From NCBI RefSeq assembly GCF_013315695.1, contig NZ_CP054353.1: a DNA stretch of 64,000 bases; one strand, 5' to 3'. How positions within the stretch are numbered: position 1 is the stretch's first letter; every line of letters begins with the position of its first letter. The translations under genes and the position numbers were made by a program. The notes below the pieces were generated by a model, which was not told the DNA's origin, ran no database searches, and worked only from the letters and a program-made list of their open reading frames with translations. This document shows positions 1 through 64,000 of this stretch, one piece after another. This DNA is from Escherichia coli (lineage in GTDB: Bacteria > Pseudomonadota > Gammaproteobacteria > Enterobacterales > Enterobacteriaceae).

Positions 1-2432
1 GGATCGGTCGCGTCCAGCGTCAGTTTGTTAACCAGCTGTGCGGCGTCGAAGAACGGCATGTACACCAGGCCCTGTGGCGGACGGTTACGACCGCGCGTTT
101 CAACAATCGAGATCACTTCGCCACGGCGAGAAACCACTTTCACTTTGTCGCCACGGCGCAGATCGCGCGCTTTCGCATCCAACGGGTGAATAAACAGGAC
201 CGCTTCCGGGAAGGCGCGGTGCAGTTCCGGTACACGGCGAGTCATACTGCCGGTATGCCAGTGCTCCAGAACGCGTCCGGTAGAGAGCCACAGGTCGTAC
301 TCTTCATCCGGTGCCTCCGCCGCCGGTTCGAACGGCAGCGCGAAGATCACCGCTTTGCCATCCGGTTTACCGTAGAACTTGTAGCCTTCGCCCGCTTTCA
401 CGTACGGGTCGTTACCTTCGCTGTAACGCCACTGCGTTTCTTTACCGTTCACCACCGGCCAGCGCAGACCGCGCGCTTTGTGGTAGTCATCGAACGGTGC
501 CAGATCGTGACCGTGACCGCGACCAAACCATGCGTACTCTTCGAACAGCCCTTTTTGCAGATAGAAGCCCAGCTCGCGGGATTCATCGTTCAGCTGATCT
601 TCCGCCAGTTCGGATACCGGGTATTTGCTCACTTCCGGGGTGGCATACAGCACTTCGTACAGCGTTTTGCCACGCAGTTCCGGTTTCTTCGCCAGCAGCT
701 CTTCCGGCCATACTTCTTCTGTTTTGAAGCGGCGGGAGAACTGGACTAACTGCCAGAGATCCGATTTCGCTTTGCCCGGTGCCTGTACCTGCTGACGCCA
801 GAACTGAGTACGGCGTTCGGCGTTACCGTAAGCGCCCTCTTTCTCTACCCACATTGCGGTCGGCAGGATCAAGTCGGCGGCCAGCGCACTGACTGTCGGA
901 TACGGATCGGAGACGATGATGAAGTTGCGCGGATCGCGCCAGCCCGGCATACGCTCTTCATTAATGTTCGGCCCGGCCTGCATGTTGTTGGTACACATGG
1001 TCCAGTAAACATTCAGCTTGCCGTCTTTCAGCGCACGGTCTTGTGCCACCGCGTGCAGACCGATTTTCGCCGGAATGGTGCCGCTCGGGATATTCCACTT
1101 CTTCTCGCAGATATCACGGTGTTTCTCGTTAGTCACCACCATGTCCGCAGGCAGACGGTGAGCAAAGGTGCCCACTTCACGCGCAGTACCACACGCGGAA
1201 GGCTGCCCGGTCAGGGAGAACGGACCGCAACCCGGCTGGGAAATTTTGCCGGTCAGCAGGTGCAGGTTGTAGACCAGGTTGTTGGCCCACACGCCACGAG
1301 TATGCTGGTTGAAGCCCATCGTCCAGTAGGAGATGACTTTCTTGTTCGGATCGGCATACAGCTGCGCCAGTTGTTCTAACTGGTCTTTCGGCACGCCGGT
1401 CATTTCGGCGGTTTTTTCCAGCGTATATTCAGCAACGAAGGCTTTGTAATCTTCAAAGCTCATCGGTTCGGAGGCGTCAGAACCTGGATTCTTCGCTGCT
1501 TTTTCCAGCGGATGGGTCGGACGTAAACCGTAGCCGATGTCCGTCGCCCCTTTGCGCAGGTTAACGTGTTTGCTAAAGAAGTCCTGATTTATCGCATTGT
1601 TTTGAATGATATAGTTGGCGATGTAGTTCAGGATCACCAGGTCTGATTGCGGCGTAAAGATGATGCCGTTATCCGCCAGCTCGAAGCTACGATGCTGGTA
1701 GGTAGAAAGCACCGCCACGGTGACGTTCTGGTTGGAGAGACGACGGTTAGTGATGCGCGACCAGAGGATCGGGTGCATTTCCGCCATGTTCGCGCCCCAC
1801 AGCACAAACGCATCAGCCTGCTCGATGTCGTCATAGCAGCCCATCGGCTCATCCATACCAAAGGTACGCATAAAGCCAACTACCGCCGACGCCATACAGT
1901 GACGCGCGTTCGGGTCGATGTTGTTCGAACGGAATCCCGCTTTAAACAGCTTGGACGCGGCATAACCTTCCCAGATAGTCCACTGACCAGAACCGAACAT
2001 ACCGATCGATTCCGGCCCTTTTTCTTTCAGGGCGGTTTTGAATTTCTCTTCCATCACATCGAAGGCCTGATCCCAGGTGATTGGGGTAAATTCGCCTTCT
2101 TTGTCATATTTACCGTTTTTCATACGCAGAAGCGGCTGCGTCAAACGGTCTTTACCGTACATGATTTTGGGCAGGAAATAGCCCTTAATGCAGTTCAGAC
2201 CACGGTTAACCGGTGCGTCCGGGTCGCCCTGACAGGCCACCACACGCCCCTGCTGCGTTCCGACCAGAACGCCGCAACCAGTACCGCAGAAACGGCACGG
2301 CGCTTTATCCCATTTAATGGCTTCCTGCTGACCAACAACGGCGCGGGCAACGCCCGGCACGCTGAGACCGGCAGCCGCCGCAGCGGCCGCAACGGCGTTA
2401 GCTTTCATAAAGCTACGACGACTGAGTTTCAT
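1..2432 (-). CDS. napA: periplasmic nitrate reductase catalytic subunit NapA, C-terminus runs off the window start
   Basis: Minus-strand frame from ATG at 2432 ([11 protein letters not shown]..., twin-arginine signal) stays open to position 1; absent from ORF track because it is open at the window edge; overlaps napD stop by 4 bp. Confidence 0.9.
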
Positions 2433-2692
2433 GGTGTTTCCTCACCTTGCTCTTCCTGCTGGTGATAAACCAGCGACACCGCCAGCACGCCCTCTACGTT
2501 GCGTACTGACTCAATGGTTTGAATCAGCGTTTCGCTGTCTTCTGCTTCCACCACCACAATCAACTGACCGCTCGGCGCGTCGCTGACAGCAACTTCACAG
2601 CCGGGAAAGGCGTTCAGTTGGGTGCTGATGTCTGAAATTCGTTCGCTTTTGGCCTGCACGACCAGGCTGCAAACTTGCCAGTTAGTGTGCAT
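2429..2692 (-). CDS. napD: NapA chaperone NapD
   Basis: 87-aa ORF matching NapD as I recall it; operon position between napF and napA. Confidence 0.9.
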
Positions 2693-3176
2693 GGAGATAC
2701 TCCGCAGTTATGGCTGATACCGGACAACTGGCTGCACATGCTCCACATCCGTTGCAAAGTTGGCTATTAAGTTGCGGCTGGTAGATCCCGGAGAGCGTCG
2801 GGCGAAAGATAATTGCCATTGGCTCACAGCTATCCTGACAGCGGCGGCATTCAACTGTTTGATACGCCAGGCACACCTCCCCGATGGTGAACAGCAAATC
2901 CCAGGCCCTGGTGTGGCGCGGAGAAAATAGCGATTCGGGGCAAGCCTGCGCGCAGGCGTAACAGAAGCTGCACTCGTTATTTTTGAAATTAACGCTCGGA
3001 TAGCCGCCAGCGCCGCGTTGCAGGATGTTGTTTTCACAAGCATTAATACAGGCGTCGCAGCGGGTGCAATGGGTCAGAAAATGAGATTCATCACCGGACC
3101 AGGGCGGACGGATACCGTTACTGGCTTTGCGCCAGCGACCAGTGAGTATGCCCCGACGGGATGCATCAATCTTCAC
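2682..3176 (-). CDS. napF: ferredoxin-type protein NapF (multiple 4Fe-4S CxxCxxCxxxCP motifs)
   Basis: 164-aa ORF with repeated Cys clusters; first gene of nap operon. Confidence 0.9.
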   Translation of the reverse strand: MKIDASRRGILTGRWRKASNGIRPPWSGDESHFLTHCTRCDACINACENNILQRGAGGYPSVNFKNNECSFCYACAQACPESLFSPRHTRAWDLLFTIGEVCLAYQTVECRRCQDSCEPMAIIFRPTLSGIYQPQLNSQLCNGCGACAASCPVSAITAEYLHAH

Positions 3177-3289
3177 ATTGACCTTCCATCATTAACGCGC
3201 TCTGAAAATTGAGAGCGACCAAATAAACCGCATAATTAATAAGCCATTTTTATAGCCGCTAAGATATTAAAGGATGTGTCAAAGATGCA

Positions 3290-3305
3290 TACCCCGATCG
3301 GGGTA
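3290..3305. promoter_or_regulatory. perfect 16-bp palindrome TACCCCGATCGGGGTA, 7-2-7 heptamer pair typical of NarP/NarL sites, upstream of napF
   Basis: Palindrome read directly; position about 115 bp upstream of napF start fits the known NarP-activated napF promoter; a partial FNR-like half site (ATCAA) lies about 20 bp further upstream. Confidence 0.6.
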
Positions 3306-3583
3306 AAACCTGTAGCAGGATCAAAAGAGTGGCGGGAAGCGTGGCAAAAACGGGCTTTTGCTCACATTTCAAATGGTTATAAACATATTTATATAGCGAT
3401 TAATTCGCCAGAGATATTTCTGCTGGTTTGTTTTCTCATCAGAATTTAACACTAAAAGAGCAGGTAAAATTATCTGAATGTTCTTTAAGTTATTCATAAA
3501 GCAAATTAATAAATCTGATGAATATGTTAACCTTCAGCGACATCATCGGTGAAAACCTATAAATGAAGAAGGAAAGCAAAAAA

Positions 3584-4072
3584 ATGAAGACCATTCTACC
3601 TGCAGTATTGTTTGCCGCTTTCGCCACCACTTCCGCCTGGGCGGCAGAAAGCGTCCAGCCGCTGGAAAAAATCGCACCTTATCCACAAGCTGAAAAAGGC
3701 ATGAAGCGTCAGGTGATTCAGTTAACTCCGCAAGAAGATGAATCTACCCTGAAAGTAGAACTGTTAATCGGTCAGACGCTGGAAGTCGATTGCAATTTGC
3801 ATCGTCTCGGCGGGAAGCTGGAAAGCAAAACGCTGGAAGGCTGGGGCTATGATTATTATGTCTTTGATAAAGTTAGCTCGCCGGTTTCCACGATGATGGC
3901 CTGCCCGGATGGCAAGAAAGAGAAGAAATTTGTCACCGCGTATCTGGGCGATGCCGGAATGCTGCGTTATAACAGCAAGCTGCCGATCGTGGTGTATACG
4001 CCAGACAATGTGGATGTGAAGTACCGCATCTGGAAGGCGGAAGAGAAAATTGACAACGCGGTTGTTCGCTAA
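3584..4072 (+). CDS. eco: ecotin, periplasmic serine protease inhibitor
   Basis: ORF 3563..4072; start placed at internal ATG 3584 ([10 protein letters not shown]... signal peptide) to give the 162-aa ecotin I recall. Confidence 0.9.
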
Positions 4073-4089
4073 ACTACTGTGAAGTGCTG

Positions 4090-4216
4090 CAACCCGTAGG
4101 CCGAATAAGGCGGTTACGCTGCATCCGACATCTAACGCCCGAGCCGGTTGCCTGATGCGACGCTGACGCGTCTTATCAGCATACGCCACATCCGGCAAAC
4201 CATGCCGGATGTGGCA
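4090..4216. repeat. REP/BIME cluster (GCCGGATG / CTTATC-type palindromic units) between convergent eco and mqo
   Basis: Three imperfect palindromic units resembling the REP consensus read in sequence. Confidence 0.7.
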
Positions 4217-4221
4217 CATCA

Positions 4222-5880
<1,659 letters not shown>

Positions 5881-6046
5881 TTACTTTTAGTCGCTTTATT
5901 GCAGGTGAGATTTGCGCGGCATCAACGGTAACACTTAAGTAACAACATTTAAATAATGTTTATAAATTATATTCTAATTTTAGAAACATTATAATTTCGT
6001 TGATTAATTATAGGGTTATTAGAAATGAAGGGATTTTTAGCATATT

Positions 6047-6073
6047 GACCTGGCGGCAGCAGTCCGCCAGGTC
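6047..6073 (-). terminator. stem-loop GACCTGGCGG-N7-CCGCCAGGTC 13 nt downstream of yojI stop
   Basis: Perfect 10-bp inverted repeat read directly; no strong U-tract, so terminator function is uncertain. Confidence 0.35.
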
Positions 6074-6085
6074 AGCGTCGAAATA

Positions 6086-7729
6086 TTATGCCGTCCGGGC
6101 AACGGCATCACGCGAAGCAGCATCGCGCTCTTCGCCTGTCAGCTCGCTAAGTTGCCCGTTGCGCATTTCCAGCAGGCGGTCAGCGTGGATAAAGTAATGA
6201 TCATCATGACTGATGGCGAATATGGTTTTACCCATCTCCTGCATCAGCGGCAGCAGCACCTGATAAAACTCACGGCGGAAGTGTGGGTCCTGATCCGCCG
6301 CCCATTCATCCAGCAGGATAATATCGCGTTCTTCTGCCAGCGCCAGCAACAGCGCGACGCGTTTTTTCTGCCCTTTTGATAACTTCAGGTTAACAATACG
6401 CCCGTTACTTAACTCAAGCTTATGAGCCATTTTCAGCTGCGCCAGCCACTTCTCAACCAGTTGCGGGTTAACGGGTTGCCCCTCCGGCCCCAGCAGTTGA
6501 TCAAACAGCCAGACATCGGTAAACACTGCCGAAAACAGTTTGCGATAATCTTCCGGTTGTTCGCCGCTGACAGGTTTGCCATCCAGCAAGATTTCGCCGC
6601 TTTGTGGCTGATACAAGCCCGTCAGCAACATCGCCAGCGTCGATTTTCCGCTACCGTTGCCACCAATCAGAAACAGCAGTTCGCCACGTTTGATGGTGAG
6701 GTTAATCGGCCCAACGGAAAACGCGTTATCCTGATAAGCAAACGTCACGTTACGCAGCTCCAGCGTTTGCCAGTTGGGAAACGCCTGCGGGCGCGGAAAC
6801 TCTGCTTTGAAAGGCGCGAGCGCGAATTTGTTCAGCTTGTTAAACGCCACCTGCGCCGTCAGCAGCGTCGGTAATGCGCCAACCGCCGAAAGCAGCGGCG
6901 TACGCAGGAATAACAGCGTCAACGAATAGGTCGCGGCAACGTTGGTATCAGCCCAACCGAGACTGTTCGCCATCCAGAACACCAGGCCGATAGCGCCCAG
7001 CATCATGATGTTTGACCAGTTCACGGCACTAAGATGGAAGGTGTCTGCGCGGATAATATGATGGCGATACTCTTGCGCATCAGGAATGTAGAGGTTGTTA
7101 AACACATACTCGGCGCGTTCCCGGTTCAGAGTCAGCTCTTTGCGCCCTTCGAGTACGGTTTGAAAATCCGTGTACAGCTTATCTTCGGTTTCACGCAGGG
7201 TCGCCATATGTTTGTACACCCGCGCCACCAGTATAAAACCACCCCAGATGGTGACTGCCATCCAGATAGCCGTTACCAGCAACATTTTGCCCGACAGCAT
7301 CCACAAATACGCCGCTGAACCGATAGTGAGAATGATCCCCTGCACCAGTTCCGGCAGACGCACAAAAGCAATGGTGATATTGCGCACATCGCTGGTTAAC
7401 CCCGCCAGCAACGAGGCGCTACCAAGTTGTTCAATGCGCTCGACATGGGTATCCAGAATCCGCTTGATAAATTCACTACGCAGTCGGTAAACGAAGTGAT
7501 GCCCCAAAGTGGTGAGCGCCAGTTGCGATCCGAGAGTGACTGCCATCAACAGCAACAATAATCCCAGAAACTCCGGCAACACCAGCAGACTGGTATCCGC
7601 CGTTTCGATAAGGCGCTGATTGATAAAAGCAATTAAGCCAATGCCTAATGCCGCACTGGCGAGGCTTAGCGCCATCACACTGATAAATGGCCAGCGATAC
7701 TGCCGCCAGACAAGTACAAGAAGTTCCAT
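6086..7729 (-). CDS. yojI: ABC transporter permease/ATPase fusion YojI (microcin J25 efflux)
   Basis: 547-aa ORF with N-terminal TM domain and C-terminal Walker A (GGNGSGKST) and ABC signature. Confidence 0.9.
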
Positions 7730-7804
7730 GCAGAAAACCCGGACAATGAATTACAGCCCGCAGTTTAAACATCTTCGCGCGCACAGCAATAATAATTCTT
7801 ATTT

Positions 7805-8455
7805 TTATTCTTTTTTACCTGCCTGCCGGAATGTCAGGTTGTAGCGGCAGTCGGTGGTGAGTGGATGCCCCCCCACTTTCAACGGTTGAATGCCATGATA
7901 AAACAGCCGCGACTCACCACCCCATACCACCACATCGCCATGTTCCAACAACAAACGTTTGAGCGGATCATTTCGTTTCAGGCCGCCAAATTGAAAAATC
8001 GCGGGTAAGCCCAGAGAAACAGAAACAATTGGCGCGCGCAGATCCGGTTCGTCTTTATCCTGATGCAGCGACAGTTTCGCGCCAGGAACGTAGCGGTTGA
8101 TCAAACAGGCATCTGGCTGGAAATCTGGATAGCCCGCCGCCGTAGCCGCACGTTGGCATAAATCATGAAAACTCTGCGGCATGGCGGGCCACGGTTTATT
8201 TGTTTGCGGATCAATGGGCGAATAGAGATAACCTTGCCGATGGGTCGTCCAGCCCAGATGCCCACAGTTGGTCATCGCCACCGACATGGTATATCCGCCT
8301 GGAGTGACCATCTGGCGAAACGGCGACTGGCTGGCAACGTCATTAATATCGCGGATTAGTTGCTCCGCAGCGTTAAAAGCAAAACGGTGCAAAATCACCG
8401 CTCCAGCCGCCAGTGGTTCTTGCCACGGTTCAGCATCAGCAAACAGATCCAACAT
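7805..8455 (-). CDS. alkB: alpha-ketoglutarate/Fe(II)-dependent DNA dealkylating dioxygenase AlkB
   Basis: 216-aa ORF matching AlkB; start overlaps ada stop (operon ada-alkB). Confidence 0.9.
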   Translation of the reverse strand: MLDLFADAEPWQEPLAAGAVILHRFAFNAAEQLIRDINDVASQSPFRQMVTPGGYTMSVAMTNCGHLGWTTHRQGYLYSPIDPQTNKPWPAMPQSFHDLCQRAATAAGYPDFQPDACLINRYVPGAKLSLHQDKDEPDLRAPIVSVSLGLPAIFQFGGLKRNDPLKRLLLEHGDVVVWGGESRLFYHGIQPLKVGGHPLTTDCRYNLTFRQAGKKE

Positions 8456-9519
8456 TACCTTTCCTCATTTTCAGCTTCGCGGCGCAGCAGTTGCGCTTTG
8501 CGCGACACGCCCCAGCGGTAACCGGAAAGTGTGCCATCACCACGGACCACCCGATGACAGGGTATTATGATAGCCAGCTTGTTGGCGGCACAGGCACTGG
8601 CAACGGCCCGTACCGCTTTCGGTTTGCCGATGGCATTAGCCAGTTGCTGATAACTGACGGTTTCACCGCAAGGTATCGTGCGCAGGGCCTGCCAGACTTG
8701 TTGCTGAAAAGCAGTGCCGCGAATGTCCAGCGGTAACGTCAGCGGCGTATCGCGTTGATTGAGGCTGGCGATCACTTCACGCACATGTTGCTGAAACGTC
8801 AGATCGGCAGGCGCGTTGTCGGCAGCGGGAAACATCTGCTGCAACTCGCTGATTAATGTCGCATCATCATCGCCCAACAATATCGCGCAAATCCCCCGCT
8901 CGCTTTCTGCCACCAGGCAACGGCCCAGCTCACAATCAGCCAGCGCGTAACGCACCGCCAGATTTTCGCCACCGTGACGGAATTGTTTAGCCGTCATGCC
9001 CAGCGTTTCATCGGCTTTACGGTAGTAACTGCTGCCGTCGGGAAATCCGGCATTGAGAATCGCCTGAGTCACGCTCTCCCCTTTTGCCAGAGACTCCCGC
9101 AATCGGCGAGCACGCCAGGCCTGCTGCCAGGCTTTCGGCGTCATTCCGGTAGTCGCTTTAAACAATCTATGCAAATGGAACGGACTCATCGCCACCTGGT
9201 CGGCTAAGGCTTCCAGCGTTACAGGCGTTTCCTGTTCCAGAAGTCGGCAGGCGTGGGTAATTTTATCAAGGCGATGTTGCTGGGCATTGGCTTTGTCTGG
9301 CTGACAACGTTTGCAGGGGCGAAATCCGGCGGCGAGTGCCTCGCTGGCATTTGCGTAGAAGGAGACATTTTCCCGCAAGGCATGTCTGGCGCGGCAAGAC
9401 GGACGGCAAAAGATACCTGTGGTGCGCACGGCGAAAACGAATTCGCCGTCGGCATTCGGGTCGCGGGCTAAGACAGATTGCCAGCGTTGATCGTCTGTTA
9501 AGCATGTGGCGTTTTTCAT
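8455..9519 (-). CDS. ada: Ada bifunctional transcriptional activator / O6-methylguanine-DNA methyltransferase
   Basis: 354-aa ORF with N-terminal Cys cluster and AraC-type HTH, and C-terminal PCHRV methyl-acceptor motif. Confidence 0.9.
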   Translation of the reverse strand: MKNATCLTDDQRWQSVLARDPNADGEFVFAVRTTGIFCRPSCRARHALRENVSFYANASEALAAGFRPCKRCQPDKANAQQHRLDKITHACRLLEQETPVTLEALADQVAMSPFHLHRLFKATTGMTPKAWQQAWRARRLRESLAKGESVTQAILNAGFPDGSSYYRKADETLGMTAKQFRHGGENLAVRYALADCELGRCLVAESERGICAILLGDDDATLISELQQMFPAADNAPADLTFQQHVREVIASLNQRDTPLTLPLDIRGTAFQQQVWQALRTIPCGETVSYQQLANAIGKPKAVRAVASACAANKLAIIIPCHRVVRGDGTLSGYRWGVSRKAQLLRREAENEER

Positions 9520-9592
9520 AATCTGCTCCCTGGTTAAGGATAGCCTTTAGTCTGCCCGGTCACCATCGCGCAAAAACCAACAATCTTGCGCT

Positions 9593-10648
9593 TTAATTTT
9601 TTTCGCTGATAAGGAAGCTTTTAAACTGCGGCGACATCCAGGTTTTAAAGCTATCGCCCTCTTTGGTGATCATATAGACCGCCAGCCCTTCCCGGCGAAC
9701 AACTTCTTTGGCTTTATCCGGCCCGAGCACCATCAAACCTGTGTCCCAGGCGTCGGCTTCCAGCGCCGTCGGGGCAATCACCGTCACGGATACCAGATTA
9801 TGTTCAATGGGACGCCCGGTTTGCGGATCGATAACATGAGAAAGACGTTTGCCGTCCAGTTCGTAATAGTTACGGTAGCTGCCAGAGGTGCTAATGCCAT
9901 GACCGTTGATATCCACCACGGCCTGAACCGCGTTTTCTTTATCGGTTGGTTTTTGAATCGCTACCCGCCACGGCTGGCCTTCAACGTTCATACCACGGCT
10001 GTTCAGCGCGCCGCCCACCGACACCAGATAGCGGGAAATCCCTTCCTGCTCCATCAAGCGTGCCAGATGATCCGCCGCATAGCCTTCGCCGACGGTAGAG
10101 AGATCGACATATAAATCCGGCAGGTTTTTTTGCAGATATTGCTGATGCGACTGATTAATGACCGTCAGGTGCTGTAAGCCGGTTTTGGCTTTCATCGCAT
10201 CGATCTGTTCCTGACTCGGAATTTGAACCGGCTGTTGTTCCGGACCGAAACCCCACAGATTCACCAGCGGCCCGACGGTTATATCCATCGCGCCATCGGT
10301 CTTCGCGCCAATGCGTAGCGAGGTGGTGACGATATCGGCCATCGCTTCACTTACCGGCCACGGCGACAAACTTTGCGAGTCGTTAAAGCGCATCAGCGCG
10401 GAATCTTTTTTATAGGTCGAAAGCAGCTGATCGTCGGCGTCCAGCTGGGTCTGAATCTTTTCTTTAAGTTCGGCACTGCGTTTGGCGTCAATGCCCGGGA
10501 TGCTGGCACGCCAGAAGGTACCCATAGTTTTGCCTTCAAGAACGGTAACTTCAGTAGCGTGGGTTTTGGCGGGTTGTGGTTTTTGATCGCAACCAACAAA
10601 GAAGAGCGCGGCAGCCAGCAGTGCCACGCGGGTAAAGCTTATTTCCAT
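9593..10648 (-). CDS. apbE: FAD:protein FMN transferase ApbE (lipoprotein)
   Basis: 351-aa ORF with lipoprotein signal (LFFVGC) matching ApbE. Confidence 0.85.
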   Translation of the reverse strand: MEISFTRVALLAAALFFVGCDQKPQPAKTHATEVTVLEGKTMGTFWRASIPGIDAKRSAELKEKIQTQLDADDQLLSTYKKDSALMRFNDSQSLSPWPVSEAMADIVTTSLRIGAKTDGAMDITVGPLVNLWGFGPEQQPVQIPSQEQIDAMKAKTGLQHLTVINQSHQQYLQKNLPDLYVDLSTVGEGYAADHLARLMEQEGISRYLVSVGGALNSRGMNVEGQPWRVAIQKPTDKENAVQAVVDINGHGISTSGSYRNYYELDGKRLSHVIDPQTGRPIEHNLVSVTVIAPTALEADAWDTGLMVLGPDKAKEVVRREGLAVYMITKEGDSFKTWMSPQFKSFLISEKN

Positions 10649-10716
10649 ACGTGATTATCCTCATGCGAACGGTCGCAAGAGTACACCAAAAAACTGTGTT
10701 TGTACGCTGAAAACAA

Positions 10717-10740
10717 TGAAAAAAGGGCCCGCAGGCCCTT
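10717..10740 (-). terminator. rho-independent terminator of ompC (GGGCC-TGCG-GGCCC hairpin followed by U-run on minus strand)
   Basis: Hairpin and T6 run read directly about 20 nt downstream of ompC stop. Confidence 0.75.
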
Positions 10741-10759
10741 TGTTCGATATAAATCGAGA

Positions 10760-11878
<1,119 letters not shown>

Positions 11879-12000
11879 TTATATGCCTTTATTTGCTTTT
11901 TTATGCCACTGCATACTGATTAACCCTCATTAATCAGTCGGCAGGTCCATTCTCCCCAAAAATGCAGAATAATCCAACACGAATATGATACTAAAACTTT

Positions 12001-12042
12001 TAAGATGTTTCATTTATCGCTATAGATGTTTCAAAATGTAAA
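12001..12042. promoter_or_regulatory. OmpR-binding region of the ompC/micF divergent promoters (contains TTTACATTTTGAAACATCTA on minus strand)
   Basis: Sequence motif matching the OmpR consensus site read directly, located between ompC and micF. Confidence 0.65.
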
Positions 12043-12197
12043 TACAAGGGAACTTTTTAAGATTATTGCGGAATGGCGAAATAAGCACCTAACATCAAGC
12101 AATAATAATTCAAGGTTAAAATCAATAACTTATTCTTAAGTATTTGACAGCACTGAATGTCAAAACAAAACCTTCACTCGCAACTAGAATAACTCCC

Positions 12198-12290
12198 GCT
12201 ATCATCATTAACTTTATTTATTACCGTCATTCATTTCTGAATGTCTGTTTACCCCTATTTCAACCGGATGCCTCGCATCCGGTTTTTTTT
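12198..12290 (+). ncRNA. micF: MicF antisense sRNA (represses ompF translation)
   Basis: Sequence GCTATCATCATTAACTTTATTTATTACCGTCATTCATTTCTGAATGTCTG... ending in hairpin plus T8, matching micF as I recall it, divergent from ompC. Confidence 0.85.
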
Positions 12291-12601
12291 ACCCTTCTTT
12301 ACACACTTTTCATTATTCTGTGCTACCACAGAAAAACTATAACGCTTGTTAACTATTTCACAAATAATTAACATCAGCATAATTTCCAGCAATCTTCGTT
12401 TATTTGCAATTAATTTCGTTGGGCTTTTTGTAGGTTATTTGTACAGCAAAATGGCGCTTGTACATCTATTTCCCCCAATGCAGGATGATAAATATCACGG
12501 GAGAATAGAAAATCATCAATCAGGTAAGAGTCTGGAATTTCACACTGTACCCTTTATACTGCCCTATCACTTCGCGAAGTTTTAACAGGTCATAAACACG
12601 A

Positions 12602-15274
12602 ATGCGTCAGAAAGAGACAACGGCCACGACCCGCTTTTCACTCCTACCGGGGAGCATTACCCGCTTCTTTTTACTGTTGATCATTGTGTTACTGGTGACG
12701 ATGGGGGTAATGGTACAAAGCGCCGTTAACGCCTGGCTGAAAGATAAAAGTTACCAGATTGTCGACATTACCCACGCTATCCAAAAGCGAGTCGATACCT
12801 GGCGTTACGTGACCTGGCAGATCTACGACAACATTGCCGCGACAACCTCCCCCTCCTCCGGCGAAGGTTTACAAGAGACGCGCCTGAAACAGGATGTCTA
12901 CTATCTGGAGAAACCACGCCGCAAAACGGAAGCGTTAATCTTTGGCTCTCACGACAACTCAACGCTTGAGATGACTCAACGGATGTCCACTTATCTGGAT
13001 ACATTGTGGGGCGCAGAAAATGTACCGTGGTCGATGTATTACCTGAATGGTCAGGATAACAGTCTGGTGCTGATCTCAACCCTACCCCTCAAAGATCTCA
13101 CCTCCGGATTTAAAGAATCGACCGTCAGCGACATTGTTGATTCACGTCGTGCAGAGATGTTGCAACAGGCCAACGCCCTCGATGAACGCGAAAGCTTTTC
13201 TAACATGCGCCGCCTGGCCTGGCAGAACGGTCATTACTTTACCTTGCGTACTACCTTTAACCAGCCAGGACATCTGGCAACGGTCGTGGCTTTTGATCTG
13301 CCGATTAATGATTTGATCCCACCGGGTATGCCGCTGGACAGTTTCCGCCTTGAGCCAGACGCGACGGCAACGGGAAACAATGATAATGAGAAAGAAGGGA
13401 CGGATAGCGTCAGTATCCACTTTAACAGTACGAAGATTGAAATCTCCTCGGCACTCAACTCTACCGATATGCGCCTGGTCTGGCAGGTTCCTTATGGCAC
13501 CTTATTGCTGGATACGTTGCAAAACATTCTGCTGCCACTGCTGCTGAACATCGGTTTGCTGGCGCTGGCGTTATTTGGCTATACCACATTCCGCCATTTC
13601 TCCAGCCGCAGTACAGAAAGCGTCCCCAGCACGGCGGTCAATAACGAATTGCGCATTTTACGGGCAATTAATGAAGAGATAGTCTCACTGCTGCCGCTCG
13701 GCCTGCTGGTTCACGATCAGGAATCGAACCGCACAGTCATAAGTAACAAAATTGCCGATCATTTGCTGCCGCATTTGAATCTGCAAAACATCACCACCAT
13801 GGCGGAACAGCATCAGGGGATTATTCAGGCGACGATCAATAACGAGCTGTATGAGATCCGCATGTTCCGCAGCCAGGTTGCGCCGCGCACACAAATTTTC
13901 ATTATTCGCGATCAGGATCGCGAAGTGCTGGTAAACAAGAAACTCAAGCAGGCGCAGCGTCTGTATGAGAAAAACCAGCAGGGGCGGATGACCTTTATGA
14001 AAAACATTGGCGATGCGCTGAAAGAACCCGCACAGTCCCTGGCGGAGAGCGCGGCTAAACTCAACGCCCCGGAAGGCAAACAACTGGCGAATCAGGCAGA
14101 TGTGCTGGTGCGGCTGGTCGATGAAATACAGTTAGCGAACATGCTTGCGGACGATAGCTGGAAAAGTGAGACGGTGCTGTTCTCCGTGCAGGATTTAATT
14201 GATGAAGTTGTGCCTTCAGTGTTGCCTGCCATCAAGCGTAAAGGTCTGCAACTGCTGATTAACAATCATCTGAAAGCACACGATATGCGCCGCGGCGATC
14301 GCGATGCCTTACGACGTATTTTGCTGCTACTGATGCAATATGCCGTGACCTCAACGCAATTGGGAAAAATCACCCTTGAGGTTGTTCAGGATGAGTCCTC
14401 CGAAGACCGCCTGACGTTCCGCATTCTGGACACCGGAGAAGGCGTAAGCATTCATGAAATGGATAATTTGCACTTCCCGTTTATCAACCAGACCCAAAAC
14501 GATCGCTATGGCAAGGCGGACCCGCTGGCATTCTGGCTGAGCGATCAACTGGCGCGTAAACTGGGCGGTCATTTAAACATCAAAACGCGGGATGGGCTTG
14601 GTACACGCTACTCTGTGCATATCAAAATGCTCGCAGCTGACCCGGAAGTTGAAGAGGAAGAAGAGCGTTTACTGGATGATGTCTGCGTAATGGTGGATGT
14701 TACTTCGGCAGAAATTCGGAATATTGTCACTCGCCAGTTAGAAAATTGGGGTGCAACCTGTATCACACCCGATGAAAGATTAATTAGTCAAGATTATGAT
14801 ATCTTTTTAACGGATAATCCGTCTAATCTTACTGCCTCTGGCTTGCTTTTAAGCGATGATGAGTCTGGCGTACGGGAAATTGGGCCTGGTCAATTGTGCG
14901 TCAACTTCAATATGAGCAACGCTATGCAGGAAGCGGTCTTACAATTAATTGAAGTGCAACTGGCGCAGGAAGAGGTGACAGAATCGCCTCTGGGCGGAGA
15001 TGAAAATGCGCAACTCCATGCCAGCGGCTATTATGCGCTCTTTGTAGACACAGTACCGGATGATGTTAAGAGGCTGTATACTGAAGCAGCAACCAGTGAC
15101 TTTGCTGCGTTAGCCCAAACGGCTCATCGTCTTAAAGGCGTATTTGCCATGCTAAATCTGGTACCCGGCAAGCAGTTATGTGAAACGCTGGAACATCTGA
15201 TTCGTGAGAAGGATGTTCCAGGAATAGAAAAATACATCAGCGACATTGACAGTTATGTCAAGAGCTTGCTGTAG
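12602..15274 (+). CDS. rcsD: Rcs phosphorelay phosphotransferase RcsD (YojN)
   Basis: 890-aa ORF with TM segments, degenerate kinase-like domain and C-terminal HPt domain; directly upstream of rcsB. Confidence 0.9.
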   Translation: MRQKETTATTRFSLLPGSITRFFLLLIIVLLVTMGVMVQSAVNAWLKDKSYQIVDITHAIQKRVDTWRYVTWQIYDNIAATTSPSSGEGLQETRLKQDVYYLEKPRRKTEALIFGSHDNSTLEMTQRMSTYLDTLWGAENVPWSMYYLNGQDNSLVLISTLPLKDLTSGFKESTVSDIVDSRRAEMLQQANALDERESFSNMRRLAWQNGHYFTLRTTFNQPGHLATVVAFDLPINDLIPPGMPLDSFRLEPDATATGNNDNEKEGTDSVSIHFNSTKIEISSALNSTDMRLVWQVPYGTLLLDTLQNILLPLLLNIGLLALALFGYTTFRHFSSRSTESVPSTAVNNELRILRAINEEIVSLLPLGLLVHDQESNRTVISNKIADHLLPHLNLQNITTMAEQHQGIIQATINNELYEIRMFRSQVAPRTQIFIIRDQDREVLVNKKLKQAQRLYEKNQQGRMTFMKNIGDALKEPAQSLAESAAKLNAPEGKQLANQADVLVRLVDEIQLANMLADDSWKSETVLFSVQDLIDEVVPSVLPAIKRKGLQLLINNHLKAHDMRRGDRDALRRILLLLMQYAVTSTQLGKITLEVVQDESSEDRLTFRILDTGEGVSIHEMDNLHFPFINQTQNDRYGKADPLAFWLSDQLARKLGGHLNIKTRDGLGTRYSVHIKMLAADPEVEEEEERLLDDVCVMVDVTSAEIRNIVTRQLENWGATCITPDERLISQDYDIFLTDNPSNLTASGLLLSDDESGVREIGPGQLCVNFNMSNAMQEAVLQLIEVQLAQEEVTESPLGGDENAQLHASGYYALFVDTVPDDVKRLYTEAATSDFAALAQTAHRLKGVFAMLNLVPGKQLCETLEHLIREKDVPGIEKYISDIDSYVKSLL

Positions 15275-15290
15275 CAAGGTAGCCTATTAC

Positions 15291-15941
15291 ATGAACAATA
15301 TGAACGTAATTATTGCCGATGACCATCCGATAGTCTTGTTCGGTATTCGCAAATCACTTGAGCAAATTGAGTGGGTGAATGTTGTCGGCGAATTTGAAGA
15401 CTCTACAGCACTGATCAACAACCTGCCGAAACTGGATGCGCATGTGTTGATTACCGATCTCTCCATGCCTGGCGATAAGTACGGCGATGGCATTACCTTA
15501 ATCAAGTACATCAAGCGCCATTTCCCAAGCCTGTCGATCATTGTTCTGACTATGAACAACAACCCGGCGATTCTTAGTGCGGTATTGGATCTGGATATCG
15601 AGGGGATCGTGCTGAAACAAGGTGCACCGACCGATCTGCCGAAAGCTCTCGCCGCGCTGCAGAAAGGGAAGAAATTTACCCCGGAAAGCGTTTCTCGCCT
15701 GTTGGAAAAAATCAGTGCTGGTGGTTACGGTGACAAGCGTCTATCGCCAAAAGAGAGTGAAGTTCTGCGCCTGTTTGCGGAAGGCTTCCTGGTGACCGAG
15801 ATCGCTAAAAAGCTGAACCGCAGTATTAAAACCATCAGTAGCCAGAAGAAATCTGCGATGATGAAGCTGGGTGTCGAGAACGATATCGCCCTGCTGAATT
15901 ATCTCTCTTCAGTGACGTTAAGTCCGGCAGATAAAGACTAA
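15291..15941 (+). CDS. rcsB: response regulator RcsB (LuxR/FixJ family)
   Basis: ORF 15246..15941; start moved to ATG 15291 (MNNMNVIIADDHP...) to give the 216-aa RcsB. Confidence 0.9.
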   Translation: MNNMNVIIADDHPIVLFGIRKSLEQIEWVNVVGEFEDSTALINNLPKLDAHVLITDLSMPGDKYGDGITLIKYIKRHFPSLSIIVLTMNNNPAILSAVLDLDIEGIVLKQGAPTDLPKALAALQKGKKFTPESVSRLLEKISAGGYGDKRLSPKESEVLRLFAEGFLVTEIAKKLNRSIKTISSQKKSAMMKLGVENDIALLNYLSSVTLSPADKD

Positions 15942-15944
15942 TCA

Positions 15945-16030
15945 CCTGTAGGCCAGATAAGACGCGTTAGTGTCTTATCTGGCATTTGCACTGAATGCCA
16001 GATGCGGCGTAAACGCCTTATCCGTCCTAC
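15945..16030. repeat. REP-like palindromic units between convergent rcsB and rcsC
   Basis: GATGCGGCGTAAACGCCTTATCCG-type units read in sequence. Confidence 0.6.
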
Positions 16031-18876
16031 GATTCCCGCGATTTCCTGACCCTCTCGGCATATACCGTCAGCGTCTGTTTTATCACATCCAGCGTTACCG
16101 GCTTCGACAGGCAGCTGTCCATACCGGACTCCAGACACCGCTGCTTCTCTTCAGCCAACGCATTAGCAGTTACTCCGATTACCGGCAACGTCAGTCCCAA
16201 CTGACGAATGCGTTGCGTCAAGCGGTAACCATCCATATTTGGCATGTTGACGTCGCTAAGCACGATATCAATATGATTCTTGCTAAGTACATTAAGCGCA
16301 TCGACGCCATCATTCGCGGTTTTACATTGATAACCCAACGATCCCAACTGATCTGCCAGCAGACGCCGGTTAATCGGATGATCATCCACGACCAGAATCA
16401 TCATATCGTCGTTATCGCTGACCGCTTTGTCCGTCGACGGCAGAGCGTTAGCAGGATCATCGCTCTCCATCTCGATCAAATAAATACGCGCCAACAATGC
16501 CGGTAGCTCATGCGGTGCAGCCACACTGTGTACCCACTCCCCTGGCGCTTTCTCCAGCGGAATACCAATATGGCGACGACAGAAGGTCACTACCGCTCTA
16601 CCCTGCCATTTTTTGCTCACTACCTCGTCAGTGATTAACACATCTTCGGGAGTCGGTTCCTGCCCTTCGTATGTTGTAACGACGATGCCGCTGCGCTGCA
16701 AACTGGTTTCCAGGAACTGACAGAGCGACGCATTGCGGACCGCCAGCCAGCAGCGTTTACCACTCAACCCTTCCACGCCTTTTTTCTGCGGGTACTGAGC
16801 GCCGTACAACGGAATACGCACGGTAAACTGGCTGCCTATTCCCGGTTCTGAATCTACCGAGATGTCGCCGTCCATCATGCTGATCAGTTTTTCACAAATC
16901 GCCAGACCCAGACCGGTCCCCTGGAAGTTTCGCTGTACGCCCGTTCCGACCTGGAAGAAGGGATCAAACAAGCGCACGACTTCTTTCGCCGGAATCCCCA
17001 CGCCGGTATCGCGAACACGGATAGAGAGATAATCGCCATCAGCGCGAACTTGCAAAACTATACAGCCGGTATCGGTGAATTTTATGGCGTTACTCAACAG
17101 GTTGGAGATGACCTGCTGTAAACGCATCGGGTCGCCATTTAAGGCCACTGGCACATCCGGTTCAATAAAGCAGTACAAGCCTAACTGCTTGCGTACCACC
17201 AGCGGTAAATAGTTGGCGGTGATGTGGTTCATCACTTCACGCGGTGAAAACTCACGCGGTTCGATCTTCAACTGTTCTGATTCAATTTTCGAGAAATCGA
17301 GAATATCGCTGATAATTTTCAACAACAGGCTGGAAGAGTTGTTCATTGCCGTCACCAGACGATCGACGCCTTTCGGTAACTCTTTGGTTTGCAACAGATC
17401 CAGGTTACCGATAATGCCATACAGCGGCGTTCGCAGCTCATGACTGACGGTGGCAAGGAACATCGATTTTGACTGGCTCGCCTGTTCCGCTGCTTGTGCC
17501 ATCTCCTGCAACGACTCTTCCATCTTCACGCGCGAAGAAACATCCACCAGCACACAAATGGCCACGTTTTCATTACGATAGCGCGAATGGACGAAGCTGA
17601 TTTGCAGATTGGTATTGTTGCTGGTCAGGACATCAACAAAATTGACCTGCTGCCCACAGATAATTTGTGTCAGCCGTTGGCGATCCTCATGCGTAAGCAT
17701 ATTGAGATAGGTATGCGCCAGTTCGTTACTTAAAATATTGACGCCATCAGCGGTACGCAATATGCAGATACCCACTGGCGCGGAGGCGACAATCTTGCGA
17801 TTAAACTGCTCATGTTCTTCCAGTCGCAGGGCGTCGCTTTCCGCCGGAATGAAAATACGCCGCTCGTACATCCGCGCGAGAGTAAACAATGCAGCTCCGG
17901 CAAGCACATTCAGCAAAATTGCGTTAAGGATCAACATGCGAATGCGTTCCAGCACCTTATCAACCGGCACCGAATACACGATGCTTAGCGATGAGGGTGG
18001 CAGATTTTTCTTCAGCACCAGCTCCCGGAACCCTTCCGTATAGCCAAACCAGGAGCGTTCCTGCATCCAGCGAGGATCGCCCTTAATTTTGCTTTCTGGT
18101 CCGGTAAGCGAAATCAGGGTATGACCATTTTCATCAAGAATGGTAACCCCCATCGGCAACGTACCAGGCAAGAAAAAGTTCTCCATCCGGATGGTCTGCT
18201 CGACACCCAAAAGCGCCTGCAACCGGTTCGCCAGATAAACTGGCGTCAAGGCGTAAAAATACCCGACGCCAGGGCGCGGACCTTCGCTGATCCAGTAGAG
18301 GTTACTGCCGCTATCATCTTGTGGTGCATTTCGATATTTATTAATGCGTTCATGCAACGCTTTTAGCGCGGTATCGCGTTCCACTGGCATATCACGCAGA
18401 CCGAAATTGGCCATGCAGAGGTTATCGCTGCCGATTAAAAATACCCGGTTGAGATCGTAAGCCGCAGAAAAATTATCGCGCCAGTAGCGCATAAACCACG
18501 CCAATGACTCCAGAGAACCTCGCCAGGTGTTACTCATTGCGGAACAATCAGAGTCAGCAAACAGCGGTTCAAACGCAGGCACATCCGTCTGCGTTTCTCG
18601 TCCACGCGGGGAAAGCACACCGTTTTCTGCCGATAAGCGATTTTCGGCGATGTACTTCAGCTCTTTCATCACATCAGAGGTGCGTTGAATAAAGCGCTGA
18701 GCCTGATCGGAACTCAGATTAAATTCCTGACGAATTTCCGATTCTCGCTGATGTAACGCATTAACGATGTAAAAAACGGATGAAAAAGCAATCAACAGCC
18801 AGAGCACTAACGCCAATGCTCTGAACATGTAGCGCGAGGCTTTCAGGGTTGTACGAAAAGAAGCAAGGTATTTCAA
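16027..18876 (-). CDS. rcsC: hybrid sensor histidine kinase RcsC
   Basis: 949-aa ORF with TM sensor, HisKA/HATPase and C-terminal receiver domain. Confidence 0.9.
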   Translation of the reverse strand: MKYLASFRTTLKASRYMFRALALVLWLLIAFSSVFYIVNALHQRESEIRQEFNLSSDQAQRFIQRTSDVMKELKYIAENRLSAENGVLSPRGRETQTDVPAFEPLFADSDCSAMSNTWRGSLESLAWFMRYWRDNFSAAYDLNRVFLIGSDNLCMANFGLRDMPVERDTALKALHERINKYRNAPQDDSGSNLYWISEGPRPGVGYFYALTPVYLANRLQALLGVEQTIRMENFFLPGTLPMGVTILDENGHTLISLTGPESKIKGDPRWMQERSWFGYTEGFRELVLKKNLPPSSLSIVYSVPVDKVLERIRMLILNAILLNVLAGAALFTLARMYERRIFIPAESDALRLEEHEQFNRKIVASAPVGICILRTADGVNILSNELAHTYLNMLTHEDRQRLTQIICGQQVNFVDVLTSNNTNLQISFVHSRYRNENVAICVLVDVSSRVKMEESLQEMAQAAEQASQSKSMFLATVSHELRTPLYGIIGNLDLLQTKELPKGVDRLVTAMNNSSSLLLKIISDILDFSKIESEQLKIEPREFSPREVMNHITANYLPLVVRKQLGLYCFIEPDVPVALNGDPMRLQQVISNLLSNAIKFTDTGCIVLQVRADGDYLSIRVRDTGVGIPAKEVVRLFDPFFQVGTGVQRNFQGTGLGLAICEKLISMMDGDISVDSEPGIGSQFTVRIPLYGAQYPQKKGVEGLSGKRCWLAVRNASLCQFLETSLQRSGIVVTTYEGQEPTPEDVLITDEVVSKKWQGRAVVTFCRRHIGIPLEKAPGEWVHSVAAPHELPALLARIYLIEMESDDPANALPSTDKAVSDNDDMMILVVDDHPINRRLLADQLGSLGYQCKTANDGVDALNVLSKNHIDIVLSDVNMPNMDGYRLTQRIRQLGLTLPVIGVTANALAEEKQRCLESGMDSCLSKPVTLDVIKQTLTVYAERVRKSRES

Positions 18877-19555
18877 AGGGGCGAAGCTCCGCCTCAGGTG
18901 ACCGATGGAGTGTGGTTAAGGTAGCGGTAAAAGCGTGTTACCGCAATGTTCTCTCTTCTCTGGAATATGATACACCGCCGAGAAATCATCACCTTAACCT
19001 CTGATAATCGTCATATACCGGACAAGACTAGTGGATTTCAGCATGCATTATATGAAGTGGATTTATCCACGCCGCTTACGCAATCAAATGATTCTGATGG
19101 CAATCCTGATGGTCATTGTCCCAACGCTTACTATTGGTTATATCGTAGAAACAGAAGGACGTTCAGCAGTCTTATCTGAAAAAGAGAAAAAACTTTCTGC
19201 CGTGGTCAACCTGCTTAATCAGGCGCTAGGCGATCGCTATGATCTCTACATCGACTTACCGCGTGAGGAGCGTATCCGCGCATTAAATGCAGAACTTGCC
19301 CCCATTACCGAAAATATCACTCACGCCTTCCCTGGCATCGGCGCTGGTTATTACAACAAAACGCTGGATGCGATAATCACCTACGCGCCTTCAGCGCTAT
19401 ATCAGAATAATGTGGGCGTTACCATTGCCGCAGATCACCCTGGTCGCGAAGTCATGCGTACAAATACCCCTTTGGTTTATTCAGGCAGGCAGGTGCGCGG
19501 CGATATTTTGAATTCAATGATCCCCATTGAGCGTAATGGTGAAATCCTCGGCTAT

Positions 19556-19564
19556 ATCTGGGCC
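19556..19564. repeat. target-site duplication ATCTGGGCC (left copy)
   Basis: Identical 9-mer immediately flanks both IS1 ends. Confidence 0.9.
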
Positions 19565-19579
19565 GGTAATGACTCCAAC

Positions 19580-20083
19580 TTATTGATAGTGTTTTATGTT
19601 CAGATAATGCCCGATGACTTTGTCATGCAGCTCCACCGATTTTGAGAACGACAGCGACTTCCGTCCCAGCCGTGCCAGGTGCTGCCTCAGATTCAGGTTA
19701 TGCCGCTCAATTCGCTGCGTATATCGCTTGCTGATTACGTGCAGCTTTCCCTTCAGGCGGGATTCATACAGCGGCCAGCCATCCGTCATCCATATCACCA
19801 CGTCAAAGGGTGACAGCAGGCTCATAAGACGCCCCAGCGTCGCCATAGTGCGTTCACCGAATACGTGCGCAACAACCGTCTTCCGGAGCCTGTCATACGC
19901 GTAAAACAGCCAGCGCTGGCGCGATTTAGCCCCGACATAGCCCCACTGTTCGTCCATTTCCGCGCAGACGATGACGTCACTGCCCGGCTGTATGCGCGAG
20001 GTTACCGACTGCGGCCTGAGTTTTTTAAGTGACGTAAAATCGTGTTGAGGCCAACGCCCATAATGCGGGCTGTTGCCCGGCAT
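19580..20083 (-). CDS. insB: IS1 transposase InsB reading frame (expressed as InsAB' fusion by -1 frameshift)
   Basis: 167-aa ORF matching IS1 InsB. Confidence 0.9.
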
Positions 20084-20277
20084 CCAACGCCATTCATGGC
20101 CATATCAATGATTTTCTGGTGCGTACCGGGTTGAGAAGCGGTGTAAGTGAACTGCAGTTGCCATGTTTTACGGCAGTGAGAGCAGAGATAGCGCTGATGT
20201 CCGGCGGTGCTTTTGCCGTTACGCACCACCCCGTCAGTAGCTGAACAGGAGGGACAGCTGATAGAAACAGAAGCCAC
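20002..20277 (-). CDS. insA: IS1 InsA (transposition inhibitor / N-terminal part of transposase)
   Basis: 91-aa ORF with zinc-finger Cys motif (CPSCSA...CSHC) matching IS1 InsA. Confidence 0.9.
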
Positions 20278-20332
20278 TGGAGCACCTCAAAAACACCATC
20301 ATACACTAAATCAGTAAGTTGGCAGCATCACC

Positions 20333-20341
20333 ATCTGGGCC
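20333..20341. repeat. target-site duplication ATCTGGGCC (right copy)
   Basis: Identical 9-mer immediately flanks both IS1 ends. Confidence 0.9.
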
Positions 20342-21642
20342 AATGAATTAACCGAAGATATTCGCCGCCAGGCCTGGAAAATGGATGTGAGGATTATCAT
20401 TGTGCTCACCGCCGGTTTGCTGATAAGCCTGCTGTTGATTGTCCTTTTCTCCCGTCGCCTGAGCGCCAATATAGATATCATCACCGATGGCCTCTCGACT
20501 CTGGCACAAAATATTCCCACTCGATTACCACAATTGCCCGGTGAAATGGGGCAAATCAGTCAGAGTGTTAACAACCTCGCCCAGGCACTGCGTGAAACGC
20601 GGACACTTAACGATCTGATTATTGAAAACGCTGCCGATGGCGTCATTGCCATTGACCGCCAGGGTGATGTAACCACCATGAACCCGGCAGCAGAAGTCAT
20701 TACTGGCTATCAACGTCATGAACTGGTAGGGCAGCCTTACTCCATGTTGTTCGACAATACTCAGTTCTACAGTCCAGTACTGGATACGCTGGAACATGGC
20801 ACCGAACATGTAGCACTGGAGATCAGTTTTCCAGGCCGTGACCGCACCATTGAACTCAGTGTCACGACCAGTCGTATTCATAACACGCACGGTGAAATGA
20901 TAGGTGCTTTGGTGATTTTCTCTGATTTAACTGCCCGCAAAGAAACCCAGCGCCGCATGGCGCAAGCAGAACGCCTCGCTACACTGGGTGAGCTGATGGC
21001 TGGCGTGGCGCATGAAGTACGTAATCCGCTAACGGCTATTCGTGGTTATGTACAGATCTTGCGCCAACAAACCAGCGACCCAATACATCAGGAATATCTG
21101 TCCGTAGTACTCAAAGAAATCGATTCAATTAACAAAGTTATTCAGCAATTGCTCGAATTTTCACGTCCACGCCACAGTCAATGGCAACAAGTCAGCCTCA
21201 ATGCATTGGTTGAAGAAACTCTGGTACTGGTACAAACCGCCGGCGTACAAGCGCGGGTCGACTTCATAAGCGAACTGGATAATGAATTAAGCCCGATTAA
21301 CGCCGATCGTGAACTGCTCAAACAGGTACTACTGAATATCCTGATCAATGCCGTCCAGGCTATCAGTGCACGAGGGAAAATTCGCATTCGAACCTGGCAA
21401 TACAGCGACTCACAACAGGCCATTTCGATAGAGGACAACGGCTGTGGCATTGATCTCTCGCTGCAAAAAAAGATCTTCGATCCCTTTTTCACCACCAAAG
21501 CCTCAGGAACCGGGCTTGGTCTGGCGTTAAGTCAACGCATCATTAATGCCCATCAGGGTGATATTCGCGTCGCCAGTTTGCCGGGCTACGGCGCAACCTT
21601 CACGCTTATTTTACCGATCAACCCGCAGGGAAATCAGACTGT

Positions 21643-23028
21643 ATGACTGCTATTAATCGCATCCTTATTGTGGATGATGAAGATAATGTTCGCCGTATGC
21701 TGAGCACCGCTTTTGCACTACAAGGATTCGAAACACATTGTGCGAACAACGGACGCACAGCATTACACCTGTTTGCCGATATTCACCCTGACGTGGTGTT
21801 GATGGATATCCGCATGCCAGAGATGGACGGCATCAAGGCACTCAAGGAGATGCGCAGCCATGAGACACGGACACCCGTTATTCTGATGACGGCCTATGCT
21901 GAAGTGGAAACCGCCGTCGAAGCGCTACGCTGCGGGGCCTTCGACTATGTTATTAAACCGTTTGATCTCGATGAGTTGAATTTAATCGTTCAGCGCGCTT
22001 TACAACTCCAGTCAATGAAAAAAGAGATCCGTCATCTGCACCAGGCACTGAGCACCAGCTGGCAATGGGGGCACATTCTCACCAACAGCCCGGCGATGAT
22101 GGACATCTGCAAAGACACCGCCAAAATTGCCCTTTCTCAGGCCAGCGTCTTGATTAGTGGTGAAAGCGGCACCGGGAAAGAGTTGATTGCCAGAGCGATT
22201 CACTACAATTCGCGGCGGGCAAAGGGGCCGTTCATTAAAGTCAACTGCGCGGCACTGCCGGAATCGTTGCTCGAAAGTGAACTGTTTGGTCATGAAAAAG
22301 GTGCATTTACTGGTGCACAAACCTTGCGTCAGGGATTATTTGAACGTGCCAACGAAGGTACTCTGCTCCTCGACGAAATTGGTGAAATGCCGCTGGTACT
22401 GCAAGCCAAATTACTACGCATTCTGCAGGAACGGGAATTTGAGCGGATTGGCGGCCATCAGACCATAAAAGTTGATATCCGCATCATTGCTGCCACCAAC
22501 CGCGACTTGCAGGCAATGGTGAAAGAAGGCACCTTCCGTGAAGATCTCTTTTATCGCCTTAACGTTATTCATTTAATACTGCCGCCTCTGCGCGATCGCC
22601 GGGAAGATATTTCCCTGTTAGCTAATCACTTTTTGCAAAAATTCAGTAGTGAGAATCAGCGCGATATTATCGACATCGATCCGATGGCAATGTCACTGCT
22701 TACCGCCTGGTCATGGCCGGGAAATATTCGAGAGCTTTCCAACGTTATTGAACGCGCCGTCGTGATGAATTCAGGCCCGATCATTTTTTCTGAGGATCTT
22801 CCGCCGCAGATTCGTCAGCCAGTCTGTAATGCTGGTGAAGCAAAAACAGCCCCTGTCGGTGAGCGTAATTTAAAAGAGGAAATTAAACGCGTCGAAAAAC
22901 GCATCATTATGGAAGTGCTGGAACAACAAGAAGGAAACCGAACCCGCACTGCTTTAATGCTGGGCATCAGTCGCCGTGCATTGATGTATAAACTCCAGGA
23001 ATACGGTATCGATCCGGCGGATGTATAA
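21643..23028 (+). CDS. atoC: sigma54-dependent response regulator AtoC (NtrC family)
   Basis: 461-aa ORF with receiver domain, AAA+ Walker A (GESGTGKE), GAFTGA motif and C-terminal HTH; start overlaps atoS stop (ATGA). Confidence 0.9.
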   Translation: MTAINRILIVDDEDNVRRMLSTAFALQGFETHCANNGRTALHLFADIHPDVVLMDIRMPEMDGIKALKEMRSHETRTPVILMTAYAEVETAVEALRCGAFDYVIKPFDLDELNLIVQRALQLQSMKKEIRHLHQALSTSWQWGHILTNSPAMMDICKDTAKIALSQASVLISGESGTGKELIARAIHYNSRRAKGPFIKVNCAALPESLLESELFGHEKGAFTGAQTLRQGLFERANEGTLLLDEIGEMPLVLQAKLLRILQEREFERIGGHQTIKVDIRIIAATNRDLQAMVKEGTFREDLFYRLNVIHLILPPLRDRREDISLLANHFLQKFSSENQRDIIDIDPMAMSLLTAWSWPGNIRELSNVIERAVVMNSGPIIFSEDLPPQIRQPVCNAGEAKTAPVGERNLKEEIKRVEKRIIMEVLEQQEGNRTRTALMLGISRRALMYKLQEYGIDPADV

Positions 23029-23039
23029 CGCCAAAACTT

Positions 23040-23080
23040 GCTATGCAGAAATTTGCACAGTGCGCAATTTTCTGCATAGC
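23040..23080. promoter_or_regulatory. AtoC binding site: inverted repeat GCTATGCAGAAA-N17-TTTCTGCATAGC upstream of atoD
   Basis: Perfect 12-bp inverted arms read directly; spacer itself is near-palindromic (TTGCACAGTGCGCAA). Confidence 0.7.
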
Positions 23081-23162
23081 CGCTCATTCTCCTTATAAAC
23101 CCCCATCTAATTTATCCTTTTCTATTCAATTAGTTAAATAACAACCCCCAATAATCTCATTC

Positions 23163-23178
23163 TGGCACTCCCCTTGCT
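23163..23178 (+). promoter_or_regulatory. sigma54 (-24/-12) promoter of atoDAEB: TGGCAC-N5-TTGCT
   Basis: Matches the sigma54 consensus TGGCAC-N5-TTGCW; located about 45 bp upstream of atoD start and about 100 bp downstream of the AtoC palindrome. Confidence 0.75.
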
Positions 23179-23223
23179 ATTCCCTGACTGTACCCACAAC
23201 GGTGTATGCAAGAGGGATAAAAA

Positions 23224-23886
23224 ATGAAAACAAAATTGATGACATTACAAGACGCCACCGGCTTCTTTCGTGACGGCATGACCATCATGGTGGGCGGATT
23301 TATGGGGATTGGCACTCCATCCCGCCTGGTTGAAGCATTACTGGAATCTGGTGTTCGCGACCTGACATTGATAGCCAATGATACCGCGTTTGTTGATACC
23401 GGCATCGGTCCGCTCATCGTCAATGGTCGAGTCCGCAAAGTGATTGCTTCACATATCGGTACCAACCCGGAAACAGGTCGGCGCATGATTTCTGGTGAGA
23501 TGGACGTCGTTCTGGTGCCGCAAGGTACGCTAATCGAGCAAATTCGCTGTGGCGGAGCTGGACTTGGTGGTTTTCTCACCCCAACTGGTGTCGGCACCGT
23601 CGTAGAGGAAGGCAAACAGACACTGACACTCGACGGTAAAACCTGGCTGCTCGAACGCCCGCTGCGCGCCGACCTGGCGCTCATTCGCGCTCATCGTTGC
23701 GACACACTTGGCAACCTGACCTATCACCTTAGCGCCCGCAACTTTAACCCCCTGATAGCCCTTGCGGCTGATATCACGCTGGTAGAGCCAGATGAACTGG
23801 TCGAAACCGGCGAGCTGCAACCTGACCATATTGTCACCCCTGGTGCCGTTATCGACCACATCATCGTTTCACAGGAGAGCAAATAA
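23224..23886 (+). CDS. atoD: acetate/acetoacetate CoA-transferase alpha subunit
   Basis: 220-aa ORF matching AtoD; operon atoDAEB. Confidence 0.9.
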
Positions 23887-24536
23887 TGGATGCGAAACAA
23901 CGTATTGCGCGCCGTGTGGCGCAAGAGCTTCGTGATGGTGACATCGTTAACTTAGGGATCGGTTTACCCACAATGGTCGCCAATTATTTACCGGAGGGTA
24001 TTCATATCACTCTGCAATCGGAAAACGGCTTCCTCGGTTTAGGCCTGGTCACGACAGCGCATCCAGATCTGGTGAACGCTGGCGGACAACCGTGCGGCAT
24101 TTTACCCGGCGCAGCCATGTTTGATAGCGCCATGTCATTTGCGCTAATCCGTGGCGGTCATATTGATGCCTGCGTGCTCGGCGGTTTGCAAGTAGACGAA
24201 GAAGCAAACCTCGCGAACTGGGTAGTGCCTGGGAAAATGGTGCCCGGTATGGGTGGCGCGATGGATCTGGTGACCGGGTCGCGCAAAGTGATCATCGCCA
24301 TGGAACATTGCGCCAAAGATGGTTCAGCAAAAATTTTGCGCCGCTGCACCATGCCTCTCACTGCGCAACATGCGGTGCATATGCTGGTTACTGAACTGGC
24401 TGTCTTTCGTTTTATTGACGGCAAAATGTGGCTCACCGAAATTGCCGACGGGTGTGATTTAGCCACCGTGCGTGCCAAAACAGAAGCTCGGTTTGAAGTA
24501 GCTGCCGACCTGAATACGCAACGGGGTGATTTATGA
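23886..24536 (+). CDS. atoA: acetate/acetoacetate CoA-transferase beta subunit
   Basis: 216-aa ORF matching AtoA; start overlaps atoD stop. Confidence 0.9.
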   Translation: MDAKQRIARRVAQELRDGDIVNLGIGLPTMVANYLPEGIHITLQSENGFLGLGLVTTAHPDLVNAGGQPCGILPGAAMFDSAMSFALIRGGHIDACVLGGLQVDEEANLANWVVPGKMVPGMGGAMDLVTGSRKVIIAMEHCAKDGSAKILRRCTMPLTAQHAVHMLVTELAVFRFIDGKMWLTEIADGCDLATVRAKTEARFEVAADLNTQRGDL

Positions 24537-25855
24537 TTGGTCGCATATCGCGTTTTATGACGCGTTTTGTCAGCCGGTGGCTTCCCGATCCACTGATCTT
24601 TGCCATGTTGCTGACATTGCTAACATTCGTGATCGCGCTTTGGTTAACACCACAAACGCCGATCAGCATGGTGAAAATGTGGGGTGACGGTTTCTGGAAC
24701 TTGCTGGCGTTTGGTATGCAGATGGCGCTTATCATCGTTACCGGTCATGCCCTTGCCAGCTCTGCTCCGGTAAAAAGTTTGCTGCGTACTGCCGCCTCCG
24801 CCGCAAAGACGCCCGTACAGGGCGTCATGCTGGTTACTTTCTTCGGTTCAGTCGCTTGTGTCATCAACTGGGGATTTGGTTTGGTTGTCGGCGCAATGTT
24901 TGCCCGTGAAGTCGCCCGCCGAGTACCCGGTTCTGATTATCCGTTGCTCATTGCCTGCGCCTACATTGGTTTTCTCACCTGGGGTGGCGGTTTCTCTGGC
25001 TCAATGCCTCTGTTGGCTGCAACACCGGGCAACCCGGTTGAGCATATCGCCGGGCTGATCCCGGTGGGCGATACTCTGTTCAGTGGTTTTAACATTTTCA
25101 TCACTGTGGCGTTGATTGTGGTGATGCCATTTATCACCCGCATGATGATGCCAAAACCGTCTGACGTGGTGAGTATCGATCCGAAACTACTCATGGAAGA
25201 GGCTGATTTCCAAAAGCAGCTACCGAAAGATGCCCCACCATCCGAGCGGCTGGAAGAAAGCCGCATTCTGACGTTGATCATCGGCGCACTCGGTATCGCT
25301 TACCTTGCGATGTACTTCAGCGAACATGGCTTCAACATCACCATCAATACCGTCAACCTGATGTTTATGATTGCGGGTCTGCTGCTACATAAAACGCCAA
25401 TGGCTTATATGCGTGCTATCAGCGCGGCAGCACGCAGTACTGCCGGTATTCTGGTGCAATTCCCCTTCTACGCTGGGATCCAACTGATGATGGAGCATTC
25501 CGGTCTGGGCGGACTCATTACCGAATTCTTCATCAATGTTGCGAACAAAGACACCTTCCCGGTAATGACCTTTTTTAGTTCTGCACTGATTAACTTCGCC
25601 GTTCCGTCTGGCGGCGGTCACTGGGTTATTCAGGGACCTTTCGTGATACCCGCAGCCCAGGCGCTGGGCGCTGATCTCGGTAAATCGGTAATGGCGATCG
25701 CCTACGGCGAGCAATGGATGAACATGGCACAACCGTTCTGGGCGCTGCCAGCACTGGCAATCGCCGGACTCGGTGTCCGCGACATCATGGGCTATTGCAT
25801 CACTGCCCTGCTCTTCTCCGGCGTCATTTTCGTCATTGGTTTAACGCTGTTCTGA
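24533..25855 (+). CDS. atoE: short-chain fatty acid transporter AtoE
   Basis: 440-aa polytopic membrane protein; operon position. Confidence 0.9.
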   Translation: MIGRISRFMTRFVSRWLPDPLIFAMLLTLLTFVIALWLTPQTPISMVKMWGDGFWNLLAFGMQMALIIVTGHALASSAPVKSLLRTAASAAKTPVQGVMLVTFFGSVACVINWGFGLVVGAMFAREVARRVPGSDYPLLIACAYIGFLTWGGGFSGSMPLLAATPGNPVEHIAGLIPVGDTLFSGFNIFITVALIVVMPFITRMMMPKPSDVVSIDPKLLMEEADFQKQLPKDAPPSERLEESRILTLIIGALGIAYLAMYFSEHGFNITINTVNLMFMIAGLLLHKTPMAYMRAISAAARSTAGILVQFPFYAGIQLMMEHSGLGGLITEFFINVANKDTFPVMTFFSSALINFAVPSGGGHWVIQGPFVIPAAQALGADLGKSVMAIAYGEQWMNMAQPFWALPALAIAGLGVRDIMGYCITALLFSGVIFVIGLTLF

Positions 25856-25885
25856 CGGCAACCCTACAGACAGAAGGAATATAAA

Positions 25886-27070
25886 ATGAAAAATTGTGTC
25901 ATCGTCAGTGCGGTACGTACTGCTATCGGTAGTTTTAACGGTTCACTCGCTTCCACCAGCGCCATCGACCTGGGGGCGACAGTAATTAAAGCCGCCATTG
26001 AACGTGCAAAAATCGATTCACTACACATTGATGAAGTGATTATGGGTAACGTGTTGCAAGCCGGGCTGGGGCAAAATCCGGCGCGTCAGGCGCTGCTAAA
26101 AAGCGGACTAGCTGAAACGGTGTGCGGATTCACGATCAACAAAGTGTGCGGTTCAGGTCTGAAAAGCGTGGCGCTTGCTGCACAGGCGATTCAGGCAGGT
26201 CAGGCACAGAGCATTGTGGCGGGGGGTATGGAAAATATGAGTTTAGCACCCTACTTACTCGATGCAAAAGCACGCTCTGGTTATCGTCTTGGAGACGGAC
26301 AGGTTTATGACGTAATCCTGCGCGATGGCCTGATGTGCGCCACCCATGGTTATCATATGGGGATTACCGCCGAAAACGTGGCTAAAGAGTACGGAATTAC
26401 CCGTGAAATGCAGGATGAACTGGCGCTACATTCACAGCGTAAAGCTGCAGCCGCAATTGAGTCCGGTGCTTTTACAGCCGAAATCGTCCCGGTAAATATT
26501 GTCACCCGGAAGAAAACCTTCGTCTTCAGTCAAGACGAATTCCCGAAAGCGAATTCAACGGCTGAAGCGTTAGGTGCATTGCGCCCGGCCTTCGATAAAG
26601 CAGGAACAGTCACCGCCGGGAACGCGTCTGGTATTAACGACGGTGCTGCCGCTCTGGTGATTATGGAAGAATCTGCGGCGCTGGCAGCAGGCCTTACCCC
26701 CCTGGCTCGCATTAAAAGTTATGCCAGCGGTGGCGTGCCCCCCGCATTGATGGGTATGGGGCCAGTACCTGCCACGCAAAAAGCGTTACAACTGGCGGGG
26801 CTGCAACTGGCGGATATTGATCTCATTGAGGCTAATGAAGCATTTGCCGCACAGTTCCTTGCCGTTGGGAAAACCCTGGGCTTTGATTCTGAGAAAGTGA
26901 ATGTCAACGGCGGGGCCATCGCGCTCGGGCATCCTATCGGTGCCAGTGGTGCTCGTATTCTGGTCACACTATTACATGCCATGCAGGCACGCGATAAAAC
27001 GCTGGGGCTGGCAACACTGTGCATTGGTGGTGGCCAGGGAATTGCGATGGTGATTGAACGGTTGAATTAA
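25886..27070 (+). CDS. atoB: acetyl-CoA acetyltransferase (thiolase II)
   Basis: 394-aa ORF with thiolase active-site regions (NKVCGSG..., C-terminal CIGGGQG). Confidence 0.9.
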
Positions 27071-27082
27071 CCAATAAAAACA

Positions 27083-27110
27083 CCCGATAGCGAAAGTTAT
27101 CGGGCGTTTT
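27083..27110 (+). terminator. rho-independent terminator after atoB (CCCGATA-loop-TATCGGG then T-run)
   Basis: Hairpin plus TTTT read directly 13 nt after atoB stop. Confidence 0.7.
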
Positions 27111-27143
27111 CTTGAACATCGACGGCGAAGGTAACTCCATTAA

Positions 27144-27920
27144 TCACCAGTCAAAACTTTTCACCAGCGTCAGCTCGCCAGCATTACGCATCGGTACAAT
27201 AAATGTTTCCTGTTTCTCATTGACCGATCCTTCATCGGTGATCAGCGTCAGTTGGGCGGTGGTTAATTCCGTTTCGCTGCGTCCGCCATAGTAGTTGATA
27301 TACACCTGATAGCGCCCGTGAACTGGCGCTGGCATGGCGAAAATCTCGGGGCCGTACCCCGTCGTGACATCCATATCCAGTGCGCCACTGTTGTTCAGCA
27401 CGGTGTTACCGTACCAGGCGTGTTCGCCATCGGGCGTAACAACGTGAAGGTCGAGGTCGGTATTGTCCGTATCCCACGAGAGAACCAGCCGTAAACGTGC
27501 ACGAATCGTTCCTGTACCCGGCGTTGAGTAAAACTGCATTTTTTGCCGGCTTTGCCCATCCGGGCTGATGACCTGCACGCTGTTGCTGCCTTCAGTGAAA
27601 ATATAAGGGCGTGCAAATGAACCATCGGATTCAATTCTCTGCGGCATACTGGCACCGTTGACCACCAGCCGGCCCTGCTGAACTTTACCCGCCGCAGCAT
27701 AATTCTTTATTTTGCCGCGGATCTGCGCTGAGATATTTTGATCATCTGCCATGTTGACGGACGACGCCGGGTAATTGATCGATTGTGAAAAACTGGCATC
27801 TTCGCCCTCTGCCGGATGCCAGCCAGAGAGCGGTGCATCAATCTCGACTTCCTGCACACCTTCACTGTGAGCGACAGGCGAAAGCGCCACCAGTAACAAC
27901 GGAAGAAAAATCTTTCGCAT
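27144..27920 (-). CDS. yfaP: YfaP, secreted DUF2135-type protein of the alpha-2-macroglobulin gene cluster
   Basis: 258-aa ORF with signal peptide; synteny with yfaQ-yfaS-yfaT-yfaA. Confidence 0.75.
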   Translation of the reverse strand: MRKIFLPLLLVALSPVAHSEGVQEVEIDAPLSGWHPAEGEDASFSQSINYPASSVNMADDQNISAQIRGKIKNYAAAGKVQQGRLVVNGASMPQRIESDGSFARPYIFTEGSNSVQVISPDGQSRQKMQFYSTPGTGTIRARLRLVLSWDTDNTDLDLHVVTPDGEHAWYGNTVLNNSGALDMDVTTGYGPEIFAMPAPVHGRYQVYINYYGGRSETELTTAQLTLITDEGSVNEKQETFIVPMRNAGELTLVKSFDW

Positions 27921-27924
27921 AGCA

Positions 27925-29574
27925 TTAGTCCATTAATAATTGTCGGGTCAGCGTTTCGATATAGTTCTCATCAAGCCCGGTGGGATAACCATCAAAGGCC
28001 AGGTGCAGATACTCATGGGTTAAATCCAGCCGATCCTGAAGCGTAAAGAAGTTACGAATAAACAGCCGTTTCTGCTGCCGATCGGTATAGGGGAAACCTG
28101 AGACTAAACGACAGACCGCAAACACGTCTGGTTCGTTGTAGCCCGTCTCGCCTTGCAATATACGCCGCCACTGCGGCATTTTTTTCGCCAGCCAGGCTTT
28201 CGCTTTGGGTAATAACTGACAGGTTGAGCGTGGCGCTCCCCAGCGGCTAAGGCTGTTGTCGGGATAAGCAAACGCGAGTATCTGGTCGTAACGCTCTCCC
28301 TGCCCCGCCTGGGCCGTGGCTTGCCGCCAGGAAAGCGTCCCTTCGGTAGCGCGACTGCCGTGATAATGAACCGGATCGCCCGCATAGATAAGATCCTGCG
28401 TCCAGGCGGTCATCGTTCGCGCCCCCGTGGTAGCTGGCGAAGCCGAAACACGCTGTGTGGCGCTGCTGTCAGGGATGGTCAGGCAATCGCCTTCCCGATT
28501 GGCGTTTTGCTGTAAAAAAGTGCGTATCGCCACGGTCATGGCTTTCGCTGCCTCAGGGGGCGTACTTTTCGCCTCGCGATCCAGAACTCTGGCAACATAC
28601 TCTTCACGATCGAGATGCGACTGCAATTTCAGTTTGCCCTTTTCGCTCAGTAAGGTCGTCTCACCGTGGCTGACAAACGTAATGTGGTTACCATTGGCGA
28701 ACGTCACACGATAGCGCCCATTAAGTACGCCGGGTTTTACTGCCGTCGTACTCTTTTCCGCTGCGATTTTCTTCAGCGGATAGCGGGCAAACAGCTCCAC
28801 CTCTACACATTGCCCACTGGCAACCTGCGTCGGCACTGGCAAAACCCGATTAAGCACCGTCGCATAACGGGTCAGTACCGTTTTGCTGGTGCCACTGCCA
28901 GTCACCCACAGCGGTGTACCATCGGTTAACCAGCCAGCAAAACCACCCTGACGGATTTCCTGTTTATCATCGGCAAACCAGCTCCAGGTTTTCACCCGTA
29001 CCCGACTACCGAGCATAGATGCGACACCGATTTTCGCCTCGTCCAGCACCACATCCAGTAAGACTTCCTGAGCTTTGTTTTGCGCGGGTAACGTCGCTAA
29101 TGAATCAAGCAGTGATTTAACCGTTACCGAGGTTTCTGGCTTCAGCGTAGTAAGAGACGCTAACCACGCAGGTGCCTGACGCTGTTGCCAGTATTGCCCC
29201 CACACATCTGCGCCAATATGCAACCGCTGCGGCGCAAAATAGAGCCCACAGGAACGTACCAGCGCGATATCGCGCGTTATGCTCTCCCCTGCCTGACAAC
29301 AATAAACCTCTTCCGGGGAGTTTCCGCGACACTGGTAGGGCTGCTCCGGTTGATGGGTATCCTCCAGCCAGGCGTAAACATACAGTTTCCATAAACTCCC
29401 TAACGGCGTGGTGAGCGTGTCAGGTAATGCTGAGACTTTGGTCACGCCTGATGACGACAGCTGATACAGTTGATCGTGCTGCGCGCCCCGCAGCGCCAGT
29501 TGTAACGGCGTCTCCTCCGCAAGCGTTGGCAGAGTAACCAACGCTAATAGCCAGACGATTCTGCGCCAGTTCAC
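27925..29574 (-). CDS. yfaQ: YfaQ, secreted DUF2300-type protein
   Basis: 549-aa ORF with signal peptide; synteny. Confidence 0.75.
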   Translation of the reverse strand: MNWRRIVWLLALVTLPTLAEETPLQLALRGAQHDQLYQLSSSGVTKVSALPDTLTTPLGSLWKLYVYAWLEDTHQPEQPYQCRGNSPEEVYCCQAGESITRDIALVRSCGLYFAPQRLHIGADVWGQYWQQRQAPAWLASLTTLKPETSVTVKSLLDSLATLPAQNKAQEVLLDVVLDEAKIGVASMLGSRVRVKTWSWFADDKQEIRQGGFAGWLTDGTPLWVTGSGTSKTVLTRYATVLNRVLPVPTQVASGQCVEVELFARYPLKKIAAEKSTTAVKPGVLNGRYRVTFANGNHITFVSHGETTLLSEKGKLKLQSHLDREEYVARVLDREAKSTPPEAAKAMTVAIRTFLQQNANREGDCLTIPDSSATQRVSASPATTGARTMTAWTQDLIYAGDPVHYHGSRATEGTLSWRQATAQAGQGERYDQILAFAYPDNSLSRWGAPRSTCQLLPKAKAWLAKKMPQWRRILQGETGYNEPDVFAVCRLVSGFPYTDRQQKRLFIRNFFTLQDRLDLTHEYLHLAFDGYPTGLDENYIETLTRQLLMD

Positions 29575-36463
<6,889 letters not shown>

Positions 36464-36569
36464 AGCAAAACTTTACCGCGCCCTAATACGACAAAAGCCC
36501 AGACTTTGCAGCCTGGACTTTTCAATTCAAACAAGGGAGATATCTCCCTTTTGGCATGAAGACGTAAAA

Positions 36570-39197
36570 TTATTCTTCTTCTGGCTCGTCGTCAACGTCC
36601 ACTTCCGGAGCGATTTCATCGTCTCCTTCCGCGGCACTGCCATCGATGGTGTCCAGATCTTCCTCGTCAACCGGTTCAGCAACACGTTGCAGACCCACTA
36701 CGTTTTCATCTTCCGCAGTACGGATGAGGATCACGCCCTGGGTGTTACGGCCCACGATGCTGATTTCTGAAACGCGAGTACGTACCAGCGTACCGGCATC
36801 GGTGATCATCATGATCTGGTCGCAGTCATCTACCTGCACCGCGCCAACCACTAAACCGTTACGTTCGGTAACCTTGATGGAGATAACCCCTTTCGTCGCA
36901 CGCGACTTGGTTGGGTATTCCGCCACTGCGGTACGTTTACCATAACCGTTCTGCGTTGCGGTGAGGATTGCGCCATCACCACGAGGTACGATCAGAGAGA
37001 CGACTTTATCGCCTTCGCCTAAACGAATACCGCGAACACCGGTGGTGTTGCAGCCCATCGCACGGACAAAAGACTCTTTAAAGCGCACCACTTTACCTTC
37101 AGCGGAGAACAGCATTACTTCATCTTCGCCACTGGTCAGGTCAACGCCGATCAGCTCATCGCCTTCAACCAGTTTGATCGCCACTTTACCGGCGGTACGC
37201 AGACGGTTGAATTCGGTGAGGACAGTTTTCTTCACGGTACCGTTAGCGGTCGCCATGAAGACTTTCACGCCTTCTTCAAACTCGGTCACCGGCAGGATCG
37301 CAGTGATACGTTCGTCCTGCTCCAGCGGCAGCAGGTTGACGATCGGACGACCACGCGCGCCACGAGTAGCTTCTGGCAACTGGTAAACCTTCATCGAATA
37401 GACGCGACCACGGCTGGAGAAGCACAGAATATGGTCGTGCGTGTTCGCCACCAGCAGTCGGTCGATAAAGTCTTCTTCTTTAATACGTGCGGCAGATTTA
37501 CCTTTCCCGCCACGACGCTGCGCTTCATATTCCGAAAGCGGCTGATATTTAACGTAGCCCTGGTGAGAGAGCGTCACGACCACATCTTCCTGGGTGATCA
37601 GATCTTCCAGGTTGATGTCTGCGCTGTTGGCGGTGATTTCAGTACGACGTTTGTCACCGAACTGTTCACGAACCAGCTCCAGCTCTTCGCGGATCACTTC
37701 CATCAGACGATCGGCGCTACCAAGAATACGCAACAGCTCCGCGATCTGATCCAGCAGCTCTTTGTATTCGTCGAGCAGTTTTTCGTGCTCAAGGCCGGTC
37801 AGTTTCTGCAAACGCAGATCCAGAATCGCCTGAGCTTGCTGTTCGGTCAGGTAGTACAGACCATCGCGCACGCCGAACTCTGGCTCCAGCCATTCCGGAC
37901 GCGCAGCATCGTCGCCCGCACGTTCCAGCATCGCGGCAACGTTGCCCAGCTGCCACGGATTAGCAACCAGCGCGGTTTTCGCTTCTGCAGGCGTCGGCGC
38001 ATGACGGATCAGTTCGATGATCGGGTCAATGTTCGCCAGCGCCACGGCTAATGCTTCAAGGATATGAGCACGATCGCGAGCTTTACGCAGTTCGAAAATG
38101 GTACGACGGGTCACCACTTCACGGCGGTGACGAACAAACGCCGCGATGATGTCTTTCAGGTTCATGATCTTCGGCTGACCATGGTGCAATGCCACCATGT
38201 TAATACCGAAAGAAACCTGCAACTGGGTCTGGGAGTAGAGGTTGTTAAGCACAACTTCACCGACCGCATCGCGTTTCACTTCAATCACGATGCGCATACC
38301 GTCTTTGTCAGACTCATCACGCAACGCGCTGATGCCTTCCACGCGTTTTTCTTTTACCAGTTCCGCAATTTTTTCGATCAGGCGAGCTTTGTTCACCTGA
38401 TACGGAATTTCGTGGACGATAATGGTTTCACGCCCGGTTTTGGCGTCAACTTCCACTTCCGCACGGGCGCGGATATACACCTTGCCACGACCGGTACGGT
38501 AAGCTTCTTCAATACCGCGACGACCGTTAATGATTGCCGCCGTCGGGAAGTCCGGCCCCGGGATGTGTTCCATCAGCCCTTCAATGCTGATGTCTTCATC
38601 ATCGATATACGCCAGACAACCGTTGATGACTTCCGTCAGGTTGTGCGGCGGGATGTTGGTTGCCATACCTACGGCGATACCGGAAGAACCGTTCACCAGC
38701 AGGTTAGGAATTTTGGTTGGCATGACGTCCGGAATTTTTTCCGTGCCGTCATAGTTATCAACGAAATCGACCGTCTCTTTTTCGAGATCGGCCATCAGTT
38801 CATGGGCAATTTTCGCCAGACGGATTTCCGTATAACGCATTGCCGCCGCAGAGTCGCCGTCGATGGAACCGAAGTTACCCTGACCGTCTACCAGCATGTA
38901 ACGCAGCGAGAATGGCTGCGCCATACGGACGATCGTGTCATAAACCGCCGAGTCACCATGGGGATGGTATTTACCGATTACGTCACCAACGACACGGGCA
39001 GATTTTTTATAGGCTTTGTTCCAGTCATTGCCTAGTACGTTCATGGCGTAAAGTACGCGACGGTGTACCGGCTTCAGGCCATCTCGGACATCCGGCAGCG
39101 CACGGCCAACAATGACCGACATCGCATAATCCAGATAGGAGCTCTTCAGCTCTTCCTCAATGTTGACCGGTGTAATTTCTCTCGCAAGGTCGCTCAT
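36570..39197 (-). CDS. gyrA: DNA gyrase subunit A
   Basis: 875-aa ORF; active-site Tyr region and QRDR ([11 protein letters not shown]) present; acidic C-terminal tail. Confidence 0.95.
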
Positions 39198-39407
39198 CTA
39201 ACCGCTATCCCTCTACTGTATCCCGGATTCAAAGGTCGGAGATTATAACACAATCGCTTGCGGACGGGTAAACGTAATGCAGGCTTCCGGGCGCTGTAGA
39301 TCTACTGCGTTTTACCCCACCGCCAGCACACATCGCGCTGGCGGTGAACGACAAAGGAACAAAGACCGCAACACGCTTCCTGTGCCTCAATAAACACCAG
39401 AAATAAT

Positions 39408-39527
39408 GGCTATACTCGTCATACTTCAAGTTGCATGTGCTGCGTCTGCGTTCGCTCACCCCAGTCACTTACTTATGTAAGCTCCTTGGGATTCACTCGC
39501 TTGTCGCCTTCCTGCAACTCGAATTAT
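39408..39527. repeat. ERIC/IRU enterobacterial repetitive intergenic consensus element
   Basis: Contains CGCTCACCCCAGTCACTTACTTATGTAAGCTCCTTGGGATTCAC, matching both ERIC primer-site halves as I recall them, plus the flanking imperfect palindrome. Confidence 0.7.
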
Positions 39528-39547
39528 TTAGAGTATATAAATCGCCG

Positions 39548-40750
39548 TTATTTGATCACATAGGCAAGATATTGTTGTACGATTTCATCGTTTAATTCCT
39601 GACCAAGCCCAGGCAACTCTGGCGCGACATAATAGCCATTCTCGGGTTGATAATCGTAAGTACAAAGTTCCCGAATACATGCTTTCATCGCATTGGTATG
39701 ATGTTCATGAATAATAAAGTTAGGTATTGCAGTTTCCATATGCAGCGCCGCTACTGTTGAAACAGGCCCGCCACAAACATGTACCTGAACGGTTGTGTCA
39801 TATATATTGGCATAATCACAAATTTTCTTTCCCTCTGTAATGCCACCACAAAGACACAAATCAGGTTGAGCTACCGCAATTGATTGTTTTTCCAGTAAAT
39901 CACGATATCCCCAGCGAGTATAAGAACGCTCACCTGTTGCTATCGGAATCGATGTTGAACGGGCAACTTTCTGCATATTATCCGAATTTAATGGATGAAT
40001 TGGCTCCTCATAGAGAAAAATACGATATTTCTCTATTGCTTTGGCAAACTGGATCGCTGAATTTGTTCCTAGAAGAGAATGAATCTCTACAATAATATCA
40101 GCATCGTCGCCCATTGCTTCACGCATAGCGGCAATTCTTGCCTCGCCCATTTTTAATTGTTCGGCCAGTAATAAGCCAGAGTAATTTCTATTTTTGTTCT
40201 GAAAGACACAATCGCCGCCATGCAGATCGATTTCAAGCGGATCAACTTTTATCGCATTATAACCTTCTGCAATAGCGGCACGCGCTGCCTCTGCATACTC
40301 TTCAGGCGTTACTAATATTTGCCTTTTTTCGCCCCAACCAAATTGTAACTGACTGGCGTAAGTTCTCAATTTATCGTTAGTCTTTCCCCCCAGTAGTTGA
40401 TAAACCGGCACGTTTAAATATTTACCTTTAATATCCCATAAGGCAATATCAATAGCGCTCATACCTGCGTAAAAAACATTACCACCGCCCATTCCCCAAA
40501 ATGTTTTCCTGAAGAGGAATTCCCAAATCTTCTCAATGTTCAACGGATCTTCACCAATGATGAGAGGGGCTAAATCTCTGATAATACCAACACCAGATTT
40601 TGCACCTGCACCATAGGCTAATCCTACTTCGCCAACACCACTTATTCCAGCATCGGTATTAACCCGAATAAGTACTGGATTATAAGAGGCCATAGTTTGA
40701 TCTCTTTTTTTGAGTTCGCAGTCAAAAATTTCTACAGATGTAATCTTCAT
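39548..40750 (-). CDS. enolase-superfamily sugar-acid dehydratase (mandelate racemase/muconate lactonizing enzyme fold; DgoD/ManD-like)
   Basis: ORF 39548..40762; start placed at ATG 40750 (MKITSVEIF...) which has a GAGG Shine-Dalgarno 7 nt upstream; N-terminal capping domain and metal-binding barrel motifs typical of the family. Confidence 0.8.
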   Translation of the reverse strand: MKITSVEIFDCELKKRDQTMASYNPVLIRVNTDAGISGVGEVGLAYGAGAKSGVGIIRDLAPLIIGEDPLNIEKIWEFLFRKTFWGMGGGNVFYAGMSAIDIALWDIKGKYLNVPVYQLLGGKTNDKLRTYASQLQFGWGEKRQILVTPEEYAEAARAAIAEGYNAIKVDPLEIDLHGGDCVFQNKNRNYSGLLLAEQLKMGEARIAAMREAMGDDADIIVEIHSLLGTNSAIQFAKAIEKYRIFLYEEPIHPLNSDNMQKVARSTSIPIATGERSYTRWGYRDLLEKQSIAVAQPDLCLCGGITEGKKICDYANIYDTTVQVHVCGGPVSTVAALHMETAIPNFIIHEHHTNAMKACIRELCTYDYQPENGYYVAPELPGLGQELNDEIVQQYLAYVIK

Positions 40751-40762
40751 AAATAACCTCAT

Positions 40763-41998
40763 TTATTTAGCATGTGAAATAACATTGTCTTTCTGGGCGT
40801 TATCTTTTTTATTATCAATTTTCATTGATAACAAAATAGCTACGGCGATAAAGCAAAGAATCGCCTCAACAATAAATATCCCCGTGGCTCCATAATGTGT
40901 AGAAACATAGCCAAGTGATTTATTGATCAGAAAACCACCCAAACTTGAACAAGAGTTAATAAACGCAATACTGATTGCCAGGCCTGATGGTGAAAGTAAA
41001 GCTGAGGGTAAAGCCCAGTACGGACCGTAATAACTGAGAATGCCTACACCGTATAATGTTAATCCCATCATGCGCAGCGTCATCGAAGGTACAAGTGCGA
41101 TCATTAAAAAACCGCAACCTGCAACCAACATCGGTAGTGCGGCATGCCATTTCCTTTCATTCTTTTTATCGGAATGCCATCCCCATAATGGCATACTGAA
41201 CATCGCGAAAATAAACGGAATACTCATAATCAAACCGACATCGGTATCTGTGAAATCCGATGAAAATCCTTTAACCAACCCCGGTAACCAGTAATTTGCC
41301 GCCAACGCCGCTGCCTGAATAAACATATAAGCAAATGAGAGTTGTAGTAATACTGGATTTTTAATGATTGACAGAAAAGATGCATTTGTATTTTTATTTA
41401 ATGCTGCGGCTTTTTCGTTATCAGAATTAAGTTTATCGACCAATGCGGTGACTTGCGATGGTGTAAGCCAGCGGGCTTTTTCCGGACGATCTGGCAGTAA
41501 ATAAAAGGTCAGCGCCCCCAATAACACCGTAGGAATGCCTTCAATAGCAAAAAGCCAGCGCCATCCTTCATAGTTACCGGTATTCATATGTTCAATAATC
41601 CAACCAGACATTGGTGCCGCCAGCACAGATGCAACTGCGATTGATAACATAAAAAAGCTATTCACTTTTCCACGTTCGCGCGCCGGGAACCAACATGCCA
41701 GGTAGTAAACCATGCCAGGGAAAAACCCCGCTTCAAATATTCCCAAAAAGACCCGAGCGAGCAATATATGCTGGGTGTCTTTGGCAAAGAAAATTAACGT
41801 TGTTACTGTTCCCCAACCAACAATAATGGCGCTAATCCATTTTCTTGCACCTAACTTTTGCAATCCAATACTGCTCGGAGTTTGAAAAATTAAATAGGAC
41901 ACAAAAAATATTGAAGATATATTAGCAAAATCCTCTGGAGTAATACCAAGGGATTCATTCATGCGTAAAGCGGCAAACCCAATATTAACACGATCCAT
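40763..41998 (-). CDS. MFS transporter, anion:cation symporter-like (sugar-acid uptake); 5' end apparently frameshifted, see findings
   Basis: 411-aa ORF with MFS signature (DRVNIGFAA...) ; the expected first about 31 codons are in a different frame (ATG at 42090). Confidence 0.75.
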   Translation of the reverse strand: MDRVNIGFAALRMNESLGITPEDFANISSIFFVSYLIFQTPSSIGLQKLGARKWISAIIVGWGTVTTLIFFAKDTQHILLARVFLGIFEAGFFPGMVYYLACWFPARERGKVNSFFMLSIAVASVLAAPMSGWIIEHMNTGNYEGWRWLFAIEGIPTVLLGALTFYLLPDRPEKARWLTPSQVTALVDKLNSDNEKAAALNKNTNASFLSIIKNPVLLQLSFAYMFIQAAALAANYWLPGLVKGFSSDFTDTDVGLIMSIPFIFAMFSMPLWGWHSDKKNERKWHAALPMLVAGCGFLMIALVPSMTLRMMGLTLYGVGILSYYGPYWALPSALLSPSGLAISIAFINSCSSLGGFLINKSLGYVSTHYGATGIFIVEAILCFIAVAILLSMKIDNKKDNAQKDNVISHAK

Positions 41999-42180
41999 AT
42001 AGTTAAAAAATACAGAATAAATGCTAACGGAATAATCTTCCTTTTCACAATAGAAATGGCATCATACAAATCTTTCTGAGGACTGCTCATTTTGTTTCAC
42101 CTTTTGTGCTTCAATGAATAAGAGTACTACCCGAAGTGGATATTACGTAAAAAATAATCCAGTTCAAAAGGTGATGTGTT

Positions 42181-42196
42181 ATATCTGATATATCAG
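42181..42196. promoter_or_regulatory. palindromic operator-like site ATATCTGATATATCAG (copy 1) in divergent MFS/GntR promoter region
   Basis: CTGATATATCAG is a perfect palindrome; near-identical copy 70 bp downstream. Confidence 0.5.
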
Positions 42197-42250
42197 CCTG
42201 ATCATTGATTGAAACACTAACCTACAACAATAAGATACATTATTTTTGTC

Positions 42251-42266
42251 ATATCTGATATATTAG
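42251..42266. promoter_or_regulatory. operator-like site ATATCTGATATATTAG (copy 2)
   Basis: 15/16 identical to copy 1; 62 bp upstream of the GntR gene start. Confidence 0.5.
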
Positions 42267-42327
42267 ACACCTTCATTTATAAAATGATTACATATAATGG
42301 GTCAGCAGCTTAATAAGGGGCAAAGGA

Positions 42328-43026
42328 ATGAGAGATAAAGCGAAACGTGACTTAAGTCACATATCAATTGAGATACCAAAATCCGTAACCCAGGTCATCA
42401 AAGAAAAAATCAGGGATATGATAATTCATGGCGATCTCAGTCTTGGGCAACCGATAAGTGAAAATGAACTTTCGAATATTCTGGCGGTAAGTAAAACACC
42501 TATTCGTGAAGCTTTTATTTTACTTAGTCACAATGAAAATCTGATCAATATCATTCCACGCAGCGGAACATTCGTTTTTTCCGTAACAGATAAAGATATT
42601 AATGACCTCATAAAAATGCGAGTAATTCTGGAGCAGGGTGCAATTAGTGAAACAATGGAAAAGAATGCAAACAATGTCATCATTGAACTAAATAGTATAC
42701 TATCAAAATCAGCAAAAATTAATGCCGAGCGCGATACTCAGGCTTATCTTAAACTGGATCATGATTTTCATTATGTGTTTGTTAAATACGCTGATAATAA
42801 ATACATCTCTCAGGCACACCAATTGATATCCGCACGTTTACTTGCTATCCGTTATCGACTGGATTTCACTACGGAATATATCACCAATTCAAATCGTGGC
42901 CATGCGACTATTTTAGATATGCTAAAAAATAATAACGTTGAAGGTGTTTGTAATTTTATTACTCATCACGTAAGTAGTGGATTTACCGAGCGCGCACGAA
43001 AAATTCTCTCGTTATCTACACAGTAA
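42328..43026 (+). CDS. GntR-family transcriptional regulator (N-terminal wHTH, C-terminal FCD-like domain)
   Basis: 232-aa ORF with GntR HTH signature (ISENELSNILAVSKTPIREAF); strongly A/T-ending codon usage. Confidence 0.8.
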   Translation: MRDKAKRDLSHISIEIPKSVTQVIKEKIRDMIIHGDLSLGQPISENELSNILAVSKTPIREAFILLSHNENLINIIPRSGTFVFSVTDKDINDLIKMRVILEQGAISETMEKNANNVIIELNSILSKSAKINAERDTQAYLKLDHDFHYVFVKYADNKYISQAHQLISARLLAIRYRLDFTTEYITNSNRGHATILDMLKNNNVEGVCNFITHHVSSGFTERARKILSLSTQ

Positions 43027-43103
43027 AATGTGAATGAGTTTATAACACTGGCACTTTTCACCTGCTATACTGCCCGACAACCTTTATAGACTCTTATGTA
43101 ACA

Positions 43104-43826
43104 ATGAACACTGAAAATCTCCTTAAAAACAATAACGTAGACCACGAAGAGATCGCTAAATTTGAAGCCGTCGCCTCCCGCTGGTGGGATCTGGAAGGTG
43201 AGTTCAAACCGCTGCACCGTATTAACCCGCTGCGTCTGGGCTATATTGCCGAGCGTGCTGGCGGTTTATTTGGCAAAAAGGTGCTCGATGTCGGTTGTGG
43301 CGGCGGCATTCTGGCCGAGAGTATGGCGCGCGAAGGTGCGACGGTGACCGGTCTGGATATGGGCTTTGAGCCATTGCAGGTGGCAAAACTGCACGCACTG
43401 GAAAGCGGCATTCAGGTGGATTACGTGCAGGAAACCGTGGAAGAGCACGCGGCAAAACATGCCGGGCAGTATGATGTGGTGACCTGCATGGAGATGCTGG
43501 AGCACGTCCCCGATCCTCAGTCAGTGGTCAGAGCCTGTGCGCAACTGGTGAAACCGGGCGGCGATGTCTTTTTCTCGACGCTCAACCGCAACGGCAAGTC
43601 ATGGCTGATGGCGGTGGTTGGTGCTGAATATATTTTGCGCATGGTGCCTAAAGGTACACATGATGTGAAGAAGTTTATTAAACCGGCAGAATTGCTGGGC
43701 TGGGTGGATCAGACCAGTCTTAAAGAACGGCATATGACCGGGCTGCATTACAACCCTATAACTAATTCCTTTAAGCTCGGCCCCGGCGTTGATGTGAACT
43801 ATATGCTGCACACGCAGAATAAGTGA
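43104..43826 (+). CDS. ubiG: bifunctional 3-demethylubiquinone / 2-polyprenyl-6-hydroxyphenol O-methyltransferase
   Basis: 240-aa ORF with SAM-binding motif (VLDVGCGGG) matching UbiG. Confidence 0.9.
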
Positions 43827-43839
43827 GGTTGTTGTTTGG

Positions 43840-43955
43840 ATTCATCCGGCAACCGAGCCAAGCCTGATGCGGCGCTTGCCGCGTCTTATCAGGCCTACAA
43901 ATGCTCCCCGTAGGCCAGATAAGGCGTTTACGCCGCATCCGGCAACAGTGCCGGT
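43840..43955. repeat. REP/BIME cluster between convergent ubiG and yfaL
   Basis: Several GCCGGATGCGGCG / CTTATCAGGCCTAC-type units. Confidence 0.7.
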
Positions 43956-43965
43956 CAGACAGCGA

Positions 43966-46900
43966 TTACCATTTCACTGTCATCGACAAAAACCCTGCCG
44001 TCTGGGCAAAATCATCACTCCCTTTCTGCCACGCCACGCTACCACGCAGCGAAACTCGCTGACTGATATTGCCCGTTATTCCCACTTTTATTTCACCCCG
44101 TTGCTTCGCCGCATCGTCACTGATAGTGCTGCCATCTTCTTCAATTCCCGTCGAATGGGGATCGTGATAATAATTCAGATCTAACGTTGGCGTGACACCA
44201 ACAGCAGTACGCCATTCGCTGTGTAAACCCAGCCGCGTTTGAATATCATCACCCTGCGATTGTGACACGCGCGCATGGTTAGCGGCGGTAAAATCATCCT
44301 GCTGCACGCCCTGATAAATCACCTGCGTCTGCGGTTCAATCACCACACCATGCCCCGGTAACCACTGATAACCGGCTTCCAGCGAGGCGATAATCCCCGA
44401 CGAGTGGTAATGATCCACGCCATCGTCTTGTTCGGAAACATCATTGTTAAACCACACATATTGCAGCCAGCTATCCAACCAGGCCCCCTGCTTCTGATTA
44501 CCGTGCTGATACCAGCTTGAGGTCAGCCCAACGGCATAACCGTGGTTCTGGTTATCGGCGCGAGTTCCGGTCATATTCGAGCGGCTGTCGCCCTGGTTAT
44601 CGCTGTAGCCACCAACAATCCCAAGCATCCACTCGCCATCATCACCCCAGTGCCCGCTAAACAGGTTGCCGCTAAGCTGCACCGTAGAAGTGTCTTCATG
44701 CTGAGCCAACTGCCCTACCGCCGTGTAATGATAACGCCCGCCGATAACGCGTAAATTCAGCGTCTGACCATCGCCACCAGCGTGATCGCGTCGCTCCATC
44801 ACAAATGCCTGATTTGCCGCCCGCAGGTTATTAAAATATCCACCAACTTTGGCATTCAACACCGGCTGGTAGGCAGGCGTAGGTTCCGGGTCGGGGGTTG
44901 GGTCGGGATCCGGCGTGGGATCAGGATCTGGAGTCGGGTCCGGATCGGGCGGCGGCGTCGGATTGACTTCTTGCGATCGCAGATACCAGTCGTTGTTATC
45001 TTCCACCAGCGTATAGTCATACGCCCCCATATTGACGTAGCCGCTGCCCGCCAGACTGAACTGCGCATTGTTTTGAAATTGCGTTGGATCGGCTGCGAAA
45101 TCAACCACTTTAATGCCTGTAGATGTCGGCTCACCAATACCCGTAATGGGATTAATTACCACGGTCGTGTTGCCAGCAGTATTACCGTTCAACACCAGTT
45201 GGTCGCTTGCCGAGTCATCGCCGTTTAATTCGCTGTCGAGAAACAACGTACCGCCACCGGTGTAATCACCGTTTACCGTGAGCGTGTCGCCAGCGACGCC
45301 ATTTTGCAGACTGACAGCACCGGAAGTATTAGTTAGATCACCATTGACCGTCACGTCTGAAAGATAAGTCAGGCTGTCAGTTTCAAGGTTGGTATTAAGC
45401 TCGCCTGTCAGCGTCACACCATCGGTGGCATTCACCAACGTACCGTCGCCGCTAAACAGCGAGGCATCCAGCGCCTGGTTCGTATCCTGCTGCGTCAATC
45501 GCAACACAGTACCATCGGTTATGTCGATATCGCCGCCAGAGGTGGCATCGATTGAACGAATATCCTGATTTTGCCCGGTTTCAAAAACACCGTCTTCCCC
45601 CACCCACAGTGAAGAAACATAAGGAATAATATTCTCCGCTTCACCTTTTAGCGTTCCGTCCTCCACACGTACCGCAGACGTCGCAGTGCCGCTGGCGGTC
45701 AACTCAAGCGTCCCGCCGCCACTTTTAGTCAACGTGCTTACGCTATCCAGTTGTTGCCCGGTACTATCCGCCATCAACCCGCCCCATTGCGTATCTACAC
45801 CATCCTCAACGTGTATTTCGCCATCAGCGCGCATTTCAATATTCCTGCCCTGACCTGTTGTAGCCGAGCGAATGTCAACATCAGTCGTCACATCCATTTC
45901 ACTGTGTTGTTGGGGATCTGTGAAGATCACTGAACGGTTGTAACTTGTGTCCCCCAATTGCGAATTATCGCTGACTTCAAGCGTACCGGAGGCGATTTGC
46001 GTATTACCGAGATAACCGTTGTTATTCGCCAGCGTTACGCGCTGATCCCCCGCATTAATGACGACATAAACGCCATTCTGGCTGGCATCACTGCCGCCAA
46101 TATGTAAATCATCGCCACTGCTGATATCAACGACATCATTACTACCAATCACTGTCCCCCCGCTGCCGCTGATTTGCAGACCGTCATTGTATGAGCTATC
46201 GCCATCCCAGGTGGTGAAATCAGAGAGATCCAATACTCCGCTATTTAGCACGATCGATTGCGGATCGCTCTGCATTGCCCGTAAATCGGCCTGATTCCCC
46301 GCTAGCGACAATACGGCGTTATCTTCCACCACAATATCGCCGGTTAATGCCATCGACTGCGCCCCTGTCAGGAGATAGCTGCCATCTTGCGCTACCGTCA
46401 ACTGTCCTTCACCCTGAATCGAGCCGGAAAAACCGCCCTGGTTTACTGTAACATTGCCGCCTGCGTCGATATTCAAAATGCCATTAGCAAAACCGGTTAA
46501 TGAGTGCACAAACGTTTGTTGTGTATTGCCAACATTCAGTTCTGCCTGATACTCAGAATGAACAGTGCTGCCGACCATCAAACCAAAGCAATCCTGCGGA
46601 TCGCTCTGACAGTGCGTGTCGCCGACATTCATTAACTCATCGCTGCGCCCCAACGTCACCTCGCCATTCTGGATACTCATCTCGCCGGTAAACGCATTAT
46701 TGTCGGCATTGAGGACTAACTCTCCCGCTCCCTCTTTCACGATGACTCCCGTTCCGGCAAGAGAATCAATCGCGCCATCGTTGCTGGTATTGCCTATTAC
46801 CAGCGTTTTATCGGCGGCAATATTAAATTCAGCCACACTATGACCGATATACATAAAGCCCCCCGCCGCTGCCGTCGCCGAATGGTCATATCCCGAGGCG

Positions 46901-47724
46901 CTGTTATTTTCATCAATCATCACACCATTGTTTTGGTCATAATTATCATCAACAGAAATATCAATAAGATACGGGGATGTGGTGCTGCTGGTATAAATTG
47001 CTCCGCCATAACCTTCTGCATAGTTATTGGTAAAGGAGGTATTATTAATTATCGTTTTTCCTGAAAGATGTGTGTTATCCGTACTATTATCCGTAACATC
47101 AATGGCACCGCCGTCCCCATCACTATAGCTGGTTGATGTATATGCCTGATTATTATCAAAAATGACATCACTTAAATAAATATCATTATTGATAGAATAA
47201 ATAGCGCCACCTTTACCATCATTGGCGATATTATTCGCAAATATTGCATTAGTGATATTTAAATCCATATCACCGGCATCGTTTGTTCCCGCAGAATAGA
47301 TTGCTCCGCCATAGCCTCCTGCAACGTTACTGTCGAAAATAACATTCGCAAGATTTATCGTTGAGTTTTCTTTAGCAAAGATAGCTCCGCCATTATTATA
47401 TTCGCCACTAATCGAGTTATTAGCAAACAGGGTCATCCCTGTTTCATTTTGTGGTGATATCGTAAATTCAGCACTTTGCTGCAAAAATACGGCGCCACCG
47501 CTGGCATTATTGGCCATACCCGAAAAAATCACCCATTGCCCATCGGCGATGCTCCAGTCCTGCGTAATGCCTGAAAGGCTTTGCCTGCTGGCCTGACAAC
47601 TCGCTTTGATATCATATCCCTGGCATGAATCCAAAACCTCCGCGACACTGTTAACAGAGAAAAGAGATGCAATCATTGACGGGAGTAAAGATAAATACTC
47701 CTTGCGTAGAAAAATAATCCGCAT
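43966..47724 (-). CDS. yfaL: AIDA-like autotransporter adhesin YfaL (EhaC) with passenger beta-helix, Pro/Thr/Asp-rich linker and C-terminal beta-barrel
   Basis: 1252-aa ORF; signal peptide; linker PTPPPDPDPTPDPDPTPDPDPTPDPEPTP; C-terminal barrel ending in aromatic residue (KW). Confidence 0.85.
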   Translation of the reverse strand: MRIIFLRKEYLSLLPSMIASLFSVNSVAEVLDSCQGYDIKASCQASRQSLSGITQDWSIADGQWVIFSGMANNASGGAVFLQQSAEFTISPQNETGMTLFANNSISGEYNNGGAIFAKENSTINLANVIFDSNVAGGYGGAIYSAGTNDAGDMDLNITNAIFANNIANDGKGGAIYSINNDIYLSDVIFDNNQAYTSTSYSDGDGGAIDVTDNSTDNTHLSGKTIINNTSFTNNYAEGYGGAIYTSSTTSPYLIDISVDDNYDQNNGVMIDENNSASGYDHSATAAAGGFMYIGHSVAEFNIAADKTLVIGNTSNDGAIDSLAGTGVIVKEGAGELVLNADNNAFTGEMSIQNGEVTLGRSDELMNVGDTHCQSDPQDCFGLMVGSTVHSEYQAELNVGNTQQTFVHSLTGFANGILNIDAGGNVTVNQGGFSGSIQGEGQLTVAQDGSYLLTGAQSMALTGDIVVEDNAVLSLAGNQADLRAMQSDPQSIVLNSGVLDLSDFTTWDGDSSYNDGLQISGSGGTVIGSNDVVDISSGDDLHIGGSDASQNGVYVVINAGDQRVTLANNNGYLGNTQIASGTLEVSDNSQLGDTSYNRSVIFTDPQQHSEMDVTTDVDIRSATTGQGRNIEMRADGEIHVEDGVDTQWGGLMADSTGQQLDSVSTLTKSGGGTLELTASGTATSAVRVEDGTLKGEAENIIPYVSSLWVGEDGVFETGQNQDIRSIDATSGGDIDITDGTVLRLTQQDTNQALDASLFSGDGTLVNATDGVTLTGELNTNLETDSLTYLSDVTVNGDLTNTSGAVSLQNGVAGDTLTVNGDYTGGGTLFLDSELNGDDSASDQLVLNGNTAGNTTVVINPITGIGEPTSTGIKVVDFAADPTQFQNNAQFSLAGSGYVNMGAYDYTLVEDNNDWYLRSQEVNPTPPPDPDPTPDPDPTPDPDPTPDPEPTPAYQPVLNAKVGGYFNNLRAANQAFVMERRDHAGGDGQTLNLRVIGGRYHYTAVGQLAQHEDTSTVQLSGNLFSGHWGDDGEWMLGIVGGYSDNQGDSRSNMTGTRADNQNHGYAVGLTSSWYQHGNQKQGAWLDSWLQYVWFNNDVSEQDDGVDHYHSSGIIASLEAGYQWLPGHGVVIEPQTQVIYQGVQQDDFTAANHARVSQSQGDDIQTRLGLHSEWRTAVGVTPTLDLNYYHDPHSTGIEEDGSTISDDAAKQRGEIKVGITGNISQRVSLRGSVAWQKGSDDFAQTAGFLSMTVKW

Positions 47725-48257
47725 ATTAATCTGACCATCATGTTCTATAAGACGGCATATTTAATCGCATTATACGATATGGGTTATTTTTCTTTTGTAA
47801 ATTGTTCAACCCGGTGCAATGGCTATTTTGTTATTATTTCATGAATAATATCAGTGCGTCATAATTCAAGTTAATCACCTTAAGGGATATCAGTTATGTT
47901 TAAACTGAATTAAAGTAATGAATAATTTTCTTATAATATAAGGTAAATTAACAAAATGGCTTCGCATTTAACAACAACCGAAGAGAAAACAACCATTTCG
48001 ACATCAACAATCGCTTACATTCGCTTATATATTGACCATAACTGATACATCAGATTATGTGATGACTCGTGCTTAGATCAATTTTTGCAATCATTAGCCA
48101 AAAGATTAATAAACCATCTATATCAATTTATCTAACCTATTCTTCCGTTCAAGAAATCGCCGAACAGTTATTTTTAACAAATTTTTCTCTTCCCATTGAC
48201 TTTCCCGGACACCTTGTCTGACCTAAGGTGCGCGAAAGCCACTTTTTCCTTCCTGAG

Positions 48258-48266
48258 TTATCCACA
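48258..48266 (+). promoter_or_regulatory. DnaA box TTATCCACA in nrdA promoter region
   Basis: Exact consensus 9-mer read directly about 155 bp upstream of nrdA. Confidence 0.6.
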
Positions 48267-48295
48267 AAGTTATGCACTTGCAAGAGGGCCATTTT

Positions 48296-48345
48296 CACAC
48301 TATCTTGCAGTGAATCCCAAACATACCCCCTATATATAGTGTTCT
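48296..48345 (+). promoter_or_regulatory. two NrdR-box-like palindromes (CACACTATCTTGCAGTG and CCCTATATATAGTGTT) bracketing the nrdA core promoter
   Basis: Two partially palindromic 16-bp elements about 31 bp apart, matching the NrdR box pattern as I recall it. Confidence 0.55.
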
Positions 48346-48419
48346 AAGCAGCTTCCCTCACTACAGGTAGTCTGCATGAAACTATTGCGGAAAGAATTCC
48401 AAAAACAGGTACGACATAC

Positions 48420-50705
48420 ATGAATCAGAATCTGCTGGTGACAAAGCGCGACGGTAGCACAGAGCGCATCAATCTCGACAAAATCCATCGCGTTCTGGAT
48501 TGGGCGGCAGAAGGACTGCATAACGTTTCGATTTCCCAGGTCGAACTGCGCTCCCACATTCAGTTTTATGACGGTATCAAGACCTCTGACATCCACGAAA
48601 CCATTATCAAGGCTGCCGCAGACCTGATCTCCCGTGATGCGCCGGATTATCAGTATCTCGCCGCGCGCCTGGCGATCTTCCACCTGCGTAAAAAAGCCTA
48701 CGGCCAGTTTGAGCCGCCTGCGCTGTACGACCACGTGGTGAAAATGGTCGAGATGGGCAAATACGATAATCATCTGCTGGAAGACTACACGGAAGAAGAG
48801 TTCAAGCAGATGGACACGTTTATCGATCACGACCGTGATATGACCTTCTCTTATGCTGCCGTTAAGCAGCTGGAAGGCAAATATCTGGTGCAGAACCGTG
48901 TGACCGGCGAAATCTACGAAAGCGCCCAGTTCCTTTATATTCTGGTTGCCGCGTGCCTGTTCTCGAACTACCCGCGTGAAACGCGCCTGCAATACGTGAA
49001 GCGTTTTTACGACGCGGTTTCCACATTTAAAATTTCGCTGCCGACGCCAATCATGTCCGGCGTGCGTACCCCGACTCGTCAGTTCAGCTCCTGCGTACTG
49101 ATCGAGTGCGGCGACAGCCTGGATTCCATCAACGCCACCTCCAGCGCGATTGTTAAATACGTTTCCCAGCGTGCCGGGATCGGCATCAACGCCGGGCGTA
49201 TTCGTGCGCTGGGTAGCCCGATTCGCGGTGGCGAAGCGTTCCATACCGGTTGTATTCCGTTCTATAAGCATTTCCAGACAGCGGTGAAATCCTGCTCTCA
49301 GGGCGGTGTGCGCGGCGGTGCGGCAACACTGTTCTACCCGATGTGGCATCTGGAAGTGGAAAGCCTGCTGGTGTTGAAAAACAACCGTGGGGTTGAAGGC
49401 AACCGCGTGCGTCATATGGACTACGGGGTACAAATCAACAAACTGATGTATACCCGTCTGCTGAAAGGTGAAGATATCACCCTGTTCAGCCCGTCCGACG
49501 TACCGGGGCTGTACGACGCGTTCTTCGCCGATCAGGAAGAGTTTGAACGCCTGTACACCAAATATGAGAAAGATGACAGCATCCGCAAGCAGCGTGTGAA
49601 AGCCGTTGAGCTGTTCTCGCTGATGATGCAGGAACGTGCGTCTACCGGTCGTATCTATATTCAGAACGTAGACCACTGCAACACCCACAGCCCGTTTGAT
49701 CCGGCTATTGCACCAGTGCGCCAGTCTAACCTGTGCCTGGAAATCGCCCTACCGACCAAACCACTGAACGACGTCAACGACGAGAACGGTGAAATCGCGC
49801 TGTGTACGCTTTCTGCTTTCAACCTGGGCGCAATTAACAGCCTGGATGAACTGGAAGAGCTGGCAATTCTGGCGGTTCGCGCACTCGACGCACTGCTGGA
49901 TTATCAGGATTACCCGATCCCGGCCGCTAAACGTGGAGCGATGGGGCGTCGTACGCTGGGTATTGGTGTGATCAACTTCGCTTACTATCTGGCGAAGCAC
50001 GGTAAACGCTACTCCGACGGCAGCGCCAACAACCTGACGCATAAAACCTTCGAAGCCATTCAGTATTACCTGCTGAAAGCGTCTAATGAGCTGGCGAAAG
50101 AGCAAGGCGCGTGCCCGTGGTTTAACGAAACCACTTACGCGAAAGGGATCCTGCCGATCGATACCTATAAGAAAGATCTGGATGCCATCGCTAATGAGCC
50201 GCTGCATTACGACTGGGAAGCACTGCGTGAGTCAATCAAAACGCACGGCCTGCGTAACTCCACGCTTTCTGCTCTGATGCCGTCAGAGACCTCTTCGCAG
50301 ATCTCTAACGCCACTAACGGTATTGAACCGCCGCGTGGTTACGTCAGCATCAAAGCGTCGAAAGACGGTATTCTGCGCCAGGTGGTGCCGGACTACGAGC
50401 ATCTGCACGACGCCTATGAACTGCTGTGGGAAATGCCGGGTAACGATGGCTATCTGCAACTGGTGGGTATCATGCAGAAATTTATCGATCAGTCGATCTC
50501 TGCTAACACCAACTACGATCCGTCACGCTTCCCGTCAGGAAAAGTGCCGATGCAGCAACTGCTGAAAGACCTGCTCACCGCCTACAAATTCGGGGTTAAA
50601 ACGCTGTATTATCAGAACACCCGTGACGGTGCTGAAGACGCACAAGACGATCTGGTGCCGTCAATCCAGGACGATGGCTGCGAAAGCGGCGCATGTAAGA
50701 TCTGA
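48420..50705 (+). CDS. nrdA: class Ia ribonucleoside-diphosphate reductase alpha subunit
   Basis: 761-aa ORF with N-terminal ATP-cone and C-terminal Cys pair. Confidence 0.95.
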   Translation: MNQNLLVTKRDGSTERINLDKIHRVLDWAAEGLHNVSISQVELRSHIQFYDGIKTSDIHETIIKAAADLISRDAPDYQYLAARLAIFHLRKKAYGQFEPPALYDHVVKMVEMGKYDNHLLEDYTEEEFKQMDTFIDHDRDMTFSYAAVKQLEGKYLVQNRVTGEIYESAQFLYILVAACLFSNYPRETRLQYVKRFYDAVSTFKISLPTPIMSGVRTPTRQFSSCVLIECGDSLDSINATSSAIVKYVSQRAGIGINAGRIRALGSPIRGGEAFHTGCIPFYKHFQTAVKSCSQGGVRGGAATLFYPMWHLEVESLLVLKNNRGVEGNRVRHMDYGVQINKLMYTRLLKGEDITLFSPSDVPGLYDAFFADQEEFERLYTKYEKDDSIRKQRVKAVELFSLMMQERASTGRIYIQNVDHCNTHSPFDPAIAPVRQSNLCLEIALPTKPLNDVNDENGEIALCTLSAFNLGAINSLDELEELAILAVRALDALLDYQDYPIPAAKRGAMGRRTLGIGVINFAYYLAKHGKRYSDGSANNLTHKTFEAIQYYLLKASNELAKEQGACPWFNETTYAKGILPIDTYKKDLDAIANEPLHYDWEALRESIKTHGLRNSTLSALMPSETSSQISNATNGIEPPRGYVSIKASKDGILRQVVPDYEHLHDAYELLWEMPGNDGYLQLVGIMQKFIDQSISANTNYDPSRFPSGKVPMQQLLKDLLTAYKFGVKTLYYQNTRDGAEDAQDDLVPSIQDDGCESGACKI

Positions 50706-50835
50706 TATTGAGATGCCGGATGCGGCGTGAACGCCTTATCCGGCATACGGCTCGGTTTGTAGGCCTGATAAGACGCGCCAGCGTCGCATCAGGCACAGGA
50801 TGCGGCGTAAAATGCCTTATCCGGCATTAAACTCC
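50706..50835. repeat. REP/BIME cluster between nrdA and nrdB
   Basis: Tandem GCCGGATGCGGCG...CTTATCCGGC units. Confidence 0.7.
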
Positions 50836-50850
50836 CAACAGGACACATTC

Positions 50851-51981
50851 ATGGCATATACCACCTTTTCACAGACGAAAAATGATCAGCTGAAAGAACC
50901 GATGTTCTTTGGTCAGCCGGTTAACGTGGCTCGCTACGATCAGCAAAAATATGACATCTTCGAAAAGCTGATCGAAAAGCAGCTCTCTTTCTTCTGGCGT
51001 CCGGAAGAAGTTGACGTTTCTCGTGACCGTATCGATTACCAGGCACTACCTGAACACGAAAAACACATCTTTATCAGCAACCTGAAATATCAGACGCTGC
51101 TGGACTCCATTCAGGGTCGCAGCCCGAACGTGGCACTGCTGCCGCTGATCTCGATCCCTGAACTGGAAACCTGGGTCGAAACCTGGGCGTTCTCAGAAAC
51201 CATTCACTCTCGTTCTTATACCCATATCATTCGTAATATCGTTAACGATCCGTCCGTTGTGTTTGACGATATCGTCACCAACGAGCAGATCCAGAAACGT
51301 GCGGAAGGGATCTCCAGCTATTACGATGAACTGATCGAAATGACCAGCTACTGGCATCTGCTGGGCGAAGGCACCCACACCGTTAACGGTAAAACCGTGA
51401 CCGTTAGCCTGCGCGAGCTGAAGAAAAAACTGTATCTCTGCCTGATGAGCGTTAACGCGCTGGAAGCGATCCGTTTCTACGTCAGCTTTGCCTGCTCTTT
51501 CGCATTCGCTGAACGTGAGCTGATGGAAGGTAACGCCAAAATTATTCGCCTGATTGCCCGCGACGAAGCCCTGCACCTGACCGGCACCCAGCATATGCTG
51601 AATCTGCTGCGCAGCGGCGCGGATGATCCGGAGATGGCGGAAATTGCCGAAGAATGTAAGCAGGAGTGCTATGACCTGTTTGTCCAGGCGGCACAGCAAG
51701 AGAAAGACTGGGCGGATTATCTGTTCCGTGACGGTTCGATGATTGGTCTGAATAAAGACATTCTCTGCCAGTACGTCGAGTACATCACCAACATCCGCAT
51801 GCAAGCTGTCGGTTTGGATCTACCGTTCCAGACACGTTCCAACCCGATCCCGTGGATCAACACCTGGCTGGTGTCTGATAACGTACAAGTTGCCCCACAG
51901 GAAGTTGAGGTGAGTTCTTATCTGGTCGGGCAGATTGACGCGGAAGTGGACACCGACGATTTGAGTAACTTCCAGCTCTGA
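50851..51981 (+). CDS. nrdB: class Ia ribonucleotide reductase beta subunit (diiron-tyrosyl radical)
   Basis: ORF 50800..51981; start moved to ATG 50851 ([12 protein letters not shown]...) to give the 376-aa NrdB. Confidence 0.9.
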
Positions 51982-52235
51982 TGGCCCGCGTTACCCTGCG
52001 CATCACTGGCACACAGCTGCTGTGCCAGGATGAACACCCTTCCCTTCTGGCGGCGCTGGAATCCCACAATGTGGCGGTTGAGTATCAGTGCCGCGAAGGT
52101 TACTGCGGTTCCTGTCGCACACGCCTTGTTGCAGGCCAGGTGGACTGGATTGCCGAACCGTTAGCCTTTATTCAGCCGGGGGAAATTTTGCCCTGTTGTT
52201 GCCGGGCAAAAGGCGATATTGAAATCGAGTTGTGA
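51981..52235 (+). CDS. yfaE: 2Fe-2S ferredoxin YfaE (NrdB diferric cofactor maintenance)
   Basis: 84-aa ORF with Cys cluster (CREGYCGSC...CC); start overlaps nrdB stop. Confidence 0.85.
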   Translation: MARVTLRITGTQLLCQDEHPSLLAALESHNVAVEYQCREGYCGSCRTRLVAGQVDWIAEPLAFIQPGEILPCCCRAKGDIEIEL

Positions 52236-52288
52236 TCGGGTACTAGCGCCAGATACGACGCTTACGCGTATTATCTGGCCTACAACGA

Positions 52289-52939
52289 TTACATGGCGTA
52301 GTAATACGCTTTCACCTGCTCCCAGTCCGCTTTAGGGATCGGCTCCAGATATTTTTCCAGCTGGCGGAAGTCATGATTAATCGCTTTATCACGACGCAAG
52401 CGGCGACGACTTTTCTCCAGGTCAAGAAATCCAGCTTCTGCCTTACCTTCTGTTTTCACATAGATATGGCGAACATAACAACAGCCATGCTGACAATTAA
52501 CGCTATGCATTTTCTTAAACGCCAGCGCCACTGCTTTCAACATGGCTTGCCGTACTTCGTCAGAATAAGGCGATACTGCATGCCGGGCATACCAGTCAGC
52601 AATGCTGATGAACCCCGCCATATCTTCAGTCACCAGCAACGCGCGCCATTCCCCCTCAATTTTCACCGCTTCACCAAAAACGATCTTCGGCACGATGACA
52701 CCAGCCCGTTCCAGTTCTTTAATTACCGCAACCTCACGGACAATCGTTGGTCGACCGAACGGATAACGTACGGAATGAAACAGATGATGCGTCATGCGCT
52801 TTACATATAGCTTTTTGCCGTTGCGCTCGACGCATTGCACCCCGCTCATACCATTACGGCGATAGTTAGGCTCTTCAACCCAGTCGCCCTCTGTTGCCCA
52901 CCAGTGATTAAATTCGTCGTGCTTTGCTGAAACTGCCAT
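52289..52939 (-). CDS. inaA: InaA, kinase-like protein (Kdo/WaaP family fold)
   Basis: 216-aa ORF matching InaA. Confidence 0.8.
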   Translation of the reverse strand: MAVSAKHDEFNHWWATEGDWVEEPNYRRNGMSGVQCVERNGKKLYVKRMTHHLFHSVRYPFGRPTIVREVAVIKELERAGVIVPKIVFGEAVKIEGEWRALLVTEDMAGFISIADWYARHAVSPYSDEVRQAMLKAVALAFKKMHSVNCQHGCCYVRHIYVKTEGKAEAGFLDLEKSRRRLRRDKAINHDFRQLEKYLEPIPKADWEQVKAYYYAM

Positions 52940-53019
52940 ACCCTATCGCCTGTCATTTTTTATTTACGACAATGACTATAGGTGGTTACCTGCGAAAAAT
53001 CTTAATGAAACGTGTCGTA

Positions 53020-54210
53020 TTAATGAATTTCTTTTGCCACTACTAGCGCGACACCGCTTTTGCCCTTCATTTGCAGCGCATAGACTCCACCAGCCACTAC
53101 CACTAATAGTGCACCCAGCAGATAAATCATTCGGTAGCCAGTATGTGCAACCATCATCCCCATCACACAGGCTCCCAGCGCCAGGCCTGCATCCATCGCA
53201 TTGAAGAAGAGGGAGTTTGCGACACCGATTTTATGCGGTTCCACTGAACTGATAATCTGCGTCTGAAAAACTGGCGTCACGGAACCATACCCGATACCAA
53301 TCAATGCGCCAGAAACAACCATCATTATGCTTCCCTGGGTGTAGCCGAGAACCACCAGTCCTACCGTAAAGAACACAAGGCAAGGGTAAACCACATATTT
53401 CGGTCCTTTTTTGTCGCAGACATTGCCGGTAAAGGTACGGCAGATCATCAGGAAGATAGCGTAGCAAAGCAGGAAATTACTGGCTGCCGACATCAGGTTA
53501 AGTTCGCGTGCATAAAGCGCCAGAAAAGCAGAAACCCCGGCATACGAAAAGGTCATAAAAAAGGTGACCATCGCAAATGGCAACGCCGCGCGATCGAACA
53601 TGGCGGCGAAGCCCATTTTCGGCGTTGAACCATCAGCATGGCTGATAACCGGCGGCACTGTCATAATCAGCGACAGAATAATCCCCACCGCTGCCACGCC
53701 GGTGCATAACCAGAAAGCCATATTAAAGGCCTCCCAGCGCGCCATATTCAGGCCAATCCACGGCCCGACCACCATTGCCAGCCCCATTGCCAGAGAGAAA
53801 AAACTGATGCCCTCCCCACGTCGGGAGGCCGGGATCAGCCGCGCGGAAATCGTTCCTTTTACCGTAGTGATAACCCCGAAGGTAATACCATGAAGCACCC
53901 GAATAAAAAGCAGTGATTCAATTGAGTGGCAAAAAGGATACAGCGCAGTGACCACCAAGAAGGCCAGAGAAGAGAGCCCCAGAATAGTTTTATTCGAGTA
54001 TTTGCCCACCCATTGCCCGGCAAAGGGGCGAATAACAATGGCGGCAATTAAAAATAAAGTCACCAACAAACCTGCTTTATCAGGAGAGGCATGCAAGCGG
54101 TCTGAGATATAAATTGGCAACAATGTTAGTAAAACATAAAAGACGAAGAAAATAATAAAGCTGATGATGGTTATTGCCCAAAAATCCTTCGTCCATAACT
54201 TCTCTTTCAT
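53020..54210 (-). CDS. MFS transporter (12-TM efflux-type)
   Basis: 396-aa hydrophobic ORF with MFS loop motifs; divergent from LysR regulator. Confidence 0.75.
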   Translation of the reverse strand: MKEKLWTKDFWAITIISFIIFFVFYVLLTLLPIYISDRLHASPDKAGLLVTLFLIAAIVIRPFAGQWVGKYSNKTILGLSSLAFLVVTALYPFCHSIESLLFIRVLHGITFGVITTVKGTISARLIPASRRGEGISFFSLAMGLAMVVGPWIGLNMARWEAFNMAFWLCTGVAAVGIILSLIMTVPPVISHADGSTPKMGFAAMFDRAALPFAMVTFFMTFSYAGVSAFLALYARELNLMSAASNFLLCYAIFLMICRTFTGNVCDKKGPKYVVYPCLVFFTVGLVVLGYTQGSIMMVVSGALIGIGYGSVTPVFQTQIISSVEPHKIGVANSLFFNAMDAGLALGACVMGMMVAHTGYRMIYLLGALLVVVAGGVYALQMKGKSGVALVVAKEIH

Positions 54211-54325
54211 ACCCTACCGCCTGTCAGGATGACGCACGCAGACAACACTCCCGTTACTGCGGTTGCGTCAAATTGTGATGTACTTTGCAGAACAGAAGTA
54301 TAAATGGCGGCATGCTATTAGAGAA

Positions 54326-54340
54326 ATTAATCGTTTTAAT
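54326..54340. promoter_or_regulatory. LysR-type T-N11-A box ATTAATCGTTTTAAT in divergent promoter
   Basis: Inverted half sites ATTAA/TTAAT with 5-bp spacer, 22 bp upstream of the LysR gene. Confidence 0.45.
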
Positions 54341-54361
54341 ATTATTGATTAGCAAACTCTA

Positions 54362-55261
54362 ATGACTCTTACCCAAATAAATTCTTTACTCGCCGTGCTG
54401 GATTACGGTGGCTTTACTGAAGCCAGCAAGCGATTGTTCATGACGCAGTCGGCGGTAAGTCAGGCAATTGCTGCCCTCGAACAAGAACTTGGCGTGAATA
54501 TACTGTTACGCGATCGCCGTAAAGCTATACAACTGACCTCTGCAGGTCACCGCATTATGCATCATCTGCGCGCCATTAATCGGGAAGTGAACGCAGTAAA
54601 AGAGATAGCCGAGCAGGAAAAGCAGAACCCTCAAAGAACGCTGAGACTTGGTTGTTTCCCCAGCGTCTGCGCCTGTATCTTACCGGCTGTGATTCGCTAC
54701 TTTGAAATTCATCATCCGAATATAAAAATTATTCCTTTTGAGGAAAATAGCACAGCGATTATTGATTCCCTTCAGAATGAATCCATTGATGCCGGTTTTG
54801 TTCATTTTCCGGTGAGCGGAATGTACTCCGTGCCCATTTATCAGGATAAATTCACCGTAGTGTTACCGCCCAACCATGCTCTGGCAAAAAACAGCACTAT
54901 TACAGTGGAAGAGTTAATGGGTGAACCATTAATTATTAGTAAAGGACGCTATGAATTAAGCATTATGGCACTATTTAAAGAAAAGAATATTACCCCACAG
55001 ATAAAATATGAATTTAATCACCCGGATACAGCGATCAGTTTTATTCGACAGGGATTAGGCATCGCCTTATTACCAGAGTTAACGCTGAAAACCATTGCAG
55101 ATGAATTGTGTTCCGTTCCTCTCGAACCAACCTTCTATCGACAGATTTCGTTGCTGGCTAAAGAAAAGCCGGTAGAAGGCAGTCCACTGTTTTTACTACA
55201 AATGTGCACAGAACAATTAGTGGAGAGTGGAAAATTTGATATGAGACAGGATGGCGCATGA
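54362..55261 (+). CDS. LysR-family transcriptional regulator, full length
   Basis: 299-aa ORF with N-terminal HTH (TEASKRLFMTQSAVSQAI); corresponds to the locus I recall as the yfaH remnant in K-12. Confidence 0.75.
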   Translation: MTLTQINSLLAVLDYGGFTEASKRLFMTQSAVSQAIAALEQELGVNILLRDRRKAIQLTSAGHRIMHHLRAINREVNAVKEIAEQEKQNPQRTLRLGCFPSVCACILPAVIRYFEIHHPNIKIIPFEENSTAIIDSLQNESIDAGFVHFPVSGMYSVPIYQDKFTVVLPPNHALAKNSTITVEELMGEPLIISKGRYELSIMALFKEKNITPQIKYEFNHPDTAISFIRQGLGIALLPELTLKTIADELCSVPLEPTFYRQISLLAKEKPVEGSPLFLLQMCTEQLVESGKFDMRQDGA

Positions 55262-55280
55262 ACGCCATCCTGCAGTAGCA

Positions 55281-56357
55281 TTACTCTTTATTAAGGAATT
55301 TTACTGCCTTATCAGGGAAATCAGTAAACAGCCCATTTACACCCGCTTTGTTATACAGAGCATCATATAACTGATTCACATCAGTAGTGTATTCAGGCAG
55401 CTTATCTGACCGCACGGTGTAAGGATGCACTACCAGTTTATTCTGCTGAGCATCTTGCACCATGCCAGTGAGTTTGATATTACCTGGCTGCGATGTCTCC
55501 TCAATCAACATATGGTAATCCGGACCAATACCATCAGCATATTCCGCCACCTGTTTCATGGCCCCCGGCTTAAACATCCAGTCGTAGTTGTAATTAACCC
55601 AGCTTCCGTCCGGCTGTTTCTGCTGAGTTTCGTTCCAGTCGGTATAGGCAATCAGCTGTACCAGATTGAGGTCCATGCCCATTTTAGGTTCCAGCTCATT
55701 CTTAATACGCTTCAGTTCATCGGCATCAAAACATTGCAAATAAACTTTGTCGTCCTTACCGGTGTAACCATATTTCTTCAGCACTTCCAGCGTTTTTGCC
55801 GCAATATCCTTCCCTTCCTGATGATGGAACCACGGCGCTTTAATCTCCGGGTAGATACCAATATTTTTCCCGGTAGAGTGATTTAACCCCTGAACAAATT
55901 CAATCTCTTCTTCAAAGGTGTGCACCCGGAAGTCGGACTTACCCATTGGGAAACGCCCCGGATAAGTCTGTACTTTCTTACCGTTTTCAATATCGAAACC
56001 TTCGGTAAATTTCAGTGACTTAATTTCATCGAGCGTGAAATCTATCGCGTAGTAACGACCGTCTTTGCGCGCCCGATCCGGGAAACGATCGGCAACATCA
56101 GTAACACGATCGAGATAATGGTCATGCAGAACAACCAGATGGTCGTCTTTGGTCATCACCAAATCCTGTTCCAGATAATCCGCTCCCTGCGCATACGCCA
56201 TCGCTTTTGCTGGCAGCGTATGCTCCGGCAAATATCCACTGGCACCGCGATGGGCGATGACTATTTTTTCGTTGCTGTCCGCCGCCATTGCACTGCTTCC
56301 CATGATCATTCCACTCATCATGATCGCCATGCTAAGGTTTTTCAGCGTCAATTTCAT
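55281..56357 (-). CDS. glpQ: periplasmic glycerophosphodiester phosphodiesterase
   Basis: ORF 55281..56414; start placed at ATG 56357 (MKLTLKNLSMA... signal peptide) with GGAGG 8 nt upstream. Confidence 0.9.
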   Translation of the reverse strand: MKLTLKNLSMAIMMSGMIMGSSAMAADSNEKIVIAHRGASGYLPEHTLPAKAMAYAQGADYLEQDLVMTKDDHLVVLHDHYLDRVTDVADRFPDRARKDGRYYAIDFTLDEIKSLKFTEGFDIENGKKVQTYPGRFPMGKSDFRVHTFEEEIEFVQGLNHSTGKNIGIYPEIKAPWFHHQEGKDIAAKTLEVLKKYGYTGKDDKVYLQCFDADELKRIKNELEPKMGMDLNLVQLIAYTDWNETQQKQPDGSWVNYNYDWMFKPGAMKQVAEYADGIGPDYHMLIEETSQPGNIKLTGMVQDAQQNKLVVHPYTVRSDKLPEYTTDVNQLYDALYNKAGVNGLFTDFPDKAVKFLNKE

Positions 56358-56361
56358 GCCA

Positions 56362-57720
56362 TTAGCCTCCGTTGCGTTTTTGCAGTAATTCCTGATGGCG
56401 ACGTTTTTCGCCAATCATCACAACAATCAACAAGATAACCGCCAGAATGCTGCCGCCAATCATTACCATAAAGCCGCCATCCCAGCCGAAGAAGTCCACG
56501 GTGTAGCCAACAATCGCGCTCGCCGCCACCGAACCGCCCAGGTAACCAAACAGCCCGGTAAAGCCCGCTGCCGTACCTGCCGCTTTTTTCGGTGCCAGTT
56601 CCAGCGCATGCAGACCGATCAGCATCACAGGGCCGTAGATCAGGAAGCCGATAACAATCATACAAATCATATCTACGGTTGGGTTACCTGCCGGGTTCAT
56701 CCAGTAAACGATAGTCGCGATGGTTACCAGTGTCATAAAGAAGACGCCGGTGGCCCCACGGTTGCCACGGAAGACTTTATCCGACATCCAGCCGCACAGC
56801 AGGGTGCCCGGAATGCCCGCATACTCATAGAAGAAGTAGGCCCAGGAGGATTTATCCAGCGCGAAGTGTTTCACCTCTTTCAGATAAGTCGGTGACCAGT
56901 CGAGGATGCCGTAACGCAGCAGATAAACGAACACGTTGGCGATAGCGATGTACCACAGCAGTTTGTTCGGCAGCACGTACTGCATGAAGATTTGCTTCGC
57001 CGTCAGCTCCTGTTCCGCTTTTTCGTTATAGTCGTCCGGATAATCATTTTTGTACTCTTCGATCGGCGGCAGGCCACAGGATTGCGGGGTATCGCGCATC
57101 ATCGCAAAGGCGAACAGTGCCACCAGAATGGCGCAGAAAGCGGGCATATAGAGCGCCGCGTGCCAGTCATTGAACCAGGCCATCCCCAGCAGGAACAGCA
57201 GCGGCGGAATACCACCACCGACGTTGTGTGCACAGTTCCACACTGACACAATGCCGCCGCGTTCTTTCTGCGACCACCAGTGCACCATAGTACGGCCACA
57301 CGGCGGCCACCCCATCCCCTGGAACCAACCGCAGAGGAACAACAGTACAAACATCACCGCAATGCTCGACGTCGCCCACGGCACAAAGCCCATAAACAAC
57401 ATCACTGCCGCCGCCAGAATCAAACCTGCGGGCAGGAAAACGCGCGGATTCGAGCGATCCGACACCGAGCCCATGATGAATTTCGAAAATCCATAAGCAA
57501 TCGAGATCCCCGAAAGGGCAAAACCTAAATCACCGCGTGAGAATCCCTGCTCGACCAGATAAGGCATAGCGAGCGCAAAGTTCTTACGAACCAAATAGTA
57601 AGCAGCATAACCAAAAAATATCCCCAGGAAAATTTGCCAGCGCAATCGACGATAAGTCGGATCGATCTCCGCAGCAGGTAAGCGCGCTTTGTGTGGCGCT
57701 GGTTTAAAAATACTCAACAT
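56362..57720 (-). CDS. glpT: glycerol-3-phosphate:phosphate antiporter
   Basis: 452-aa MFS ORF matching GlpT. Confidence 0.95.
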
Positions 57721-57992
57721 TGAAAGCCTCCGTGGCCCGTGGTCTTATTTATGATTAACAGACTGATTCAGTGGGAGAACCTGCCGTTTCTTGAGTTGCC
57801 GCGATGTTAAGAAAACATTCATAAATTAAATGTGAATTACCGCACACATTATTAAATACGATGGTTTAAATGTTCAGAATGACGCATGAAATCACGTTTC
57901 ACTTTCGAATTATGAGCGAATATGCGCGAAATCAAACAATTCATGTTTTTACTATGGCTAAATGGTAAAAAACGAACTTCAGAGGGATAACA
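57721..57992. promoter_or_regulatory. divergent glpTQ / glpACB control region (CRP-like site TGTGAATTACCGCACACA at 57831..57848; GlpR operator-like repeats around 57890..57950)
   Basis: CRP-like motif and TTCGAAT/CGCGAAAT repeats read directly; arrangement agrees with the known glp regulon architecture. Confidence 0.5.
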
Positions 57993-62057
<4,065 letters not shown>

Positions 62058-62070
62058 ACTCCCTTCTGAT

Positions 62071-62103
62071 GCCCGGTAAGCATGTGGTTACCGGGCATTT
62101 TTG
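62071..62103 (+). terminator. rho-independent terminator after glpC (GCCCGGTAA-loop-TTACCGGGC then T-run)
   Basis: Hairpin plus TTTTT read directly 14 nt after glpC stop. Confidence 0.75.
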
Positions 62104-62249
62104 CGTACACGATTCCGTGCCCAATGTATACGTTGCAACGCAGTGAAAATTCCTCTGAAAACGTCTCGCAAAGGCTGAAACTGGCAGATGTCAAAGGCCC
62201 GGGATAACCGTAATGTCGCGTCATCATAAATATCAGGTGACGGACAACC

Positions 62250-63209
62250 ATGACCGAATCAACAACCTCCTCCCCGCATGATGCGGTGTTTAAAACCTTT
62301 ATGTTCACACCCGAAACCGCACGGGATTTTCTGGAAATACATCTACCAGAGCCGCTGCGCAAGCTTTGCAACCTGCAAACTTTACGCCTGGAACCCACCA
62401 GCTTTATTGAAAAAAGTTTACGCGCTTACTACTCGGATGTTTTGTGGTCGGTGGAAACCAGCGACGGTGAAGGCTATATCTACTGCGTGATTGAACATCA
62501 AAGTTCCGCGGAAAAGAATATGGCCTTTCGGCTAATGCGCTATGCCACTGCCGCCATGCAACGTCATCTGGACAAAGGCTATGACAGAGTCCCGCTGGTG
62601 GTACCATTGCTGTTTTATCATGGCGAAACCTCGCCCTACCCGTACTCACTCAACTGGCTGGATGAGTTTGACGATCCGCAACTTGCCCGGCAGTTGTACA
62701 CCGAAGCTTTTCCGTTGGTGGATATCACCATCGTACCTGACGATGAGATCATGCAACATCGGCGTATAGCTCTGCTGGAACTGATTCAAAAGCATATTCG
62801 CGACCGCGATTTAATCGGTATGGTCGACAGGATCACCACGCTTTTGGTTAGAGGCTTCACTAATGACAGCCAGCTACAAACGCTGTTTAATTATCTGCTG
62901 CAATGCGGCGATACCTCCCGTTTCACCCGTTTTATTCAGGAGATTGCCGAACGTTCACCACTACAAAAGGAGAGATTAATGACTATTGCTGAACGGCTGA
63001 GGCAGGAAGGGCATCAAATTGGCTGGCAGGAGGGTAAGATTGAAGGTTGGCAGGAGGGGAAATTGGAGGGTTTGCAGAAAGGCAAAGTAGAAGGTATGCA
63101 TGAACAAGCCATTAAAATTGCCTTGCGCATGCTGGAACAGGGCTTTGAACGTGAGATTGTGCTGGCGACAACCCAACTCACTGATGCTGATATTCCGAAC
63201 TGTTATTAA
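62250..63209 (+). CDS. yfaD: Rpn-family (YhgA-like, transposase_31 / PD-(D/E)XK) recombination-promoting nuclease homolog
   Basis: 319-aa ORF; N-terminal nuclease-like domain and C-terminal repeat module ([25 protein letters not shown]); I recall yfaD being renamed rpnE. Confidence 0.8.
62979..63209 (+). CDS. candidate in-frame internal small protein (RpnS-like C-terminal domain of YfaD) with its own ribosome-binding site
   Basis: Strong SD AAGGAGAG 7 nt upstream of in-frame ATG 62979 ([19 protein letters not shown]...); the same SD and start sequence is duplicated at ypaA. Confidence 0.45.
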
Positions 63210-63221
63210 AAGGAGAGATTA

Positions 63222-63407
63222 ATGACTATTGCTGAACGGCTACGGCAGGAAGGACATCAAATTGGCTGGCAGGAGGGTAAATTAGAAGGCATGCATGAAC
63301 AAGCCATTAAAATTGCCTTGTGCATGCTGGAACAGGGCATTGAGCGTGACCAGGTGCTCGCGGCCACTCAGCTAAGCGAAGCCGATCTGGCAGCGAATAA
63401 CCACTAA
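63222..63407 (+). CDS. ypaA: YpaA, free-standing paralog of the Rpn C-terminal domain
   Basis: 61-aa ORF; first 33 nt including the SD are identical to the internal start region of yfaD. Confidence 0.7.
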   Translation: MTIAERLRQEGHQIGWQEGKLEGMHEQAIKIALCMLEQGIERDQVLAATQLSEADLAANNH

Positions 63408-63447
63408 TTAACACAGGCCCACAGCCGATCCCCATGGGCCTTTGATA

Positions 63448-64000
63448 TCAATAACTACCTTTTACGCGTGGCCCATTTTTGCCTGATTTAAACATCGCCA
63501 GTCGTTGATCCAGGGCATCGCTGTAGAGCATCGTGTCAACGCCAACAGCGACAAAGTTCGCTCCCCACGCCAGGCATTGCTGCGCCATATCAGGAGCCAC
63601 AGCCAGAAAACCAGCAGCTTTACCCGCAGCACGGATCCGCCGAATGCTGGTTTCAATAATTCGCTGCACTTCCGGGTGCCCGGCGTTATCCGGGTAGCCC
63701 AACGAGGCAGAAAGATCCGCAGGTCCAATAAACACGCCATCAATTCCTTCGACGCCGAGGATTTCGTCCAGGTTATCCAGTGCTGTTTTACTTTCCACCT
63801 GCACCAGCAGACAAAGCGAATCGTTGACGTGCGCCATGTAATTCTCAATGCGTCCCCAGCGAGCAGCCCGTGCCACACTGGCCCCAACACCACGCTCACC
63901 GTAGGGAGGATAGCGCGTGGCAGACACCACCTGACGTGCCTGATCGGCAGTATCGACCATTGGGATCAGTAGAGTTTGCGCGCCAATATCCAGGACTTGT
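63448..64000 (-). CDS. rhmA: 2-keto-3-deoxy-L-rhamnonate aldolase (HpcH/HpaI family), N-terminal part beyond window end
   Basis: Minus-strand frame open from 63448 to the window edge; the listed 170-aa ORF is only the C-terminal part (…[16 protein letters not shown]…). Confidence 0.8.

Follow-up and report, generated by a model that had tools for sequence, protein, structure and literature searches.

Does the IS1 element lying inside atoS in this Escherichia coli isolate represent a genuine and recent transposition, and what would remain of the response to acetoacetate if the sensor kinase gene has been broken? The gene is located upstream of atoC and atoDAEB and adjoins rcsC, and in this isolate its reading frame is interrupted, being split into ORFs of 200 and 421 amino acids. 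We analyzed the surrounding 64,000 nucleotides (hereafter the window, to which all positions refer unless another genome is named), and compared the locus with complete E. coli genomes, with metagenome and protein collections, and with the literature.

A complete IS1 within atoS

Inspection of positions 19400-20500 gave the following layout on the plus strand: ...GGCTAT and a first copy of ATCTGGGCC, then an element beginning GGTAATGACTCCAACTTATTGATAG and ending CAGTAAGTTGGCAGCATCACC, then a second copy of ATCTGGGCC followed by AATGAA.... The parts of the insertion are:

19556-19564: left copy of the 9-bp target-site duplication, ATCTGGGCC, corresponding to AtoS codons 172-174 (I-W-A) in phase 0
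19565-20332, minus strand: complete IS1 (IS1A type), 768 bp, on the opposite strand to atoS
19565-19587: IRR, GGTAATGACTCCAACTTATTGAT, the left element end on the plus strand
19580-20277, minus strand: InsAB' as a whole, 698 nt
19580-20083, minus strand: insB' reading frame, 167 amino acids
20002-20277, minus strand: insA, 91 amino acids, GTG start, matching the NCBIfam IS1/IS1595 zinc-binding domain and the N-terminal part of NF033558
20020-20026, minus strand: A6C (AAAAAAC) programmed -1 frameshift motif, IS1 positions 307-313
20310-20332: IRL, GGTGATGCTGCCAACTTACTGAT, whose reverse complement is the right element end on the plus strand; the minus-strand reading starts here
20333-20341: right copy of the target-site duplication, ATCTGGGCC, a perfect direct repeat of the left copy

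The terminal inverted repeats, about 23 bp long, are imperfect, with 18 of 23 terminal positions in agreement between IRL and IRR. A -1 shift at AAAAAAC produces an unbroken InsAB' of 232 amino acids, and this fusion scores 245 bits against the NCBIfam model for the IS1 family transposase (NF033558, cut-off 100). Over its full 768 bp the element shows 100% identity to many E. coli copies in complete genomes that PGAP annotates as IS1A family, and in 7,186 records the best match to it reaches 99% or more. The element thus has the length, inverted repeats, frameshift signal, 9-bp duplication and sequence identity of the IS1 family, and both the complete IS1 and the perfect target-site duplication of the original prediction were found exactly as described. 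In size, repeats, insA/insB' arrangement with A6C, 232-residue InsAB' and 9-bp duplication it is no different from the IS1A isoform known from E. coli K-12 and other Enterobacteriaceae; what is new among the genomes searched is the insertion site alone, at atoS codon 174.

The transposase gene is on the same strand as rcsC (16027-18876, minus strand). Any read-out from IS1 (19565-18876, minus strand) would run antisense to the 5' fragment of atoS and towards rcsC, which is pure speculation. Directly past the rcsC stop codon is a naRNA4/CssrE RNA (15951-16027, minus strand), scoring 65.5 bits in Rfam, above the gathering score.

The empty site and the age of the insertion

Each junction of the element was searched as a 300-bp query against 5,426 complete RefSeq E. 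coli genomes, and the flanks were searched separately. Neither junction has a match in this collection, while both flanks (44.2 kb) are matched at about 99.9-100% in five genomes (MSB1_4I, OZ547117, MS 21-1, OZ546925 and OZ546911), none of which carries the insertion. The closest complete genome is that of MSB1_4I (NZ_LR898874.1; human rectal swab, Australia). There the left flank is matched up to 1758442 and the right one from 1758450 onwards, so that the two rejoin over exactly one copy of the 9-mer ATCTGGGCC; the locus is a textbook empty site, and supplies the comparison with an intact allele that had been suggested together with the original prediction. The duplication is more than chance: 9 bp would match at the precise ends of an element with a probability of about 4^-9, and, more telling still, the two flanks overlap by exactly those 9 bp in the near-identical genome NZ_LR898874.1.

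Alignment of the whole window to MSB1_4I revealed only five SNPs in 63,232 bp, in addition to IS1:

9043: ada
10817: ompC
41891: MFS transporter gene
45872: yfaL
57897: glpA-glpT spacer

With the element absent from all five near-identical genomes, and so few substitutions over 63.2 kb in the closest of them, the earlier description of a simple and recent transposition holds.

Several other features of the window were also recorded. A MicF sRNA is encoded upstream of ompC (12197-12290, plus strand; 116.8 bits in Rfam, above the gathering score). The gyrA gene (36570-39197, minus strand) has wild-type S83 and D87, with no quinolone-resistance substitution at these two classical codons. The MFS transporter gene (40763-42090, minus strand) and a gene for a GntR-family regulator (42284-43026, plus strand) are annotated as frameshifted pseudogenes in MSB1_4I. 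An ISNCY-family (yfaD-like) transposase gene adjoins glpC and is followed by a partial copy (62250-63407), arranged as in MSB1_4I; segments of about 80 bp from 62965-63154 are repeated at 63208-63349 with 90-94% identity. No tRNA genes were found in the 64-kb window.

Searches beyond complete genomes were negative as well. The right junction has no match in JGI metagenome contigs, neither of the exact N-terminal fusion proteins (200 and 204 amino acids) occurs in a collection of about 15 billion proteins, and the literature on atoS together with IS1 yielded no report of the codon-174 insertion allele; a paper related to the LTEE mentions, for atoS, parallel S351 substitutions alone. Two sets of apparent carriers were examined and rejected. 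Strain AMSCJX03 gave a match to the left junction with 100% coverage, which consists of two pieces 366 bp apart and belongs to a different IS1 insertion. Contigs encoding the same 421-residue C-terminal ORF proved to have a W186* nonsense mutation and no insertion sequence.

IS1 is a multi-copy repeat, present in 4,970 of the 5,426 complete genomes at a median of 11 places per genome, and is thus the kind of sequence that confuses assemblers. Could the copy in atoS be a wrongly placed repeat, with the gene in fact intact? Misplacement of a repeat would not explain why a full-length element is bordered, precisely at its ends, by an exact 9-bp duplication of its target, or why the flanks fit together perfectly at a relative's empty site; these features together are the signature of transposition. 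Chiefly because of that exact duplication, we consider an assembly artefact extremely improbable. The window itself contains this single IS1 copy and no other long repeat. A Shigella origin of the window, considered in view of the IS1 and the lack of junction matches, was rejected on the strength of that one copy in 64 kb and of the near-identity to E. coli MSB1_4I.

Given that the relatives have the empty site and that the junctions are absent from all 5,426 genomes, we infer from these comparisons that the insertion is a genuine and recent event, younger than the split from the nearest relatives, and restricted to this isolate or else to a very small clone that has not been sampled. The intact ends and ORFs, along with the empty site in relatives, further suggest that this IS1 copy was competent for transposition.

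The interrupted kinase and the downstream circuit

Removal of IS1 and one copy of the repeat restores the AtoS frame, as the original prediction had claimed, and gives a 608-residue ORF starting at 19043. The rebuilt protein scores 998.7 bits against the AtoS equivalog NF008468 (NCBIfam, cut-off 646) and differs from K-12 AtoS by three residue changes (M107T, L160I and Q524R); the same DNA is annotated as atoS in strain MS 21-1, at 100% identity. Its architecture is that expected of AtoS, with a periplasmic domain between the two transmembrane segments:

residues ~16-36: TM1, from hydropathy
residues ~190-212: TM2, from hydropathy
residues 209-259: HAMP, a weak Pfam match (E = 0.0027)
residues 265-369: PAS, Pfam
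residues 389-451: HisKA, Pfam
residues 496-600: HATPase_c, Pfam

Codon 174 is the last before the break point, which is located in the periplasmic domain, 15 residues short of TM2, so that residues 1-174, with TM1 and the periplasmic part, are cut from TM2, HAMP, PAS, HisKA and HATPase_c; the separation of sensing and kinase parts proposed earlier is therefore correct. The gene now consists of two fragments, and a candidate promoter spans the right junction:

19043-19645, plus strand: atoS 5' fragment, codons 1-174 (TM1 and most of the periplasmic domain) plus 26 IS1 codons; predicted product of 200 amino acids
20319-20348, plus strand: weak candidate outward hybrid promoter, TTGGCA in IRL, a spacing of 17 or 18 bp, and AATGAA or ATGAAT in atoS
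20342-21646, plus strand: atoS 3' fragment, codons 175-608 (TM2, HAMP, PAS, HisKA, HATPase_c), without promoter or native start

The stop codon of the 5' fragment (19643-19645) is inside IS1. The earliest in-frame ATG of the 3' fragment is M188 at 20381, which opens the 421-residue ORF, and between that stop and this ATG are about 735 nt of untranslated antisense IS1.

Downstream of the insertion, the circuit is preserved:

21643-23028, plus strand: atoC, intact, 461 amino acids (NF008469, 1004 bits, cut-off 714)
23040-23080: AtoC-binding palindrome, two inverted 20-bp sites, GCTATGCAGAAATTTGCACA and TGCGCAATTTTCTGCATAGC, identical to K-12
23163-23177, plus strand: sigma-54 type -24/-12 promoter of atoDAEB, TGGCACTCCCCTTGC (TGGCAC-N5-TTGC), identical to K-12
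23224-23886, plus strand: atoD, full length
23886-24536, plus strand: atoA, full length
24533-25855, plus strand: atoE, full length
25886-27070, plus strand: atoB, full length

The atoC start overlaps the atoS stop (ATGA, 21643-21646). The spacer between atoC and atoD holds both the 40-bp inverted palindrome, which is an experimentally verified AtoC site (PMC3118216, citing Matta et al. 2007), and the GG-N10-GC (-24/-12) element, upstream of atoD. As neither differs from K-12, the part of the original prediction that placed an intact operator and promoter downstream also stands. The four structural genes are all intact, with 0-5 substitutions each relative to K-12. AtoC differs from its K-12 counterpart only by V400A; it was checked for the constitutive substitution I129S, which is absent, I129 being kept. 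Constitutive atoC(c) mutants (LS5218, carrying I129S) are altered in this circuit as well (PMC5699524), whereas the opposite effect is expected here, in an isolate whose AtoC has I129 and V400A.

The sequence of events that we propose begins with an ordinary IS1 of the IS1A type, which would have transposed into chromosomal atoS after the split from the nearest sequenced relatives, duplicating ATCTGGGCC. The AtoS frame would then end after residue 174 and 26 IS1-encoded residues, giving a 200-residue product that would keep TM1 and the greater part of the periplasmic domain but lack TM2, HAMP, PAS, the phospho-acceptor and the ATPase domain. The 3' part, deprived of promoter, ribosome-binding site and start codon, would follow some 735 nt of antisense IS1 that is not translated; kinase is therefore expected in small amounts or not at all, and whatever is produced would be without the sensing part. 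AtoC, receiving no AtoS-dependent phosphorylation, would not respond to acetoacetate at the intact sigma-54 promoter of atoDAEB, and the isolate would be unable to induce short-chain fatty acid (acetoacetate) catabolism.

The insertion almost certainly inactivates atoS. Since the kinase domains are severed from TM1 as well as from the promoter and start codon, the outcome that we consider most likely (a probability of roughly 85%) is that, as the original prediction soundly proposed, acetoacetate-responsive signalling would be lost and the ato operon would be uninducible; loss of kinase expression and an Ato-negative phenotype would follow. Activation of atoDAEB requires that AtoS phosphorylate AtoC (PMC1784093, PMC3118216), and deletion of atoSC abolishes short-chain fatty acid catabolism (PMC3118216). 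Counting against a complete knockout, the ATG of M188 (20381) could start a TM2-HAMP-PAS-kinase protein of 421 amino acids, and AtoC might be phosphorylated by cross-talk; cross-regulation between two-component systems is mentioned in both PMC3118216 and PMC1784093.

The atoS and atoSC knockouts of K-12 (Keio JW2213, atoS-, and BW28878, an atoSC deletion) serve as non-responding hosts in PMC7618054 and PMC3118216. Unlike these, the present allele arose naturally, by IS1 insertion, in a lineage other than K-12; what it leaves is a 200-residue N-terminal fragment and an intact, presumably unexpressed 3' portion, and it may also be polar on atoC.

Such polarity would add to the knockout itself. 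IS1 is strongly polar in both orientations. If transcription does not reach atoC, AtoC would be depleted and the strain would resemble an atoSC double mutant, with pleiotropic effects on motility, osmotic behaviour and antizyme beyond the lost induction. The end of the atoS frame is also the start of atoC (21643-21646), transcription termination is expected in the roughly 735 nt that are left untranslated after the stop of the 5' ORF at 19645, and a terminator-like hairpin is present on the plus strand within IS1 (20192-20206). The phenotypes of atoSC deletion that such a strain would share have been described (PMC3118216). On the other side, a separate atoC promoter fragment (patoC-lacZ, pCPG6) is active and inducible by putrescine (PMC1784093), and atoC may accordingly have its own transcription, separate from that of atoS, from a promoter downstream of the insertion. 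Depletion of AtoC is a serious possibility, to which we give somewhat less than even odds. The original prediction took neither IS1 polarity nor the separate atoC promoter into account.

Far less probable is a gain of function, in which the IRL junction forms a hybrid promoter. TTGGCA at 20319-20324 in IRL points outward, facing the 3' fragment, and together with flanking atoS DNA would drive both atoC and a 421-residue, sensor-less AtoS from M188; AtoC would be phosphorylated without a signal, and atoDAEB would be expressed constitutively as in atoC(c) strains. IS1 ends are known to form fusion promoters with flanking DNA (PMC9330008, Table 1, citing Prentki et al. 1986), the in-frame ATG at 20381 is available, and a truncated AtoS phosphorylates AtoC in vitro according to unpublished data of the authors mentioned in PMC1784093. 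In the gut, a rewired circuit of this kind would let the strain use butyrate or valerate for growth, as a natural equivalent of atoC(c). However, the candidate -10 sequences AATGAA and ATGAAT are poor, and at the right (IRL) junction no sigma-70 consensus promoter passes a standard scan; a relaxed scan returned the candidate below threshold, with 8 of 12 consensus matches overall. The Shine-Dalgarno context of M188 (CTGGAAAATG) is weak as well, and other natural atoS lesions (the W186* nonsense allele, a deletion and gene absence) are plain losses. We regard both the constitutive operon and the signal-independent kinase behind it as quite unlikely, and loss of inducibility remains the preferred reading.

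Recurrent loss of atoS in E. coli

The rebuilt atoS is matched in 3,930 of the 5,426 complete E. coli genomes, and the whole gene is absent from the other 1,496 (28%); eight genomes have only partial matches. As such, atoS is not a core gene, and the ato regulatory locus is often lost.

Individual lesions are varied. Strain E92 (NZ_CP119734.1), one sampled genome, has ISEc31 inside atoS. In AMSCJX03 (NZ_CP058355.1, giant panda), an independent IS1, 99.1% identical and in the same orientation, is inserted after atoS nucleotide 888 (3517-4284 of the stretch examined). That element abuts a truncated yfaS-like gene with an MG2 domain, and the rest of atoS, atoC, atoDAEB, yfaP and yfaQ are deleted. 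The W186* null allele (TGG to TAG), whose site corresponds to window positions 20375-20377, is found on at least 24 public contigs (Logan and ENA assemblies) and splits atoS into ORFs of 185 and 421 amino acids. These lesions and the cases of gene absence are independent inactivations of the same gene that differ from the present one in position and mechanism, and none has the junctions of this insertion.

Repeated loss of atoS or of the ato genes, by absence, IS1, ISEc31 and nonsense mutation, suggests that the system is dispensable in many niches. The codon-174 insertion is one more example of this recurrent breakage, an ordinary event in which a common insertion sequence has entered a dispensable gene in one isolate; it reveals no new mechanism and opens no new question. 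It is useful as a clonal marker, since it tells the isolate apart from strains as closely related as MSB1_4I and MS 21-1. The isolate is predicted to be unable to induce the catabolism of acetoacetate and short-chain fatty acids, and may resemble atoSC mutants in the secondary phenotypes that have been reported for them, in motility, osmotic sensitivity and cPHB synthesis.

Follow-up and report, generated by a model that had tools for sequence, protein, structure and literature searches.

Has this strain lost its AtoSC two-component system, or does the downstream half of an atoS gene cut in two by an insertion sequence live on as a kinase without a sensor? In the window, by which is meant the whole stretch of 64,000 nucleotides of Escherichia coli DNA analysed here, a 768-bp IS1 at 19565-20332 splits atoS after codon 174, within the periplasmic sensing domain. 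The original prediction was that the 3' part, if transcribed, could phosphorylate AtoC independently of signal, and that atoC expression would be restored despite the polar insertion. An ordinary and very recent IS1 transposition, which inactivates atoS, is polar and leaves atoDAEB non-inducible, is in our view the likely explanation, the downstream kinase half being most likely an unexpressed leftover rather than a new signal-blind kinase. The disrupted gene is composed of the following parts:

19043-19564, plus strand: atoS 5' fragment, native codons 1-174 (TM1 and most of the periplasmic sensing domain)
19556-19564, no strand: left copy of the target-site duplication ATCTGGGCC, from the sequence and alignment with the intact allele
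19565-20332, minus strand: IS1 (IS1A-like), 768 bp, IRR end at 19565 and IRL end at 20332, from reading frames, repeats and RefSeq naming
20333-20341, no strand: right copy of the target-site duplication ATCTGGGCC, from the sequence
20342-21646, plus strand: atoS 3' remnant, codons 175-608, from the reading frame, Pfam and motif search

The element has the features of the IS1 family, namely a length of about 768 bp with inverted repeats, insA and insB' with a frameshift motif, and a target duplication. Its left end opens with GGTAATGACTCC and its right end closes with GGCAGCATCACC, both of the imperfect terminal inverted repeats of about 23 bp (GGTGATGCTGCCAACTTACTGAT / GGTAATGACTCCAACTTATTGAT) are matched exactly, and near-identical copies are labelled in RefSeq as 'IS1-like element IS1A family transposase'. 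The insA gene (91 aa, 20002-20277) and the insB frame (19580-20083) both lie on the minus strand, antisense to atoS, with the A6C slippery motif AAAAAAC 306 nt from IRL and insB' in the -1 frame after insA. A perfect direct 9-bp duplication, ATCTGGGCC, flanks the element and is present as a single copy in the intact atoS allele, which is the mark of transposition (8-9 bp being expected for the IS1 family). Position 20333, where the region of the original prediction begins, is thus the first base beyond IS1.

Comparison with E. coli MSB1_4I, which carries an intact, annotated atoS, indicates how young this event must be. The two sequences differ by 2 + 2 mismatches over 46.3 kb and by none across the 6.7 kb of 20333-27070, the alignment blocks overlap by precisely the 9 bp ATCTGGGCC, and the sole structural difference is IS1 together with 9 bp. 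The 5' part of atoS is identical to that of MSB1_4I and the 3' part is base-for-base identical to the intact gene of this sister strain, so that wild-type atoS would return if IS1 were excised precisely at the 9-bp repeats. The IS1/atoS junction was found in none of 5,426 complete E. coli genomes with a 130-bp query designed to exclude matches to IS1 alone, nor as an exact 35-mer in the GTDB species representatives, and the chimeric 5' reading frame, from either start codon, was absent by exact look-up from an index of 15 billion proteins. A 1-kb junction query had been swamped by IS1 copies and was set aside, its single match being an independent IS1 elsewhere in atoS. Since junction and chimeric frame are absent from these collections, the insertion looks private and, judged from these comparisons, appears to be very recent. 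The 3' fragment would accordingly be intact because the insertion is too young for decay, its intactness being uninformative on function, and conservation was rejected as a test of function because no substitution separates it from the intact allele; the 421-codon kinase frame and its junction with atoC would be native features that have not yet had time to decay.

The same comparison bears on the proposal that IS1 acts as a reversible switch, in which precise excision at the 9-bp repeats turns atoS on and off at low frequency. The perfect duplication and the identity of both halves to the intact allele mean that the MSB1_4I sequence would be recovered exactly if IS1 left precisely, but precise excision of IS1 is rare, nothing points to selection for switching, and a junction seen in 0 of 5,426 complete genomes gives no sign of a maintained polymorphism, which makes a switch very improbable.

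For the expression of atoS, the consequences of the insertion can be followed along the reading frame. The 5' frame picks up 26 foreign codons from IS1 before ending at a TGA at 19643-19645, and the atoS frame inside IS1 is closed again by a TAA at 20315-20317, with no ATG, GTG or TTG in that frame between this TAA and the ATG at 20381. The two halves joined would give exactly 608 aa; as they stand on separate reading frames, the complete AtoS architecture of TM1, sensing domain, TM2 and cytoplasmic modules on one polypeptide is not present. Ribosomes entering from the atoS start would be expected to halt at the TGA 78 nt inside IS1, leaving more than 700 nt of RNA untranslated, with a C-rich, G-poor stretch that would favour Rho-dependent termination. 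Within the untranslated part, C/G ratios at 19724-19957 run from 1.4 to 1.7, and the plus strand carries a terminator-like hairpin inside IS1 at 20192-20206. Because of the C-rich stretch, little transcription from the atoS promoter would be predicted to reach the 3' fragment or atoC, and full-length AtoS would not be made. Polarity is a classical property of IS1 insertions, whatever their orientation. The classical polar IS1 mutations of the gal and lac operons resemble the present case in having a 768-bp IS1 with a 9-bp duplication in the first gene of an operon whose downstream genes are intact.

What lies beyond IS1 is nevertheless a kinase in its sequence. The first in-frame start is the native Met188 (ATG 20381), and the reading frame from it (20381-21646) encodes 421 aa, that is AtoS residues 188-608; it is native atoS sequence and no chance pattern. 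Two of its features could be placed as follows:

20390-20452, plus strand: TM2, about residues 191-211, with SRR on its C-terminal side, from a Kyte-Doolittle hydropathy peak at residues ~190-211
21011-21013, plus strand: codon for His398, which accepts the phosphate in the H box (AHEVRNP), from the motif and the HisKA match

Pfam recognizes in the Met188 frame a weak HAMP domain (E = 1.7e-3), PAS (8e-23), HisKA (5e-18) and HATPase_c (1.6e-25), and beyond the H box the N, G1, F and G2 boxes appear as NILINA at 506, DNGCGI at 539, FDPFFTTK at 553 and GTGLGL at 563. The predicted order of an ATG at 20381 followed by TM2, PAS, HisKA with HEVRNP and HATPase is thus borne out by reading frame, hydropathy, Pfam and motifs together, with HAMP as the weak match, and so at the sequence level is the completeness of the HisKA/HATPase_c core. 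The premise that a cytoplasmic AtoS fragment can phosphorylate both itself and AtoC holds as well, and the activity of this core is already published: truncated His-AtoS is active in trans-phosphorylation in vitro (PMC1784093), cytoplasmic AtoS 232-608 has been overexpressed with AtoC in vivo (PMC10963238), and these engineered constructs, competent for phosphotransfer to AtoC, share with the fragment the PAS-HisKA-HATPase_c core with His398. They are, however, soluble and driven by strong plasmid promoters, whereas the fragment would keep TM2 and HAMP and shows neither an obvious promoter nor an obvious ribosome-binding site. For the cytosolic region of AtoS, PMC1784093 reports autophosphorylation only 'at a very low rate'.

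On these grounds a sensor-less kinase can be envisaged in which the 3' fragment, transcribed from a fusion or cryptic promoter or by read-through and started at Met188 or Val195, gives a TM2-anchored protein that might phosphorylate AtoC independently of signal and deregulate atoDAEB, with the overlap of the two genes delivering AtoC by translational coupling. The complete kinase core speaks for it, and MDVR before TM2 and SRR after it would fit an N-out/C-in topology under the positive-inside rule. Recency by itself, however, fully accounts for the intact frame. Two signals at the IRL end of IS1 are relevant here:

20298-20325, minus strand: promoter-like site in IRL for insA (CTGCCA-16-TATGAT), firing leftward, away from the atoS 3' fragment
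20319-20324, plus strand: outward -35-like TTGGCA in IRL, 8 bp from the IS end, from a hexamer scan, the concept being that of PMC8764528

Read-out from IS1 into the atoS 3' part, one of the two suggested sources of transcription, runs the wrong way, since the two transposase genes, insA and insB, occupy the minus strand and the IS1 promoter points toward rcsC, away from the fragment. Hybrid ('fusion') promoters at IS1 flanks were reportedly described by Prentki et al. in 1986. An outward -35 at IS1 ends can build such promoters, as in the activation of afaA in ST131, and activation requires a well-placed -10 (PMC8764528). The window resembles these cases in the outward TTGGCA of the terminal repeat and differs in its atoS flank, which has no -10 at the required distance of 16-18 bp: for spacers of 14-20 bp the best partner matches 3/6 (range 1-3/6) and no candidate combines A2 with T6, so that the second, defining half of an IS1 hybrid promoter is missing. 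Where IS1 meets atoS, a stricter 9-of-12 promoter scan likewise gave no site on the plus strand, and an IS1/atoS fusion promoter is not supported by the sequence. The cryptic promoter proposed as the other source fares little better, with relaxed promoter-like matches being sparser in 20250-21660 (3.5 per kb) than in the whole window (5.9 per kb), and with no convincing sigma-70-like site found by consensus scans in 20333-21643. A weak fusion or cryptic promoter may still be present, as it could escape consensus scans.

Translation of the fragment would meet a further obstacle at Met188, which has no real Shine-Dalgarno sequence and an unremarkable ribosome-binding site, its anti-SD pairing being -3.5 kcal/mol; of the window's ATGs, 22% pair as strongly or more so. 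GTG 20402 (Val195) is preceded by a decent Shine-Dalgarno, GAGGA (-6.0 kcal/mol), which makes some translation of a truncated protein conceivable if mRNA exists. RNA folding around the start codons of the Met188 frame and of atoC showed nothing unusual. Taken with the lack of a promoter-like site at the junction, the weak start at Met188 makes a signal-blind kinase improbable in this strain, and the sequence offers nothing that favours an expressed, active truncated kinase.

The genes downstream, which such a kinase would control, are all intact:

21643-21646, plus strand: ATGA overlap of atoC start and atoS stop, from the sequence, a wild-type junction
21643-23028, plus strand: atoC, intact, 461 aa, from the reading frame, with Asp55, Ile129 and a GAFTGA motif
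23041-23178, plus strand: atoDAEB control region, with a palindrome (GCTATGCAGAAA...TTTCTGCATAGC) and a sigma-54 element
23224-27070, plus strand: atoD, atoA, atoE and atoB, intact, of 220, 216, 440 and 394 aa, from reading frames 100% identical to MSB1_4I

AtoC has the Asp55 and GAFTGA of an NtrC-family sigma-54 activator, and Response_reg, Sigma54_activat and HTH_8 (Pfam) are recorded for the same-position products of related loci. The palindrome GCTATGCAGAAA...TTTCTGCATAGC is presumably the AtoC binding site, and the atoDAEB promoter, with its -24/-12 element TGGCACtccccTTGCT at 23163-23178, is intact and depends on an activator. PMC1784093 calls the phosphorylation of AtoC by AtoS essential for activating atoDAEB, and wild-type AtoC would need it to activate this sigma-54 promoter. 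Expression of ato independent of signal is known genetically from atoC(Con) I129S, as in strain LS5218 (PMC5699524), where the lesion lies in the response regulator, not in the kinase; with the wild-type Ile129, the AtoC of the window is not this constitutive allele.

How atoC itself may be expressed depends first on its junction with atoS, where 21640-21647 reads GTATGACT and the atoS TGA (21644-21646) overlaps the atoC ATG (21643-21645). The predicted ATGA overlap is therefore real, but it does not 'restore' atoC expression, being the wild-type junction; 17 of 17 related loci fetched have the same gene arrangement. Together with the long spacing of 12 nt between the start and the moderate Shine-Dalgarno of atoC (AGGGA, -5.1 kcal/mol), it suggests that atoC translation may normally lean on atoS translation; no occluding RNA structure was seen at the atoC start (z = 0.66). 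An alternative, possible yet on balance doubtful, is that AtoS is lost and AtoC usefully retained, with atoC expressed from a promoter within the atoS 3' region, so that AtoS-independent roles of AtoC (as ornithine decarboxylase antizyme and in basal DNA binding) are kept and acetoacetate induction is lost. The Kyriakidis group gives atoC its own promoter, and in a delta-atoSC host the 'atoC promoter'-lacZ fusion pCPG6 is expressed and can be induced by putrescine (PMC1784093), so that some atoC transcription may start inside atoS, downstream of IS1, where the gene's own Shine-Dalgarno could serve it. The boundaries of that clone are not in the text of PMC1784093, and a multicopy plasmid carries the fusion; the lack of a convincing sigma-70-like site in 20333-21643 and the probable dependence of atoC on atoS translation also weigh against useful expression. 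Under polar loss of atoS, the reading we prefer, AtoC would be at best weakly expressed, through promoter activity inside atoS, and would stay unphosphorylated, the expected phenotype being the loss of acetoacetate-inducible atoDAEB expression (Ato-negative). The alternative originally drawn, that the strain is either Ato-null or constitutive, was fair, and the evidence favours its null side.

Disruption of atoS is by no means unique to this strain, the gene being broken in many ways in public E. coli and Shigella data, by an independent IS1, by amber alleles and with many other fragment lengths. E. coli 2018-05-5CC (NZ_AP027886.1) likewise has an IS1 in atoS with antisense transposase, at about codon 515, inside HATPase_c, rather than at 174/175 as here, and RefSeq annotates both of its atoS halves as pseudogene pieces. 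Two natural amber alleles, Q184* in E. coli (for the most part from poultry) and W186* in Shigella sonnei among others, leave an identical 421-aa Met188 frame upstream of intact atoC and atoDAEB; as point mutations they do not break transcription from the atoS promoter by an IS, and translational polarity only is to be expected of them. Differences in the 3' frame among their carriers are mostly synonymous, and each allele is found on at least two atoS haplotypes, so that divergence before and after the mutation is inseparable. With these mixed haplotypes, and with retrieval by exact frame identity biasing the set toward codons just before Met188, neither selection nor a hotspot was read into Q184* and W186*. 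About 28% of complete genomes lack the ato locus altogether, and its loss is thus tolerated. One may still speculate that low levels of a membrane-anchored AtoS 188-608 (or 195-608) keep AtoC partly phosphorylated even when acetoacetate is absent, and that truncations before Met188 (IS1 at codon 174, Q184*, W186*), all of which spare the frame and atoC-atoDAEB, are selected and not mere loss, the selected trait then being deregulated short-chain fatty-acid catabolism or AtoC-dependent traits; we regard this as highly improbable.

Were the truncated kinase expressed and active, the locus would be a natural case of two-component rewiring by removal of the sensor domain, with consequences for the use of short-chain fatty acids in the gut. 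As it stands the finding matters little, being the conversion to a pseudogene, by IS1 and in one strain, of the gene for a two-component sensor that is conditionally dispensable. For annotation and the prediction of phenotype, the strain should be scored as atoS-defective, probably with no acetoacetate induction of atoDAEB despite an intact-looking atoC-atoDAEB.

The window covers the E. coli rcsC / atoS-atoC / atoDAEB neighbourhood, in which atoS has been cut by an IS1 element after codon 174.

Features of the interrupted ato locus (window coordinates)
19556-19564 and 20333-20341, identical 9-bp direct repeats (ATCTGGGCC) flanking IS1
19565-20332, transposase genes on the minus strand, IS1 of 768 bp
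20002-20277, minus strand, intact insA inside IS1
20325 to 20298, pointing leftwards like the transposase genes, IS1 promoter in IRL
20319-20324, outward -35-like hexamer TTGGCA at the IS1 end
20381-21646, 421-aa ORF, the 3' part of atoS from Met188
21643-21646, ATGA overlap of the atoS TGA and the atoC ATG
23041-23178, intact atoDAEB control region

The terminal repeats of the element are canonical (left GGTAATGACTCC..., right the reverse complement of GGTGATGCTGCC...), and the A6C frameshift motif and the insB frame also lie within it on the minus strand. The 5' atoS ORF runs for 26 codons into IS1 and ends at a TGA (19643-19645); on the other side an IS1-borne TAA (20315-20317) stands in the atoS frame, and the next start codon is ATG 20381, the native Met188. 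Joined together, the two halves give exactly the 608-aa protein.

The stretch of 6,738 bp that begins with the right-hand repeat and closes with atoB shows 100% identity to E. coli MSB1_4I (NZ_LR898874.1), a sister strain whose atoS is annotated as intact in RefSeq. Across all 46.3 kb open to comparison, four substitutions and not a single indel separate the window from MSB1_4I. The two alignment blocks share precisely the 9 duplicated bases, and structurally nothing but IS1 and those 9 bp sets the sequences apart. The IS1/atoS junction was present in none of 5,426 complete E. coli genomes and was not found among GTDB species representatives, nor was the chimeric 5' ORF in a large protein index. 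This near-identity to an intact sister, with a junction seen nowhere else, points to a private and very young insertion. Separately, in MSB1_4I (locus L009, 39216-42694) an MFS transporter and a GntR-family regulator adjoining a mandelate racemase-like gene are frameshifted pseudogenes in RefSeq; window 39548-43026 aligns gap-free to that stretch and so probably shares the frameshifts.

The original prediction, that an in-frame ATG after IS1 opens a TM2-PAS-HisKA-HATPase frame whose stop overlaps the atoC start, was borne out in every detail, and the feature is real and accurately described. Within the 421-aa ORF, TM2 stands out as a strong peak of hydropathy (AtoS residues ~190-211) with SRR just after it; Pfam clearly recovers PAS, HisKA and HATPase_c, and HAMP only weakly (E = 1.7e-3); and the H box (AHEVRNP, with His398) is accompanied by the N, G1, F and G2 boxes. 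The kinase core is still complete because the insertion is too young for it to have decayed, and the intact ORF is uninformative about function.

That truncated AtoS can act on AtoC is already known: it trans-phosphorylates AtoC in vitro, with recombinant cytosolic AtoS autophosphorylating only at a very low rate (PMC1784093), and overexpressed cyto-AtoS (232-608) has been used together with AtoC (PMC10963238). A sensor-less kinase made from the 3' fragment is nevertheless highly improbable, as no signal in the sequence speaks for it and the transcription source proposed for it is contradicted. Read-out from IS1 had been suggested, yet the transposase genes and the IRL promoter face the opposite way, so that any such transcript would cross the atoS 5' fragment in antisense and head for rcsC, away from the 3' fragment. 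Outward -35 hexamers at IS1 ends can build fusion promoters, only when a correctly spaced -10 is available (PMC8764528); at spacers of 14-20 bp, the partners of TTGGCA match TATAAT at 1-3 of six positions, none having both A2 and T6, and a standard scan picked up nothing promoter-like on the plus strand around the junction. A cryptic promoter fared no better: relaxed matches are, if anything, rarer in 20250-21660 than window-wide (3.5 versus 5.9 per kb). On the rcsC side (16027-19564), minus-strand read-out past the atoS 5' fragment would enter rcsC (start 18876) in the sense direction; a hybrid promoter is not evident at that IS1 end either, the best -10 by eye being TATAGC (4/6, without T6), and the scan found no minus-strand promoter-like site there.

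Read-through from the atoS promoter would need to cross IS1 untranslated beyond the TGA at 19643. IS1 insertions are classically strongly polar, and the untranslated RNA is consistent with this: about 230 nt of it have a C/G ratio between 1.4 and 1.7, and at 20192-20206 it contains a hairpin resembling a terminator. Only GGAAA precedes Met188 (anti-SD pairing -3.5 kcal/mol, equalled or bettered by 22% of window ATGs), and the in-frame GTG 20402 (Val195) has a better ribosome-binding site, with GAGGA at good spacing (-6.0 kcal/mol); its product would start inside TM2. RNA folding around the Met188 and atoC starts was unremarkable.

The ATGA overlap, proposed to restore atoC expression by coupling, is the native atoS-atoC junction, seen in every related locus fetched, and is insufficient by itself; the ribosome-binding site of atoC is moderate (-5.1 kcal/mol). 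An 'atoC promoter'-lacZ fusion is active in a delta-atoSC host (PMC1784093), which means that some AtoS-independent atoC transcription may begin inside atoS. This possible start is the main uncertainty of the polarity argument, and continued expression of atoC from an internal promoter despite IS1 is unlikely, if less so than the kinase. According to PMC1784093, atoDAEB cannot be activated unless AtoS phosphorylates AtoC. The known route to constitutive expression is atoC I129S (PMC5699524), whereas AtoC in the window has Ile129, and also Asp55. In the atoDAEB control region a long palindrome (GCTATGCAGAAATTTGCACAGTGCGCAATTTTCTGCATAGC) is retained, and 45 bp before atoD lies a sigma-54 -24/-12 element of canonical form (TGGCACtccccTTGCT), so the operon still depends on activated AtoC.

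Broken atoS alleles occur elsewhere. An independent IS1 lies in atoS of E. coli 2018-05-5CC (NZ_AP027886.1, 5041-5738), at about codon 515 within HATPase_c, its transposase antisense to atoS as in the window and both atoS pieces called pseudogenes by RefSeq. Looking up the exact 421-aa ORF also retrieved contigs in which amber mutations create it.

Amber alleles leaving the same 421-aa Met188 ORF (equivalent window positions)
20369-20371, codon 184, Q184* (CAG>TAG), loci L008 and L010-L017
20375-20377, codon 186, W186* (TGG>TAG), loci L002-L007, some carriers named Shigella sonnei by NCBI

In these loci atoC-atoDAEB is usually intact. Q184* occurs in 12 of the 3,765 complete E. coli genomes holding the site, mostly from chickens, and each allele has two or more different atoS haplotypes as its background, which suggests recurrent mutation or short-patch recombination. 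They are not taken as a sign of a hotspot or of selection, since retrieval by exact ORF identity admits only C->T or G->A stops within a span of ~27 codons. Fragment clusters hold many other lengths (e.g., a 249-aa form on 32 contigs), and the ato region (20333-27070) is matched in only 3,930 of the 5,426 complete genomes, the whole locus being absent from about 28%.

The insertion is thus an ordinary, recent IS1 knockout of atoS, probably polar, both element and event being of already known kinds. Its most likely phenotype, which we consider quite probable, is loss of acetoacetate-inducible atoDAEB expression. In nature atoS is broken in many ways, and cells evidently tolerate losing the function of AtoS.

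Follow-up and report, generated by a model that had tools for sequence, protein, structure and literature searches.

An unmutated quinolone-binding site in gyrA from a natural Escherichia coli isolate closely related to MSB1_4I

The gene for DNA gyrase subunit A, gyrA, in a 64,000-nucleotide stretch of Escherichia coli DNA (the window) is almost certainly, with a probability of about 0.97, an ordinary, intact gene of a natural isolate from the same clone as strain MSB1_4I, with an unmutated quinolone-binding site. Codons 83 and 87 encode the serine and the aspartate of the susceptible allele. This call is a genotype in a conserved, essential gene, so that chance is not an issue. The finding of a wild-type quinolone-resistance-determining region (QRDR) is correct and already known, being the textbook allele of a thoroughly characterised gene.

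The gene and the landmarks that bear on the quinolone site are as follows, in window coordinates:

36570..39197, minus strand: gyrA coding sequence (DNA gyrase subunit A), 875 amino acids plus stop, assigned by open reading frame and homology
38880..38999, minus strand: QRDR, codons 67-106, identical in protein sequence to K-12
38949..38951, minus strand: codon 83, TCG, serine, the susceptible allele, read directly and the same codon as in K-12
38937..38939, minus strand: codon 87, GAC, aspartate, the susceptible allele, read directly and the same codon as in K-12
38832..38834, minus strand: codon 122, TAT, tyrosine, intact by comparison with K-12

The start ATG of the open reading frame is also the start of the RefSeq gyrA coding sequence in MSB1_4I, and codon n starts at window position 39197-3(n-1). 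The gyrA product of K-12 MG1655 (b2231) has the same start and the same length of 875 residues, and the two proteins align with zero indels, so that K-12 residue numbering applies directly. The whole protein clears the NCBIfam cutoffs with 1307.7 bits for the gyrA equivalog TIGR01063 (cutoff 877) and 1256.9 bits for NF004043 (cutoff 902), whereas the Gram-negative parC model (parC_Gneg, TIGR01062) reaches 580.6 bits, under its cutoff of 628.9. The gene is flanked by yfaA downstream and by ubiG upstream, with a three-gene island between gyrA and ubiG, and the order yfaA-gyrA-ubiG is that of the conserved E. coli gyrA locus. The NCBIfam scores and synteny together rule out identification of 36570..39197 on the minus strand as parC.

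The domain architecture is also that of GyrA, with an N-terminal breakage-reunion domain followed by a C-terminal six-bladed beta-pinwheel. The topoisomerase IIA breakage-reunion domain PF00521 (DNA_topoisoIV) matches residues 32-507 with 543 bits, and six repeats, or blades, of PF03989 (DNA_gyraseA_C) are matched in the C-terminus. The E. coli GyrA structures 6rks and 7z9c match over the full length of the protein, and the C-terminal domain structure 1zi0 matches residues 535-841. The translation contains the GyrA box QRRGGKG, which sits in the first blade of the C-terminal domain and tells GyrA apart from ParC. Tyr122, the active-site, catalytic tyrosine in E. coli numbering, is the same in K-12 and in the window.

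On the minus strand, positions 38960..38937 read CAT GGT GAC TCG GCG GTT TAT GAC, or H80 G81 D82 S83 A84 V85 Y86 D87, and the segment 38937-38951 translates to SAVYD, which is exactly GyrA codons 83 to 87. A sequence-only reading of the window had placed Ser83 (TCG) and Asp87 (GAC) in that segment and had reported the common S83L and D87N/G/Y substitutions as absent; the direct read bears out the position, both residues and the absence of the substitutions, with both codons identical to those of K-12, and re-reading 38937..38960 gave no other residue at either codon. As a positive control, the same script reads L83 and N87 in E. coli SMS-3-5, an example of the clinical S83L/D87N alleles, in contrast to Ser83 and Asp87 in the window. 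The QRDR as a whole holds only three nucleotide differences from K-12, at nucleotides 255, 273 and 300 of the gene, and all are synonymous. The reported resistance positions A51, A67, G81, D82, A84, Q106, A119 and A196 were also checked, and each is as in K-12, as are S83, D87 and Y122. Among them, A119E has been reported as a GyrA resistance substitution (PMC11721436).

As residues of the DNA-binding/cleavage domain of GyrA, Ser83 and Asp87 anchor the water-Mg2+ bridge by which fluoroquinolones contact gyrase. With both anchors kept and the remaining QRDR unchanged, the drug would be predicted to dock normally and to trap the cleavage complex. The gyrase target is thus expected to be fully drug-sensitive, and gyrA would mediate no resistance to either nalidixic acid or ciprofloxacin. 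Gyrase should therefore be susceptible as judged from its genotype, a prediction that concerns the drug target and not the whole cell. The sequence-only reading had likewise predicted no gyrA-mediated fluoroquinolone resistance, which is supported at the level of genotype by the lack of any known gyrA target mutation, and it had rightly limited that prediction to resistance mediated by gyrA rather than extending it to overall susceptibility.

The nearest complete genome is informative for the loci that lie beyond the window. MSB1_4I (NZ_LR898874.1; GyrA WP_021562961.1) is an E. coli human rectal-swab isolate from Australia, and its gyrA is 100% identical to that of the window over 2628 nucleotides; only six of 5425 genomes have a gyrA with at least 99% identity. 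In the literature, a single paper, on an unrelated subject, was found to mention this strain. The whole 64-kb window is collinear, in reverse orientation, with positions 1714783-1778782 of MSB1_4I. The two differ by five SNPs, and there are no indels except one insertion, an extra IS1 in atoS. The SNPs relative to MSB1_4I are:

9043: ada, F159, synonymous
10817: ompC, R349, synonymous
41891: in the pseudogene of a transporter of the MFS family
45872: yfaL, an autotransporter adhesin, T618I, non-synonymous
57897: glpA-glpT intergenic region

The insertion that separates the two genomes has the following parts:

19043-21646, plus strand: atoS, a sensor kinase gene, interrupted by IS1
19565-20332: IS1, 768 bp, flanked by 9-bp direct repeats at 19556-19564 and 20333-20341

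The 9-bp target-site duplication is ATCTGGGCC, and IS1 cuts atoS after codon 174 of 608. Three resident IS1A copies of MSB1_4I were compared with the element, two of which match it at 100% identity, and MSB1_4I itself is without the IS1 that interrupts atoS in the window strain. The IS1-atoS junction was found in none of the 5426 complete RefSeq E. coli genomes; the sole match with 100% coverage, H26, is made up of two segments that join over 606 bp and represents a different junction. The insertion is likely a recent transposition, one that would abolish AtoSC-dependent use of acetoacetate and short-chain fatty acids. Given the extra IS1 and a junction that is in no complete genome, the window is, on the alignment, judged to come from a very close relative of MSB1_4I and not from the MSB1_4I assembly.

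Fluoroquinolone susceptibility might be reduced despite the wild-type gyrA QRDR, through loci beyond the window. The causes to consider would be mutations in gyrB, parC or parE, the plasmid-borne genes qnr, aac(6')-Ib-cr, qepA and oqxAB, or efflux raised through marR, acrR or soxR, and we regard such a route as unlikely. These loci lie beyond the window, which cannot speak to them, and MSB1_4I has at least two large plasmids of IncF type, with blaCTX-M-14 on one of them, a sign that mobile resistance genes are taken up in this lineage. Against this, the hot spots of the other topoisomerase genes are wild type in MSB1_4I, which serves as a proxy only, given that these genes lie outside the window: D426, K447 and S464 in GyrB; G78, S80 and E84 in ParC; and L416, L445, S458, E460 and I529 in ParE. 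The sole differences from K-12 are GyrB S492N and A618T, ParC D475E and ParE I355T. A published table gives all four for isolates of ST354 and some of them for further sequence types (PMC10638923); they are probably background polymorphisms, not resistance mutations. Neither the window region nor the first 50 kb of MSB1_4I plasmids 2 and 3 has an annotated qnr or similar gene, and the plasmid content of MSB1_4I does not transfer to the window strain. Resistance through parC alone is also unlikely, since first-step chromosomal quinolone resistance in E. coli normally arises in gyrA.

Two loci of MSB1_4I were observed alongside this comparison. A blaCTX-M-14/ISEcp1 unit lies on the IncFII plasmid NZ_LR898876.1 at 5405-6280, and genes for neuB, neuC and a polysialyltransferase lie at about 832-840 kb of NZ_LR898874.1, suggesting a K1-type capsule locus. 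The capsule genes together with blaCTX-M-14 indicate that the clone is a lineage of extra-intestinal type that carries an ESBL, even though its topoisomerase genes are wild type.

The GyrA protein of the window differs from that of K-12 at only two of 875 residues, both of them in the C-terminal domain:

37164..37166, minus strand: codon 678, GAA, glutamate (D678E relative to K-12), a C-terminal domain polymorphism
37068..37070, minus strand: codon 710, TTT, phenylalanine (S710F relative to K-12; TCT->TTT), in the C-terminal beta-pinwheel and specific to the clone

E678 is common to AF3, MS 21-1 and LR-28, which have the three closest non-identical gyrA alleles compared and are all wild type in the QRDR. 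F710, on the other hand, is found in MSB1_4I only among the close relatives compared, with serine in AF3, MS 21-1 and LR-28, and serine also in SMS-3-5. S710F was therefore rejected as a lineage marker, given the serine of the sister genomes AF3, MS 21-1 and LR-28. Nor is it likely to be a sequencing error: the exact protein of the window, with both E678 and F710, occurs on 190 public contigs, and S710F is on that account taken to be a real allele of a circulating clone.

It could be argued that D678E, S710F or both, lying in the DNA-wrapping domain, alter gyrase activity or the response to quinolones, such that the gene is not functionally wild type. The serine to phenylalanine change is non-conservative, and among the close relatives compared only the window strain and MSB1_4I have it, yet it is fixed in the clone found on the 190 contigs. 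The drug pocket lies at the DNA gate, however, structurally apart from the C-terminal domain, and residues 678 and 710 both fall within the part of that domain that is matched by PDB 1zi0, away from the pocket. One study does list D678E as putatively resistance-associated (PMC11721436), but E678 coexists with a wild-type QRDR in AF3, MS 21-1 and LR-28, and elsewhere D678E accompanies S83L and D87N in tables that cover several sequence types (PMC10638923), a pattern that would fit a phylogenetic marker or polymorphism. An altered gyrase is accordingly very unlikely, and still more doubtful is the idea that S710F is adaptive and, with the QRDR left as it is, shifts quinolone tolerance or the supercoiling set-point. 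The preferred reading remains that of an ordinary gyrA with an unmutated quinolone site.

The gyrA96 allele carries one substitution, GAC->AAC at codon 87 (D87N), and was selected while DH1 was constructed, according to a genome analysis of JM109 and XL1-Blue (PMC11148124). DH1, DH5alpha, JM109 and XL1-Blue carry gyrA96, with AAC at codon 87, in contrast to GAC in the window. The wild-type codons had been taken as an argument that the strain is not a gyrA96-type laboratory derivative, and that conclusion holds: D87N is absent, and the backbone is not that of K-12, so that a gyrA96-type K-12 derivative can be rejected. As evidence against laboratory origin, the gyrA96 argument is nonetheless the weakest available, because many laboratory strains are gyrA+. 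The stronger argument is the non-K-12 backbone, with its nucleotide divergence in gyrA, the 3.9-kb island and an intact yfaS. That the sequence comes from a K-12 laboratory strain that is gyrA+ has next to no chance of being true, near as the GyrA protein is to that of K-12: the window gyrA departs from that of K-12 at 55 nucleotides (97.9% identity), two of these differences being non-synonymous, an intergenic region of K-12 takes the place of an island that just 140 of 5426 complete genomes carry, yfaS is a pseudogene in K-12 and intact in the window, and the window nearly coincides in sequence with MSB1_4I, a clinical carriage isolate. The divergence of gyrA and the island already suffice to refute a K-12 laboratory origin.

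The features that set this region apart from K-12, or that lie next to gyrA, are:

29575-34089, minus strand: yfaS, a gene of the alpha-2-macroglobulin family, 4515 nucleotides, intact by the MSB1_4I annotation
39548-40762, minus strand: island gene for an enzyme of the enolase superfamily (mandelate racemase/muconate lactonizing)
about 40763-42090, minus strand: island gene for an MFS transporter
about 42284-43026, plus strand: island gene for a GntR regulator

The island as a whole, 3.9 kb with three genes, lies between gyrA and ubiG at window positions 39548-43026 and is missing from K-12. In MSB1_4I, its MFS and GntR genes both carry a RefSeq frameshift flag, and since the window has no indels relative to MSB1_4I in these genes, it shares both frameshifts. 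A multi-copy repeat of about 130 bp was also observed upstream of gyrA, at about 39411-39545, with a median of six places per genome. It contains CGCTCACCCCAGTCACTTACTT, the ERIC2 primer site in reverse complement, and ATGTAAGCTCCTTGGGATTCAC, the ERIC1R primer site with one mismatch. These primer sites identify the repeat as an ERIC/IRU intergenic repeat.

The wild-type state of the QRDR is common. Among 5426 complete RefSeq E. coli genomes, 2013 contain the exact 30-mer of the window over gyrA codons 80-89, and a further 639 contain the synonymous 30-mer of K-12, with GTC at codon 85. The search used a 28-base word, such that a mismatch anywhere at query positions 3-28 kills the match, and the counts therefore represent the exact wild-type sequence. 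At least 2652 of the 5426 genomes (49%), a lower bound, are thus wild type over codons 80-89 in one version or the other, and Ser83 with Asp87 is the common state, shared by roughly half of the E. coli sequenced.

The use of the result is in routine genotype-to-phenotype annotation, and no new biology is implied. With gyrA free of target mutations, any quinolone resistance in this strain would need another source. The gyrA result also helps to assign the sequence to a natural isolate from the MSB1_4I clone, as opposed to a gyrA96 cloning strain.

Follow-up and report, generated by a model that had tools for sequence, protein, structure and literature searches.

The three genes between gyrA and ubiG in the stretch of E. 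coli DNA analysed here (64,000 nucleotides, called the window in the following) form a genuine accessory locus, though an ordinary one that is already annotated. They probably represent, in E. coli, an old catabolic module of foreign composition, for which we propose a mechanism and a history of loss below. gyrA and ubiG are 3,906 bp apart in the window and 146 bp apart in K-12 MG1655. The preliminary description of this DNA was thus right that about 3.7 kb of extra sequence lies between two genes that are near-adjacent in K-12, and that the trio is missing from this site in K-12 MG1655. It was also right about gene content and orientation (a dehydratase, a co-oriented MFS transporter and a divergent GntR regulator), as seen in the ORFs and the RefSeq annotation. 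Of the span that it gave to the module, 39408-43103, the location stands but the edges do not: when the K-12 junction is compared with the window by BLAST, a segment from about 39253 to about 43126 has no clean K-12 counterpart, i. e. the real left edge is about 155 bp further left and the right edge 23 nt inside ubiG. The gene coordinates (Table 1) are based on the ORF list and the RefSeq annotation of a 100%-identical genome.

Table 1. Features of the gyrA-ubiG locus in the window.
Feature	Position	Strand	Basis and remarks
gyrA	36570-39197	-	ORFs, RefSeq annotation
gyrA-side spacer	39198-39410	.	BLAST of K-12 junction; carrier/K-12/Salmonella alignment
ERIC (IRU) repeat	39411-39545	.	genome matches, ERIC primer matches
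Dehydratase	39548-40750	-	400 aa, intact; Pfam, PDB homology, RefSeq WP_001571680.1
MFS transporter, pseudogene	40763-42090	-	RefSeq 'frameshifted', allele alignment, translations
MFS/GntR divergent control region	42091-42327	.	two operator-like palindromes
GntR regulator, FadR/FCD subfamily	42328-43026	+	232 aa, apparently intact; Pfam
GntR-ubiG spacer and first 23 nt of ubiG	43027-43126	+	promoter scan, three-way alignment
ubiG	43104-43826	+	ORFs, RefSeq annotation

A composition check bore out that the trio is A/T-richer than its flanks. The GC content of the island (39253-43126) is 0.396 versus 0.515 in the remainder of the window, and per 500 bp it is 0.33-0.43 over 39.5-43.0 kb versus 0.50-0.57 in gyrA and ubiG. 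GC3 is 0.32 in the dehydratase, 0.37 in the MFS and 0.30 in the GntR gene, versus 0.59 in gyrA and 0.61 in ubiG. The island is the longest low-GC stretch within the 64 kb. The corresponding Salmonella locus is AT-rich too (GC 0.42 versus 0.40 in the window); that so low a GC has not ameliorated over time would be unexpected in a resident of great age and speaks against an old origin. The annotation and the ORF list contain no mobility genes, and no integrase or IS element, terminal repeats, att-like repeats or target duplications were found at the island borders. Thus, of the features that mark a genomic island, deviating composition is present, whereas mobility genes, a tRNA, att or direct repeats and absence from the site in the sister genus are not.

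In Salmonella enterica the gyrA-ubiG locus has the same three genes in the same order and orientation at the same chromosomal site. With the solved Salmonella structures PDB 2GL5 and 4E6M ('putative dehydratase protein') the dehydratase shares 92% identity; that crystal structures already exist for its orthologue had been overlooked in the preliminary description. Precisely the 4E6M sequence is found in assemblies whose genes run ubiG-GntR-MFS-dehydratase-gyrA, the assembly collection indexes it in 33,100 blocks, and the members of its protein cluster are named Salmonella enterica. Amino acid identity between window and Salmonella is 92% for the dehydratase, 89% for the MFS and 87% for the GntR protein. 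The two loci differ by 2 bp upstream of the regulator start and in the MFS gene, which is frameshifted in the window. At the nucleotide level, identity is 0.859 for gyrA, 0.824 for the dehydratase, 0.788 for the MFS and 0.787 for ubiG. Synonymous divergence is saturated in the trio as in the flanking ubiG (dS 1.46, 2.14 and 2.29 in the cassette versus 3.05 in ubiG), with dN/dS of about 0.03 for all three (0.029 for GntR). The orthologues in Salmonella LT2 are presumably STM2273 (dehydratase), STM2274 (MFS) and STM2275 (GntR). This mapping has passing support in PMC8538453 and PMC3293720.

In contrast to the abundance of the 4E6M sequence in Salmonella, only 140 of 5,426 complete E. coli genomes (about 2.6%) carry the trio, always on the chromosome and in single copy; this patchy presence agrees with the accessory character given to the module in the preliminary description. 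One uniform K-12-type empty junction is shared by 5,284 genomes (97.4%). A plasmid search did not find the trio on enterobacterial plasmids. The island of the window is 95-100% identical per 250 bp to that of strain UTAK-1, similar to the flanks, and the trio is under purifying selection within E. coli (pN/pS 0.10-0.18). The view that the cassette was acquired horizontally as an E. coli-specific gain is not supported, as Salmonella has the same trio at the same site, its divergence is ubiG-like, mobility genes and terminal repeats are lacking and the empty sites are uniform. These observations rather suggest that the foreign composition stems from an early acquisition, no later than the Escherichia/Salmonella split, and that most E. 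coli have since lost the trio. For the distribution of filled and empty sites, loss of an ancestral state in common with Salmonella is a better explanation than recent gain.

The junctions bear on the choice between loss and gain. On the gyrA side, 39198-39252 (the gyrA upstream region) is common to the window and K-12, where the match to the K-12 junction ends at 39252; 39253-39410 is specific to the island allele and contains a perfect 10-bp stem at 39317-39346. On the ubiG side, 43027-43126 is strongly diverged from the K-12 allele, and 99% identity resumes at 43127. A promoter scan placed a promoter-like site for ubiG (ATAACA-18-TATACT) at 43042-43071. Over 80 aligned bases at the right junction the window is 51% identical to K-12 versus 68% to Salmonella, with filled and empty E. 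coli alleles less alike than either is to Salmonella. A simple clean deletion is insufficient to explain the 51% identity, whereas an imported allele would fit.

A possible interpretation is therefore that the E. coli ancestor lacked the trio and that a few lineages re-introduced it by homologous recombination, importing the gyrA-ubiG segment from a divergent Escherichia or Salmonella-like relative with crossovers near 39253 and 43127. The abrupt jump of K-12 identity to 99% at both borders would agree with this, as would the junction-proximal sequence, which including the first 8 codons of ubiG is as diverged between the alleles as either is from Salmonella. The island also occurs on different flank backgrounds, the gyrA of UTAK-1 being K-12-like and that of the window not. 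However, among possible donors none nearer than Salmonella came up, and the relatives that follow are 87% (at another locus) and 78% identical at the amino acid level. The allelic diversity of 1-5% per 250 bp inside E. coli argues for long residence, and raised divergence beside an old indel is also expected from long-term linkage without import. Hence we consider re-introduction unlikely and prefer loss of an ancestral trio.

The ERIC repeat claimed for the gyrA-side junction is indeed there. It has the form of an ERIC/IRU repeat (an imperfect palindrome of about 127 bp with the ERIC core, present between genes in many copies), and 33,935 sites across 5,425 E. coli genomes match it. At 39453-39496 it contains the ERIC2 primer sequence exactly and ERIC1R with one mismatch; the match to Rfam V_AS5 (39415-39538) is sub-threshold. 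The repeat ends two bases before the dehydratase stop codon. Among the aligned island carriers it is absent in UTAK-1 and enlarged in SMS-3-5, and Salmonella has an ERIC at the same spot of the locus. Judged by these alignments it is a secondary, polymorphic insertion at the island.

An anion:cation-symporter (ACS)-type MFS gene had been reported as co-oriented with the dehydratase; presence and orientation stand, but the gene is not intact. A homopolymer in it has lost one base (A6 at 42005-42010 of the + strand; the coding strand goes from T7 to T6). This puts the sequence out of frame at codon 29 and leads to a stop after 43 codons, and the 411-aa ORF at 40763-41998 is the downstream out-of-frame remainder of a 442-aa gene. 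This is based on the RefSeq flag 'frameshifted', the alignment to the intact alleles of SMS-3-5, IAI39 and UTAK-1, and the translations. The intact allele matches Pfam MFS_1 (1.6e-52). Its best NCBIfam matches, HpaX (270.7 bits) and the D-galactonate-transporter subfamily TIGR00893 (269.7 bits, cut-off 395), are below the cut-offs. One UniRef entry names the trio MFS 'L-rhamnonate transporter'. Thus the gene in the window is a pseudogene of an ACS-like transporter of the organic-anion type, and because of the truncation the module of the window's strain is probably inactive for uptake.

In all carriers examined, RefSeq marks the regulator as 'frameshifted' too. This looks like an annotation artefact that stems from a reference protein whose start lies upstream. 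Salmonella preserves the ATG at 42328 together with the full 232-aa frame, and the orthologue in another homologous trio (L034) was called at 231 aa. Both domains are complete, GntR (residues 22-83, model positions 3-64 of 64) and FCD (residues 93-216, 1-124 of 125), which places the protein in the FadR/FCD subfamily of GntR regulators (winged helix-turn-helix PF00392 plus FCD PF07729).

The module might be a decaying relic that has no function in E. coli. Besides the regulator flag, the frameshifted T6 allele in the window and 5 other genomes, the IS5 inside the dehydratase gene of strain TH9F11 and the IS1-associated truncation in OZ546943 would suit decay, as would the orthologous transporter of Salmonella Gallinarum, which is a pseudogene (PMC8538453). 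Yet 133 of 139 carriers retain the full T7 run, pN/pS within E. coli and dN/dS against Salmonella are low, and the regulator flag is explained by the upstream start of its reference. This makes general decay quite improbable.

The control region between the MFS and GntR genes contains two palindromes 70 bp apart, ATATCTGATATATCAG at 42181-42196 and ATATCTGATATATTAG at 42251-42266, which together constitute the direct-repeat family D1. They are the sole matches in the 64 kb, with 0 expected by chance. Both are perfectly conserved in Salmonella amid diverged flanking sequence, and four homologous trios (L034, L036, L037 and L038) have the palindrome upstream of their structural genes as well. 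These two conserved candidate operators of the TCTGATATATCAGA type, recurring in other trios, are newly described here.

The assignment of the dehydratase to the enolase superfamily was confirmed by an HMM check. MR_MLE_N (residues 19-121, 2.4e-22) and MR_MLE_C (residues 152-389, 1.5e-58) match, giving the two-domain architecture of an N-terminal capping domain and a C-terminal modified TIM barrel. The catalytic set was read from an alignment to E. coli DgoD with residue numbering, in which D183, H185, E209, E235, D258, H285 and E310 of DgoD correspond to E222, H224, E248, E274, D297, H324 and E349. Thus E222, E248 and E274, at the ends of barrel strands 3, 4 and 5, would be the Mg2+ ligands, H224 the general acid and D297-H324 (strands 6 and 7) the base dyad, with E349 completing the set. 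The KxK motif at the end of strand 2 is absent, its second lysine being missing (K168-V-D170). DgoD likewise lacks this lysine (K-L-N in the alignment), which suggests a DgoD-like rather than an MR/GlucD-like active site. The predicted DgoD-like catalytic set is newly described here.

That no substrate can be assigned from sequence was upheld, as the protein falls below the cut-offs of all curated NCBIfam dehydratase models. Its scores are 249.3 bits for DgoD (NF010624, cut-off 311; 32% identity to K-12 DgoD), 239.1 bits for gluconate/galactonate dehydratase (NF040790, cut-off 750), 203.5 bits for ManD (NF043051, cut-off 550) and 125.7 bits for L-rhamnonate dehydratase (NF011968, cut-off 393). 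A literature search found no experiment or paper tying the trio genes to any substrate. Going by the chemistry of DgoD, our best guess is that the substrate would be an aldonate with D-galactonate- or D-gluconate-like configuration at C2 and C3. The FCD-type regulator would repress the divergent promoters through the two operators until an acid-sugar effector lifts the repression, and the permease would bring in the organic anion together with protons. By analogy to DgoD, the His324-Asp297 dyad of the Mg2+-dependent dehydratase would take the proton alpha to the carboxylate, and His224 as acid would expel the beta-hydroxyl, yielding a 2-keto-3-deoxy acid. Unlinked housekeeping kinases and aldolases (KdgK/Eda, DgoK/DgoA, YagE/YjhH-type) could process this product.

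Alternatively, the substrate could be a small hydroxy-acid (a tartrate isomer or glycerate) whose dehydration gives oxaloacetate or pyruvate directly, so that the trio could do without a linked downstream enzyme. Across unrelated genomes, the set always consists of regulator, organic-anion transporter and dehydratase without a conserved aldolase or kinase, and D-tartrate dehydratase belongs to the enolase superfamily. D-tartrate dehydratase, however, uses the second lysine of the KxK motif, which is missing here in an otherwise DgoD-like catalytic set. The best profiles are those of galactonate, gluconate and mannonate dehydratases, and the hosts have unlinked KDG/KDGal pathways able to take a 2-keto-3-deoxy product. 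A small hydroxy-acid is decidedly improbable, and we keep to an aldonate.

Homologous trios were found in Budvicia, Caballeronia, Morganella, Enterobacter and another enterobacterium, the transporter being of the MFS or the TRAP type. The trio of the last, 87% identical, lies at a different locus (the yhjD-yhjC region), so the module does move; it is flanked by an integrase in Morganella and accompanied by IS fragments in Enterobacter. One might speculate that the dehydratase represents an uncharacterised enolase-superfamily family and that, with the permease and the FCD regulator, it makes up a minimal catabolic trio that suffices by itself, has been widely transferred and handles a substrate outside the known acid-sugar pathways, its product entering central metabolism directly or via housekeeping enzymes. 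We rate this as rather unlikely; if true, the conserved putative operator would be a handle for finding the inducer. Recent insertion of a foreign cassette between gyrA and ubiG in phylogroup F-like lineages, i. e. in a subset of E. coli, would fit the base composition, the scarcity of carriers and the mobile surroundings of homologous trios, but is very improbable given the identical arrangement in Salmonella, a saturated synonymous divergence that leaves no recent donor in view, an island diversity within E. coli as large as that of the flanks, borders free of mobility traits, and the negative plasmid search.

Among known systems, E. coli dgoRKADT (D-galactonate) likewise combines a GntR/FCD regulator, an ACS-like MFS and an enolase-superfamily dehydratase, and the DgoD catalytic pattern (metal ligands, strand-3 His acid, His-Asp base) recurs in the window dehydratase. 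However, identity is only 32% for the dehydratase and 24% for the transporter, a linked kinase or aldolase is lacking in the trio, the first metal ligand is Glu instead of Asp and about 25 extra residues follow strand 2. The L-rhamnonate system rhmRDTA (yfaXWVU), about 20 kb away in K-12, also comprises an acid-sugar dehydratase, an ACS-like MFS and a regulator, and YfaV is the closest to the window MFS (32%) among the K-12 paralogues compared. Here, identity to RhmD is 28% for the dehydratase, which scores far under the cut-off of the RhmD model, the regulator family differs, and the trio has no linked aldolase. The D-mannonate dehydratase ManD/RspA is similar in length and fold, and PDB ManD entries match at 130-160 bits, whereas the NCBIfam ManD score is less than half of its cut-off. 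The window dehydratase is about equally distant from ManD and DgoD.

The three genes that separate gyrA from ubiG had been described as an AT-rich trio, and the ORFs, the RefSeq annotation and the composition statistics bear this out. The annotation was taken from the RefSeq genome of isolate AF3, which is identical to the window over this stretch. The gyrA and ubiG starts are 3,906 bp apart in the window versus 146 bp between the genes in K-12 MG1655, which agrees with the short K-12 spacer stated earlier. In 500-bp windows GC is 0.33-0.43 over 39.5-43.0 kb versus 0.50-0.57 in the flanking genes; the mean is 0.396 for the island versus 0.515 for the rest of the window, and GC3 is 0.30-0.37 in the island genes versus about 0.60 in gyrA and ubiG. 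The island is the longest low-GC run within the 64 kb. Further dips occur at 46750-48000 (0.37-0.43; the 5' part of yfaL, encoding the N-terminal passenger, and its upstream region), at 12001-13000 (0.41) and at 54001-56000 (0.43-0.44). The island had been seen correctly, but its extent was refined by alignment: no clean K-12 counterpart exists from ~39253 to ~43126, the right end lying 23 nt inside ubiG. A role in anti-phage defence was rejected, as PADLOC gave no hits.

Features of the gyrA-ubiG locus (window positions) and palindromes in homologous trios at other loci (L034 and L036-L038)
Feature	Position	Strand	Source or remark
gyrA	36570-39197	-	ORF listing and RefSeq annotation of isolate AF3
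Mandelate racemase/muconate lactonizing enzyme family protein (dehydratase), 400 aa	39548-40750	-	ORFs and RefSeq annotation
MFS transporter	40763-42090	-	ORFs and RefSeq annotation
GntR-family regulator	ATG 42328, end 43026	+	ORFs and RefSeq annotation
ubiG	43104-43826	+	ORFs and RefSeq annotation
Operator-like elements	42181-42196 and 42251-42266		Direct-repeat search
Palindromes, homologous trio L034			Two sites, also 70 bp apart
Palindrome, homologous trio L036			Caballeronia
Palindrome, homologous trio L037			Morganella
Palindrome, homologous trio L038			Enterobacter; exact copy

In E. coli the locus is essentially two-state, with a uniform empty allele in 97.4% and a filled allele in 2.6% of genomes. 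Of 5,426 complete genomes, 141 have the 3.5-kb core (coverage at least 80% in 140), always on the chromosome and always in single copy, and the K-12-type junction was found with coverage of at least 80% in 5,284. Core identity was at least 99% in 120 genomes and 98.3-98.8% in the other 21. The carriers, isolated from humans, poultry, dogs, cattle, pigs and water, include IAI39, SMS-3-5 and CE10, which belong to phylogroup F. A more divergent filled allele is carried by bovine isolates, UTAK-1 with its K-12-like gyrA among them. Annotation of the trio already exists in 140 E. coli genomes of RefSeq. As a clean two-state marker beside gyrA, the locus sets apart a minority of E. coli lineages. 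Independent lesions were seen in two records: an IS5 insertion splits the dehydratase gene of strain TH9F11 (NZ_CP054191.1), and an IS1-associated truncation leaves 24% of the island in NZ_OZ546943.1.

The closest structural matches of the dehydratase were PDB 4E6M and 2GL5 ('putative dehydratase protein'; E ~1e-259, 92% identity). Members of the 4E6M protein cluster are named Salmonella enterica, and the exact 4E6M sequence, for which the assembly collection indexes 33,100 blocks, occurs in assemblies whose gene order is nrdA-ubiG-GntR-MFS-dehydratase-gyrA-rcsC. This Salmonella trio presumably corresponds to STM2273-STM2275 of strain LT2. Nucleotide identity between E. coli and Salmonella is 0.859 for gyrA, 0.824 for the dehydratase, 0.788 for the MFS gene and 0.787 for ubiG, and the Nei-Gojobori dS is 0.65 for gyrA, 1.46 for the dehydratase, 2.14 for the MFS gene, 2.29 for the GntR gene and 3.05 for ubiG. 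The divergence of the cassette resembles that of the neighbouring core genes. Each of the three cassette genes has a dN/dS of 0.03 relative to Salmonella, and cassette GC is 0.40 in E. coli and 0.42 in Salmonella. Within E. coli, the islands of the window and UTAK-1 differ at 0-5% of positions per 250 bp, about as much as the flanks do, and pN/pS of the cassette is 0.10-0.18. Neither the annotation of the island nor its borders contained an integrase, transposase, tRNA or border repeats. Among Enterobacteriaceae plasmids the dehydratase gene was not carried, except for three Salmonella records of ~500 kb, taken as pieces of chromosome, and a 55%-identical paralogue.

Salmonella synteny, core-like divergence, diversity within E. 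coli and the lack of mobility genes, border features and plasmid carriage argue against a recent, E. coli-specific acquisition. Of the horizontally acquired accessory module proposed in the preliminary description, the foreign composition and patchy presence stand, but an E. coli-specific gain is not supported, given the Salmonella synteny. The evidence instead favours acquisition long ago, at or before the split of Escherichia and Salmonella, with most E. coli losing the trio afterwards. The locus would illustrate an ancestral nutrient-use module that was lost, not gained. A peptide-pattern scan of genome contigs with the dehydratase was not exhaustive, since neither Salmonella, which has the gene, nor any other Escherichia was among its matches; it is therefore unusable for polarising gain versus loss.

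That E. coli received the filled allele from a diverged relative through homologous recombination is a possible but unlikely alternative, which draws on the borders and on the mobility of the module elsewhere. Identity to K-12 rises abruptly to 99% at 39252 and 43127. The filled and empty E. coli alleles share only 51% identity over ~80 bp that run from upstream of ubiG into the gene; the same stretch is 68% identical between the window and Salmonella and 59% between K-12 and Salmonella. The ubiG-side divergence and the abrupt borders do not fit a simple deletion. At 43027-43126 the ubiG promoter region and first eight codons differ sharply between filled and empty alleles (11 N-terminal residues compared with the window: MNAEKSPVNHN in K-12, MNTEKPSVAHN in Salmonella), so that the two classes of allele differ in the N-terminus of UbiG and would also differ in expression of the gene. 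Scans for intrinsic terminators and promoters gave counts not above shuffled expectation; from the promoter scan we used only the ubiG -10 match, which is conserved across the window, K-12 and Salmonella alleles.

In Logan assemblies of another enterobacterial genome, a trio with the same internal arrangement (loci L041, 5233-8696, and L042) lies in a yhjD-yhjC/treF-like region; its dehydratase is 87% and its regulator 72% identical. The regulator search matched only E. coli and Salmonella clusters plus one cluster at 72%, which is this enterobacterium, and one at 59%, from Salmonella. Homologues of 62-78% identity in Budvicia, Caballeronia, Morganella and Enterobacter comprise solely regulator, MFS transporter and dehydratase; the Morganella trio adjoins an integrase and the Enterobacter trio is flanked by IS fragments. 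Over long time scales, then, the module moves. Old acquisition followed by loss nevertheless remains the preferred reading.

The gyrA-side junction carries an ERIC element, as proposed earlier; copy number (33,935 matching places in 5,425 E. coli genomes) and primer matches show that it is genuine. The element occupies 39411-39545, ends two bases before the dehydratase stop codon and contains an exact match to the ERIC2 primer and a match with one mismatch to ERIC1R. Rfam gave a sub-threshold V_AS5 hit to it (47 vs 96 bits). The ERIC is polymorphic among carriers: UTAK-1 lacks it, the window and IAI39 have a copy of ~127 bp, and in SMS-3-5 two internal insertions enlarge it. The corresponding position in Salmonella is also occupied by an ERIC (alignment with the carrier records L002, L003 and L004 and with L006). 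ERICs at matching positions in Escherichia and Salmonella are not known to be common. The gyrA-side spacer also contains a perfect 10-bp inverted repeat, CACCGCCAGC...GCTGGCGGTG, at 39317-39346, which is present in 4/4 aligned E. coli carriers and absent from K-12 and Salmonella. It has no T-tract and is thus not an obvious intrinsic terminator.

In this strain the trio appears to be partly inactivated. Alignment with intact alleles and translation revealed a frameshift in the MFS gene that the preliminary description had missed. On the coding strand SMS-3-5, IAI39 and UTAK-1 have TATTTTTTTAAC, whereas the window has TATTTTTTAAC; the shortened homopolymer is the A6 at 42005-42010 on the plus strand. 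The window translation runs MSSPQKDLYDAISIVKRKIIPLAFILYFLTIWIVLILGLPLYA* where the intact protein has ...ILYFFNYMDRVNIGFAAL..., and the 411-aa ORF reported before takes Met32 of the full-length permease as its start, a residue within the first transmembrane segment. The shortened T6 allele was found in 6/139 carriers and T7 in 133/139. This T7-to-T6 slip is paralleled in the host-restricted Salmonella Gallinarum 9184, whose STM2274 orthologue is listed as a pseudogene in a study of AT-homopolymer strings (PMC8538453). The intact permease is an MFS protein by Pfam; its best profiles, HpaX and the D-galactonate-transporter (anion:cation symporter) subfamily, both score below cut-off, and it is 32% identical to YfaV and 24% to DgoT.

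The regulator gene is labelled 'frameshifted' by RefSeq in 4/4 carrier records opened (NZ_OZ547117.1, NC_010498.1, NC_011750.1, NZ_CP157165.1). We rejected this flag as a sign of decay. The ATG at 42328 and the frame downstream of it are conserved in Salmonella, with a 2-bp difference upstream of that ATG; both the GntR and the FCD domain are complete in the 232-aa product, which is 87% identical to its Salmonella counterpart with a dN/dS of 0.029, and the orthologue in the yhjD-yhjC-region trio is called at 231 aa. The flag is therefore regarded as probably a systematic PGAP artefact, caused by the over-long N-terminus (upstream start) of a reference protein.

A 16-nt element with the palindrome TCTGATATATCAGA at its core occurs twice, at a spacing of 70 bp, in the 237-bp divergent control region. 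The two copies are the sole matches in the window (0 expected by chance) and are perfectly conserved in Salmonella, although the surrounding intergenic sequence has diverged. Near-identical palindromes precede the first structural gene in the homologous trios of the table. This is good comparative evidence that the FCD-type GntR protein has the palindromes as its operators. Like its family members DgoR, ExuR/UxuR and LldR, this protein would act as a repressor that is released by the acid substrate or its product.

The dehydratase is intact and identical to WP_001571680.1 of IAI39 and SMS-3-5. All curated dehydratase models score below their cut-offs on it, so that the protein lies outside the DgoD, ManD, RhmD and gluconate/galactonate dehydratase equivalog families; the earlier view that the substrate is not assignable from sequence is upheld. 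In alignment with E. coli DgoD, every catalytic position is kept: the metal ligands E222, E248 and E274, H224 (DgoD H185), D297-H324 (D258-H285) and E349 (E310). The second lysine of the KxK motif is missing, as in DgoD. The profile and residue checks called for earlier thus reached no equivalog and gave a DgoD-like residue set. On the basis of DgoD chemistry, the His-Asp dyad would abstract the C2 proton and the His would assist loss of the 3-OH. This predicts as the likely substrate an aldonate whose C2 and C3 have D-galactonate/D-gluconate-type stereochemistry, and the product would likely be a 2-keto-3-deoxy acid handled by unlinked enzymes. Alternatively, though less probably, the substrate may be a small hydroxy acid whose product is already a central metabolite. 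Among at least 25 homologous loci searched, the proteobacterial trios showed no conserved aldolase, kinase or dehydrogenase, which is consistent with this alternative.

The word-index search yielded 4,654 dehydratase-family clusters at E<=1e-60 among the candidates scored, spanning Proteobacteria, Firmicutes, Chloroflexi, Actinobacteria and fungi. It omitted the query's own cluster, which is represented by an MFS protein: when the protein collection is clustered at 90%, dehydratase and adjacent MFS transporter fall into one 7,802-member cluster, presumably through fused or read-through gene calls, and this hid the query's own cluster from the search. Coriobacteriia homologues (52% identity) lie beside a PTS IIC component, a 2-hydroxyacid dehydrogenase, a class II aldolase and two alcohol dehydrogenases, and those of Clostridia, Synergistaceae and Dehalococcoidia beside TRAP transporters, which also carry carboxylates. 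Transfer of a substrate from these contexts was rejected, as they are too distant and varied.

Literature searches on STM2273-STM2275, 2GL5, 4E6M, Q8ZNH1, Salmonella enolase-superfamily acid-sugar screens and fungal D-galactonate dehydratases returned no functional study. STM2274 and STM2275 are named in passing as an MFS transporter and a regulator (PMC8538453, PMC3293720), the incidental mention in PMC3293720 being of a predicted sRNA target. New from the analysis are the synteny with Salmonella, a core-like level of divergence, the two-state structure of the population, the frameshift with its frequency, a rehabilitated regulator ORF, the pair of conserved operators and a catalytic set like that of DgoD. 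Current concepts are unchanged by this routine accessory catabolic locus, and its interest is modest: the trio is a tractable target for function assignment, not a surprise. If the substrate were found, thousands of members of this dehydratase family could be given a function, and so could genes that are very widespread in Salmonella, for which a crystal structure has been available since the mid-2000s. In kind, the locus is an ordinary inducible acid-sugar utilisation cassette, similar to dgoRKADT and rhmRDTA.

Follow-up and report, generated by a model that had tools for sequence, protein, structure and literature searches.

A frameshift fixed in one Escherichia coli clone very probably inactivates the DgoT-like MFS transporter gene of a ubiG-gyrA islet

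The nearest solved relative of the transporter described here is DgoT of Escherichia coli, a D-galactonate:H+ symporter of the MFS anion:cation symporter (SLC17-like) type (PDB 6E9N/6E9O). The first transmembrane helix (TM1) of DgoT begins at R28/R29; Y44 and R47 contact the substrate, and the D46N substitution abolishes transport (PMC6532931). The intact form of our transporter has the same 12-TM MFS_1 fold and shares with DgoT the TM1 motif Y-x-D-R-x-N, formed by Y31, D33, R34 and N36 here and by Y44, D46, R47 and N49 in DgoT. Moreover, a link to an acid-sugar dehydratase gene is common to both transporters. The partner of the islet transporter, however, is an enolase-superfamily enzyme other than DgoD, and the kinship to DgoT is distant.

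In the clone examined here, the gene has a run of six T residues (T6) where intact orthologues have seven (T7). Like ordinary homopolymer-indel pseudogenes, the locus has lost one base of a short mononucleotide run in an ORF that is otherwise intact, the orthologues of sister lineages are intact, and the lesion is inherited clonally; nothing substantive differs, the run having been hit twice, or once with one assembly error in addition. With the contingency loci of Neisseria, Haemophilus and Campylobacter, which rely on poly-G or poly-C tracts, it shares a mononucleotide run near the 5' end that sets the reading frame. Unlike those loci, it has a tract of only 6-7 nt in a metabolic gene, with no intraclonal length polymorphism and with T7 stable in 134/140 genomes. 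Finally, with the programmed -1 frameshift sites (HIV-1 gag-pol, U_UUU_UUA; E. coli dnaX, A_AAA_AAG; the transposase genes of IS1, IS3 and IS911) it shares a heptamer in the correct phase, identical to that of HIV-1 gag-pol. In contrast to those sites, the heptamer has no hairpin, pseudoknot or upstream Shine-Dalgarno (SD) sequence, is not conserved and is a side-effect of the deletion.

The DNA analysed (hereafter the window) is a stretch of 64,000 nt from contig NZ_CP054353.1 of the E. coli assembly GCF_013315695.1. Reading of both strands with the list of ORFs shows that a minus-strand ATG at 42090-42088 opens an ORF of 43 codons, and that the main MFS ORF lies in another frame (Table 1). 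The upstream ATG is preceded by a good SD sequence, AAGGTG at 42103-42098, with a spacer of 7 nt. Translation from it gives MSSPQKDLYDAISIVKRKIIPLAFILYF, which corresponds to the N-terminus and the first half of TM1; the out-of-frame codons follow, up to a TGA at 41961-41959. The remaining frame of 411 codons is open, carries no further lesions and ends with a TAA at 40763; no SD sequence precedes its ATG at 41998 in the upstream sequence ctgtattttttaactatATG, which was read directly. Addition of one T to the T6 run produces ...ILYFFNYMDRVN... and an uninterrupted protein of 442 aa, which adds 31 residues to the ORF as called. Intact alleles of the gene are accordingly 1329 nt long and encode 442 aa, with Phe28-Phe29 specified by the T7 run.

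Table 1. Features of the transporter gene and its neighbours in the window
Feature	Position	Strand	Remarks
Frameshifted MFS (anion:cation symporter/DgoT-like) transporter pseudogene, whole	40763..42090	-	1328 nt; same span in PGAP; Pfam MFS_1
5' fragment ORF, 43 codons	41959..42090	-	28 native codons, 15 out-of-frame codons, then TGA
3' remainder ORF, 411 aa	40763..41998	-	From an internal Met (M32 of the intact protein)
T6 homopolymer, coding strand (A6 on the + strand)	42005..42010	-	Site of the 1-nt deletion relative to T7 of intact orthologues
T_TTT_TTA heptamer made by the deletion	42004..42010	-	X_XXY_YYZ phase with the upstream frame
Intact mandelate racemase/muconate lactonizing (MR/MLE; enolase superfamily) acid-sugar dehydratase-like gene	39548..40750	-	Downstream operon partner
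GntR-family regulator gene	42328..43026	+	Divergent from the MFS gene; from ORF list and profiles
Two 20-nt boxes TGTYATATCTGATATATYAG	42177-42196 and 42247-42266	.	Divergent promoter region, 70 nt apart

These data agree with an earlier sequence-only reading of the locus, in which the MFS ORF as called was taken to start at ATG 41998, the ATG at 42090 was proposed as the genuine N-terminus, the two frames were predicted to join if the run of six were seven, and the product from 41998 was estimated to lack about 31 N-terminal residues. The upstream frame and the MFS frame are not chance neighbours, because orthologues with T7 are annotated from the same upstream ATG and because the family profiles span the upstream residues. 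In the restored protein, a typical 12-TM member of the MFS_1 type, Pfam MFS_1 (PF07690) matches residues 24-388 (E=4e-52); the profile for TIGR00893 starts at residue 25, the one for HpaX at residue 15, and similarity to DgoT starts at residue 21. The best NCBIfam matches are TIGR00893, the D-galactonate transporter subfamily, and HpaX, the TIGR00893 score of 268.4 bits lying below the curated cutoff of 395. DgoT itself aligns over residues 21-420 with E=1e-19. Judged by these matches, the protein is a transporter homologous to DgoT and not a DgoT orthologue, and it is assigned neither to the TIGR00893 subfamily nor to a substrate.

The alignment with DgoT also places the lesion. Residues Y31-M32-D33-R34-V35-N36 (YMDRVN) align with Y44-V45-D46-R47-A48-N49 of DgoT (YVDRAN), in TM1. 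Thus, the conserved Asp-Arg pair and Tyr of this helix, which serve in proton coupling and carboxylate binding, are present in the restored protein. The frameshift, at codon 29, cuts TM1 midway, just ahead of the conserved Tyr-x-Asp-Arg; of this helix, the product of 43 residues retains no more than the cytoplasmic half.

Alleles were counted by exact matching of short queries, with the run at their centre, in the 140 complete E. coli genomes that have the locus. T7 was found in 134/140 genomes and T6 in 6/140. An exact match to the T7 82-mer of the SMS-3-5 type accounts for 111 genomes and one to the T7 82-mer of the TCM3e1/IAI39 type for 13; a further 10 genomes carry SNP variants, all of which span 82 nt for the 81-nt query, and T7 is inferred for them from this span. 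The T6 81-mer of the window is matched exactly by 5 genomes, and T6 occurs on the SMS-3-5-type haplotype in 1 genome, AR_0077. The intact orthologues that were inspected directly have T7 where the window has T6, and in TCM3e1, SMS-3-5, 2013C-3264 and OkiPb01694 the MFS gene is an intact CDS of 1329 nt read from the same upstream ATG. A span of 1633 nt in OkiPb01694, considered as a possible further lesion of the MFS gene, was discarded, as the CDS is intact and the extra base lies outside it. The comparison of homopolymer length with orthologous islands, which had been suggested as a check, thus supports a 1-nt change in the run, and the idea that orthologues might all start at the downstream ATG does not hold, since the intact ones use the upstream ATG. 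By its frequency and distribution, T7 is the ancestral and majority state.

The five genomes with the window-type T6 allele are MSB1_4I, AF3/OZ547117, OZ546925, OZ546911 and MS 21-1. When 24 kb of the window is used for comparison, these same five genomes match best, with 99.9-100% identity, the next match being at 98.7%. The window is not itself one of these five assemblies: the closest, MSB1_4I, shows 3 SNPs against it over 43.7 kb and differs further by an IS1 insertion of 768 bp. The T6 clone therefore comprises the window and five independent assemblies, T6 in 6/6, whereas T7 is found in 134/135 genomes elsewhere. The allele is common to the window and to all five of its nearest complete genomes and, apart from one other lineage, is confined to them; on this distribution, T6 is a real, heritable deletion of 1 nt that defines the clade to which the window belongs. 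The lesion is already known, in that it is on record in the RefSeq annotation of the same clone: PGAP labels the gene 'MFS transporter, frameshifted' in AF3 and MSB1_4I, as well as in AR_0077.

The exception outside the clone is AR_0077 (NZ_CP026755.1), in which the same T7-to-T6 deletion is found on another haplotype (locus at 2959-4286 of the compared sequence). AR_0077 differs from the window at a SNP 52 nt upstream of the run and at three SNPs 21-27 nt downstream of it, and otherwise differs from SMS-3-5 by 2 SNPs across the gene. The flanking SNPs and the SMS-3-5-like haplotype rule out the import of this allele from the clone of the window by recombination. Two origins are left for T6 in AR_0077, a second deletion that occurred independently and an error in this one assembly; that is, the run is somewhat mutable or the assembly is wrong at this position.

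Taken together, the data make it very probable that the MFS gene is a frameshift pseudogene fixed in one lineage of E. coli. Replication slippage in the common ancestor of the clone would have removed one T from the T7 run. Translation from ATG 42090 would then leave the frame in the middle of TM1 and stop after 43 codons, so that no SD-driven product would have an intact TM1 and the transporter would be inactivated. The loss of transport is inferred from the truncation of TM1 and from the position of the residues essential in DgoT. Rho-dependent polarity on the downstream dehydratase gene is possible. The TGA of the 43-codon ORF, however, shares bases, as ATGA, with the in-frame codon for M44 of the intact protein, at 41962-41959 on the minus strand, a classical arrangement for termination-reinitiation. 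Reinitiation at this site may soften polarity by keeping ribosomes on the mRNA, and would yield a protein devoid of TM1 and presumably inactive. A trace of full-length product could also arise if ribosomes slip by -1 on the U_UUU_UUA heptamer that the deletion created. E. coli is known to suppress frameshifts at a low level, with aggregate values of 1-10% in test cases (PMC10861913), and for this reason the T6 allele may not be a complete null. Since the 411-codon frame has accumulated no further lesions, the event could be recent; alternatively, reversion of 1 nt could still restore the gene.

The locus should be annotated as a frameshifted pseudogene at 40763-42090, in place of an MFS protein of 411 aa with its start at 41998. 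The clone would probably be unable to import the acid sugar handled by the islet, and the T6 allele provides a handy clone-specific marker. Beyond the correct annotation, the importance of the lesion is very small; the substrate of the islet is the more interesting question.

A broader interpretation, which we consider improbable, is that the T7 run is a recurrent hotspot at which an accessory transporter is silenced across lineages, perhaps reversibly and maybe under selection, with leaky slippage. Two T7-to-T6 events among 140 carriers would fit such a hotspot; the support consists of one extra singleton genome, AR_0077. Loss might be favoured by the combination of a regulator that is altered at its N-terminus in all strains with a costly operon or a harmful import, while leaky -1 slippage on U_UUU_UUA might maintain a trickle of full-length protein.

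It is very unlikely that slipped-strand mispairing in the T6/T7 tract acts as a high-frequency on/off switch of the transporter. The tract does lie at the 5' end of the ORF, where a change of length flips the frame, and two independent T7-to-T6 events appear among the 140 genomes. In recognised contingency loci, however, tracts are usually of 8-9 nt or more; here the run is of 6 nt in the window, against 7 nt in the intact alleles. Moreover, no length variant occurs among the six T6 members of the clone and a single deviation is seen among the 135 genomes of other lineages; this constancy of the tract argues against rapid switching. The gene, in addition, codes for a metabolic transporter and not for a surface antigen or a restriction-modification system.

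Equally improbable, in our estimate, is recoding, by which -1 ribosomal frameshifting or slippage during transcription would let the T6 allele yield a working transporter of full length. A -1 slip at the heptamer, which is in the correct X_XXY_YYZ phase, would give ...ILYFLNYMDRVN..., that is, a full-length product with the substitution F29L. Against this, a run of 6 nt is too short for efficient slippage by RNA polymerase, and elements that could stimulate ribosomal frameshifting are missing. No downstream stimulatory structure was found, the 83 nt from the run folding with -14.2 kcal/mol (z = 0.20; 112/200 shuffles fold as well), and the 20 nt upstream of the heptamer contain no GGAGG-like sequence. 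Even in the absence of stimulators, heptamer motifs cause frameshifting in E. coli at rates above background, but only at 2-10 times a background of about 0.055%, and U_UU.U_UU.A is absent from the 18 motifs that combine a negative z-score (under-representation) with unstimulated shifting of >0.10% (PMC4066793). Efficiency at this heptamer is thus expected to be near background in E. coli. Single-base deletions can be suppressed to a noticeable extent (PMC10861913); slips elsewhere in the stretch of roughly 34 codons, however, would scramble TM1. Given the missing stimulators, the low unstimulated rates and this scrambling, we expect that the correct full-length product of the T6 allele would amount to well under 1%. 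Nor is the two-frame arrangement conserved: 134/140 orthologues have a single frame, and the heptamer is a by-product of the deletion.

That the true sequence is T7 and one base was lost through a homopolymer miscall is still less probable. Indels in homopolymers are a typical error of long-read assemblies, and the singleton T6 of AR_0077, on a haplotype that is otherwise held by 111 T7 genomes, could be of this kind. For the clone itself, the occurrence of T6 in six independent assemblies, the window and five others, disposes of sequencing error, all the more so as 134 assemblies of other lineages have T7. Random miscalls would not track the phylogeny; with about one stray T6 in 135 other assemblies, six of six would arise by chance with a probability of about 1e-13. 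Of the three explanations put forward in the sequence-only reading, pseudogenization by slippage therefore stands, while switching falls for want of intraclonal variation and sequencing error because T6 follows the clone.

Least credible of all is initiation at ATG 41998, with the 411-aa protein working as a transporter with a shortened N-terminus: its frame is open and undamaged, but its ATG has no SD sequence, a product starting at M32 would begin inside TM1, with 11.5 of the 12 helices left, and would lose the half of TM1 on the cytoplasmic side together with Y31, the equivalent of the substrate contact Y44 of DgoT, and the intact orthologues are all annotated from the upstream ATG.

The pseudogene is part of an islet of three genes, for a GntR regulator, the MFS transporter and an enolase-superfamily dehydratase, inserted between ubiG and gyrA; the genes around it are ubiG, yfaL, gyrA and nrdAB, which mark the DNA as that of E. 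coli. The islet is carried by 140 of 5,426 complete E. coli genomes (2.6%), as a single copy and on the chromosome every time. The dehydratase-like gene starts 12 nt past the stop codon of the MFS gene, and its product, WP_001571680.1, has the same sequence in T6 and T7 strains. In profile searches, this MR/MLE enzyme falls under the curated cutoffs of every named family of acid-sugar dehydratases; its best match is galactonate dehydratase, with 249 bits against a cutoff of 311.

The regulator gene is also labelled as frameshifted. PGAP extends it to an ATG at 42284, in another frame (42284-43026, 743 nt), and the label applies to the extreme 5' end of the gene in 7/7 genomes viewed, also where the transporter gene is intact. 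An SD sequence of its own, AAGGGG, serves the 232-aa ORF that begins at ATG 42328, and GntR profiles match this ORF from residue 11; by comparison with these profiles it looks complete. The label may be an annotation artefact, or the N-terminus may have shifted long ago and acquired a new start codon. Each of the TGTYATATCTGATATATYAG boxes in the divergent promoter region holds a CTGATATATCAG-type palindrome, and the boxes are plausible candidates for GntR operators. In the same region, a perfect inverted repeat of 10 nt (42097-42106/42165-42174) takes in the SD sequence of the transporter gene.

Elsewhere in the window, the 768-bp IS1 lies in atoS, at 19565-20332, with a 9-bp duplication at its junctions; its ORFs, InsA (20277..20002) and InsB (20083..19580), are both on the minus strand. 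This copy is found in the genome of the window only. As it is missing from the nearest relative, MSB1_4I, the insertion is, by this comparison, very recent, and it disrupts the AtoS sensor kinase in this isolate. The annotation of the nearest relative also lists an ISNCY-family transposase and a partial hypothetical gene between glpC and yfaU (rhmA); read from that annotation, this region (45151-46308 of the relative) corresponds to about 62250-63410 of the window.

What the first reader, a model, noticed from the sequence alone, without database searches (positions are those of the whole stretch)
42179..42266. Duplicated palindromic operator-like motif in the divergent MFS/GntR promoter region
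Two copies of ATATCTGATATAT(C/T)AG lie 70 bp apart between the divergently transcribed transporter-dehydratase operon and the GntR gene. The first contains the perfect palindrome CTGATATATCAG. Paired palindromes in a divergent intergenic region are the expected arrangement for autoregulation by a dimeric GntR-family repressor that also controls the adjacent operon, so these are candidate operators of the island regulator.
Basis: partly seen in the sequence, partly recalled or inferred. Interest (0 to 1): 0.45.

Follow-up and report, generated by a model that had tools for sequence, protein, structure and literature searches.

The report
Paired operator sites of a GntR regulator
Two copies of a 16-base AT-rich palindromic motif between a sugar-acid transporter/dehydratase operon and its neighbouring GntR regulator gene are conserved far better than the DNA around them, and similar palindromes accompany related regulators in distant bacteria. 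They are therefore very probably that regulator's binding sites: a sound but fairly ordinary finding.

Summary
ATATCTGATATATCAG (42181-42196) and ATATCTGATATATTAG (42251-42266) lie exactly 70 bp apart. They sit in the 237-bp divergent region between an MFS/enolase-superfamily dehydratase operon and a GntR/FCD regulator gene. This three-gene cassette lies between gyrA and ubiG, and 140 of 5426 complete E. coli genomes carry it. A repeat of this quality arises in 2 of 2000 shuffles. The 12-bp palindrome alone is not unusual (255 of 2000).

The decisive evidence is comparative:
- Both 16-mers are identical in Salmonella (the STM2273-2275 locus), against 66% identity for the rest of the spacer.
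- They are 28/32 identical, again 70 bp apart, in a third lineage that carries the cassette in another genomic context (48% identity elsewhere).
- Regulators only 36-43% identical, in Enterobacter, Desulfovibrionaceae, Pleomorphomonas and metagenomes, are also linked to transporter plus dehydratase genes. They have TGATATATCA-type palindromes upstream.

The best reading is two operators for dimers of the cassette's own FadR-subfamily regulator. The motif keeps the family geometry (TGAT-AT-ATCA) but has A/T where the family hallmark is G/C, and the usual G-contacting Arg is Asn here. Binding, the sign of regulation, the promoters and the ligand are all inferred. It is a new member of a known kind, of modest interest.

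The parts
42181..42196 (.). Site 1: ATATCTGATATATCAG. The perfect 12-bp palindrome CTGATATATCAG is at 42185-42196, and the 20-nt repeat unit starts at 42177. It lies 90 nt upstream of the MFS start codon.
   Evidence: Identical in Salmonella. ATGTCTAATATGTCAG in lineage X. No polymorphism in 7 E. coli alleles.
42251..42266 (.). Site 2: ATATCTGATATATTAG. The imperfect palindrome CTGATATATTAG is at 42255-42266, and the 20-nt repeat unit starts at 42247. It lies 61 nt upstream of the GntR start codon. It contains TGaTATATT (42256-42264), which resembles an extended -10 element on the + strand.
   Evidence: Identical in Salmonella. ATATCTAATATATTAG, a perfect palindrome, in lineage X. It is the most conserved 16-nt stretch of the spacer. 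The -10 resemblance is read directly from the sequence.
42328..43026 (+). GntR-family, FCD-type (FadR subfamily) regulator gene, 232 aa, ORF intact. This is the presumed binder of the two sites.
   Evidence: Pfam GntR at residues 22-83 and FCD at 93-216. Orthologues at 88% (Salmonella) and 72% (lineage X) start at the same Met. Intact in 5 further E. coli alleles although PGAP labels it 'frameshifted'.
40763..42090 (-). MFS transporter gene of the anion:cation symporter / D-galactonate-transporter type, first gene of the divergent operon. It is a pseudogene in this window: a 1-bp deletion in the A-run at 42005-42010.
39548..40762 (-). Enolase-superfamily (MR/MLE) acid-sugar dehydratase gene, near-identical to the Salmonella 'putative dehydratase' of PDB 2gl5/4e6m. 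Second gene of the operon.
   Evidence: E 3e-260 to 4e6m.
42140..42167 (-). Predicted sigma-70 promoter of the MFS operon: -35 TTGAAC (42167-42162), 16-bp spacer, -10 TAATAT (42145-42140). With this promoter the centre of site 1 falls near -57.
   Evidence: Read from alignments A2/A3. The same geometry is kept in Salmonella (TTGAAT-16-TAACAT) and lineage X (TTGTCT-16-TAACAT). This is inference: it falls below the threshold of the scan, and no TSS data exist.
42293..42298 (+). TATAAT, an alternative -10 candidate for the GntR gene. It is kept as TACAAT in Salmonella and TATTGT in lineage X. With it, site 2 would be centred near -44.
   Evidence: Inference only. A third candidate, TTGAAA-16-TAAGAT at 42209-42236, is the only hit of the scan and would put site 2 at about +8 to +23.

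Best explanation
The two 16-mers are the operators of the cassette's own GntR/FCD (FadR-subfamily) regulator.

Proposed mechanism, with each step marked:
- One regulator dimer binds each palindrome, one winged-helix domain per CTGAT/ATCAG half-site (inferred). The motif keeps the FadR-type layout TKGT-N2-ACMA, read here as TGAT-AT-ATCA (shown from the sequence).
- Site 2 overlaps or abuts the regulator gene's promoter, so the regulator controls its own synthesis (inferred).
- Site 1 lies just upstream of the -35 of the MFS/dehydratase promoter and controls that operon. It may act together with site 2, because the 70-bp spacing is conserved (inferred).
- By analogy with DgoR and other sugar-acid regulators, the protein is most likely a repressor. 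It would be released when the FCD domain binds the transported acid sugar or a product of it (inferred).

Shown here: the sites, their conservation, their co-occurrence with this regulator clade, and the family of the protein. In this window the MFS gene is frameshifted, so the regulated pathway is probably defunct although the regulator and both sites are intact.
For: 1. Footprint in the close family. E. coli versus Salmonella is 32/32 identical inside the 16-mers and 66% outside (Fisher p 5e-6). E. coli versus lineage X is 28/32 inside and 48% outside (p 1e-5). The two 16-mers are the top-scoring conserved 16-nt stretches.

2. The start-to-start spacing is exactly 70 bp in all three lineages, although the DNA between the sites is almost unalignable in lineage X.

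3. Lineage X carries dehydratase-MFS-GntR with the sites in a different neighbourhood (BrkB, LysR, SDR genes). The motif therefore follows the cassette, not the gyrA-ubiG locus.

4. In about 190 kb of fetched loci, the 12-mer with at most 2 mismatches occurs almost only in these spacers.

5. Distant relatives of the regulator (36-43% identity) are again next to MFS or TRAP transporter genes plus MR/MLE dehydratase genes. They have the same core upstream:
- Enterobacter: ATCTGATATATCAGAT and TGTGATACATCACA.
- Desulfovibrionaceae: TCTAATATACCAG and ATCTGATATATCAA, both in the divergent spacer.
- Pleomorphomonas: AGATATATCA and TGATGTATCT.
- Metagenome loci L024, L026 and L017.
Per-region shuffle p-values are 0.001-0.035.

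6. Fourteen non-redundant sites give the palindrome TCTGATA|TATCAGA.

7. The protein has GntR plus FCD domains, and the recognition helix (V/I/L)SKTP(I/V)(R/H)EA is conserved throughout the clade.

8. PMC4494728 reports that HTH position 28 (FadR Arg35) contacts the G of TKGT, that Arg there prefers G/C, and that Pro at position 40 avoids G/C. This protein has Asn46 and Pro58 at those positions. Its motif has A/T where the family has G/C, so the co-variation is coherent (inference).

9. None of the 12 polymorphic positions among 7 E. coli alleles of the spacer falls in a site. This is a weak test (p about 0.17).
Against: - No binding, expression or TSS data exist. The one Salmonella TSS table found lists only a weak internal start in STM2275.
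- The motif lacks the family's GT...AC hallmark.
- Under the best-conserved promoter prediction, site 1 sits at about -48 to -63. That is upstream of the core promoter, a position more typical of an activator or a looping partner than of a simple repressor.
- 70 bp is about 6.7 helical turns, not obviously in phase for looping.
- The AT-rich core resembles -10 elements, so part of the conservation could be promoter function.
- Two relatives show no such motif: L023, and the region upstream of the regulator gene in Pleomorphomonas.
- The set of distant loci is small and was inspected knowing the motif.
Confidence: 0.68

Rival explanations
1. The same protein binds the same sites but acts as a ligand-dependent activator, or dual regulator, of the MFS/dehydratase promoter rather than as a plain repressor.
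For: With the conserved promoter prediction (-35 TTGAAC 42167-42162, -10 TAATAT 42145-42140), site 1 is centred near -57, a class-I-like position. In the Enterobacter locus the proximal palindrome ends 3 bp upstream of a perfect TTGACA. From general knowledge, FadR-subfamily members such as FadR at fabA and GlcC can activate.
Against: Sugar-acid FadR-type regulators with known mechanism are mostly repressors released by the substrate, for example DgoR. The promoter assignment is only a prediction. Site 2 overlaps -10-like sequence, which suits repression.
Confidence: 0.15
2. The conserved 16-mers are promoter elements (duplicated -10, extended -10 or UP-like AT-rich boxes) kept for RNA polymerase, not for a specific regulator.
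For: Site 2 reads TGaTATATT, an extended -10 with 5/6 of TATAAT, on the strand of the GntR gene in E. coli and Salmonella. TATATT is kept in lineage X. AT-rich palindromes are common in this spacer.
Against: Site 1 gives only TATATC, which lacks the critical final T, on either strand. The full 16 nt are conserved, including positions irrelevant to a -10. The same palindrome recurs in G+C-rich spacers of unrelated bacteria, always beside a homologous regulator and at variable distances from the genes. A separate, conserved -35/-10 pair exists for the MFS operon.
Confidence: 0.08
3. The sites are bound by a different host factor, a global or nucleoid protein, rather than by the adjacent GntR regulator.
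For: The cassette is AT-rich (31-42% G+C against about 52% in the flanks), which from general knowledge is typical of H-NS targets. A similar palindrome, ATAACTGATACATCAGATTAT, lies in the core yfaL-nrdA spacer, which most E. coli have without the island.
Against: The motif co-occurs with the regulator clade across Gamma- and Alphaproteobacteria and Desulfovibrionaceae, which do not share such host factors uniformly. It does not fit LexA (CTGT-N8-ACAG) or CRP (TGTGA-N6-TCACA) spacing; this is read from the sequence against consensus sequences known from the literature.
Confidence: 0.06
4. The repeat is a neutral local duplication, or acts as an RNA or cruciform structure formed by pairing of the two copies.
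For: The two copies can pair into a 13-bp stem if transcribed together (-20.2 kcal/mol).
Against: The fold z-score is only -1.64, and 9 of 200 shuffles fold as well. Any two similar palindromes can pair. No Rfam family matches. The predicted promoters do not place both copies on one transcript. Neutral DNA would not stay 32/32 identical while its surroundings drop to 66%.
Confidence: 0.03

Closest known systems
DgoR and the dgo operon of E. coli (FadR-subfamily repressor of D-galactonate catabolism)
   Same: A GntR/FCD-type regulator controls an operon with an anion:cation-symporter MFS transporter and an enolase-superfamily acid-sugar dehydratase. There are two inverted repeats, each presumably bound by a dimer, and DgoR is released by the sugar acid.
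   Different: DgoR's repeats are closely spaced, overlap one promoter and read TTGTAGTACAA, the canonical GT...AC type. Here the sites are 70 bp apart in a divergent spacer and read CTGATATATCAG. The regulator gene is divergent rather than first in the operon. The island has no kinase or aldolase genes. The regulator matches no curated NCBIfam family at its cut-off.
Canonical FadR-subfamily operators (TKGT-N2-3-ACMA; FadR, PdhR, LldR, UxuR, GntR) as compiled in PMC4494728
   Same: An AT-rich palindrome with half-site centres about 7 bp apart. Double sites in divergent spacers that contain the regulator gene are a described arrangement. Adjacent extra half-site boxes 7-12 nt away are also described, and ATATC recurs 9 nt apart inside each 16-mer here.
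   Different: The hallmark G/C pair of GT/AC is A/T here (TGAT-AT-ATCA). The Arg that reads that G in FadR is Asn46 in this protein. This places it with the non-conforming FadR-subfamily motifs such as BioR (TTATMKATAA) and NanR.
LldR-type two-operator control (general knowledge, not tested here)
   Same: Two separated operators for one FadR-subfamily regulator around a promoter, thought to cooperate by DNA looping.
   Different: LldR's operators flank one promoter at a larger distance. Here the sites lie between two divergent genes, and the helical phasing of 70 bp is ambiguous.
Salmonella enterica STM2273-STM2275 locus (dehydratase of PDB 2gl5/4e6m, MFS, GntR regulator)
   Same: This is the direct orthologue. 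It has the same gene order and the same position between gyrA and ubiG, its regulator is 88% identical, and both 16-mers and the 70-bp spacing are identical.
   Different: Salmonella has no yfaL between ubiG and nrdA. Some Salmonella records annotate a 294-aa regulator whose spurious N-terminal extension is translated straight through both sites. No paper in the searched library describes its operator or substrate.

Membership tests
GntR family, FadR subfamily (FCD type) | N-terminal winged-helix GntR domain (PF00392) | tested here: met
   Pfam GntR at residues 22-83, i-Evalue 1.5e-13.
GntR family, FadR subfamily (FCD type) | C-terminal all-helical FCD effector/oligomerisation domain (PF07729) | tested here: met
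   Pfam FCD at residues 93-216, i-Evalue 1.2e-19. The closest solved chains are the FCD regulators 3sxy and 3fms.
GntR family, FadR subfamily (FCD type) | Operator that fits the palindromic NyGTNxACNy / TKGT-N2-3-ACMA consensus | tested here: not met
   The sites read TGAT-AT-ATCA. The geometry fits, but A/T replaces the conserved G/C (against the consensus quoted). Other subfamily members also deviate (BioR, NanR).
GntR family, FadR subfamily (FCD type) | Dimer binds the operator and a small acid ligand releases it | not testable with these tools
   Needs EMSA or footprinting and ligand assays.
Operator of the adjacent regulator (comparative-genomics criterion) | Site conserved above background in orthologous spacers | tested here: met
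   32/32 inside against 66% outside (Salmonella), and 28/32 against 48% (lineage X). p about 1e-5.
Operator of the adjacent regulator (comparative-genomics criterion) | Motif co-occurs with homologous regulators in unrelated genomes and contexts | tested here: met
   Six of eight distant loci have TGATATATCA-type sites in the relevant spacers. None was found in L023 or in L025, a short contig where only 2-mismatch matches to the core occur, outside the regulator's short upstream spacer.
Operator of the adjacent regulator (comparative-genomics criterion) | Site overlaps the core promoter (for a repressor) | tested here: inconclusive
   The promoters are only predicted. Site 2 overlaps an extended -10-like TGaTATATT. 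Site 1 lies upstream of the conserved -35. No usable TSS data exist.
DgoR / D-galactonate regulon | Regulator is a DgoR orthologue, and the operon has kinase and aldolase genes | tested here: not met
   No NCBIfam hit reaches its cut-off; the best is phnR_burk at 77.9 bits against 271.5. The island holds only dehydratase, MFS and regulator genes.
LexA (SOS) box | CTGT-N8-ACAG, 16-bp palindrome | tested here: not met
   The site is CTG-N6-CAG, 12 bp. The LexA consensus is from general knowledge.

The most novel reading that the evidence does not exclude
A distinct and widespread clade of FadR-subfamily regulators has switched the family's hallmark G/C contact to A/T and reads TCTGATA|TATCAGA instead of TKGT..ACMA. 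The clade has the recognition helix SKTP(I/V)REA and usually a non-Arg residue at the position of FadR Arg35. It is the dedicated switch for a family of uncharacterised enolase-superfamily acid-sugar dehydratase plus transporter modules, including Salmonella STM2273-2275 (solved structures, unknown substrate). These modules occur across Proteobacteria and Desulfovibrionaceae. If so, the motif could be used to define the regulons and help to find the substrates.
Probability: 0.5. Interest if true: 0.45.

Novelty: new member of a known kind. Interest (0 to 1): 0.33.

Why it matters
- It gives a concrete, testable operator for an uncharacterised regulator shared by Salmonella (STM2275) and a minority of E. 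coli. The conserved core is the 14-bp palindrome TCTGATA|TATCAGA, and the two sites are 70 bp apart.
- It gives a handle on a dehydratase whose structure is solved (2gl5/4e6m) but whose substrate and pathway are unknown. The regulator's ligand should be the substrate or a product of it.
- It adds a case in which loss of the G-reading Arg in a GntR wing-helix domain goes with loss of the GT/AC hallmark in the operator. That is useful for rules predicting specificity.
- It shows that the 294-aa Salmonella model and PGAP's 'frameshifted' label on the E. coli gene are probably annotation artefacts. The extension is simply translated through the operator region.

Tried and rejected
- Two scans of genome contigs for relatives of the regulator, one with the single protein and one with an alignment, confirmed no locus. 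Orthologous loci were obtained through the look-up of encoding contigs instead.
- Literature searches for the locus tags, the PDB codes and the motif strings gave nothing on the operator or substrate. The only text hit for CTGATATATCAG is a PCR primer.
- A Salmonella TSS table lists only a weak internal start in STM2275, so the promoters could not be anchored.
- Rfam found nothing in the spacer. An RNA stem between the two copies is not better than shuffles.
- I considered the 11-bp palindrome ATATC-T-GATAT as the real core. It is broken in both sites of lineage X (ATGTC-T-AATAT and ATATC-T-AATAT). The 12-14-bp palindrome is perfect in lineage X site 2 and in Enterobacter, and it is symmetric in the 14-site consensus.
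- I also considered a 9-nt direct repeat of ATRTC inside each 16-mer. Lineage X site 1 changes both units to ATGTC. This cannot be excluded, and it may correspond to the 'additional half-site' boxes described in PMC4494728.
- LexA, CRP and NrdR boxes were rejected on spacing and sequence.
- Within-E. coli polymorphism is too sparse to be a test on its own (p about 0.17).
- I did not run the costly metagenome scan. A plain motif pattern would be swamped by chance hits, and the paired pattern would mostly re-find the three known lineages.

Full report
**What is there**

The window is E. coli chromosome. gyrA (36570-39197, minus strand) and ubiG (43104-43826, plus strand) flank a low-G+C insert of 31-42% G+C, against about 52% outside. 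The insert carries three genes:
- An enolase-superfamily dehydratase (39548-40762, minus). It is near-identical to the Salmonella 'putative dehydratase' of PDB 2gl5/4e6m (E 3e-260).
- An MFS transporter of the D-galactonate-transporter type (40763-42090, minus).
- A divergent GntR-family gene (42328-43026, plus), with Pfam GntR at residues 22-83 and FCD at 93-216.

The cassette occurs in 140 of 5426 complete E. coli genomes, always once and always on the chromosome. It is the counterpart of Salmonella STM2273-STM2275, which lies in the same place.

**The observation**

ATATCTGATATATCAG (42181-42196) and ATATCTGATATATTAG (42251-42266) lie 70 bp apart in the 237-bp divergent spacer. The repeat extends to 20 nt, TGTNATATCTGATATATYAG. 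Copy 1 holds the perfect palindrome CTGATATATCAG.

A 16-nt repeat with at most one mismatch arises in 2 of 2000 dinucleotide shuffles of the spacer. A perfect 12-bp palindrome arises in 255 of 2000. The duplication is therefore significant, and the palindrome by itself is not. In the 64-kb window the 16-mer with up to 3 mismatches gives 6 hits against 0.64 expected. The only hits away from the two sites are one palindrome at 48038-48057, counted on both strands.

**Phylogenetic footprint**

Salmonella, whose regulator is 88% identical, has both 16-mers unchanged and 70 bp apart. The rest of the spacer is 66% identical (32/32 inside against 136/207 outside, Fisher p 5e-6).

A third lineage, 'X', is known only from assemblies of sequencing runs, and its regulator is 72% identical. 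It carries dehydratase-MFS-GntR among quite different neighbours: BrkB, LysR, SDR, acetyltransferase and HEPN genes. Its spacer has ATGTCTAATATGTCAG and ATATCTAATATATTAG, again exactly 70 bp apart. That is 28/32 identity inside the sites against 48% outside (p 1e-5).

The two 16-mers are the best-conserved 16-nt stretches of the spacer. A third conserved block lies in the MFS leader at 42107-42126. Among seven E. coli alleles of the spacer (94-100% identical) there are 12 polymorphic positions, and none is inside a site. That is compatible with constraint but weak on its own.

**Distant relatives**

An exhaustive search of 1.84 billion representative proteins shows that the regulator is isolated. 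The next relatives are 43% identical and then 33-38%. Most of those inspected are again next to a transporter (MFS or TRAP) and one to three MR/MLE dehydratase genes. The relevant spacers contain the same core:

| Locus | Source | Sites |
|---|---|---|
| L020 | Enterobacter sp. BWH52 | ATCTGATATATCAGAT and TGTGATACATCACA, upstream of the MFS gene |
| L022 | Desulfovibrionaceae | TCTAATATACCAG and ATCTGATATATCAA, the only hits with at most 2 mismatches in 16.7 kb, both in the divergent spacer |
| L019 | Pleomorphomonas | AGATATATCA and TGATGTATCT, upstream of the MFS gene |
| L026 | metagenome | CTGATATATCAC and CTGATATATTT, upstream of the MFS gene |
| L024 | NCBI assembly GCA_020861205.1 | GTGATATATTAC, just upstream of the regulator gene |
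| L017 | metagenome | GAATATCTGATATTC and CTGATATA-N5-TATCAGATATC |

Shuffle p-values per region are 0.001-0.035. No site was found in L023 or upstream of the Pleomorphomonas regulator gene. Fourteen non-redundant sites give T.aTaTcTGATATATCAgA, that is the palindrome TCTGATA|TATCAGA. Spacing between paired sites is not conserved outside the close family (about 33-109 bp).

**How it most likely works**

GntR regulators bind inverted repeats as dimers, one wing-helix domain per half-site. The FadR-subfamily consensus is TKGT-N2-3-ACMA. The present core aligns to it as TGAT-AT-ATCA. The geometry is the same, but A/T stands where the family has its hallmark G/C.

PMC4494728 reports that HTH position 28 (FadR Arg35) contacts that G, that Arg there prefers G/C, and that Pro at position 40 avoids G/C. 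This protein has Asn46 and Pro58 at those positions. Most of the clade has a non-Arg residue at position 28, while the recognition helix (V/I/L)SKTP(I/V)(R/H)EA is invariant. The regulator and the motif therefore deviate from the family norm in a mutually consistent way. This is an inference from published correlations, not a test.

I conclude that the two sites are operators of the cassette's regulator, one dimer on each.

**Promoters are only predicted**

- A conserved pair is kept in all three lineages for the MFS operon: -35 TTGAAC (42167-42162), a 16-bp spacer, and -10 TAATAT (42145-42140). It puts the centre of site 1 near -57.
- For the regulator gene, site 2 itself contains TGaTATATT, which resembles an extended -10 (42256-42264).
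- Alternatives for the regulator gene are TATAAT at 42293-42298, and TTGAAA-16-TAAGAT at 42209-42236.

Site 2 therefore overlaps or abuts the regulator's own promoter in every version, which fits autoregulation. Site 1 lies upstream of the MFS core promoter, which would fit cooperative repression with site 2 or activation. By analogy with DgoR I favour a repressor released by the transported acid sugar. The sign of regulation and the ligand remain open.

**Rivals**

- Promoter elements only. This is weakened by the conservation of all 16 nt, by the poor -10 in site 1, and by the recurrence of the palindrome in G+C-rich spacers beside homologous regulators.
- Another host factor. This is weakened by the co-occurrence with the regulator clade across phyla. 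LexA and CRP spacings do not fit.
- RNA or cruciform structure, or a neutral duplication. The fold z-score is -1.64 and there is no Rfam match. Neutral DNA would not stay identical between E. coli and Salmonella.

**State of the locus in this window**

The MFS gene has lost one A from the run at 42005-42010 (A6 against A7) and is split into 43-aa and 411-aa ORFs. RefSeq marks it as frameshifted in the closest genome, while other alleles are intact. The regulator ORF is intact in every allele examined. PGAP's 'frameshifted' flag on it probably comes from a longer Salmonella model. A 294-aa Salmonella annotation is simply an open frame translated through both operators: '...NVSYLIYQQ...' and '...FLISDILD...'. 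SL1344 annotates the 231-aa form.

**Verdict**

This is a new, slightly non-canonical member of a well-known kind, the operators of a FadR-subfamily GntR regulator in a divergent spacer. Its main value is practical: it gives a defined motif for an uncharacterised regulator-transporter-dehydratase module shared by Salmonella and some E. coli.

Noticed in passing
window 42005-42010 (MFS gene 40763-42090, minus strand): The MFS transporter is a pseudogene in this strain. One A is missing from a homopolymer run (A6 here, A7 in strain TCM3e1), which splits the gene into 43-aa and 411-aa ORFs. A paper on AT homopolymer strings lists the Salmonella orthologue STM2274 as a pseudogene in some serovars, so this run may be a recurrent slippage site.
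   Followed up: yes
window 42284-43026; L001-L002, L027-L031; L003 4001-4885: RefSeq/PGAP marks the E. coli GntR gene 'frameshifted' in every record looked at, yet a 232-aa ORF with complete GntR and FCD domains is intact. It starts at the Met shared with Salmonella and lineage X. A 294-aa Salmonella protein model carries a 63-aa N-terminal extension that is just the spacer translated through both operator sites. This is probably an annotation artefact.
   Followed up: partly
window 39411-39545: A repeat of about 130 bp between gyrA and the dehydratase gene is present at a median of 6 places per E. coli genome. It gives a sub-threshold Rfam match to V_AS5 (47 bits against 96). It looks like an ERIC/IRU-type intergenic repeat.
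   Followed up: partly
window 48036-48056 (yfaL-nrdA spacer): ATAACTGATACATCAGATTAT contains CTGATACATCAG, one mismatch from the operator palindrome. Its 10-bp core is identical to the second Enterobacter site. The surrounding DNA is core E. coli sequence (4992 of 5426 genomes) and the site is absent from the Salmonella ubiG-nrdA spacer. It is most likely coincidence or the site of another factor, and a possible cross-target in island-bearing strains.
   Followed up: partly
window 42107-42126: A third conserved block of the spacer, TGCTTCAATGAATAAGAGTA, contains the small palindrome TTCAATGAA. It lies in the predicted MFS leader just upstream of the ribosome-binding site and is conserved in E. 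coli, Salmonella and lineage X. Its function is unknown.
   Followed up: no
window 39229-43100; L003; L006: The three-gene cassette sits between gyrA and ubiG in both Salmonella and 2.6% of complete E. coli genomes, with E. coli alleles differing by up to 5%. It sits in an unrelated neighbourhood in a third lineage. This fits either an old element lost from most E. coli or one exchanged through flanking homology. It was not resolved.
   Followed up: partly
L017 5422-9081; L019 10767-14508: Distant relatives of the cassette carry three tandem paralogous MR/MLE dehydratase genes after the MFS gene. In L017 there are also two tandem GntR/FCD genes.
   Followed up: no
window 51082-51093: CTGAAATATCAG, one mismatch from the palindrome, lies inside the ORF at 50800-51981 downstream of nrdA. 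It is taken as a chance match.
   Followed up: no

Follow-up and report, generated by a model that had tools for sequence, protein, structure and literature searches.

We analysed a 64-kb stretch of Escherichia coli DNA (the window), the minus strand of which carries the autotransporter gene yfaL, also named ehaC (Table 1). The encoded protein scores 2729.7 bits with the NCBIfam equivalog NF007285 (YfaL/EhaC), for which the cut-off is 1459, and protein residues 1-1252 align to model positions 1-1250. RefSeq annotates yfaL at identical coordinates in NZ_OZ547117.1, a record that is 99.98% identical to the window, and the annotation of that record gives the conserved chromosomal order ubiG - yfaL - ypaB - nrdA. 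The full-length equivalog match and the RefSeq yfaL between ubiG and nrdA confirm the original prediction that this is the yfaL autotransporter gene. A single yfaL copy is present in 5,419 of 5,426 E. coli genomes, and the variant found in the window also occurs in an O25:H4 strain and in further genomes whose flanks are at least 95% identical. Pfam searches found PATR and Chlam_PMP repeats in the passenger, and the N-terminus, MRIIFLRKEYLSLLPSMIASLFSVNSVA, looks like a Sec signal peptide; for K-12 YfaL, a signal peptide of 28 aa is given (PMC13101318). Overexpression of other yfaL alleles leads to adhesion, and O157:H7 yfaL deletion mutants lose HEp-2 adherence (PMC4321836, PMC7864753).

Table 1 Features of yfaL around the proline-rich tract; positions are those of the window.
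Feature	Position	Strand	Description
yfaL/ehaC coding sequence	43966..47724	minus	1252 aa plus stop; AIDA-I-type (type Va) autotransporter adhesin; from ORF listing and translation
12-strand outer-membrane β-barrel	43975..44760	minus	residues ~989-1250; Pfam PF03797, TIGR01414, AF2 strands 210-471 (fragment numbering)
α-helix predicted to plug the barrel pore	44809..44853	minus	residues 958-972; AF2 fragment residues 179-193
Proline-rich tract PTPPPDPDPTPDPDPTPDPDPTPDPEPTP	44875..44961	minus	residues 922-950; about four imperfect 18-nt units encoding PDPTPD
Variable linker between conserved anchors LRSQ and AYQP	44875..44970	minus	32 aa, residues 919-950; EVN plus the proline-rich tract
WYLRS, end of the closing autochaperone strands	44974-44988	minus	residues 913-917
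Autochaperone domain (Pfam AC_1, PF18883)	45007..45339	minus	residues 796-906; E = 4.8e-18

The C-terminal part of YfaL (residues 780-1252) was modelled with AF2 from 68 diverse sequences, which gave a mean pLDDT of 91.4; an earlier AlphaFold model from 16 close homologues (mean pLDDT 43.5) was set aside. The best Foldseek match of the model was the AIDA-I transport unit 4mee, with a TM score of 0.92 (target-normalised) and an rmsd of 1.6 Å. The autochaperone region aligns to AIDA-I 4mee and IcsA 3ml3, with the IcsA autochaperone structure 5ke1 also matched, and from residue 959 (KVGGY) on the protein aligns to residues 149-463 of 4mee; the PF03797 match covers residues 991-1230 (E = 1.7e-31). 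Autochaperone β strands reach fragment residue 137 in the model, and fragment residues 141-170 are coil at pLDDT 67-68, the sole blocks with a mean below 70. The proline-rich tract is, in this model, the sole poorly ordered stretch within residues 780-1252. It follows AC_1 and the WYLRS strand end and precedes the pore helix and barrel, in agreement with its earlier description as a passenger-to-barrel linker.

The tract, PTPPPDPDPTPDPDPTPDPDPTPDPEPTP, is a strict (Pro-X)14-Pro sequence. Proline makes up 16 of its 29 residues (55%), compared with 15 prolines in the remaining 1223 residues of the protein, and the longest run of prolines at alternate positions is 15 in YfaL against 4 in 2000 protein shuffles. 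The original prediction placed the tract at 44875-44965; the 29-aa peptide that it quoted is encoded exactly at 44875-44961, and the end coordinate was 4 nt too far. It had also described the coding DNA as near-repeats. Such a repeat is real: GGNTCNGGNTCNGG occurs four times in the window, all within the tract and at 18-nt spacing (44882, 44900, 44918 and 44936), against a chance expectation of 0.09 and with at least four matches in 0 of 100 shuffles. The repeat is nevertheless imperfect, because Tandem Repeats Finder (period 18, 3.4 copies) reports 72% matches and no exact internal direct repeat of the window allele exceeds 8 nt, compared with a longest repeat of 8-20 nt in other alleles. An open plus-strand frame (148 aa, 44782..45228, Gly/Ser-rich product) also spans the tract and might be the one to which the repeat belongs. 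A Pfam search at E ≤ 0.1 gave no match for it, and it is nested wholly within the full-length, conserved and annotated minus-strand yfaL; moreover, indels keep yfaL in frame and the period of the repeat follows the yfaL codons. We rejected the plus-strand frame as an effectively refuted explanation and treat the repeat as part of yfaL.

Linker length was compared in three systematic rank-spaced samples (157 rows) drawn from the 5,419 yfaL-bearing complete genomes, so that the frequencies given here are those of samples and not of a full census. For one sample we used a flank-only query with the linker removed, because ranking with the linker in the query can bias by linker length. Genome samples, and not a 90%-identity protein collection, were used for allele frequencies because the cluster sizes of the latter are too uneven. 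A linker of 32 aa was found in 99 rows (~63%) and one of 26 aa in 40 (~25%), followed by 34 aa (n = 8), 24 aa (n = 6), 20 aa (n = 2), 28 aa (n = 1) and 29 aa (n = 1). Lengths therefore differ among yfaL alleles, and the in-frame length variation that had been predicted from the repeat is present among complete E. coli genomes. Further Escherichia proteins have linkers of 22-36 aa, which gives a range of 20-36 residues for E. coli lineages overall, and distant YfaL orthologues have 50-53 aa. Across 17 sequenced alleles, every small indel lies within the tract, between the LRSQ and AYQP anchors, and is a multiple of 3 nt; all alleles are open. After the linker, 302 residues remain to the C-terminus in all but one of 99 full-length homologues, the exception being a distant orthologue with 306, and 69 of 120 homologues have AYKP in place of the AYQP anchor. 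In two alleles (NZ_CP178670.1 and protein P0098), a large in-frame deletion takes out the end of the autochaperone domain along with part of the tract; such losses may be tolerated here, or the two alleles may be defective. One sequence, H160, was considered as a disrupted yfaL (half of the query matched) and rejected, as it is an ordinary 26-aa allele.

Individual length changes could be placed at repeats. The 28-aa allele equals the 34-aa allele less one 18-nt unit between two GATCCTGATCC copies, and the 20-aa allele equals the 26-aa allele less one unit between 20-nt perfect repeats that lie 18 nt apart. In the latter pair the flanks differ at 1 of 400 bases, a single recent event. All examined indels lie beside direct repeats of 8-20 nt, which fits replication slippage: the 18-nt repeat is degenerate, and occasional events of slippage or recombination at such direct repeats would add or remove whole codons, with a few discrete, lineage-stable length alleles as the outcome. 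Within groups that share a flank haplotype, length was constant. Of the sampled records, the 14 whose flanks are at least 95% identical to the window all have 32 aa, the 14 at 95.6-100% identity to the 26-aa allele all have 26 aa, and the O157:H7 records sampled have 32 aa in 6 of 6. Length thus tracks the flank haplotype, which indicates slow, lineage-level variation and no phase-variable locus.

Repetitive DNA in a surface-adhesin gene, several length alleles and the 26-to-20-aa change on near-identical flanks could also be read as a contingency locus, that is, a hypermutable simple-sequence repeat through which YfaL would be switched on and off, or altered in length, within a clone. Perfect short tandem units are absent, with an 18-nt unit at 72% matches and exact repeats of at most 8 nt in the window allele. 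No shift of frame or promoter spacing was found either: all indels are multiples of 3 nt in the coding frame, and since all examined alleles are in frame, on/off switching is impossible. Together with one length per flank-haplotype group and in the O157:H7 records, these observations make a contingency locus extremely improbable, and we rejected phase variation as an explanation. Slow slippage between short direct repeats is the reading that we carry forward.

We also weighed antigenic variation driven by host immunity, as in Bordetella pertactin R1/R2. The tract is surface-exposed and Pro-rich, and its repeat number differs between alleles, as is the case for pertactin (PMC8931430); in addition, yfaL as a whole is reported to be under positive selection in E. 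coli (PMC9110714). The text and supplement consulted name no positively selected YfaL sites, and indels in low-complexity alignments are a known cause of false positive-selection signals. The tract lies at the base of the molecule, beside the barrel and beneath the passenger, where the LPS layer surrounds it, and is no exposed β-helix loop. Diversity is also low, with about seven length classes in samples from 5,419 genomes and two classes making up ~88%. Both systems have Pro-rich autotransporter repeats, R1 (GGxxP) and R2 (PQP) in pertactin, whose copy number varies slowly between strains; the pertactin repeats, however, are loops of the β-helical passenger in a vaccine antigen under documented selection, whereas the YfaL tract connects passenger and barrel and is not known to be under immune selection. 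YfaL therefore shares with pertactin the allelic difference in Pro-rich copy number (seven length classes) but not the passenger-loop position, and we regard immune-driven variation as quite unlikely.

To place the tract in its family, we inspected the same junction in 148 representatives with less than 50% mutual identity. The junction has a median length of 32 aa (IQR 26-42, maximum 106), and differences in spacer length such as those among E. coli lineages are typical of the family. Between the WYLxS anchor and the helix, at least 8 prolines at 30% proline or more were found in 82 of the 148 representatives, a count that may be somewhat inflated because the query contained its own Pro-rich tract, and at least 5 prolines were found in 133. 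Many of the 82 Pro-rich relatives have PDPDPT- or PEPTP-type repeats at the junction.

These data suggest that YfaL/EhaC has in this tract its proline-rich inter-domain spacer, extended in conformation and with slippage-derived, lineage-stable length alleles, a reading that we hold to be probable as a whole. The tract would join the last autochaperone β-strand to the α-helix in the pore of the C-terminal β-barrel, and so should sit at the extracellular mouth of the barrel in the mature protein. Strict alternation of proline with acidic or Thr residues cannot form helix or sheet. From composition and a model region of only moderate confidence, a polyproline-II-like conformation that is extended, fairly stiff and negatively charged is most likely, and a role as spacer is proposed on the same grounds. 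At the textbook extension of ~3.1 Å per residue, a linker of 32 aa would be at most ~10 nm long, with ~6-11 nm for lengths of 20-36 aa. Such a spacer would hold the folded β-helical passenger off the barrel and the lipopolysaccharide layer. The extended-spacer role is inferred, and length may have a phenotypic effect; the original prediction that linker length could alter the surface projection of the adhesin between isolates is plausible. The literature searched contained no paper that pairs yfaL with 'proline-rich' and no experiment on the YfaL linker.

An unstructured segment between passenger and translocator, as seen in the AF2 model, could alternatively be a protease-accessible hinge that releases the passenger from the cell surface and has nothing to do with spacing. 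Some autotransporters are indeed cleaved near the passenger-translocator junction, and Ko et al. 2012, by its title, reportedly engineered YfaL for 'controlled secretion'. Pro-X-Pro, however, is a poor substrate for most proteases. No cleavage motif is conserved among the length alleles, and group 8 autotransporters, YfaL included, are described as outer-membrane anchored (PMC9289746), all of which leaves a cleavage hinge distinctly improbable.

The tract might instead take part in adhesion itself, as a ligand motif for host or bacterial proteins with proline-recognition domains. Cote and Mourez 2011 are said to have linked the C-terminal Pro-rich module of TibA to adhesion. Pro-rich regions of chlamydial Pmp passengers have been proposed as host-binding sites (PMC11166332). 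Against this, the barrel mouth is the region least accessible to host proteins, the acidic PDPDPT shows neither the PxxP-plus-basic nor the PPxY pattern that SH3 or WW ligands typically have, and what relatives share at the junction is only the proline periodicity and no specific motif. We consider a ligand function very improbable, and return to the spacer.

If the tract is a spacer, its length might be tuned to the thickness of the strain's own surface glycan (O-antigen modal length or capsule) and not be neutral, although we think this rather unlikely. Were it the case, serotype or wzz type would go with particular alleles in the 20-36-aa range, length would determine whether the YfaL passenger projects beyond the LPS layer and can adhere, and the near-universal Pro-rich junction spacer (median 32, up to 106 aa) would serve type Va adhesins in general as a 'ruler'. 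For autotransporter adhesins this would amount to a design rule of modest interest. Otherwise, as an ordinary component of an adhesin that is known and annotated, the tract is of little importance beyond bookkeeping. Relative to the window allele, ~37% of the complete E. coli genomes sampled have linker indels, and yfaL alignments, allele typing and positive-selection scans call for care at this low-complexity linker. For surface display, in which YfaL serves as a scaffold (PMC13101318), the natural linkers of 20-36 aa, and of 50-53 aa in distant orthologues, offer ready spacer variants.

Compared with the K-12 and O157:H7 YfaL/EhaC, the window protein is the product of the same gene, in the same ubiG-nrdA position and with the same domain order, and its linker starts with EVNPTPPP in place of EVTPPSPP. 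It belongs to a divergent class, with ~83% protein identity to the nearest listed full-length cluster representatives, while its C-terminal 473 aa are 94% identical to the closest of those listed. The B-strain (BL21-derived) allele likewise has a 32-aa linker, with a PDPDPT repeat near-identical to that of the window allele. AIDA-I (4mee) shares with YfaL the autochaperone, the pore helix and a barrel of 12 strands, but AIDA-I has ~11 residues from WYLTSH to the helix, without a Pro-rich spacer, where YfaL has ~40. AIDA-I works with this very short junction, and a long spacer is therefore not essential for secretion. Alternating Pro-X segments, such as the Glu-Pro/Lys-Pro region of TonB and the Ala-Pro hinge of OmpA, are thought to be extended, stiff connectors across an envelope layer. 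The YfaL tract resembles them in composition, but the proteins are unrelated, and those spacers are periplasmic where that of YfaL is at the surface. A parallel in the same position is TibA, the self-associating autotransporter of enterotoxigenic E. coli, in which 'an additional proline-rich domain' (residues 627-677) separates the junction region from the membrane domain (PMC3835316). At ~50 aa this segment exceeds that of YfaL in length, and it belongs to a different subfamily with a glycosylated passenger. The likeness is one of position; sequence similarity between such low-complexity tracts would tell little. Like a TibA-type spacer, the YfaL tract lies at the junction, has 55% proline without regular secondary structure, and recurs in relatives. 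In conclusion, a Pro-rich spacer at the autochaperone-barrel junction is a common feature of the family, with TibA as an already described case.

We confirmed that the gene is the yfaL autotransporter. Over its whole length the ORF fits the NCBIfam equivalog model for the 'AIDA-I family autotransporter adhesin YfaL/EhaC' (2729.7 bits; cut-off 1459), and the passenger part carries PATR and Chlam_PMP repeats (Pfam). The blood-culture isolate AF3 of E. coli (NZ_OZ547117.1), 99.98% identical to the window apart from one insertion elsewhere, is annotated with yfaL at the same coordinates, flanked by ubiG and ypaB/nrdA. The gene is single copy in 5,419 of 5,426 complete E. coli genomes. As originally noted, it encodes a Pro/Thr/Asp linker peptide from near-repeats. 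This tract follows a strict (Pro-X)14-Pro pattern, with 16 prolines among 29 residues, compared to only 15 in the other 1223 residues of the protein, and its 15 alternate-position prolines compare with a longest run of 4 among 2000 protein shuffles. Four copies of the DNA motif GGNTCNGGNTCNGG lie in the 64-kb window (chance expectation 0.09), all of them inside the tract and at exact 18-nt spacing, and Tandem Repeats Finder gave a period of 18 with 3.4 copies and 72% matches. This is a genuine but degenerate repeat: units differ in synonymous codons and the longest exact internal repeat of the window allele is just 8 nt. The antisense ORF across the tract had no family match and was rejected as an artefact of the repeat.

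Features of the yfaL gene and of other parts of the window
Feature	Window position	Strand	Residues	Basis
yfaL ORF, 1252 aa	43966..47724	minus		translation
Pro-rich tract PTPPPDPDPTPDPDPTPDPDPTPDPEPTP	44875-44961	minus	922-950	translation
Passenger	45388-47724		1-779	
Autochaperone domain AC_1			796-906	Pfam
Autotransporter beta-domain			991-1230	Pfam
Antisense ORF	44782..45228	plus		
768-bp insertion	19565-20332			
9-bp direct repeat ATCTGGGCC	19556-19564 and 20333-20341			
Three-gene block	39548-43026			

The insertion that AF3 lacks is flanked by a target duplication and contains two ORFs on the minus strand, 91 and 167 aa long, that resemble IS1 InsA and InsB. It splits atoS, which would probably leave the AtoSC acetoacetate two-component sensor inactive in this strain. 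Between gyrA and ubiG, the three-gene block comprises a mandelate racemase/muconate-lactonizing family enzyme, an MFS transporter and a GntR regulator. The latter two are frameshifted pseudogenes in the AF3 RefSeq record, and the window ORFs 40763..41998 and 42328..43026 also fall short of the spans annotated for the AF3 transporter and regulator.

To the AIDA-I transport unit crystal structure (4mee), YfaL aligned in two blocks: the autochaperone, ending in WYL(R/T)S, and the helix plus barrel, starting with KVGGY. These blocks are separated by ~11 residues in AIDA-I, compared to ~40 in YfaL, most of which are the Pro-rich tract. An AlphaFold model built from close homologues was set aside (pLDDT 43.5); the model used had 68 diverse sequences as input (mean pLDDT 91.4, pTM 0.86). 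It shows beta strands as far as WYLRS, no secondary structure at residues ~919 to 953, and then a helix (residues 958-972) and 12 barrel strands. The only 10-residue blocks with mean pLDDT <70 are the three over the tract (67-68). Foldseek returned 4mee as the top match to this model (TM 0.92 on target, rmsd 1.6 Å), with the IcsA autochaperone also among the matches. Alignment, model and Foldseek therefore agree with the designation of the tract as a passenger-to-barrel linker. More precisely, it is a spacer that, as modelled, separates the autochaperone domain from the pore helix.

The tract had been predicted to vary in length in frame between isolates. We measured linkers between the LRSQ and AYQP anchors in three rank-spaced samples of the complete-genome collection (157 rows). 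Two samples used a query containing a linker; the third used a 600-nt query of both flanks with the linker removed, so that ranking is independent of linker length and the record span gives the length directly. Linker length was not identical across alleles, and the variation was as predicted, with seven discrete lengths: 32 aa (99 rows, 63%), 26 aa (40, 25%), 34 aa (8, 5%), 24 aa (6, 4%), 20 aa (2, 1%), and 28 and 29 aa (1 each, <1%). In 17 translated alleles, every small indel lay inside the tract and changed its length by a multiple of 3 nt, usually a multiple of 6. Escherichia YfaL in a wider protein collection had linkers of 20, 22, 24, 26, 32 and 36 aa, and more distant orthologues had 35-53 aa with PPxPP-type repeats. 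The part after the linker is 302 residues in 98 of 99 full-length proteins and 306 in one distant orthologue.

Short direct repeats mark the indel end points. Removing one 18-nt unit between two GATCCTGATCC copies from the 34-aa allele gives the 28-aa allele. The 26-aa allele has a perfect 20-nt repeat at 18-nt spacing, and the 20-aa allele equals it less one unit, with flanks differing at 1 of 400 positions. Repeat-flanked indels of this kind are the hallmark of replication slippage or of recombination at short homologies. Length was constant within flank groups: 32 aa in 14/14 sampled records whose flanks are at least 95% identical to those in the window, and 26 aa in 14/14 records within 95.6-100% of the 26-aa allele. 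All six sampled O157:H7 records had 32 aa, and no out-of-frame linker was found among the alleles sequenced. These data indicate that length change is slow. Compared with the surrounding region the tract is a hot spot for indels but not a contingency locus, and phase variation was rejected since lengths are constant within flank groups and every allele examined is in frame.

Two alleles, L007 (NZ_CP178670.1) and protein P0098, carry a large in-frame deletion with one end in the tract, which is therefore also an end point for larger deletions. L007 lacks 168 nt (junction ...FAADPT to PDPDPTPDPEPTP, with DPT microhomology); the P0098 junction is ...GAYDYT to PDPDPTPDPAPDPTP. Both deletions remove the autochaperone closing strands (WYLRSQ). 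P0114, a cluster of 732 'partial' YfaL sequences, is closest to the window allele among the matches listed (96% identity). Its 934-aa representative breaks off inside the tract (...PTPPPDPDPTPDP), where the 2,867-nt contig that encodes it runs out. This may reflect a break that recurs in short-read assemblies at or close to the tract, or else an insertion at this site in some strains. At periodic proline positions, O157:H7 yfaL (L006) has Gln (CCG to CAG, ...DPDPTQDPDP...) and a large group of 32-aa alleles (among P0001-P0046) has Arg (...DPDPSRDPDP...). These substitutions argue for weak sequence constraint beyond overall composition.

The passenger diverges much more than the translocator, with identity to the closest full-length cluster representatives listed of ~83% over the whole protein versus 94% over the C-terminal 473 residues. 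Over the linker region the window allele is rare (5/5,419 genomes at least 99% identical). The passenger divergence fits the reported scoring of yfaL as positively selected among E. coli genes (PMC9110714). Pertactin-like, immune-driven variation of the tract itself is possible but unsupported, since the tract lies at the base of the molecule, ~88% of genomes fall in two length classes, and the selection signal, in the available portion of that study, is not resolved to sites.

The 32-aa linker has a net charge of ~-9. Judging from sequence, an alternating acidic Pro-X linker would most likely form an extended, stiff, polyproline-II-like rod. The polyproline-II rise is 3.1 Å per residue; such a rod could reach up to ~10 nm at 32 aa and ~6-11 nm across the observed lengths, and would keep the folded passenger clear of the barrel and LPS. 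A protease hinge or a host-ligand motif is an unlikely alternative: neither agrees well with an acidic Pro-X-Pro composition, with where the tract lies or with the lack of a conserved motif beyond the periodicity. The one question of some value is whether the linker has a length adjusted to the thickness of surface glycans. YfaL is reported to promote adhesion and biofilm formation, as judged from whole-gene deletion or overexpression, not from the linker (PMC4321836, PMC7864753), and our literature search found no paper on the YfaL linker specifically.

Similar segments recur across the family. Residues 780-1252, used as query in an exhaustive HMMER search, returned 3,534 relatives (E ≤ 0.001), of which the best 148 usable representatives (mutual identity <50%) were aligned. 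In these, the median distance from the WYLxS anchor to the helix is 32 residues (IQR 26-42, maximum 106). The segment holds at least 8 prolines at ≥30% Pro in 82/148 and at least 5 prolines in 133/148, counts that the query's own tract may slightly favour, and many segments are periodic PDPDPT-, PEPTP- or PVxP-type repeats. In conclusion, the tract is an unremarkable element of a kind already known, and the gene that carries it is annotated. Pertactin is a classic example of Pro-rich regions whose alleles differ in repeat number (PMC8931430).
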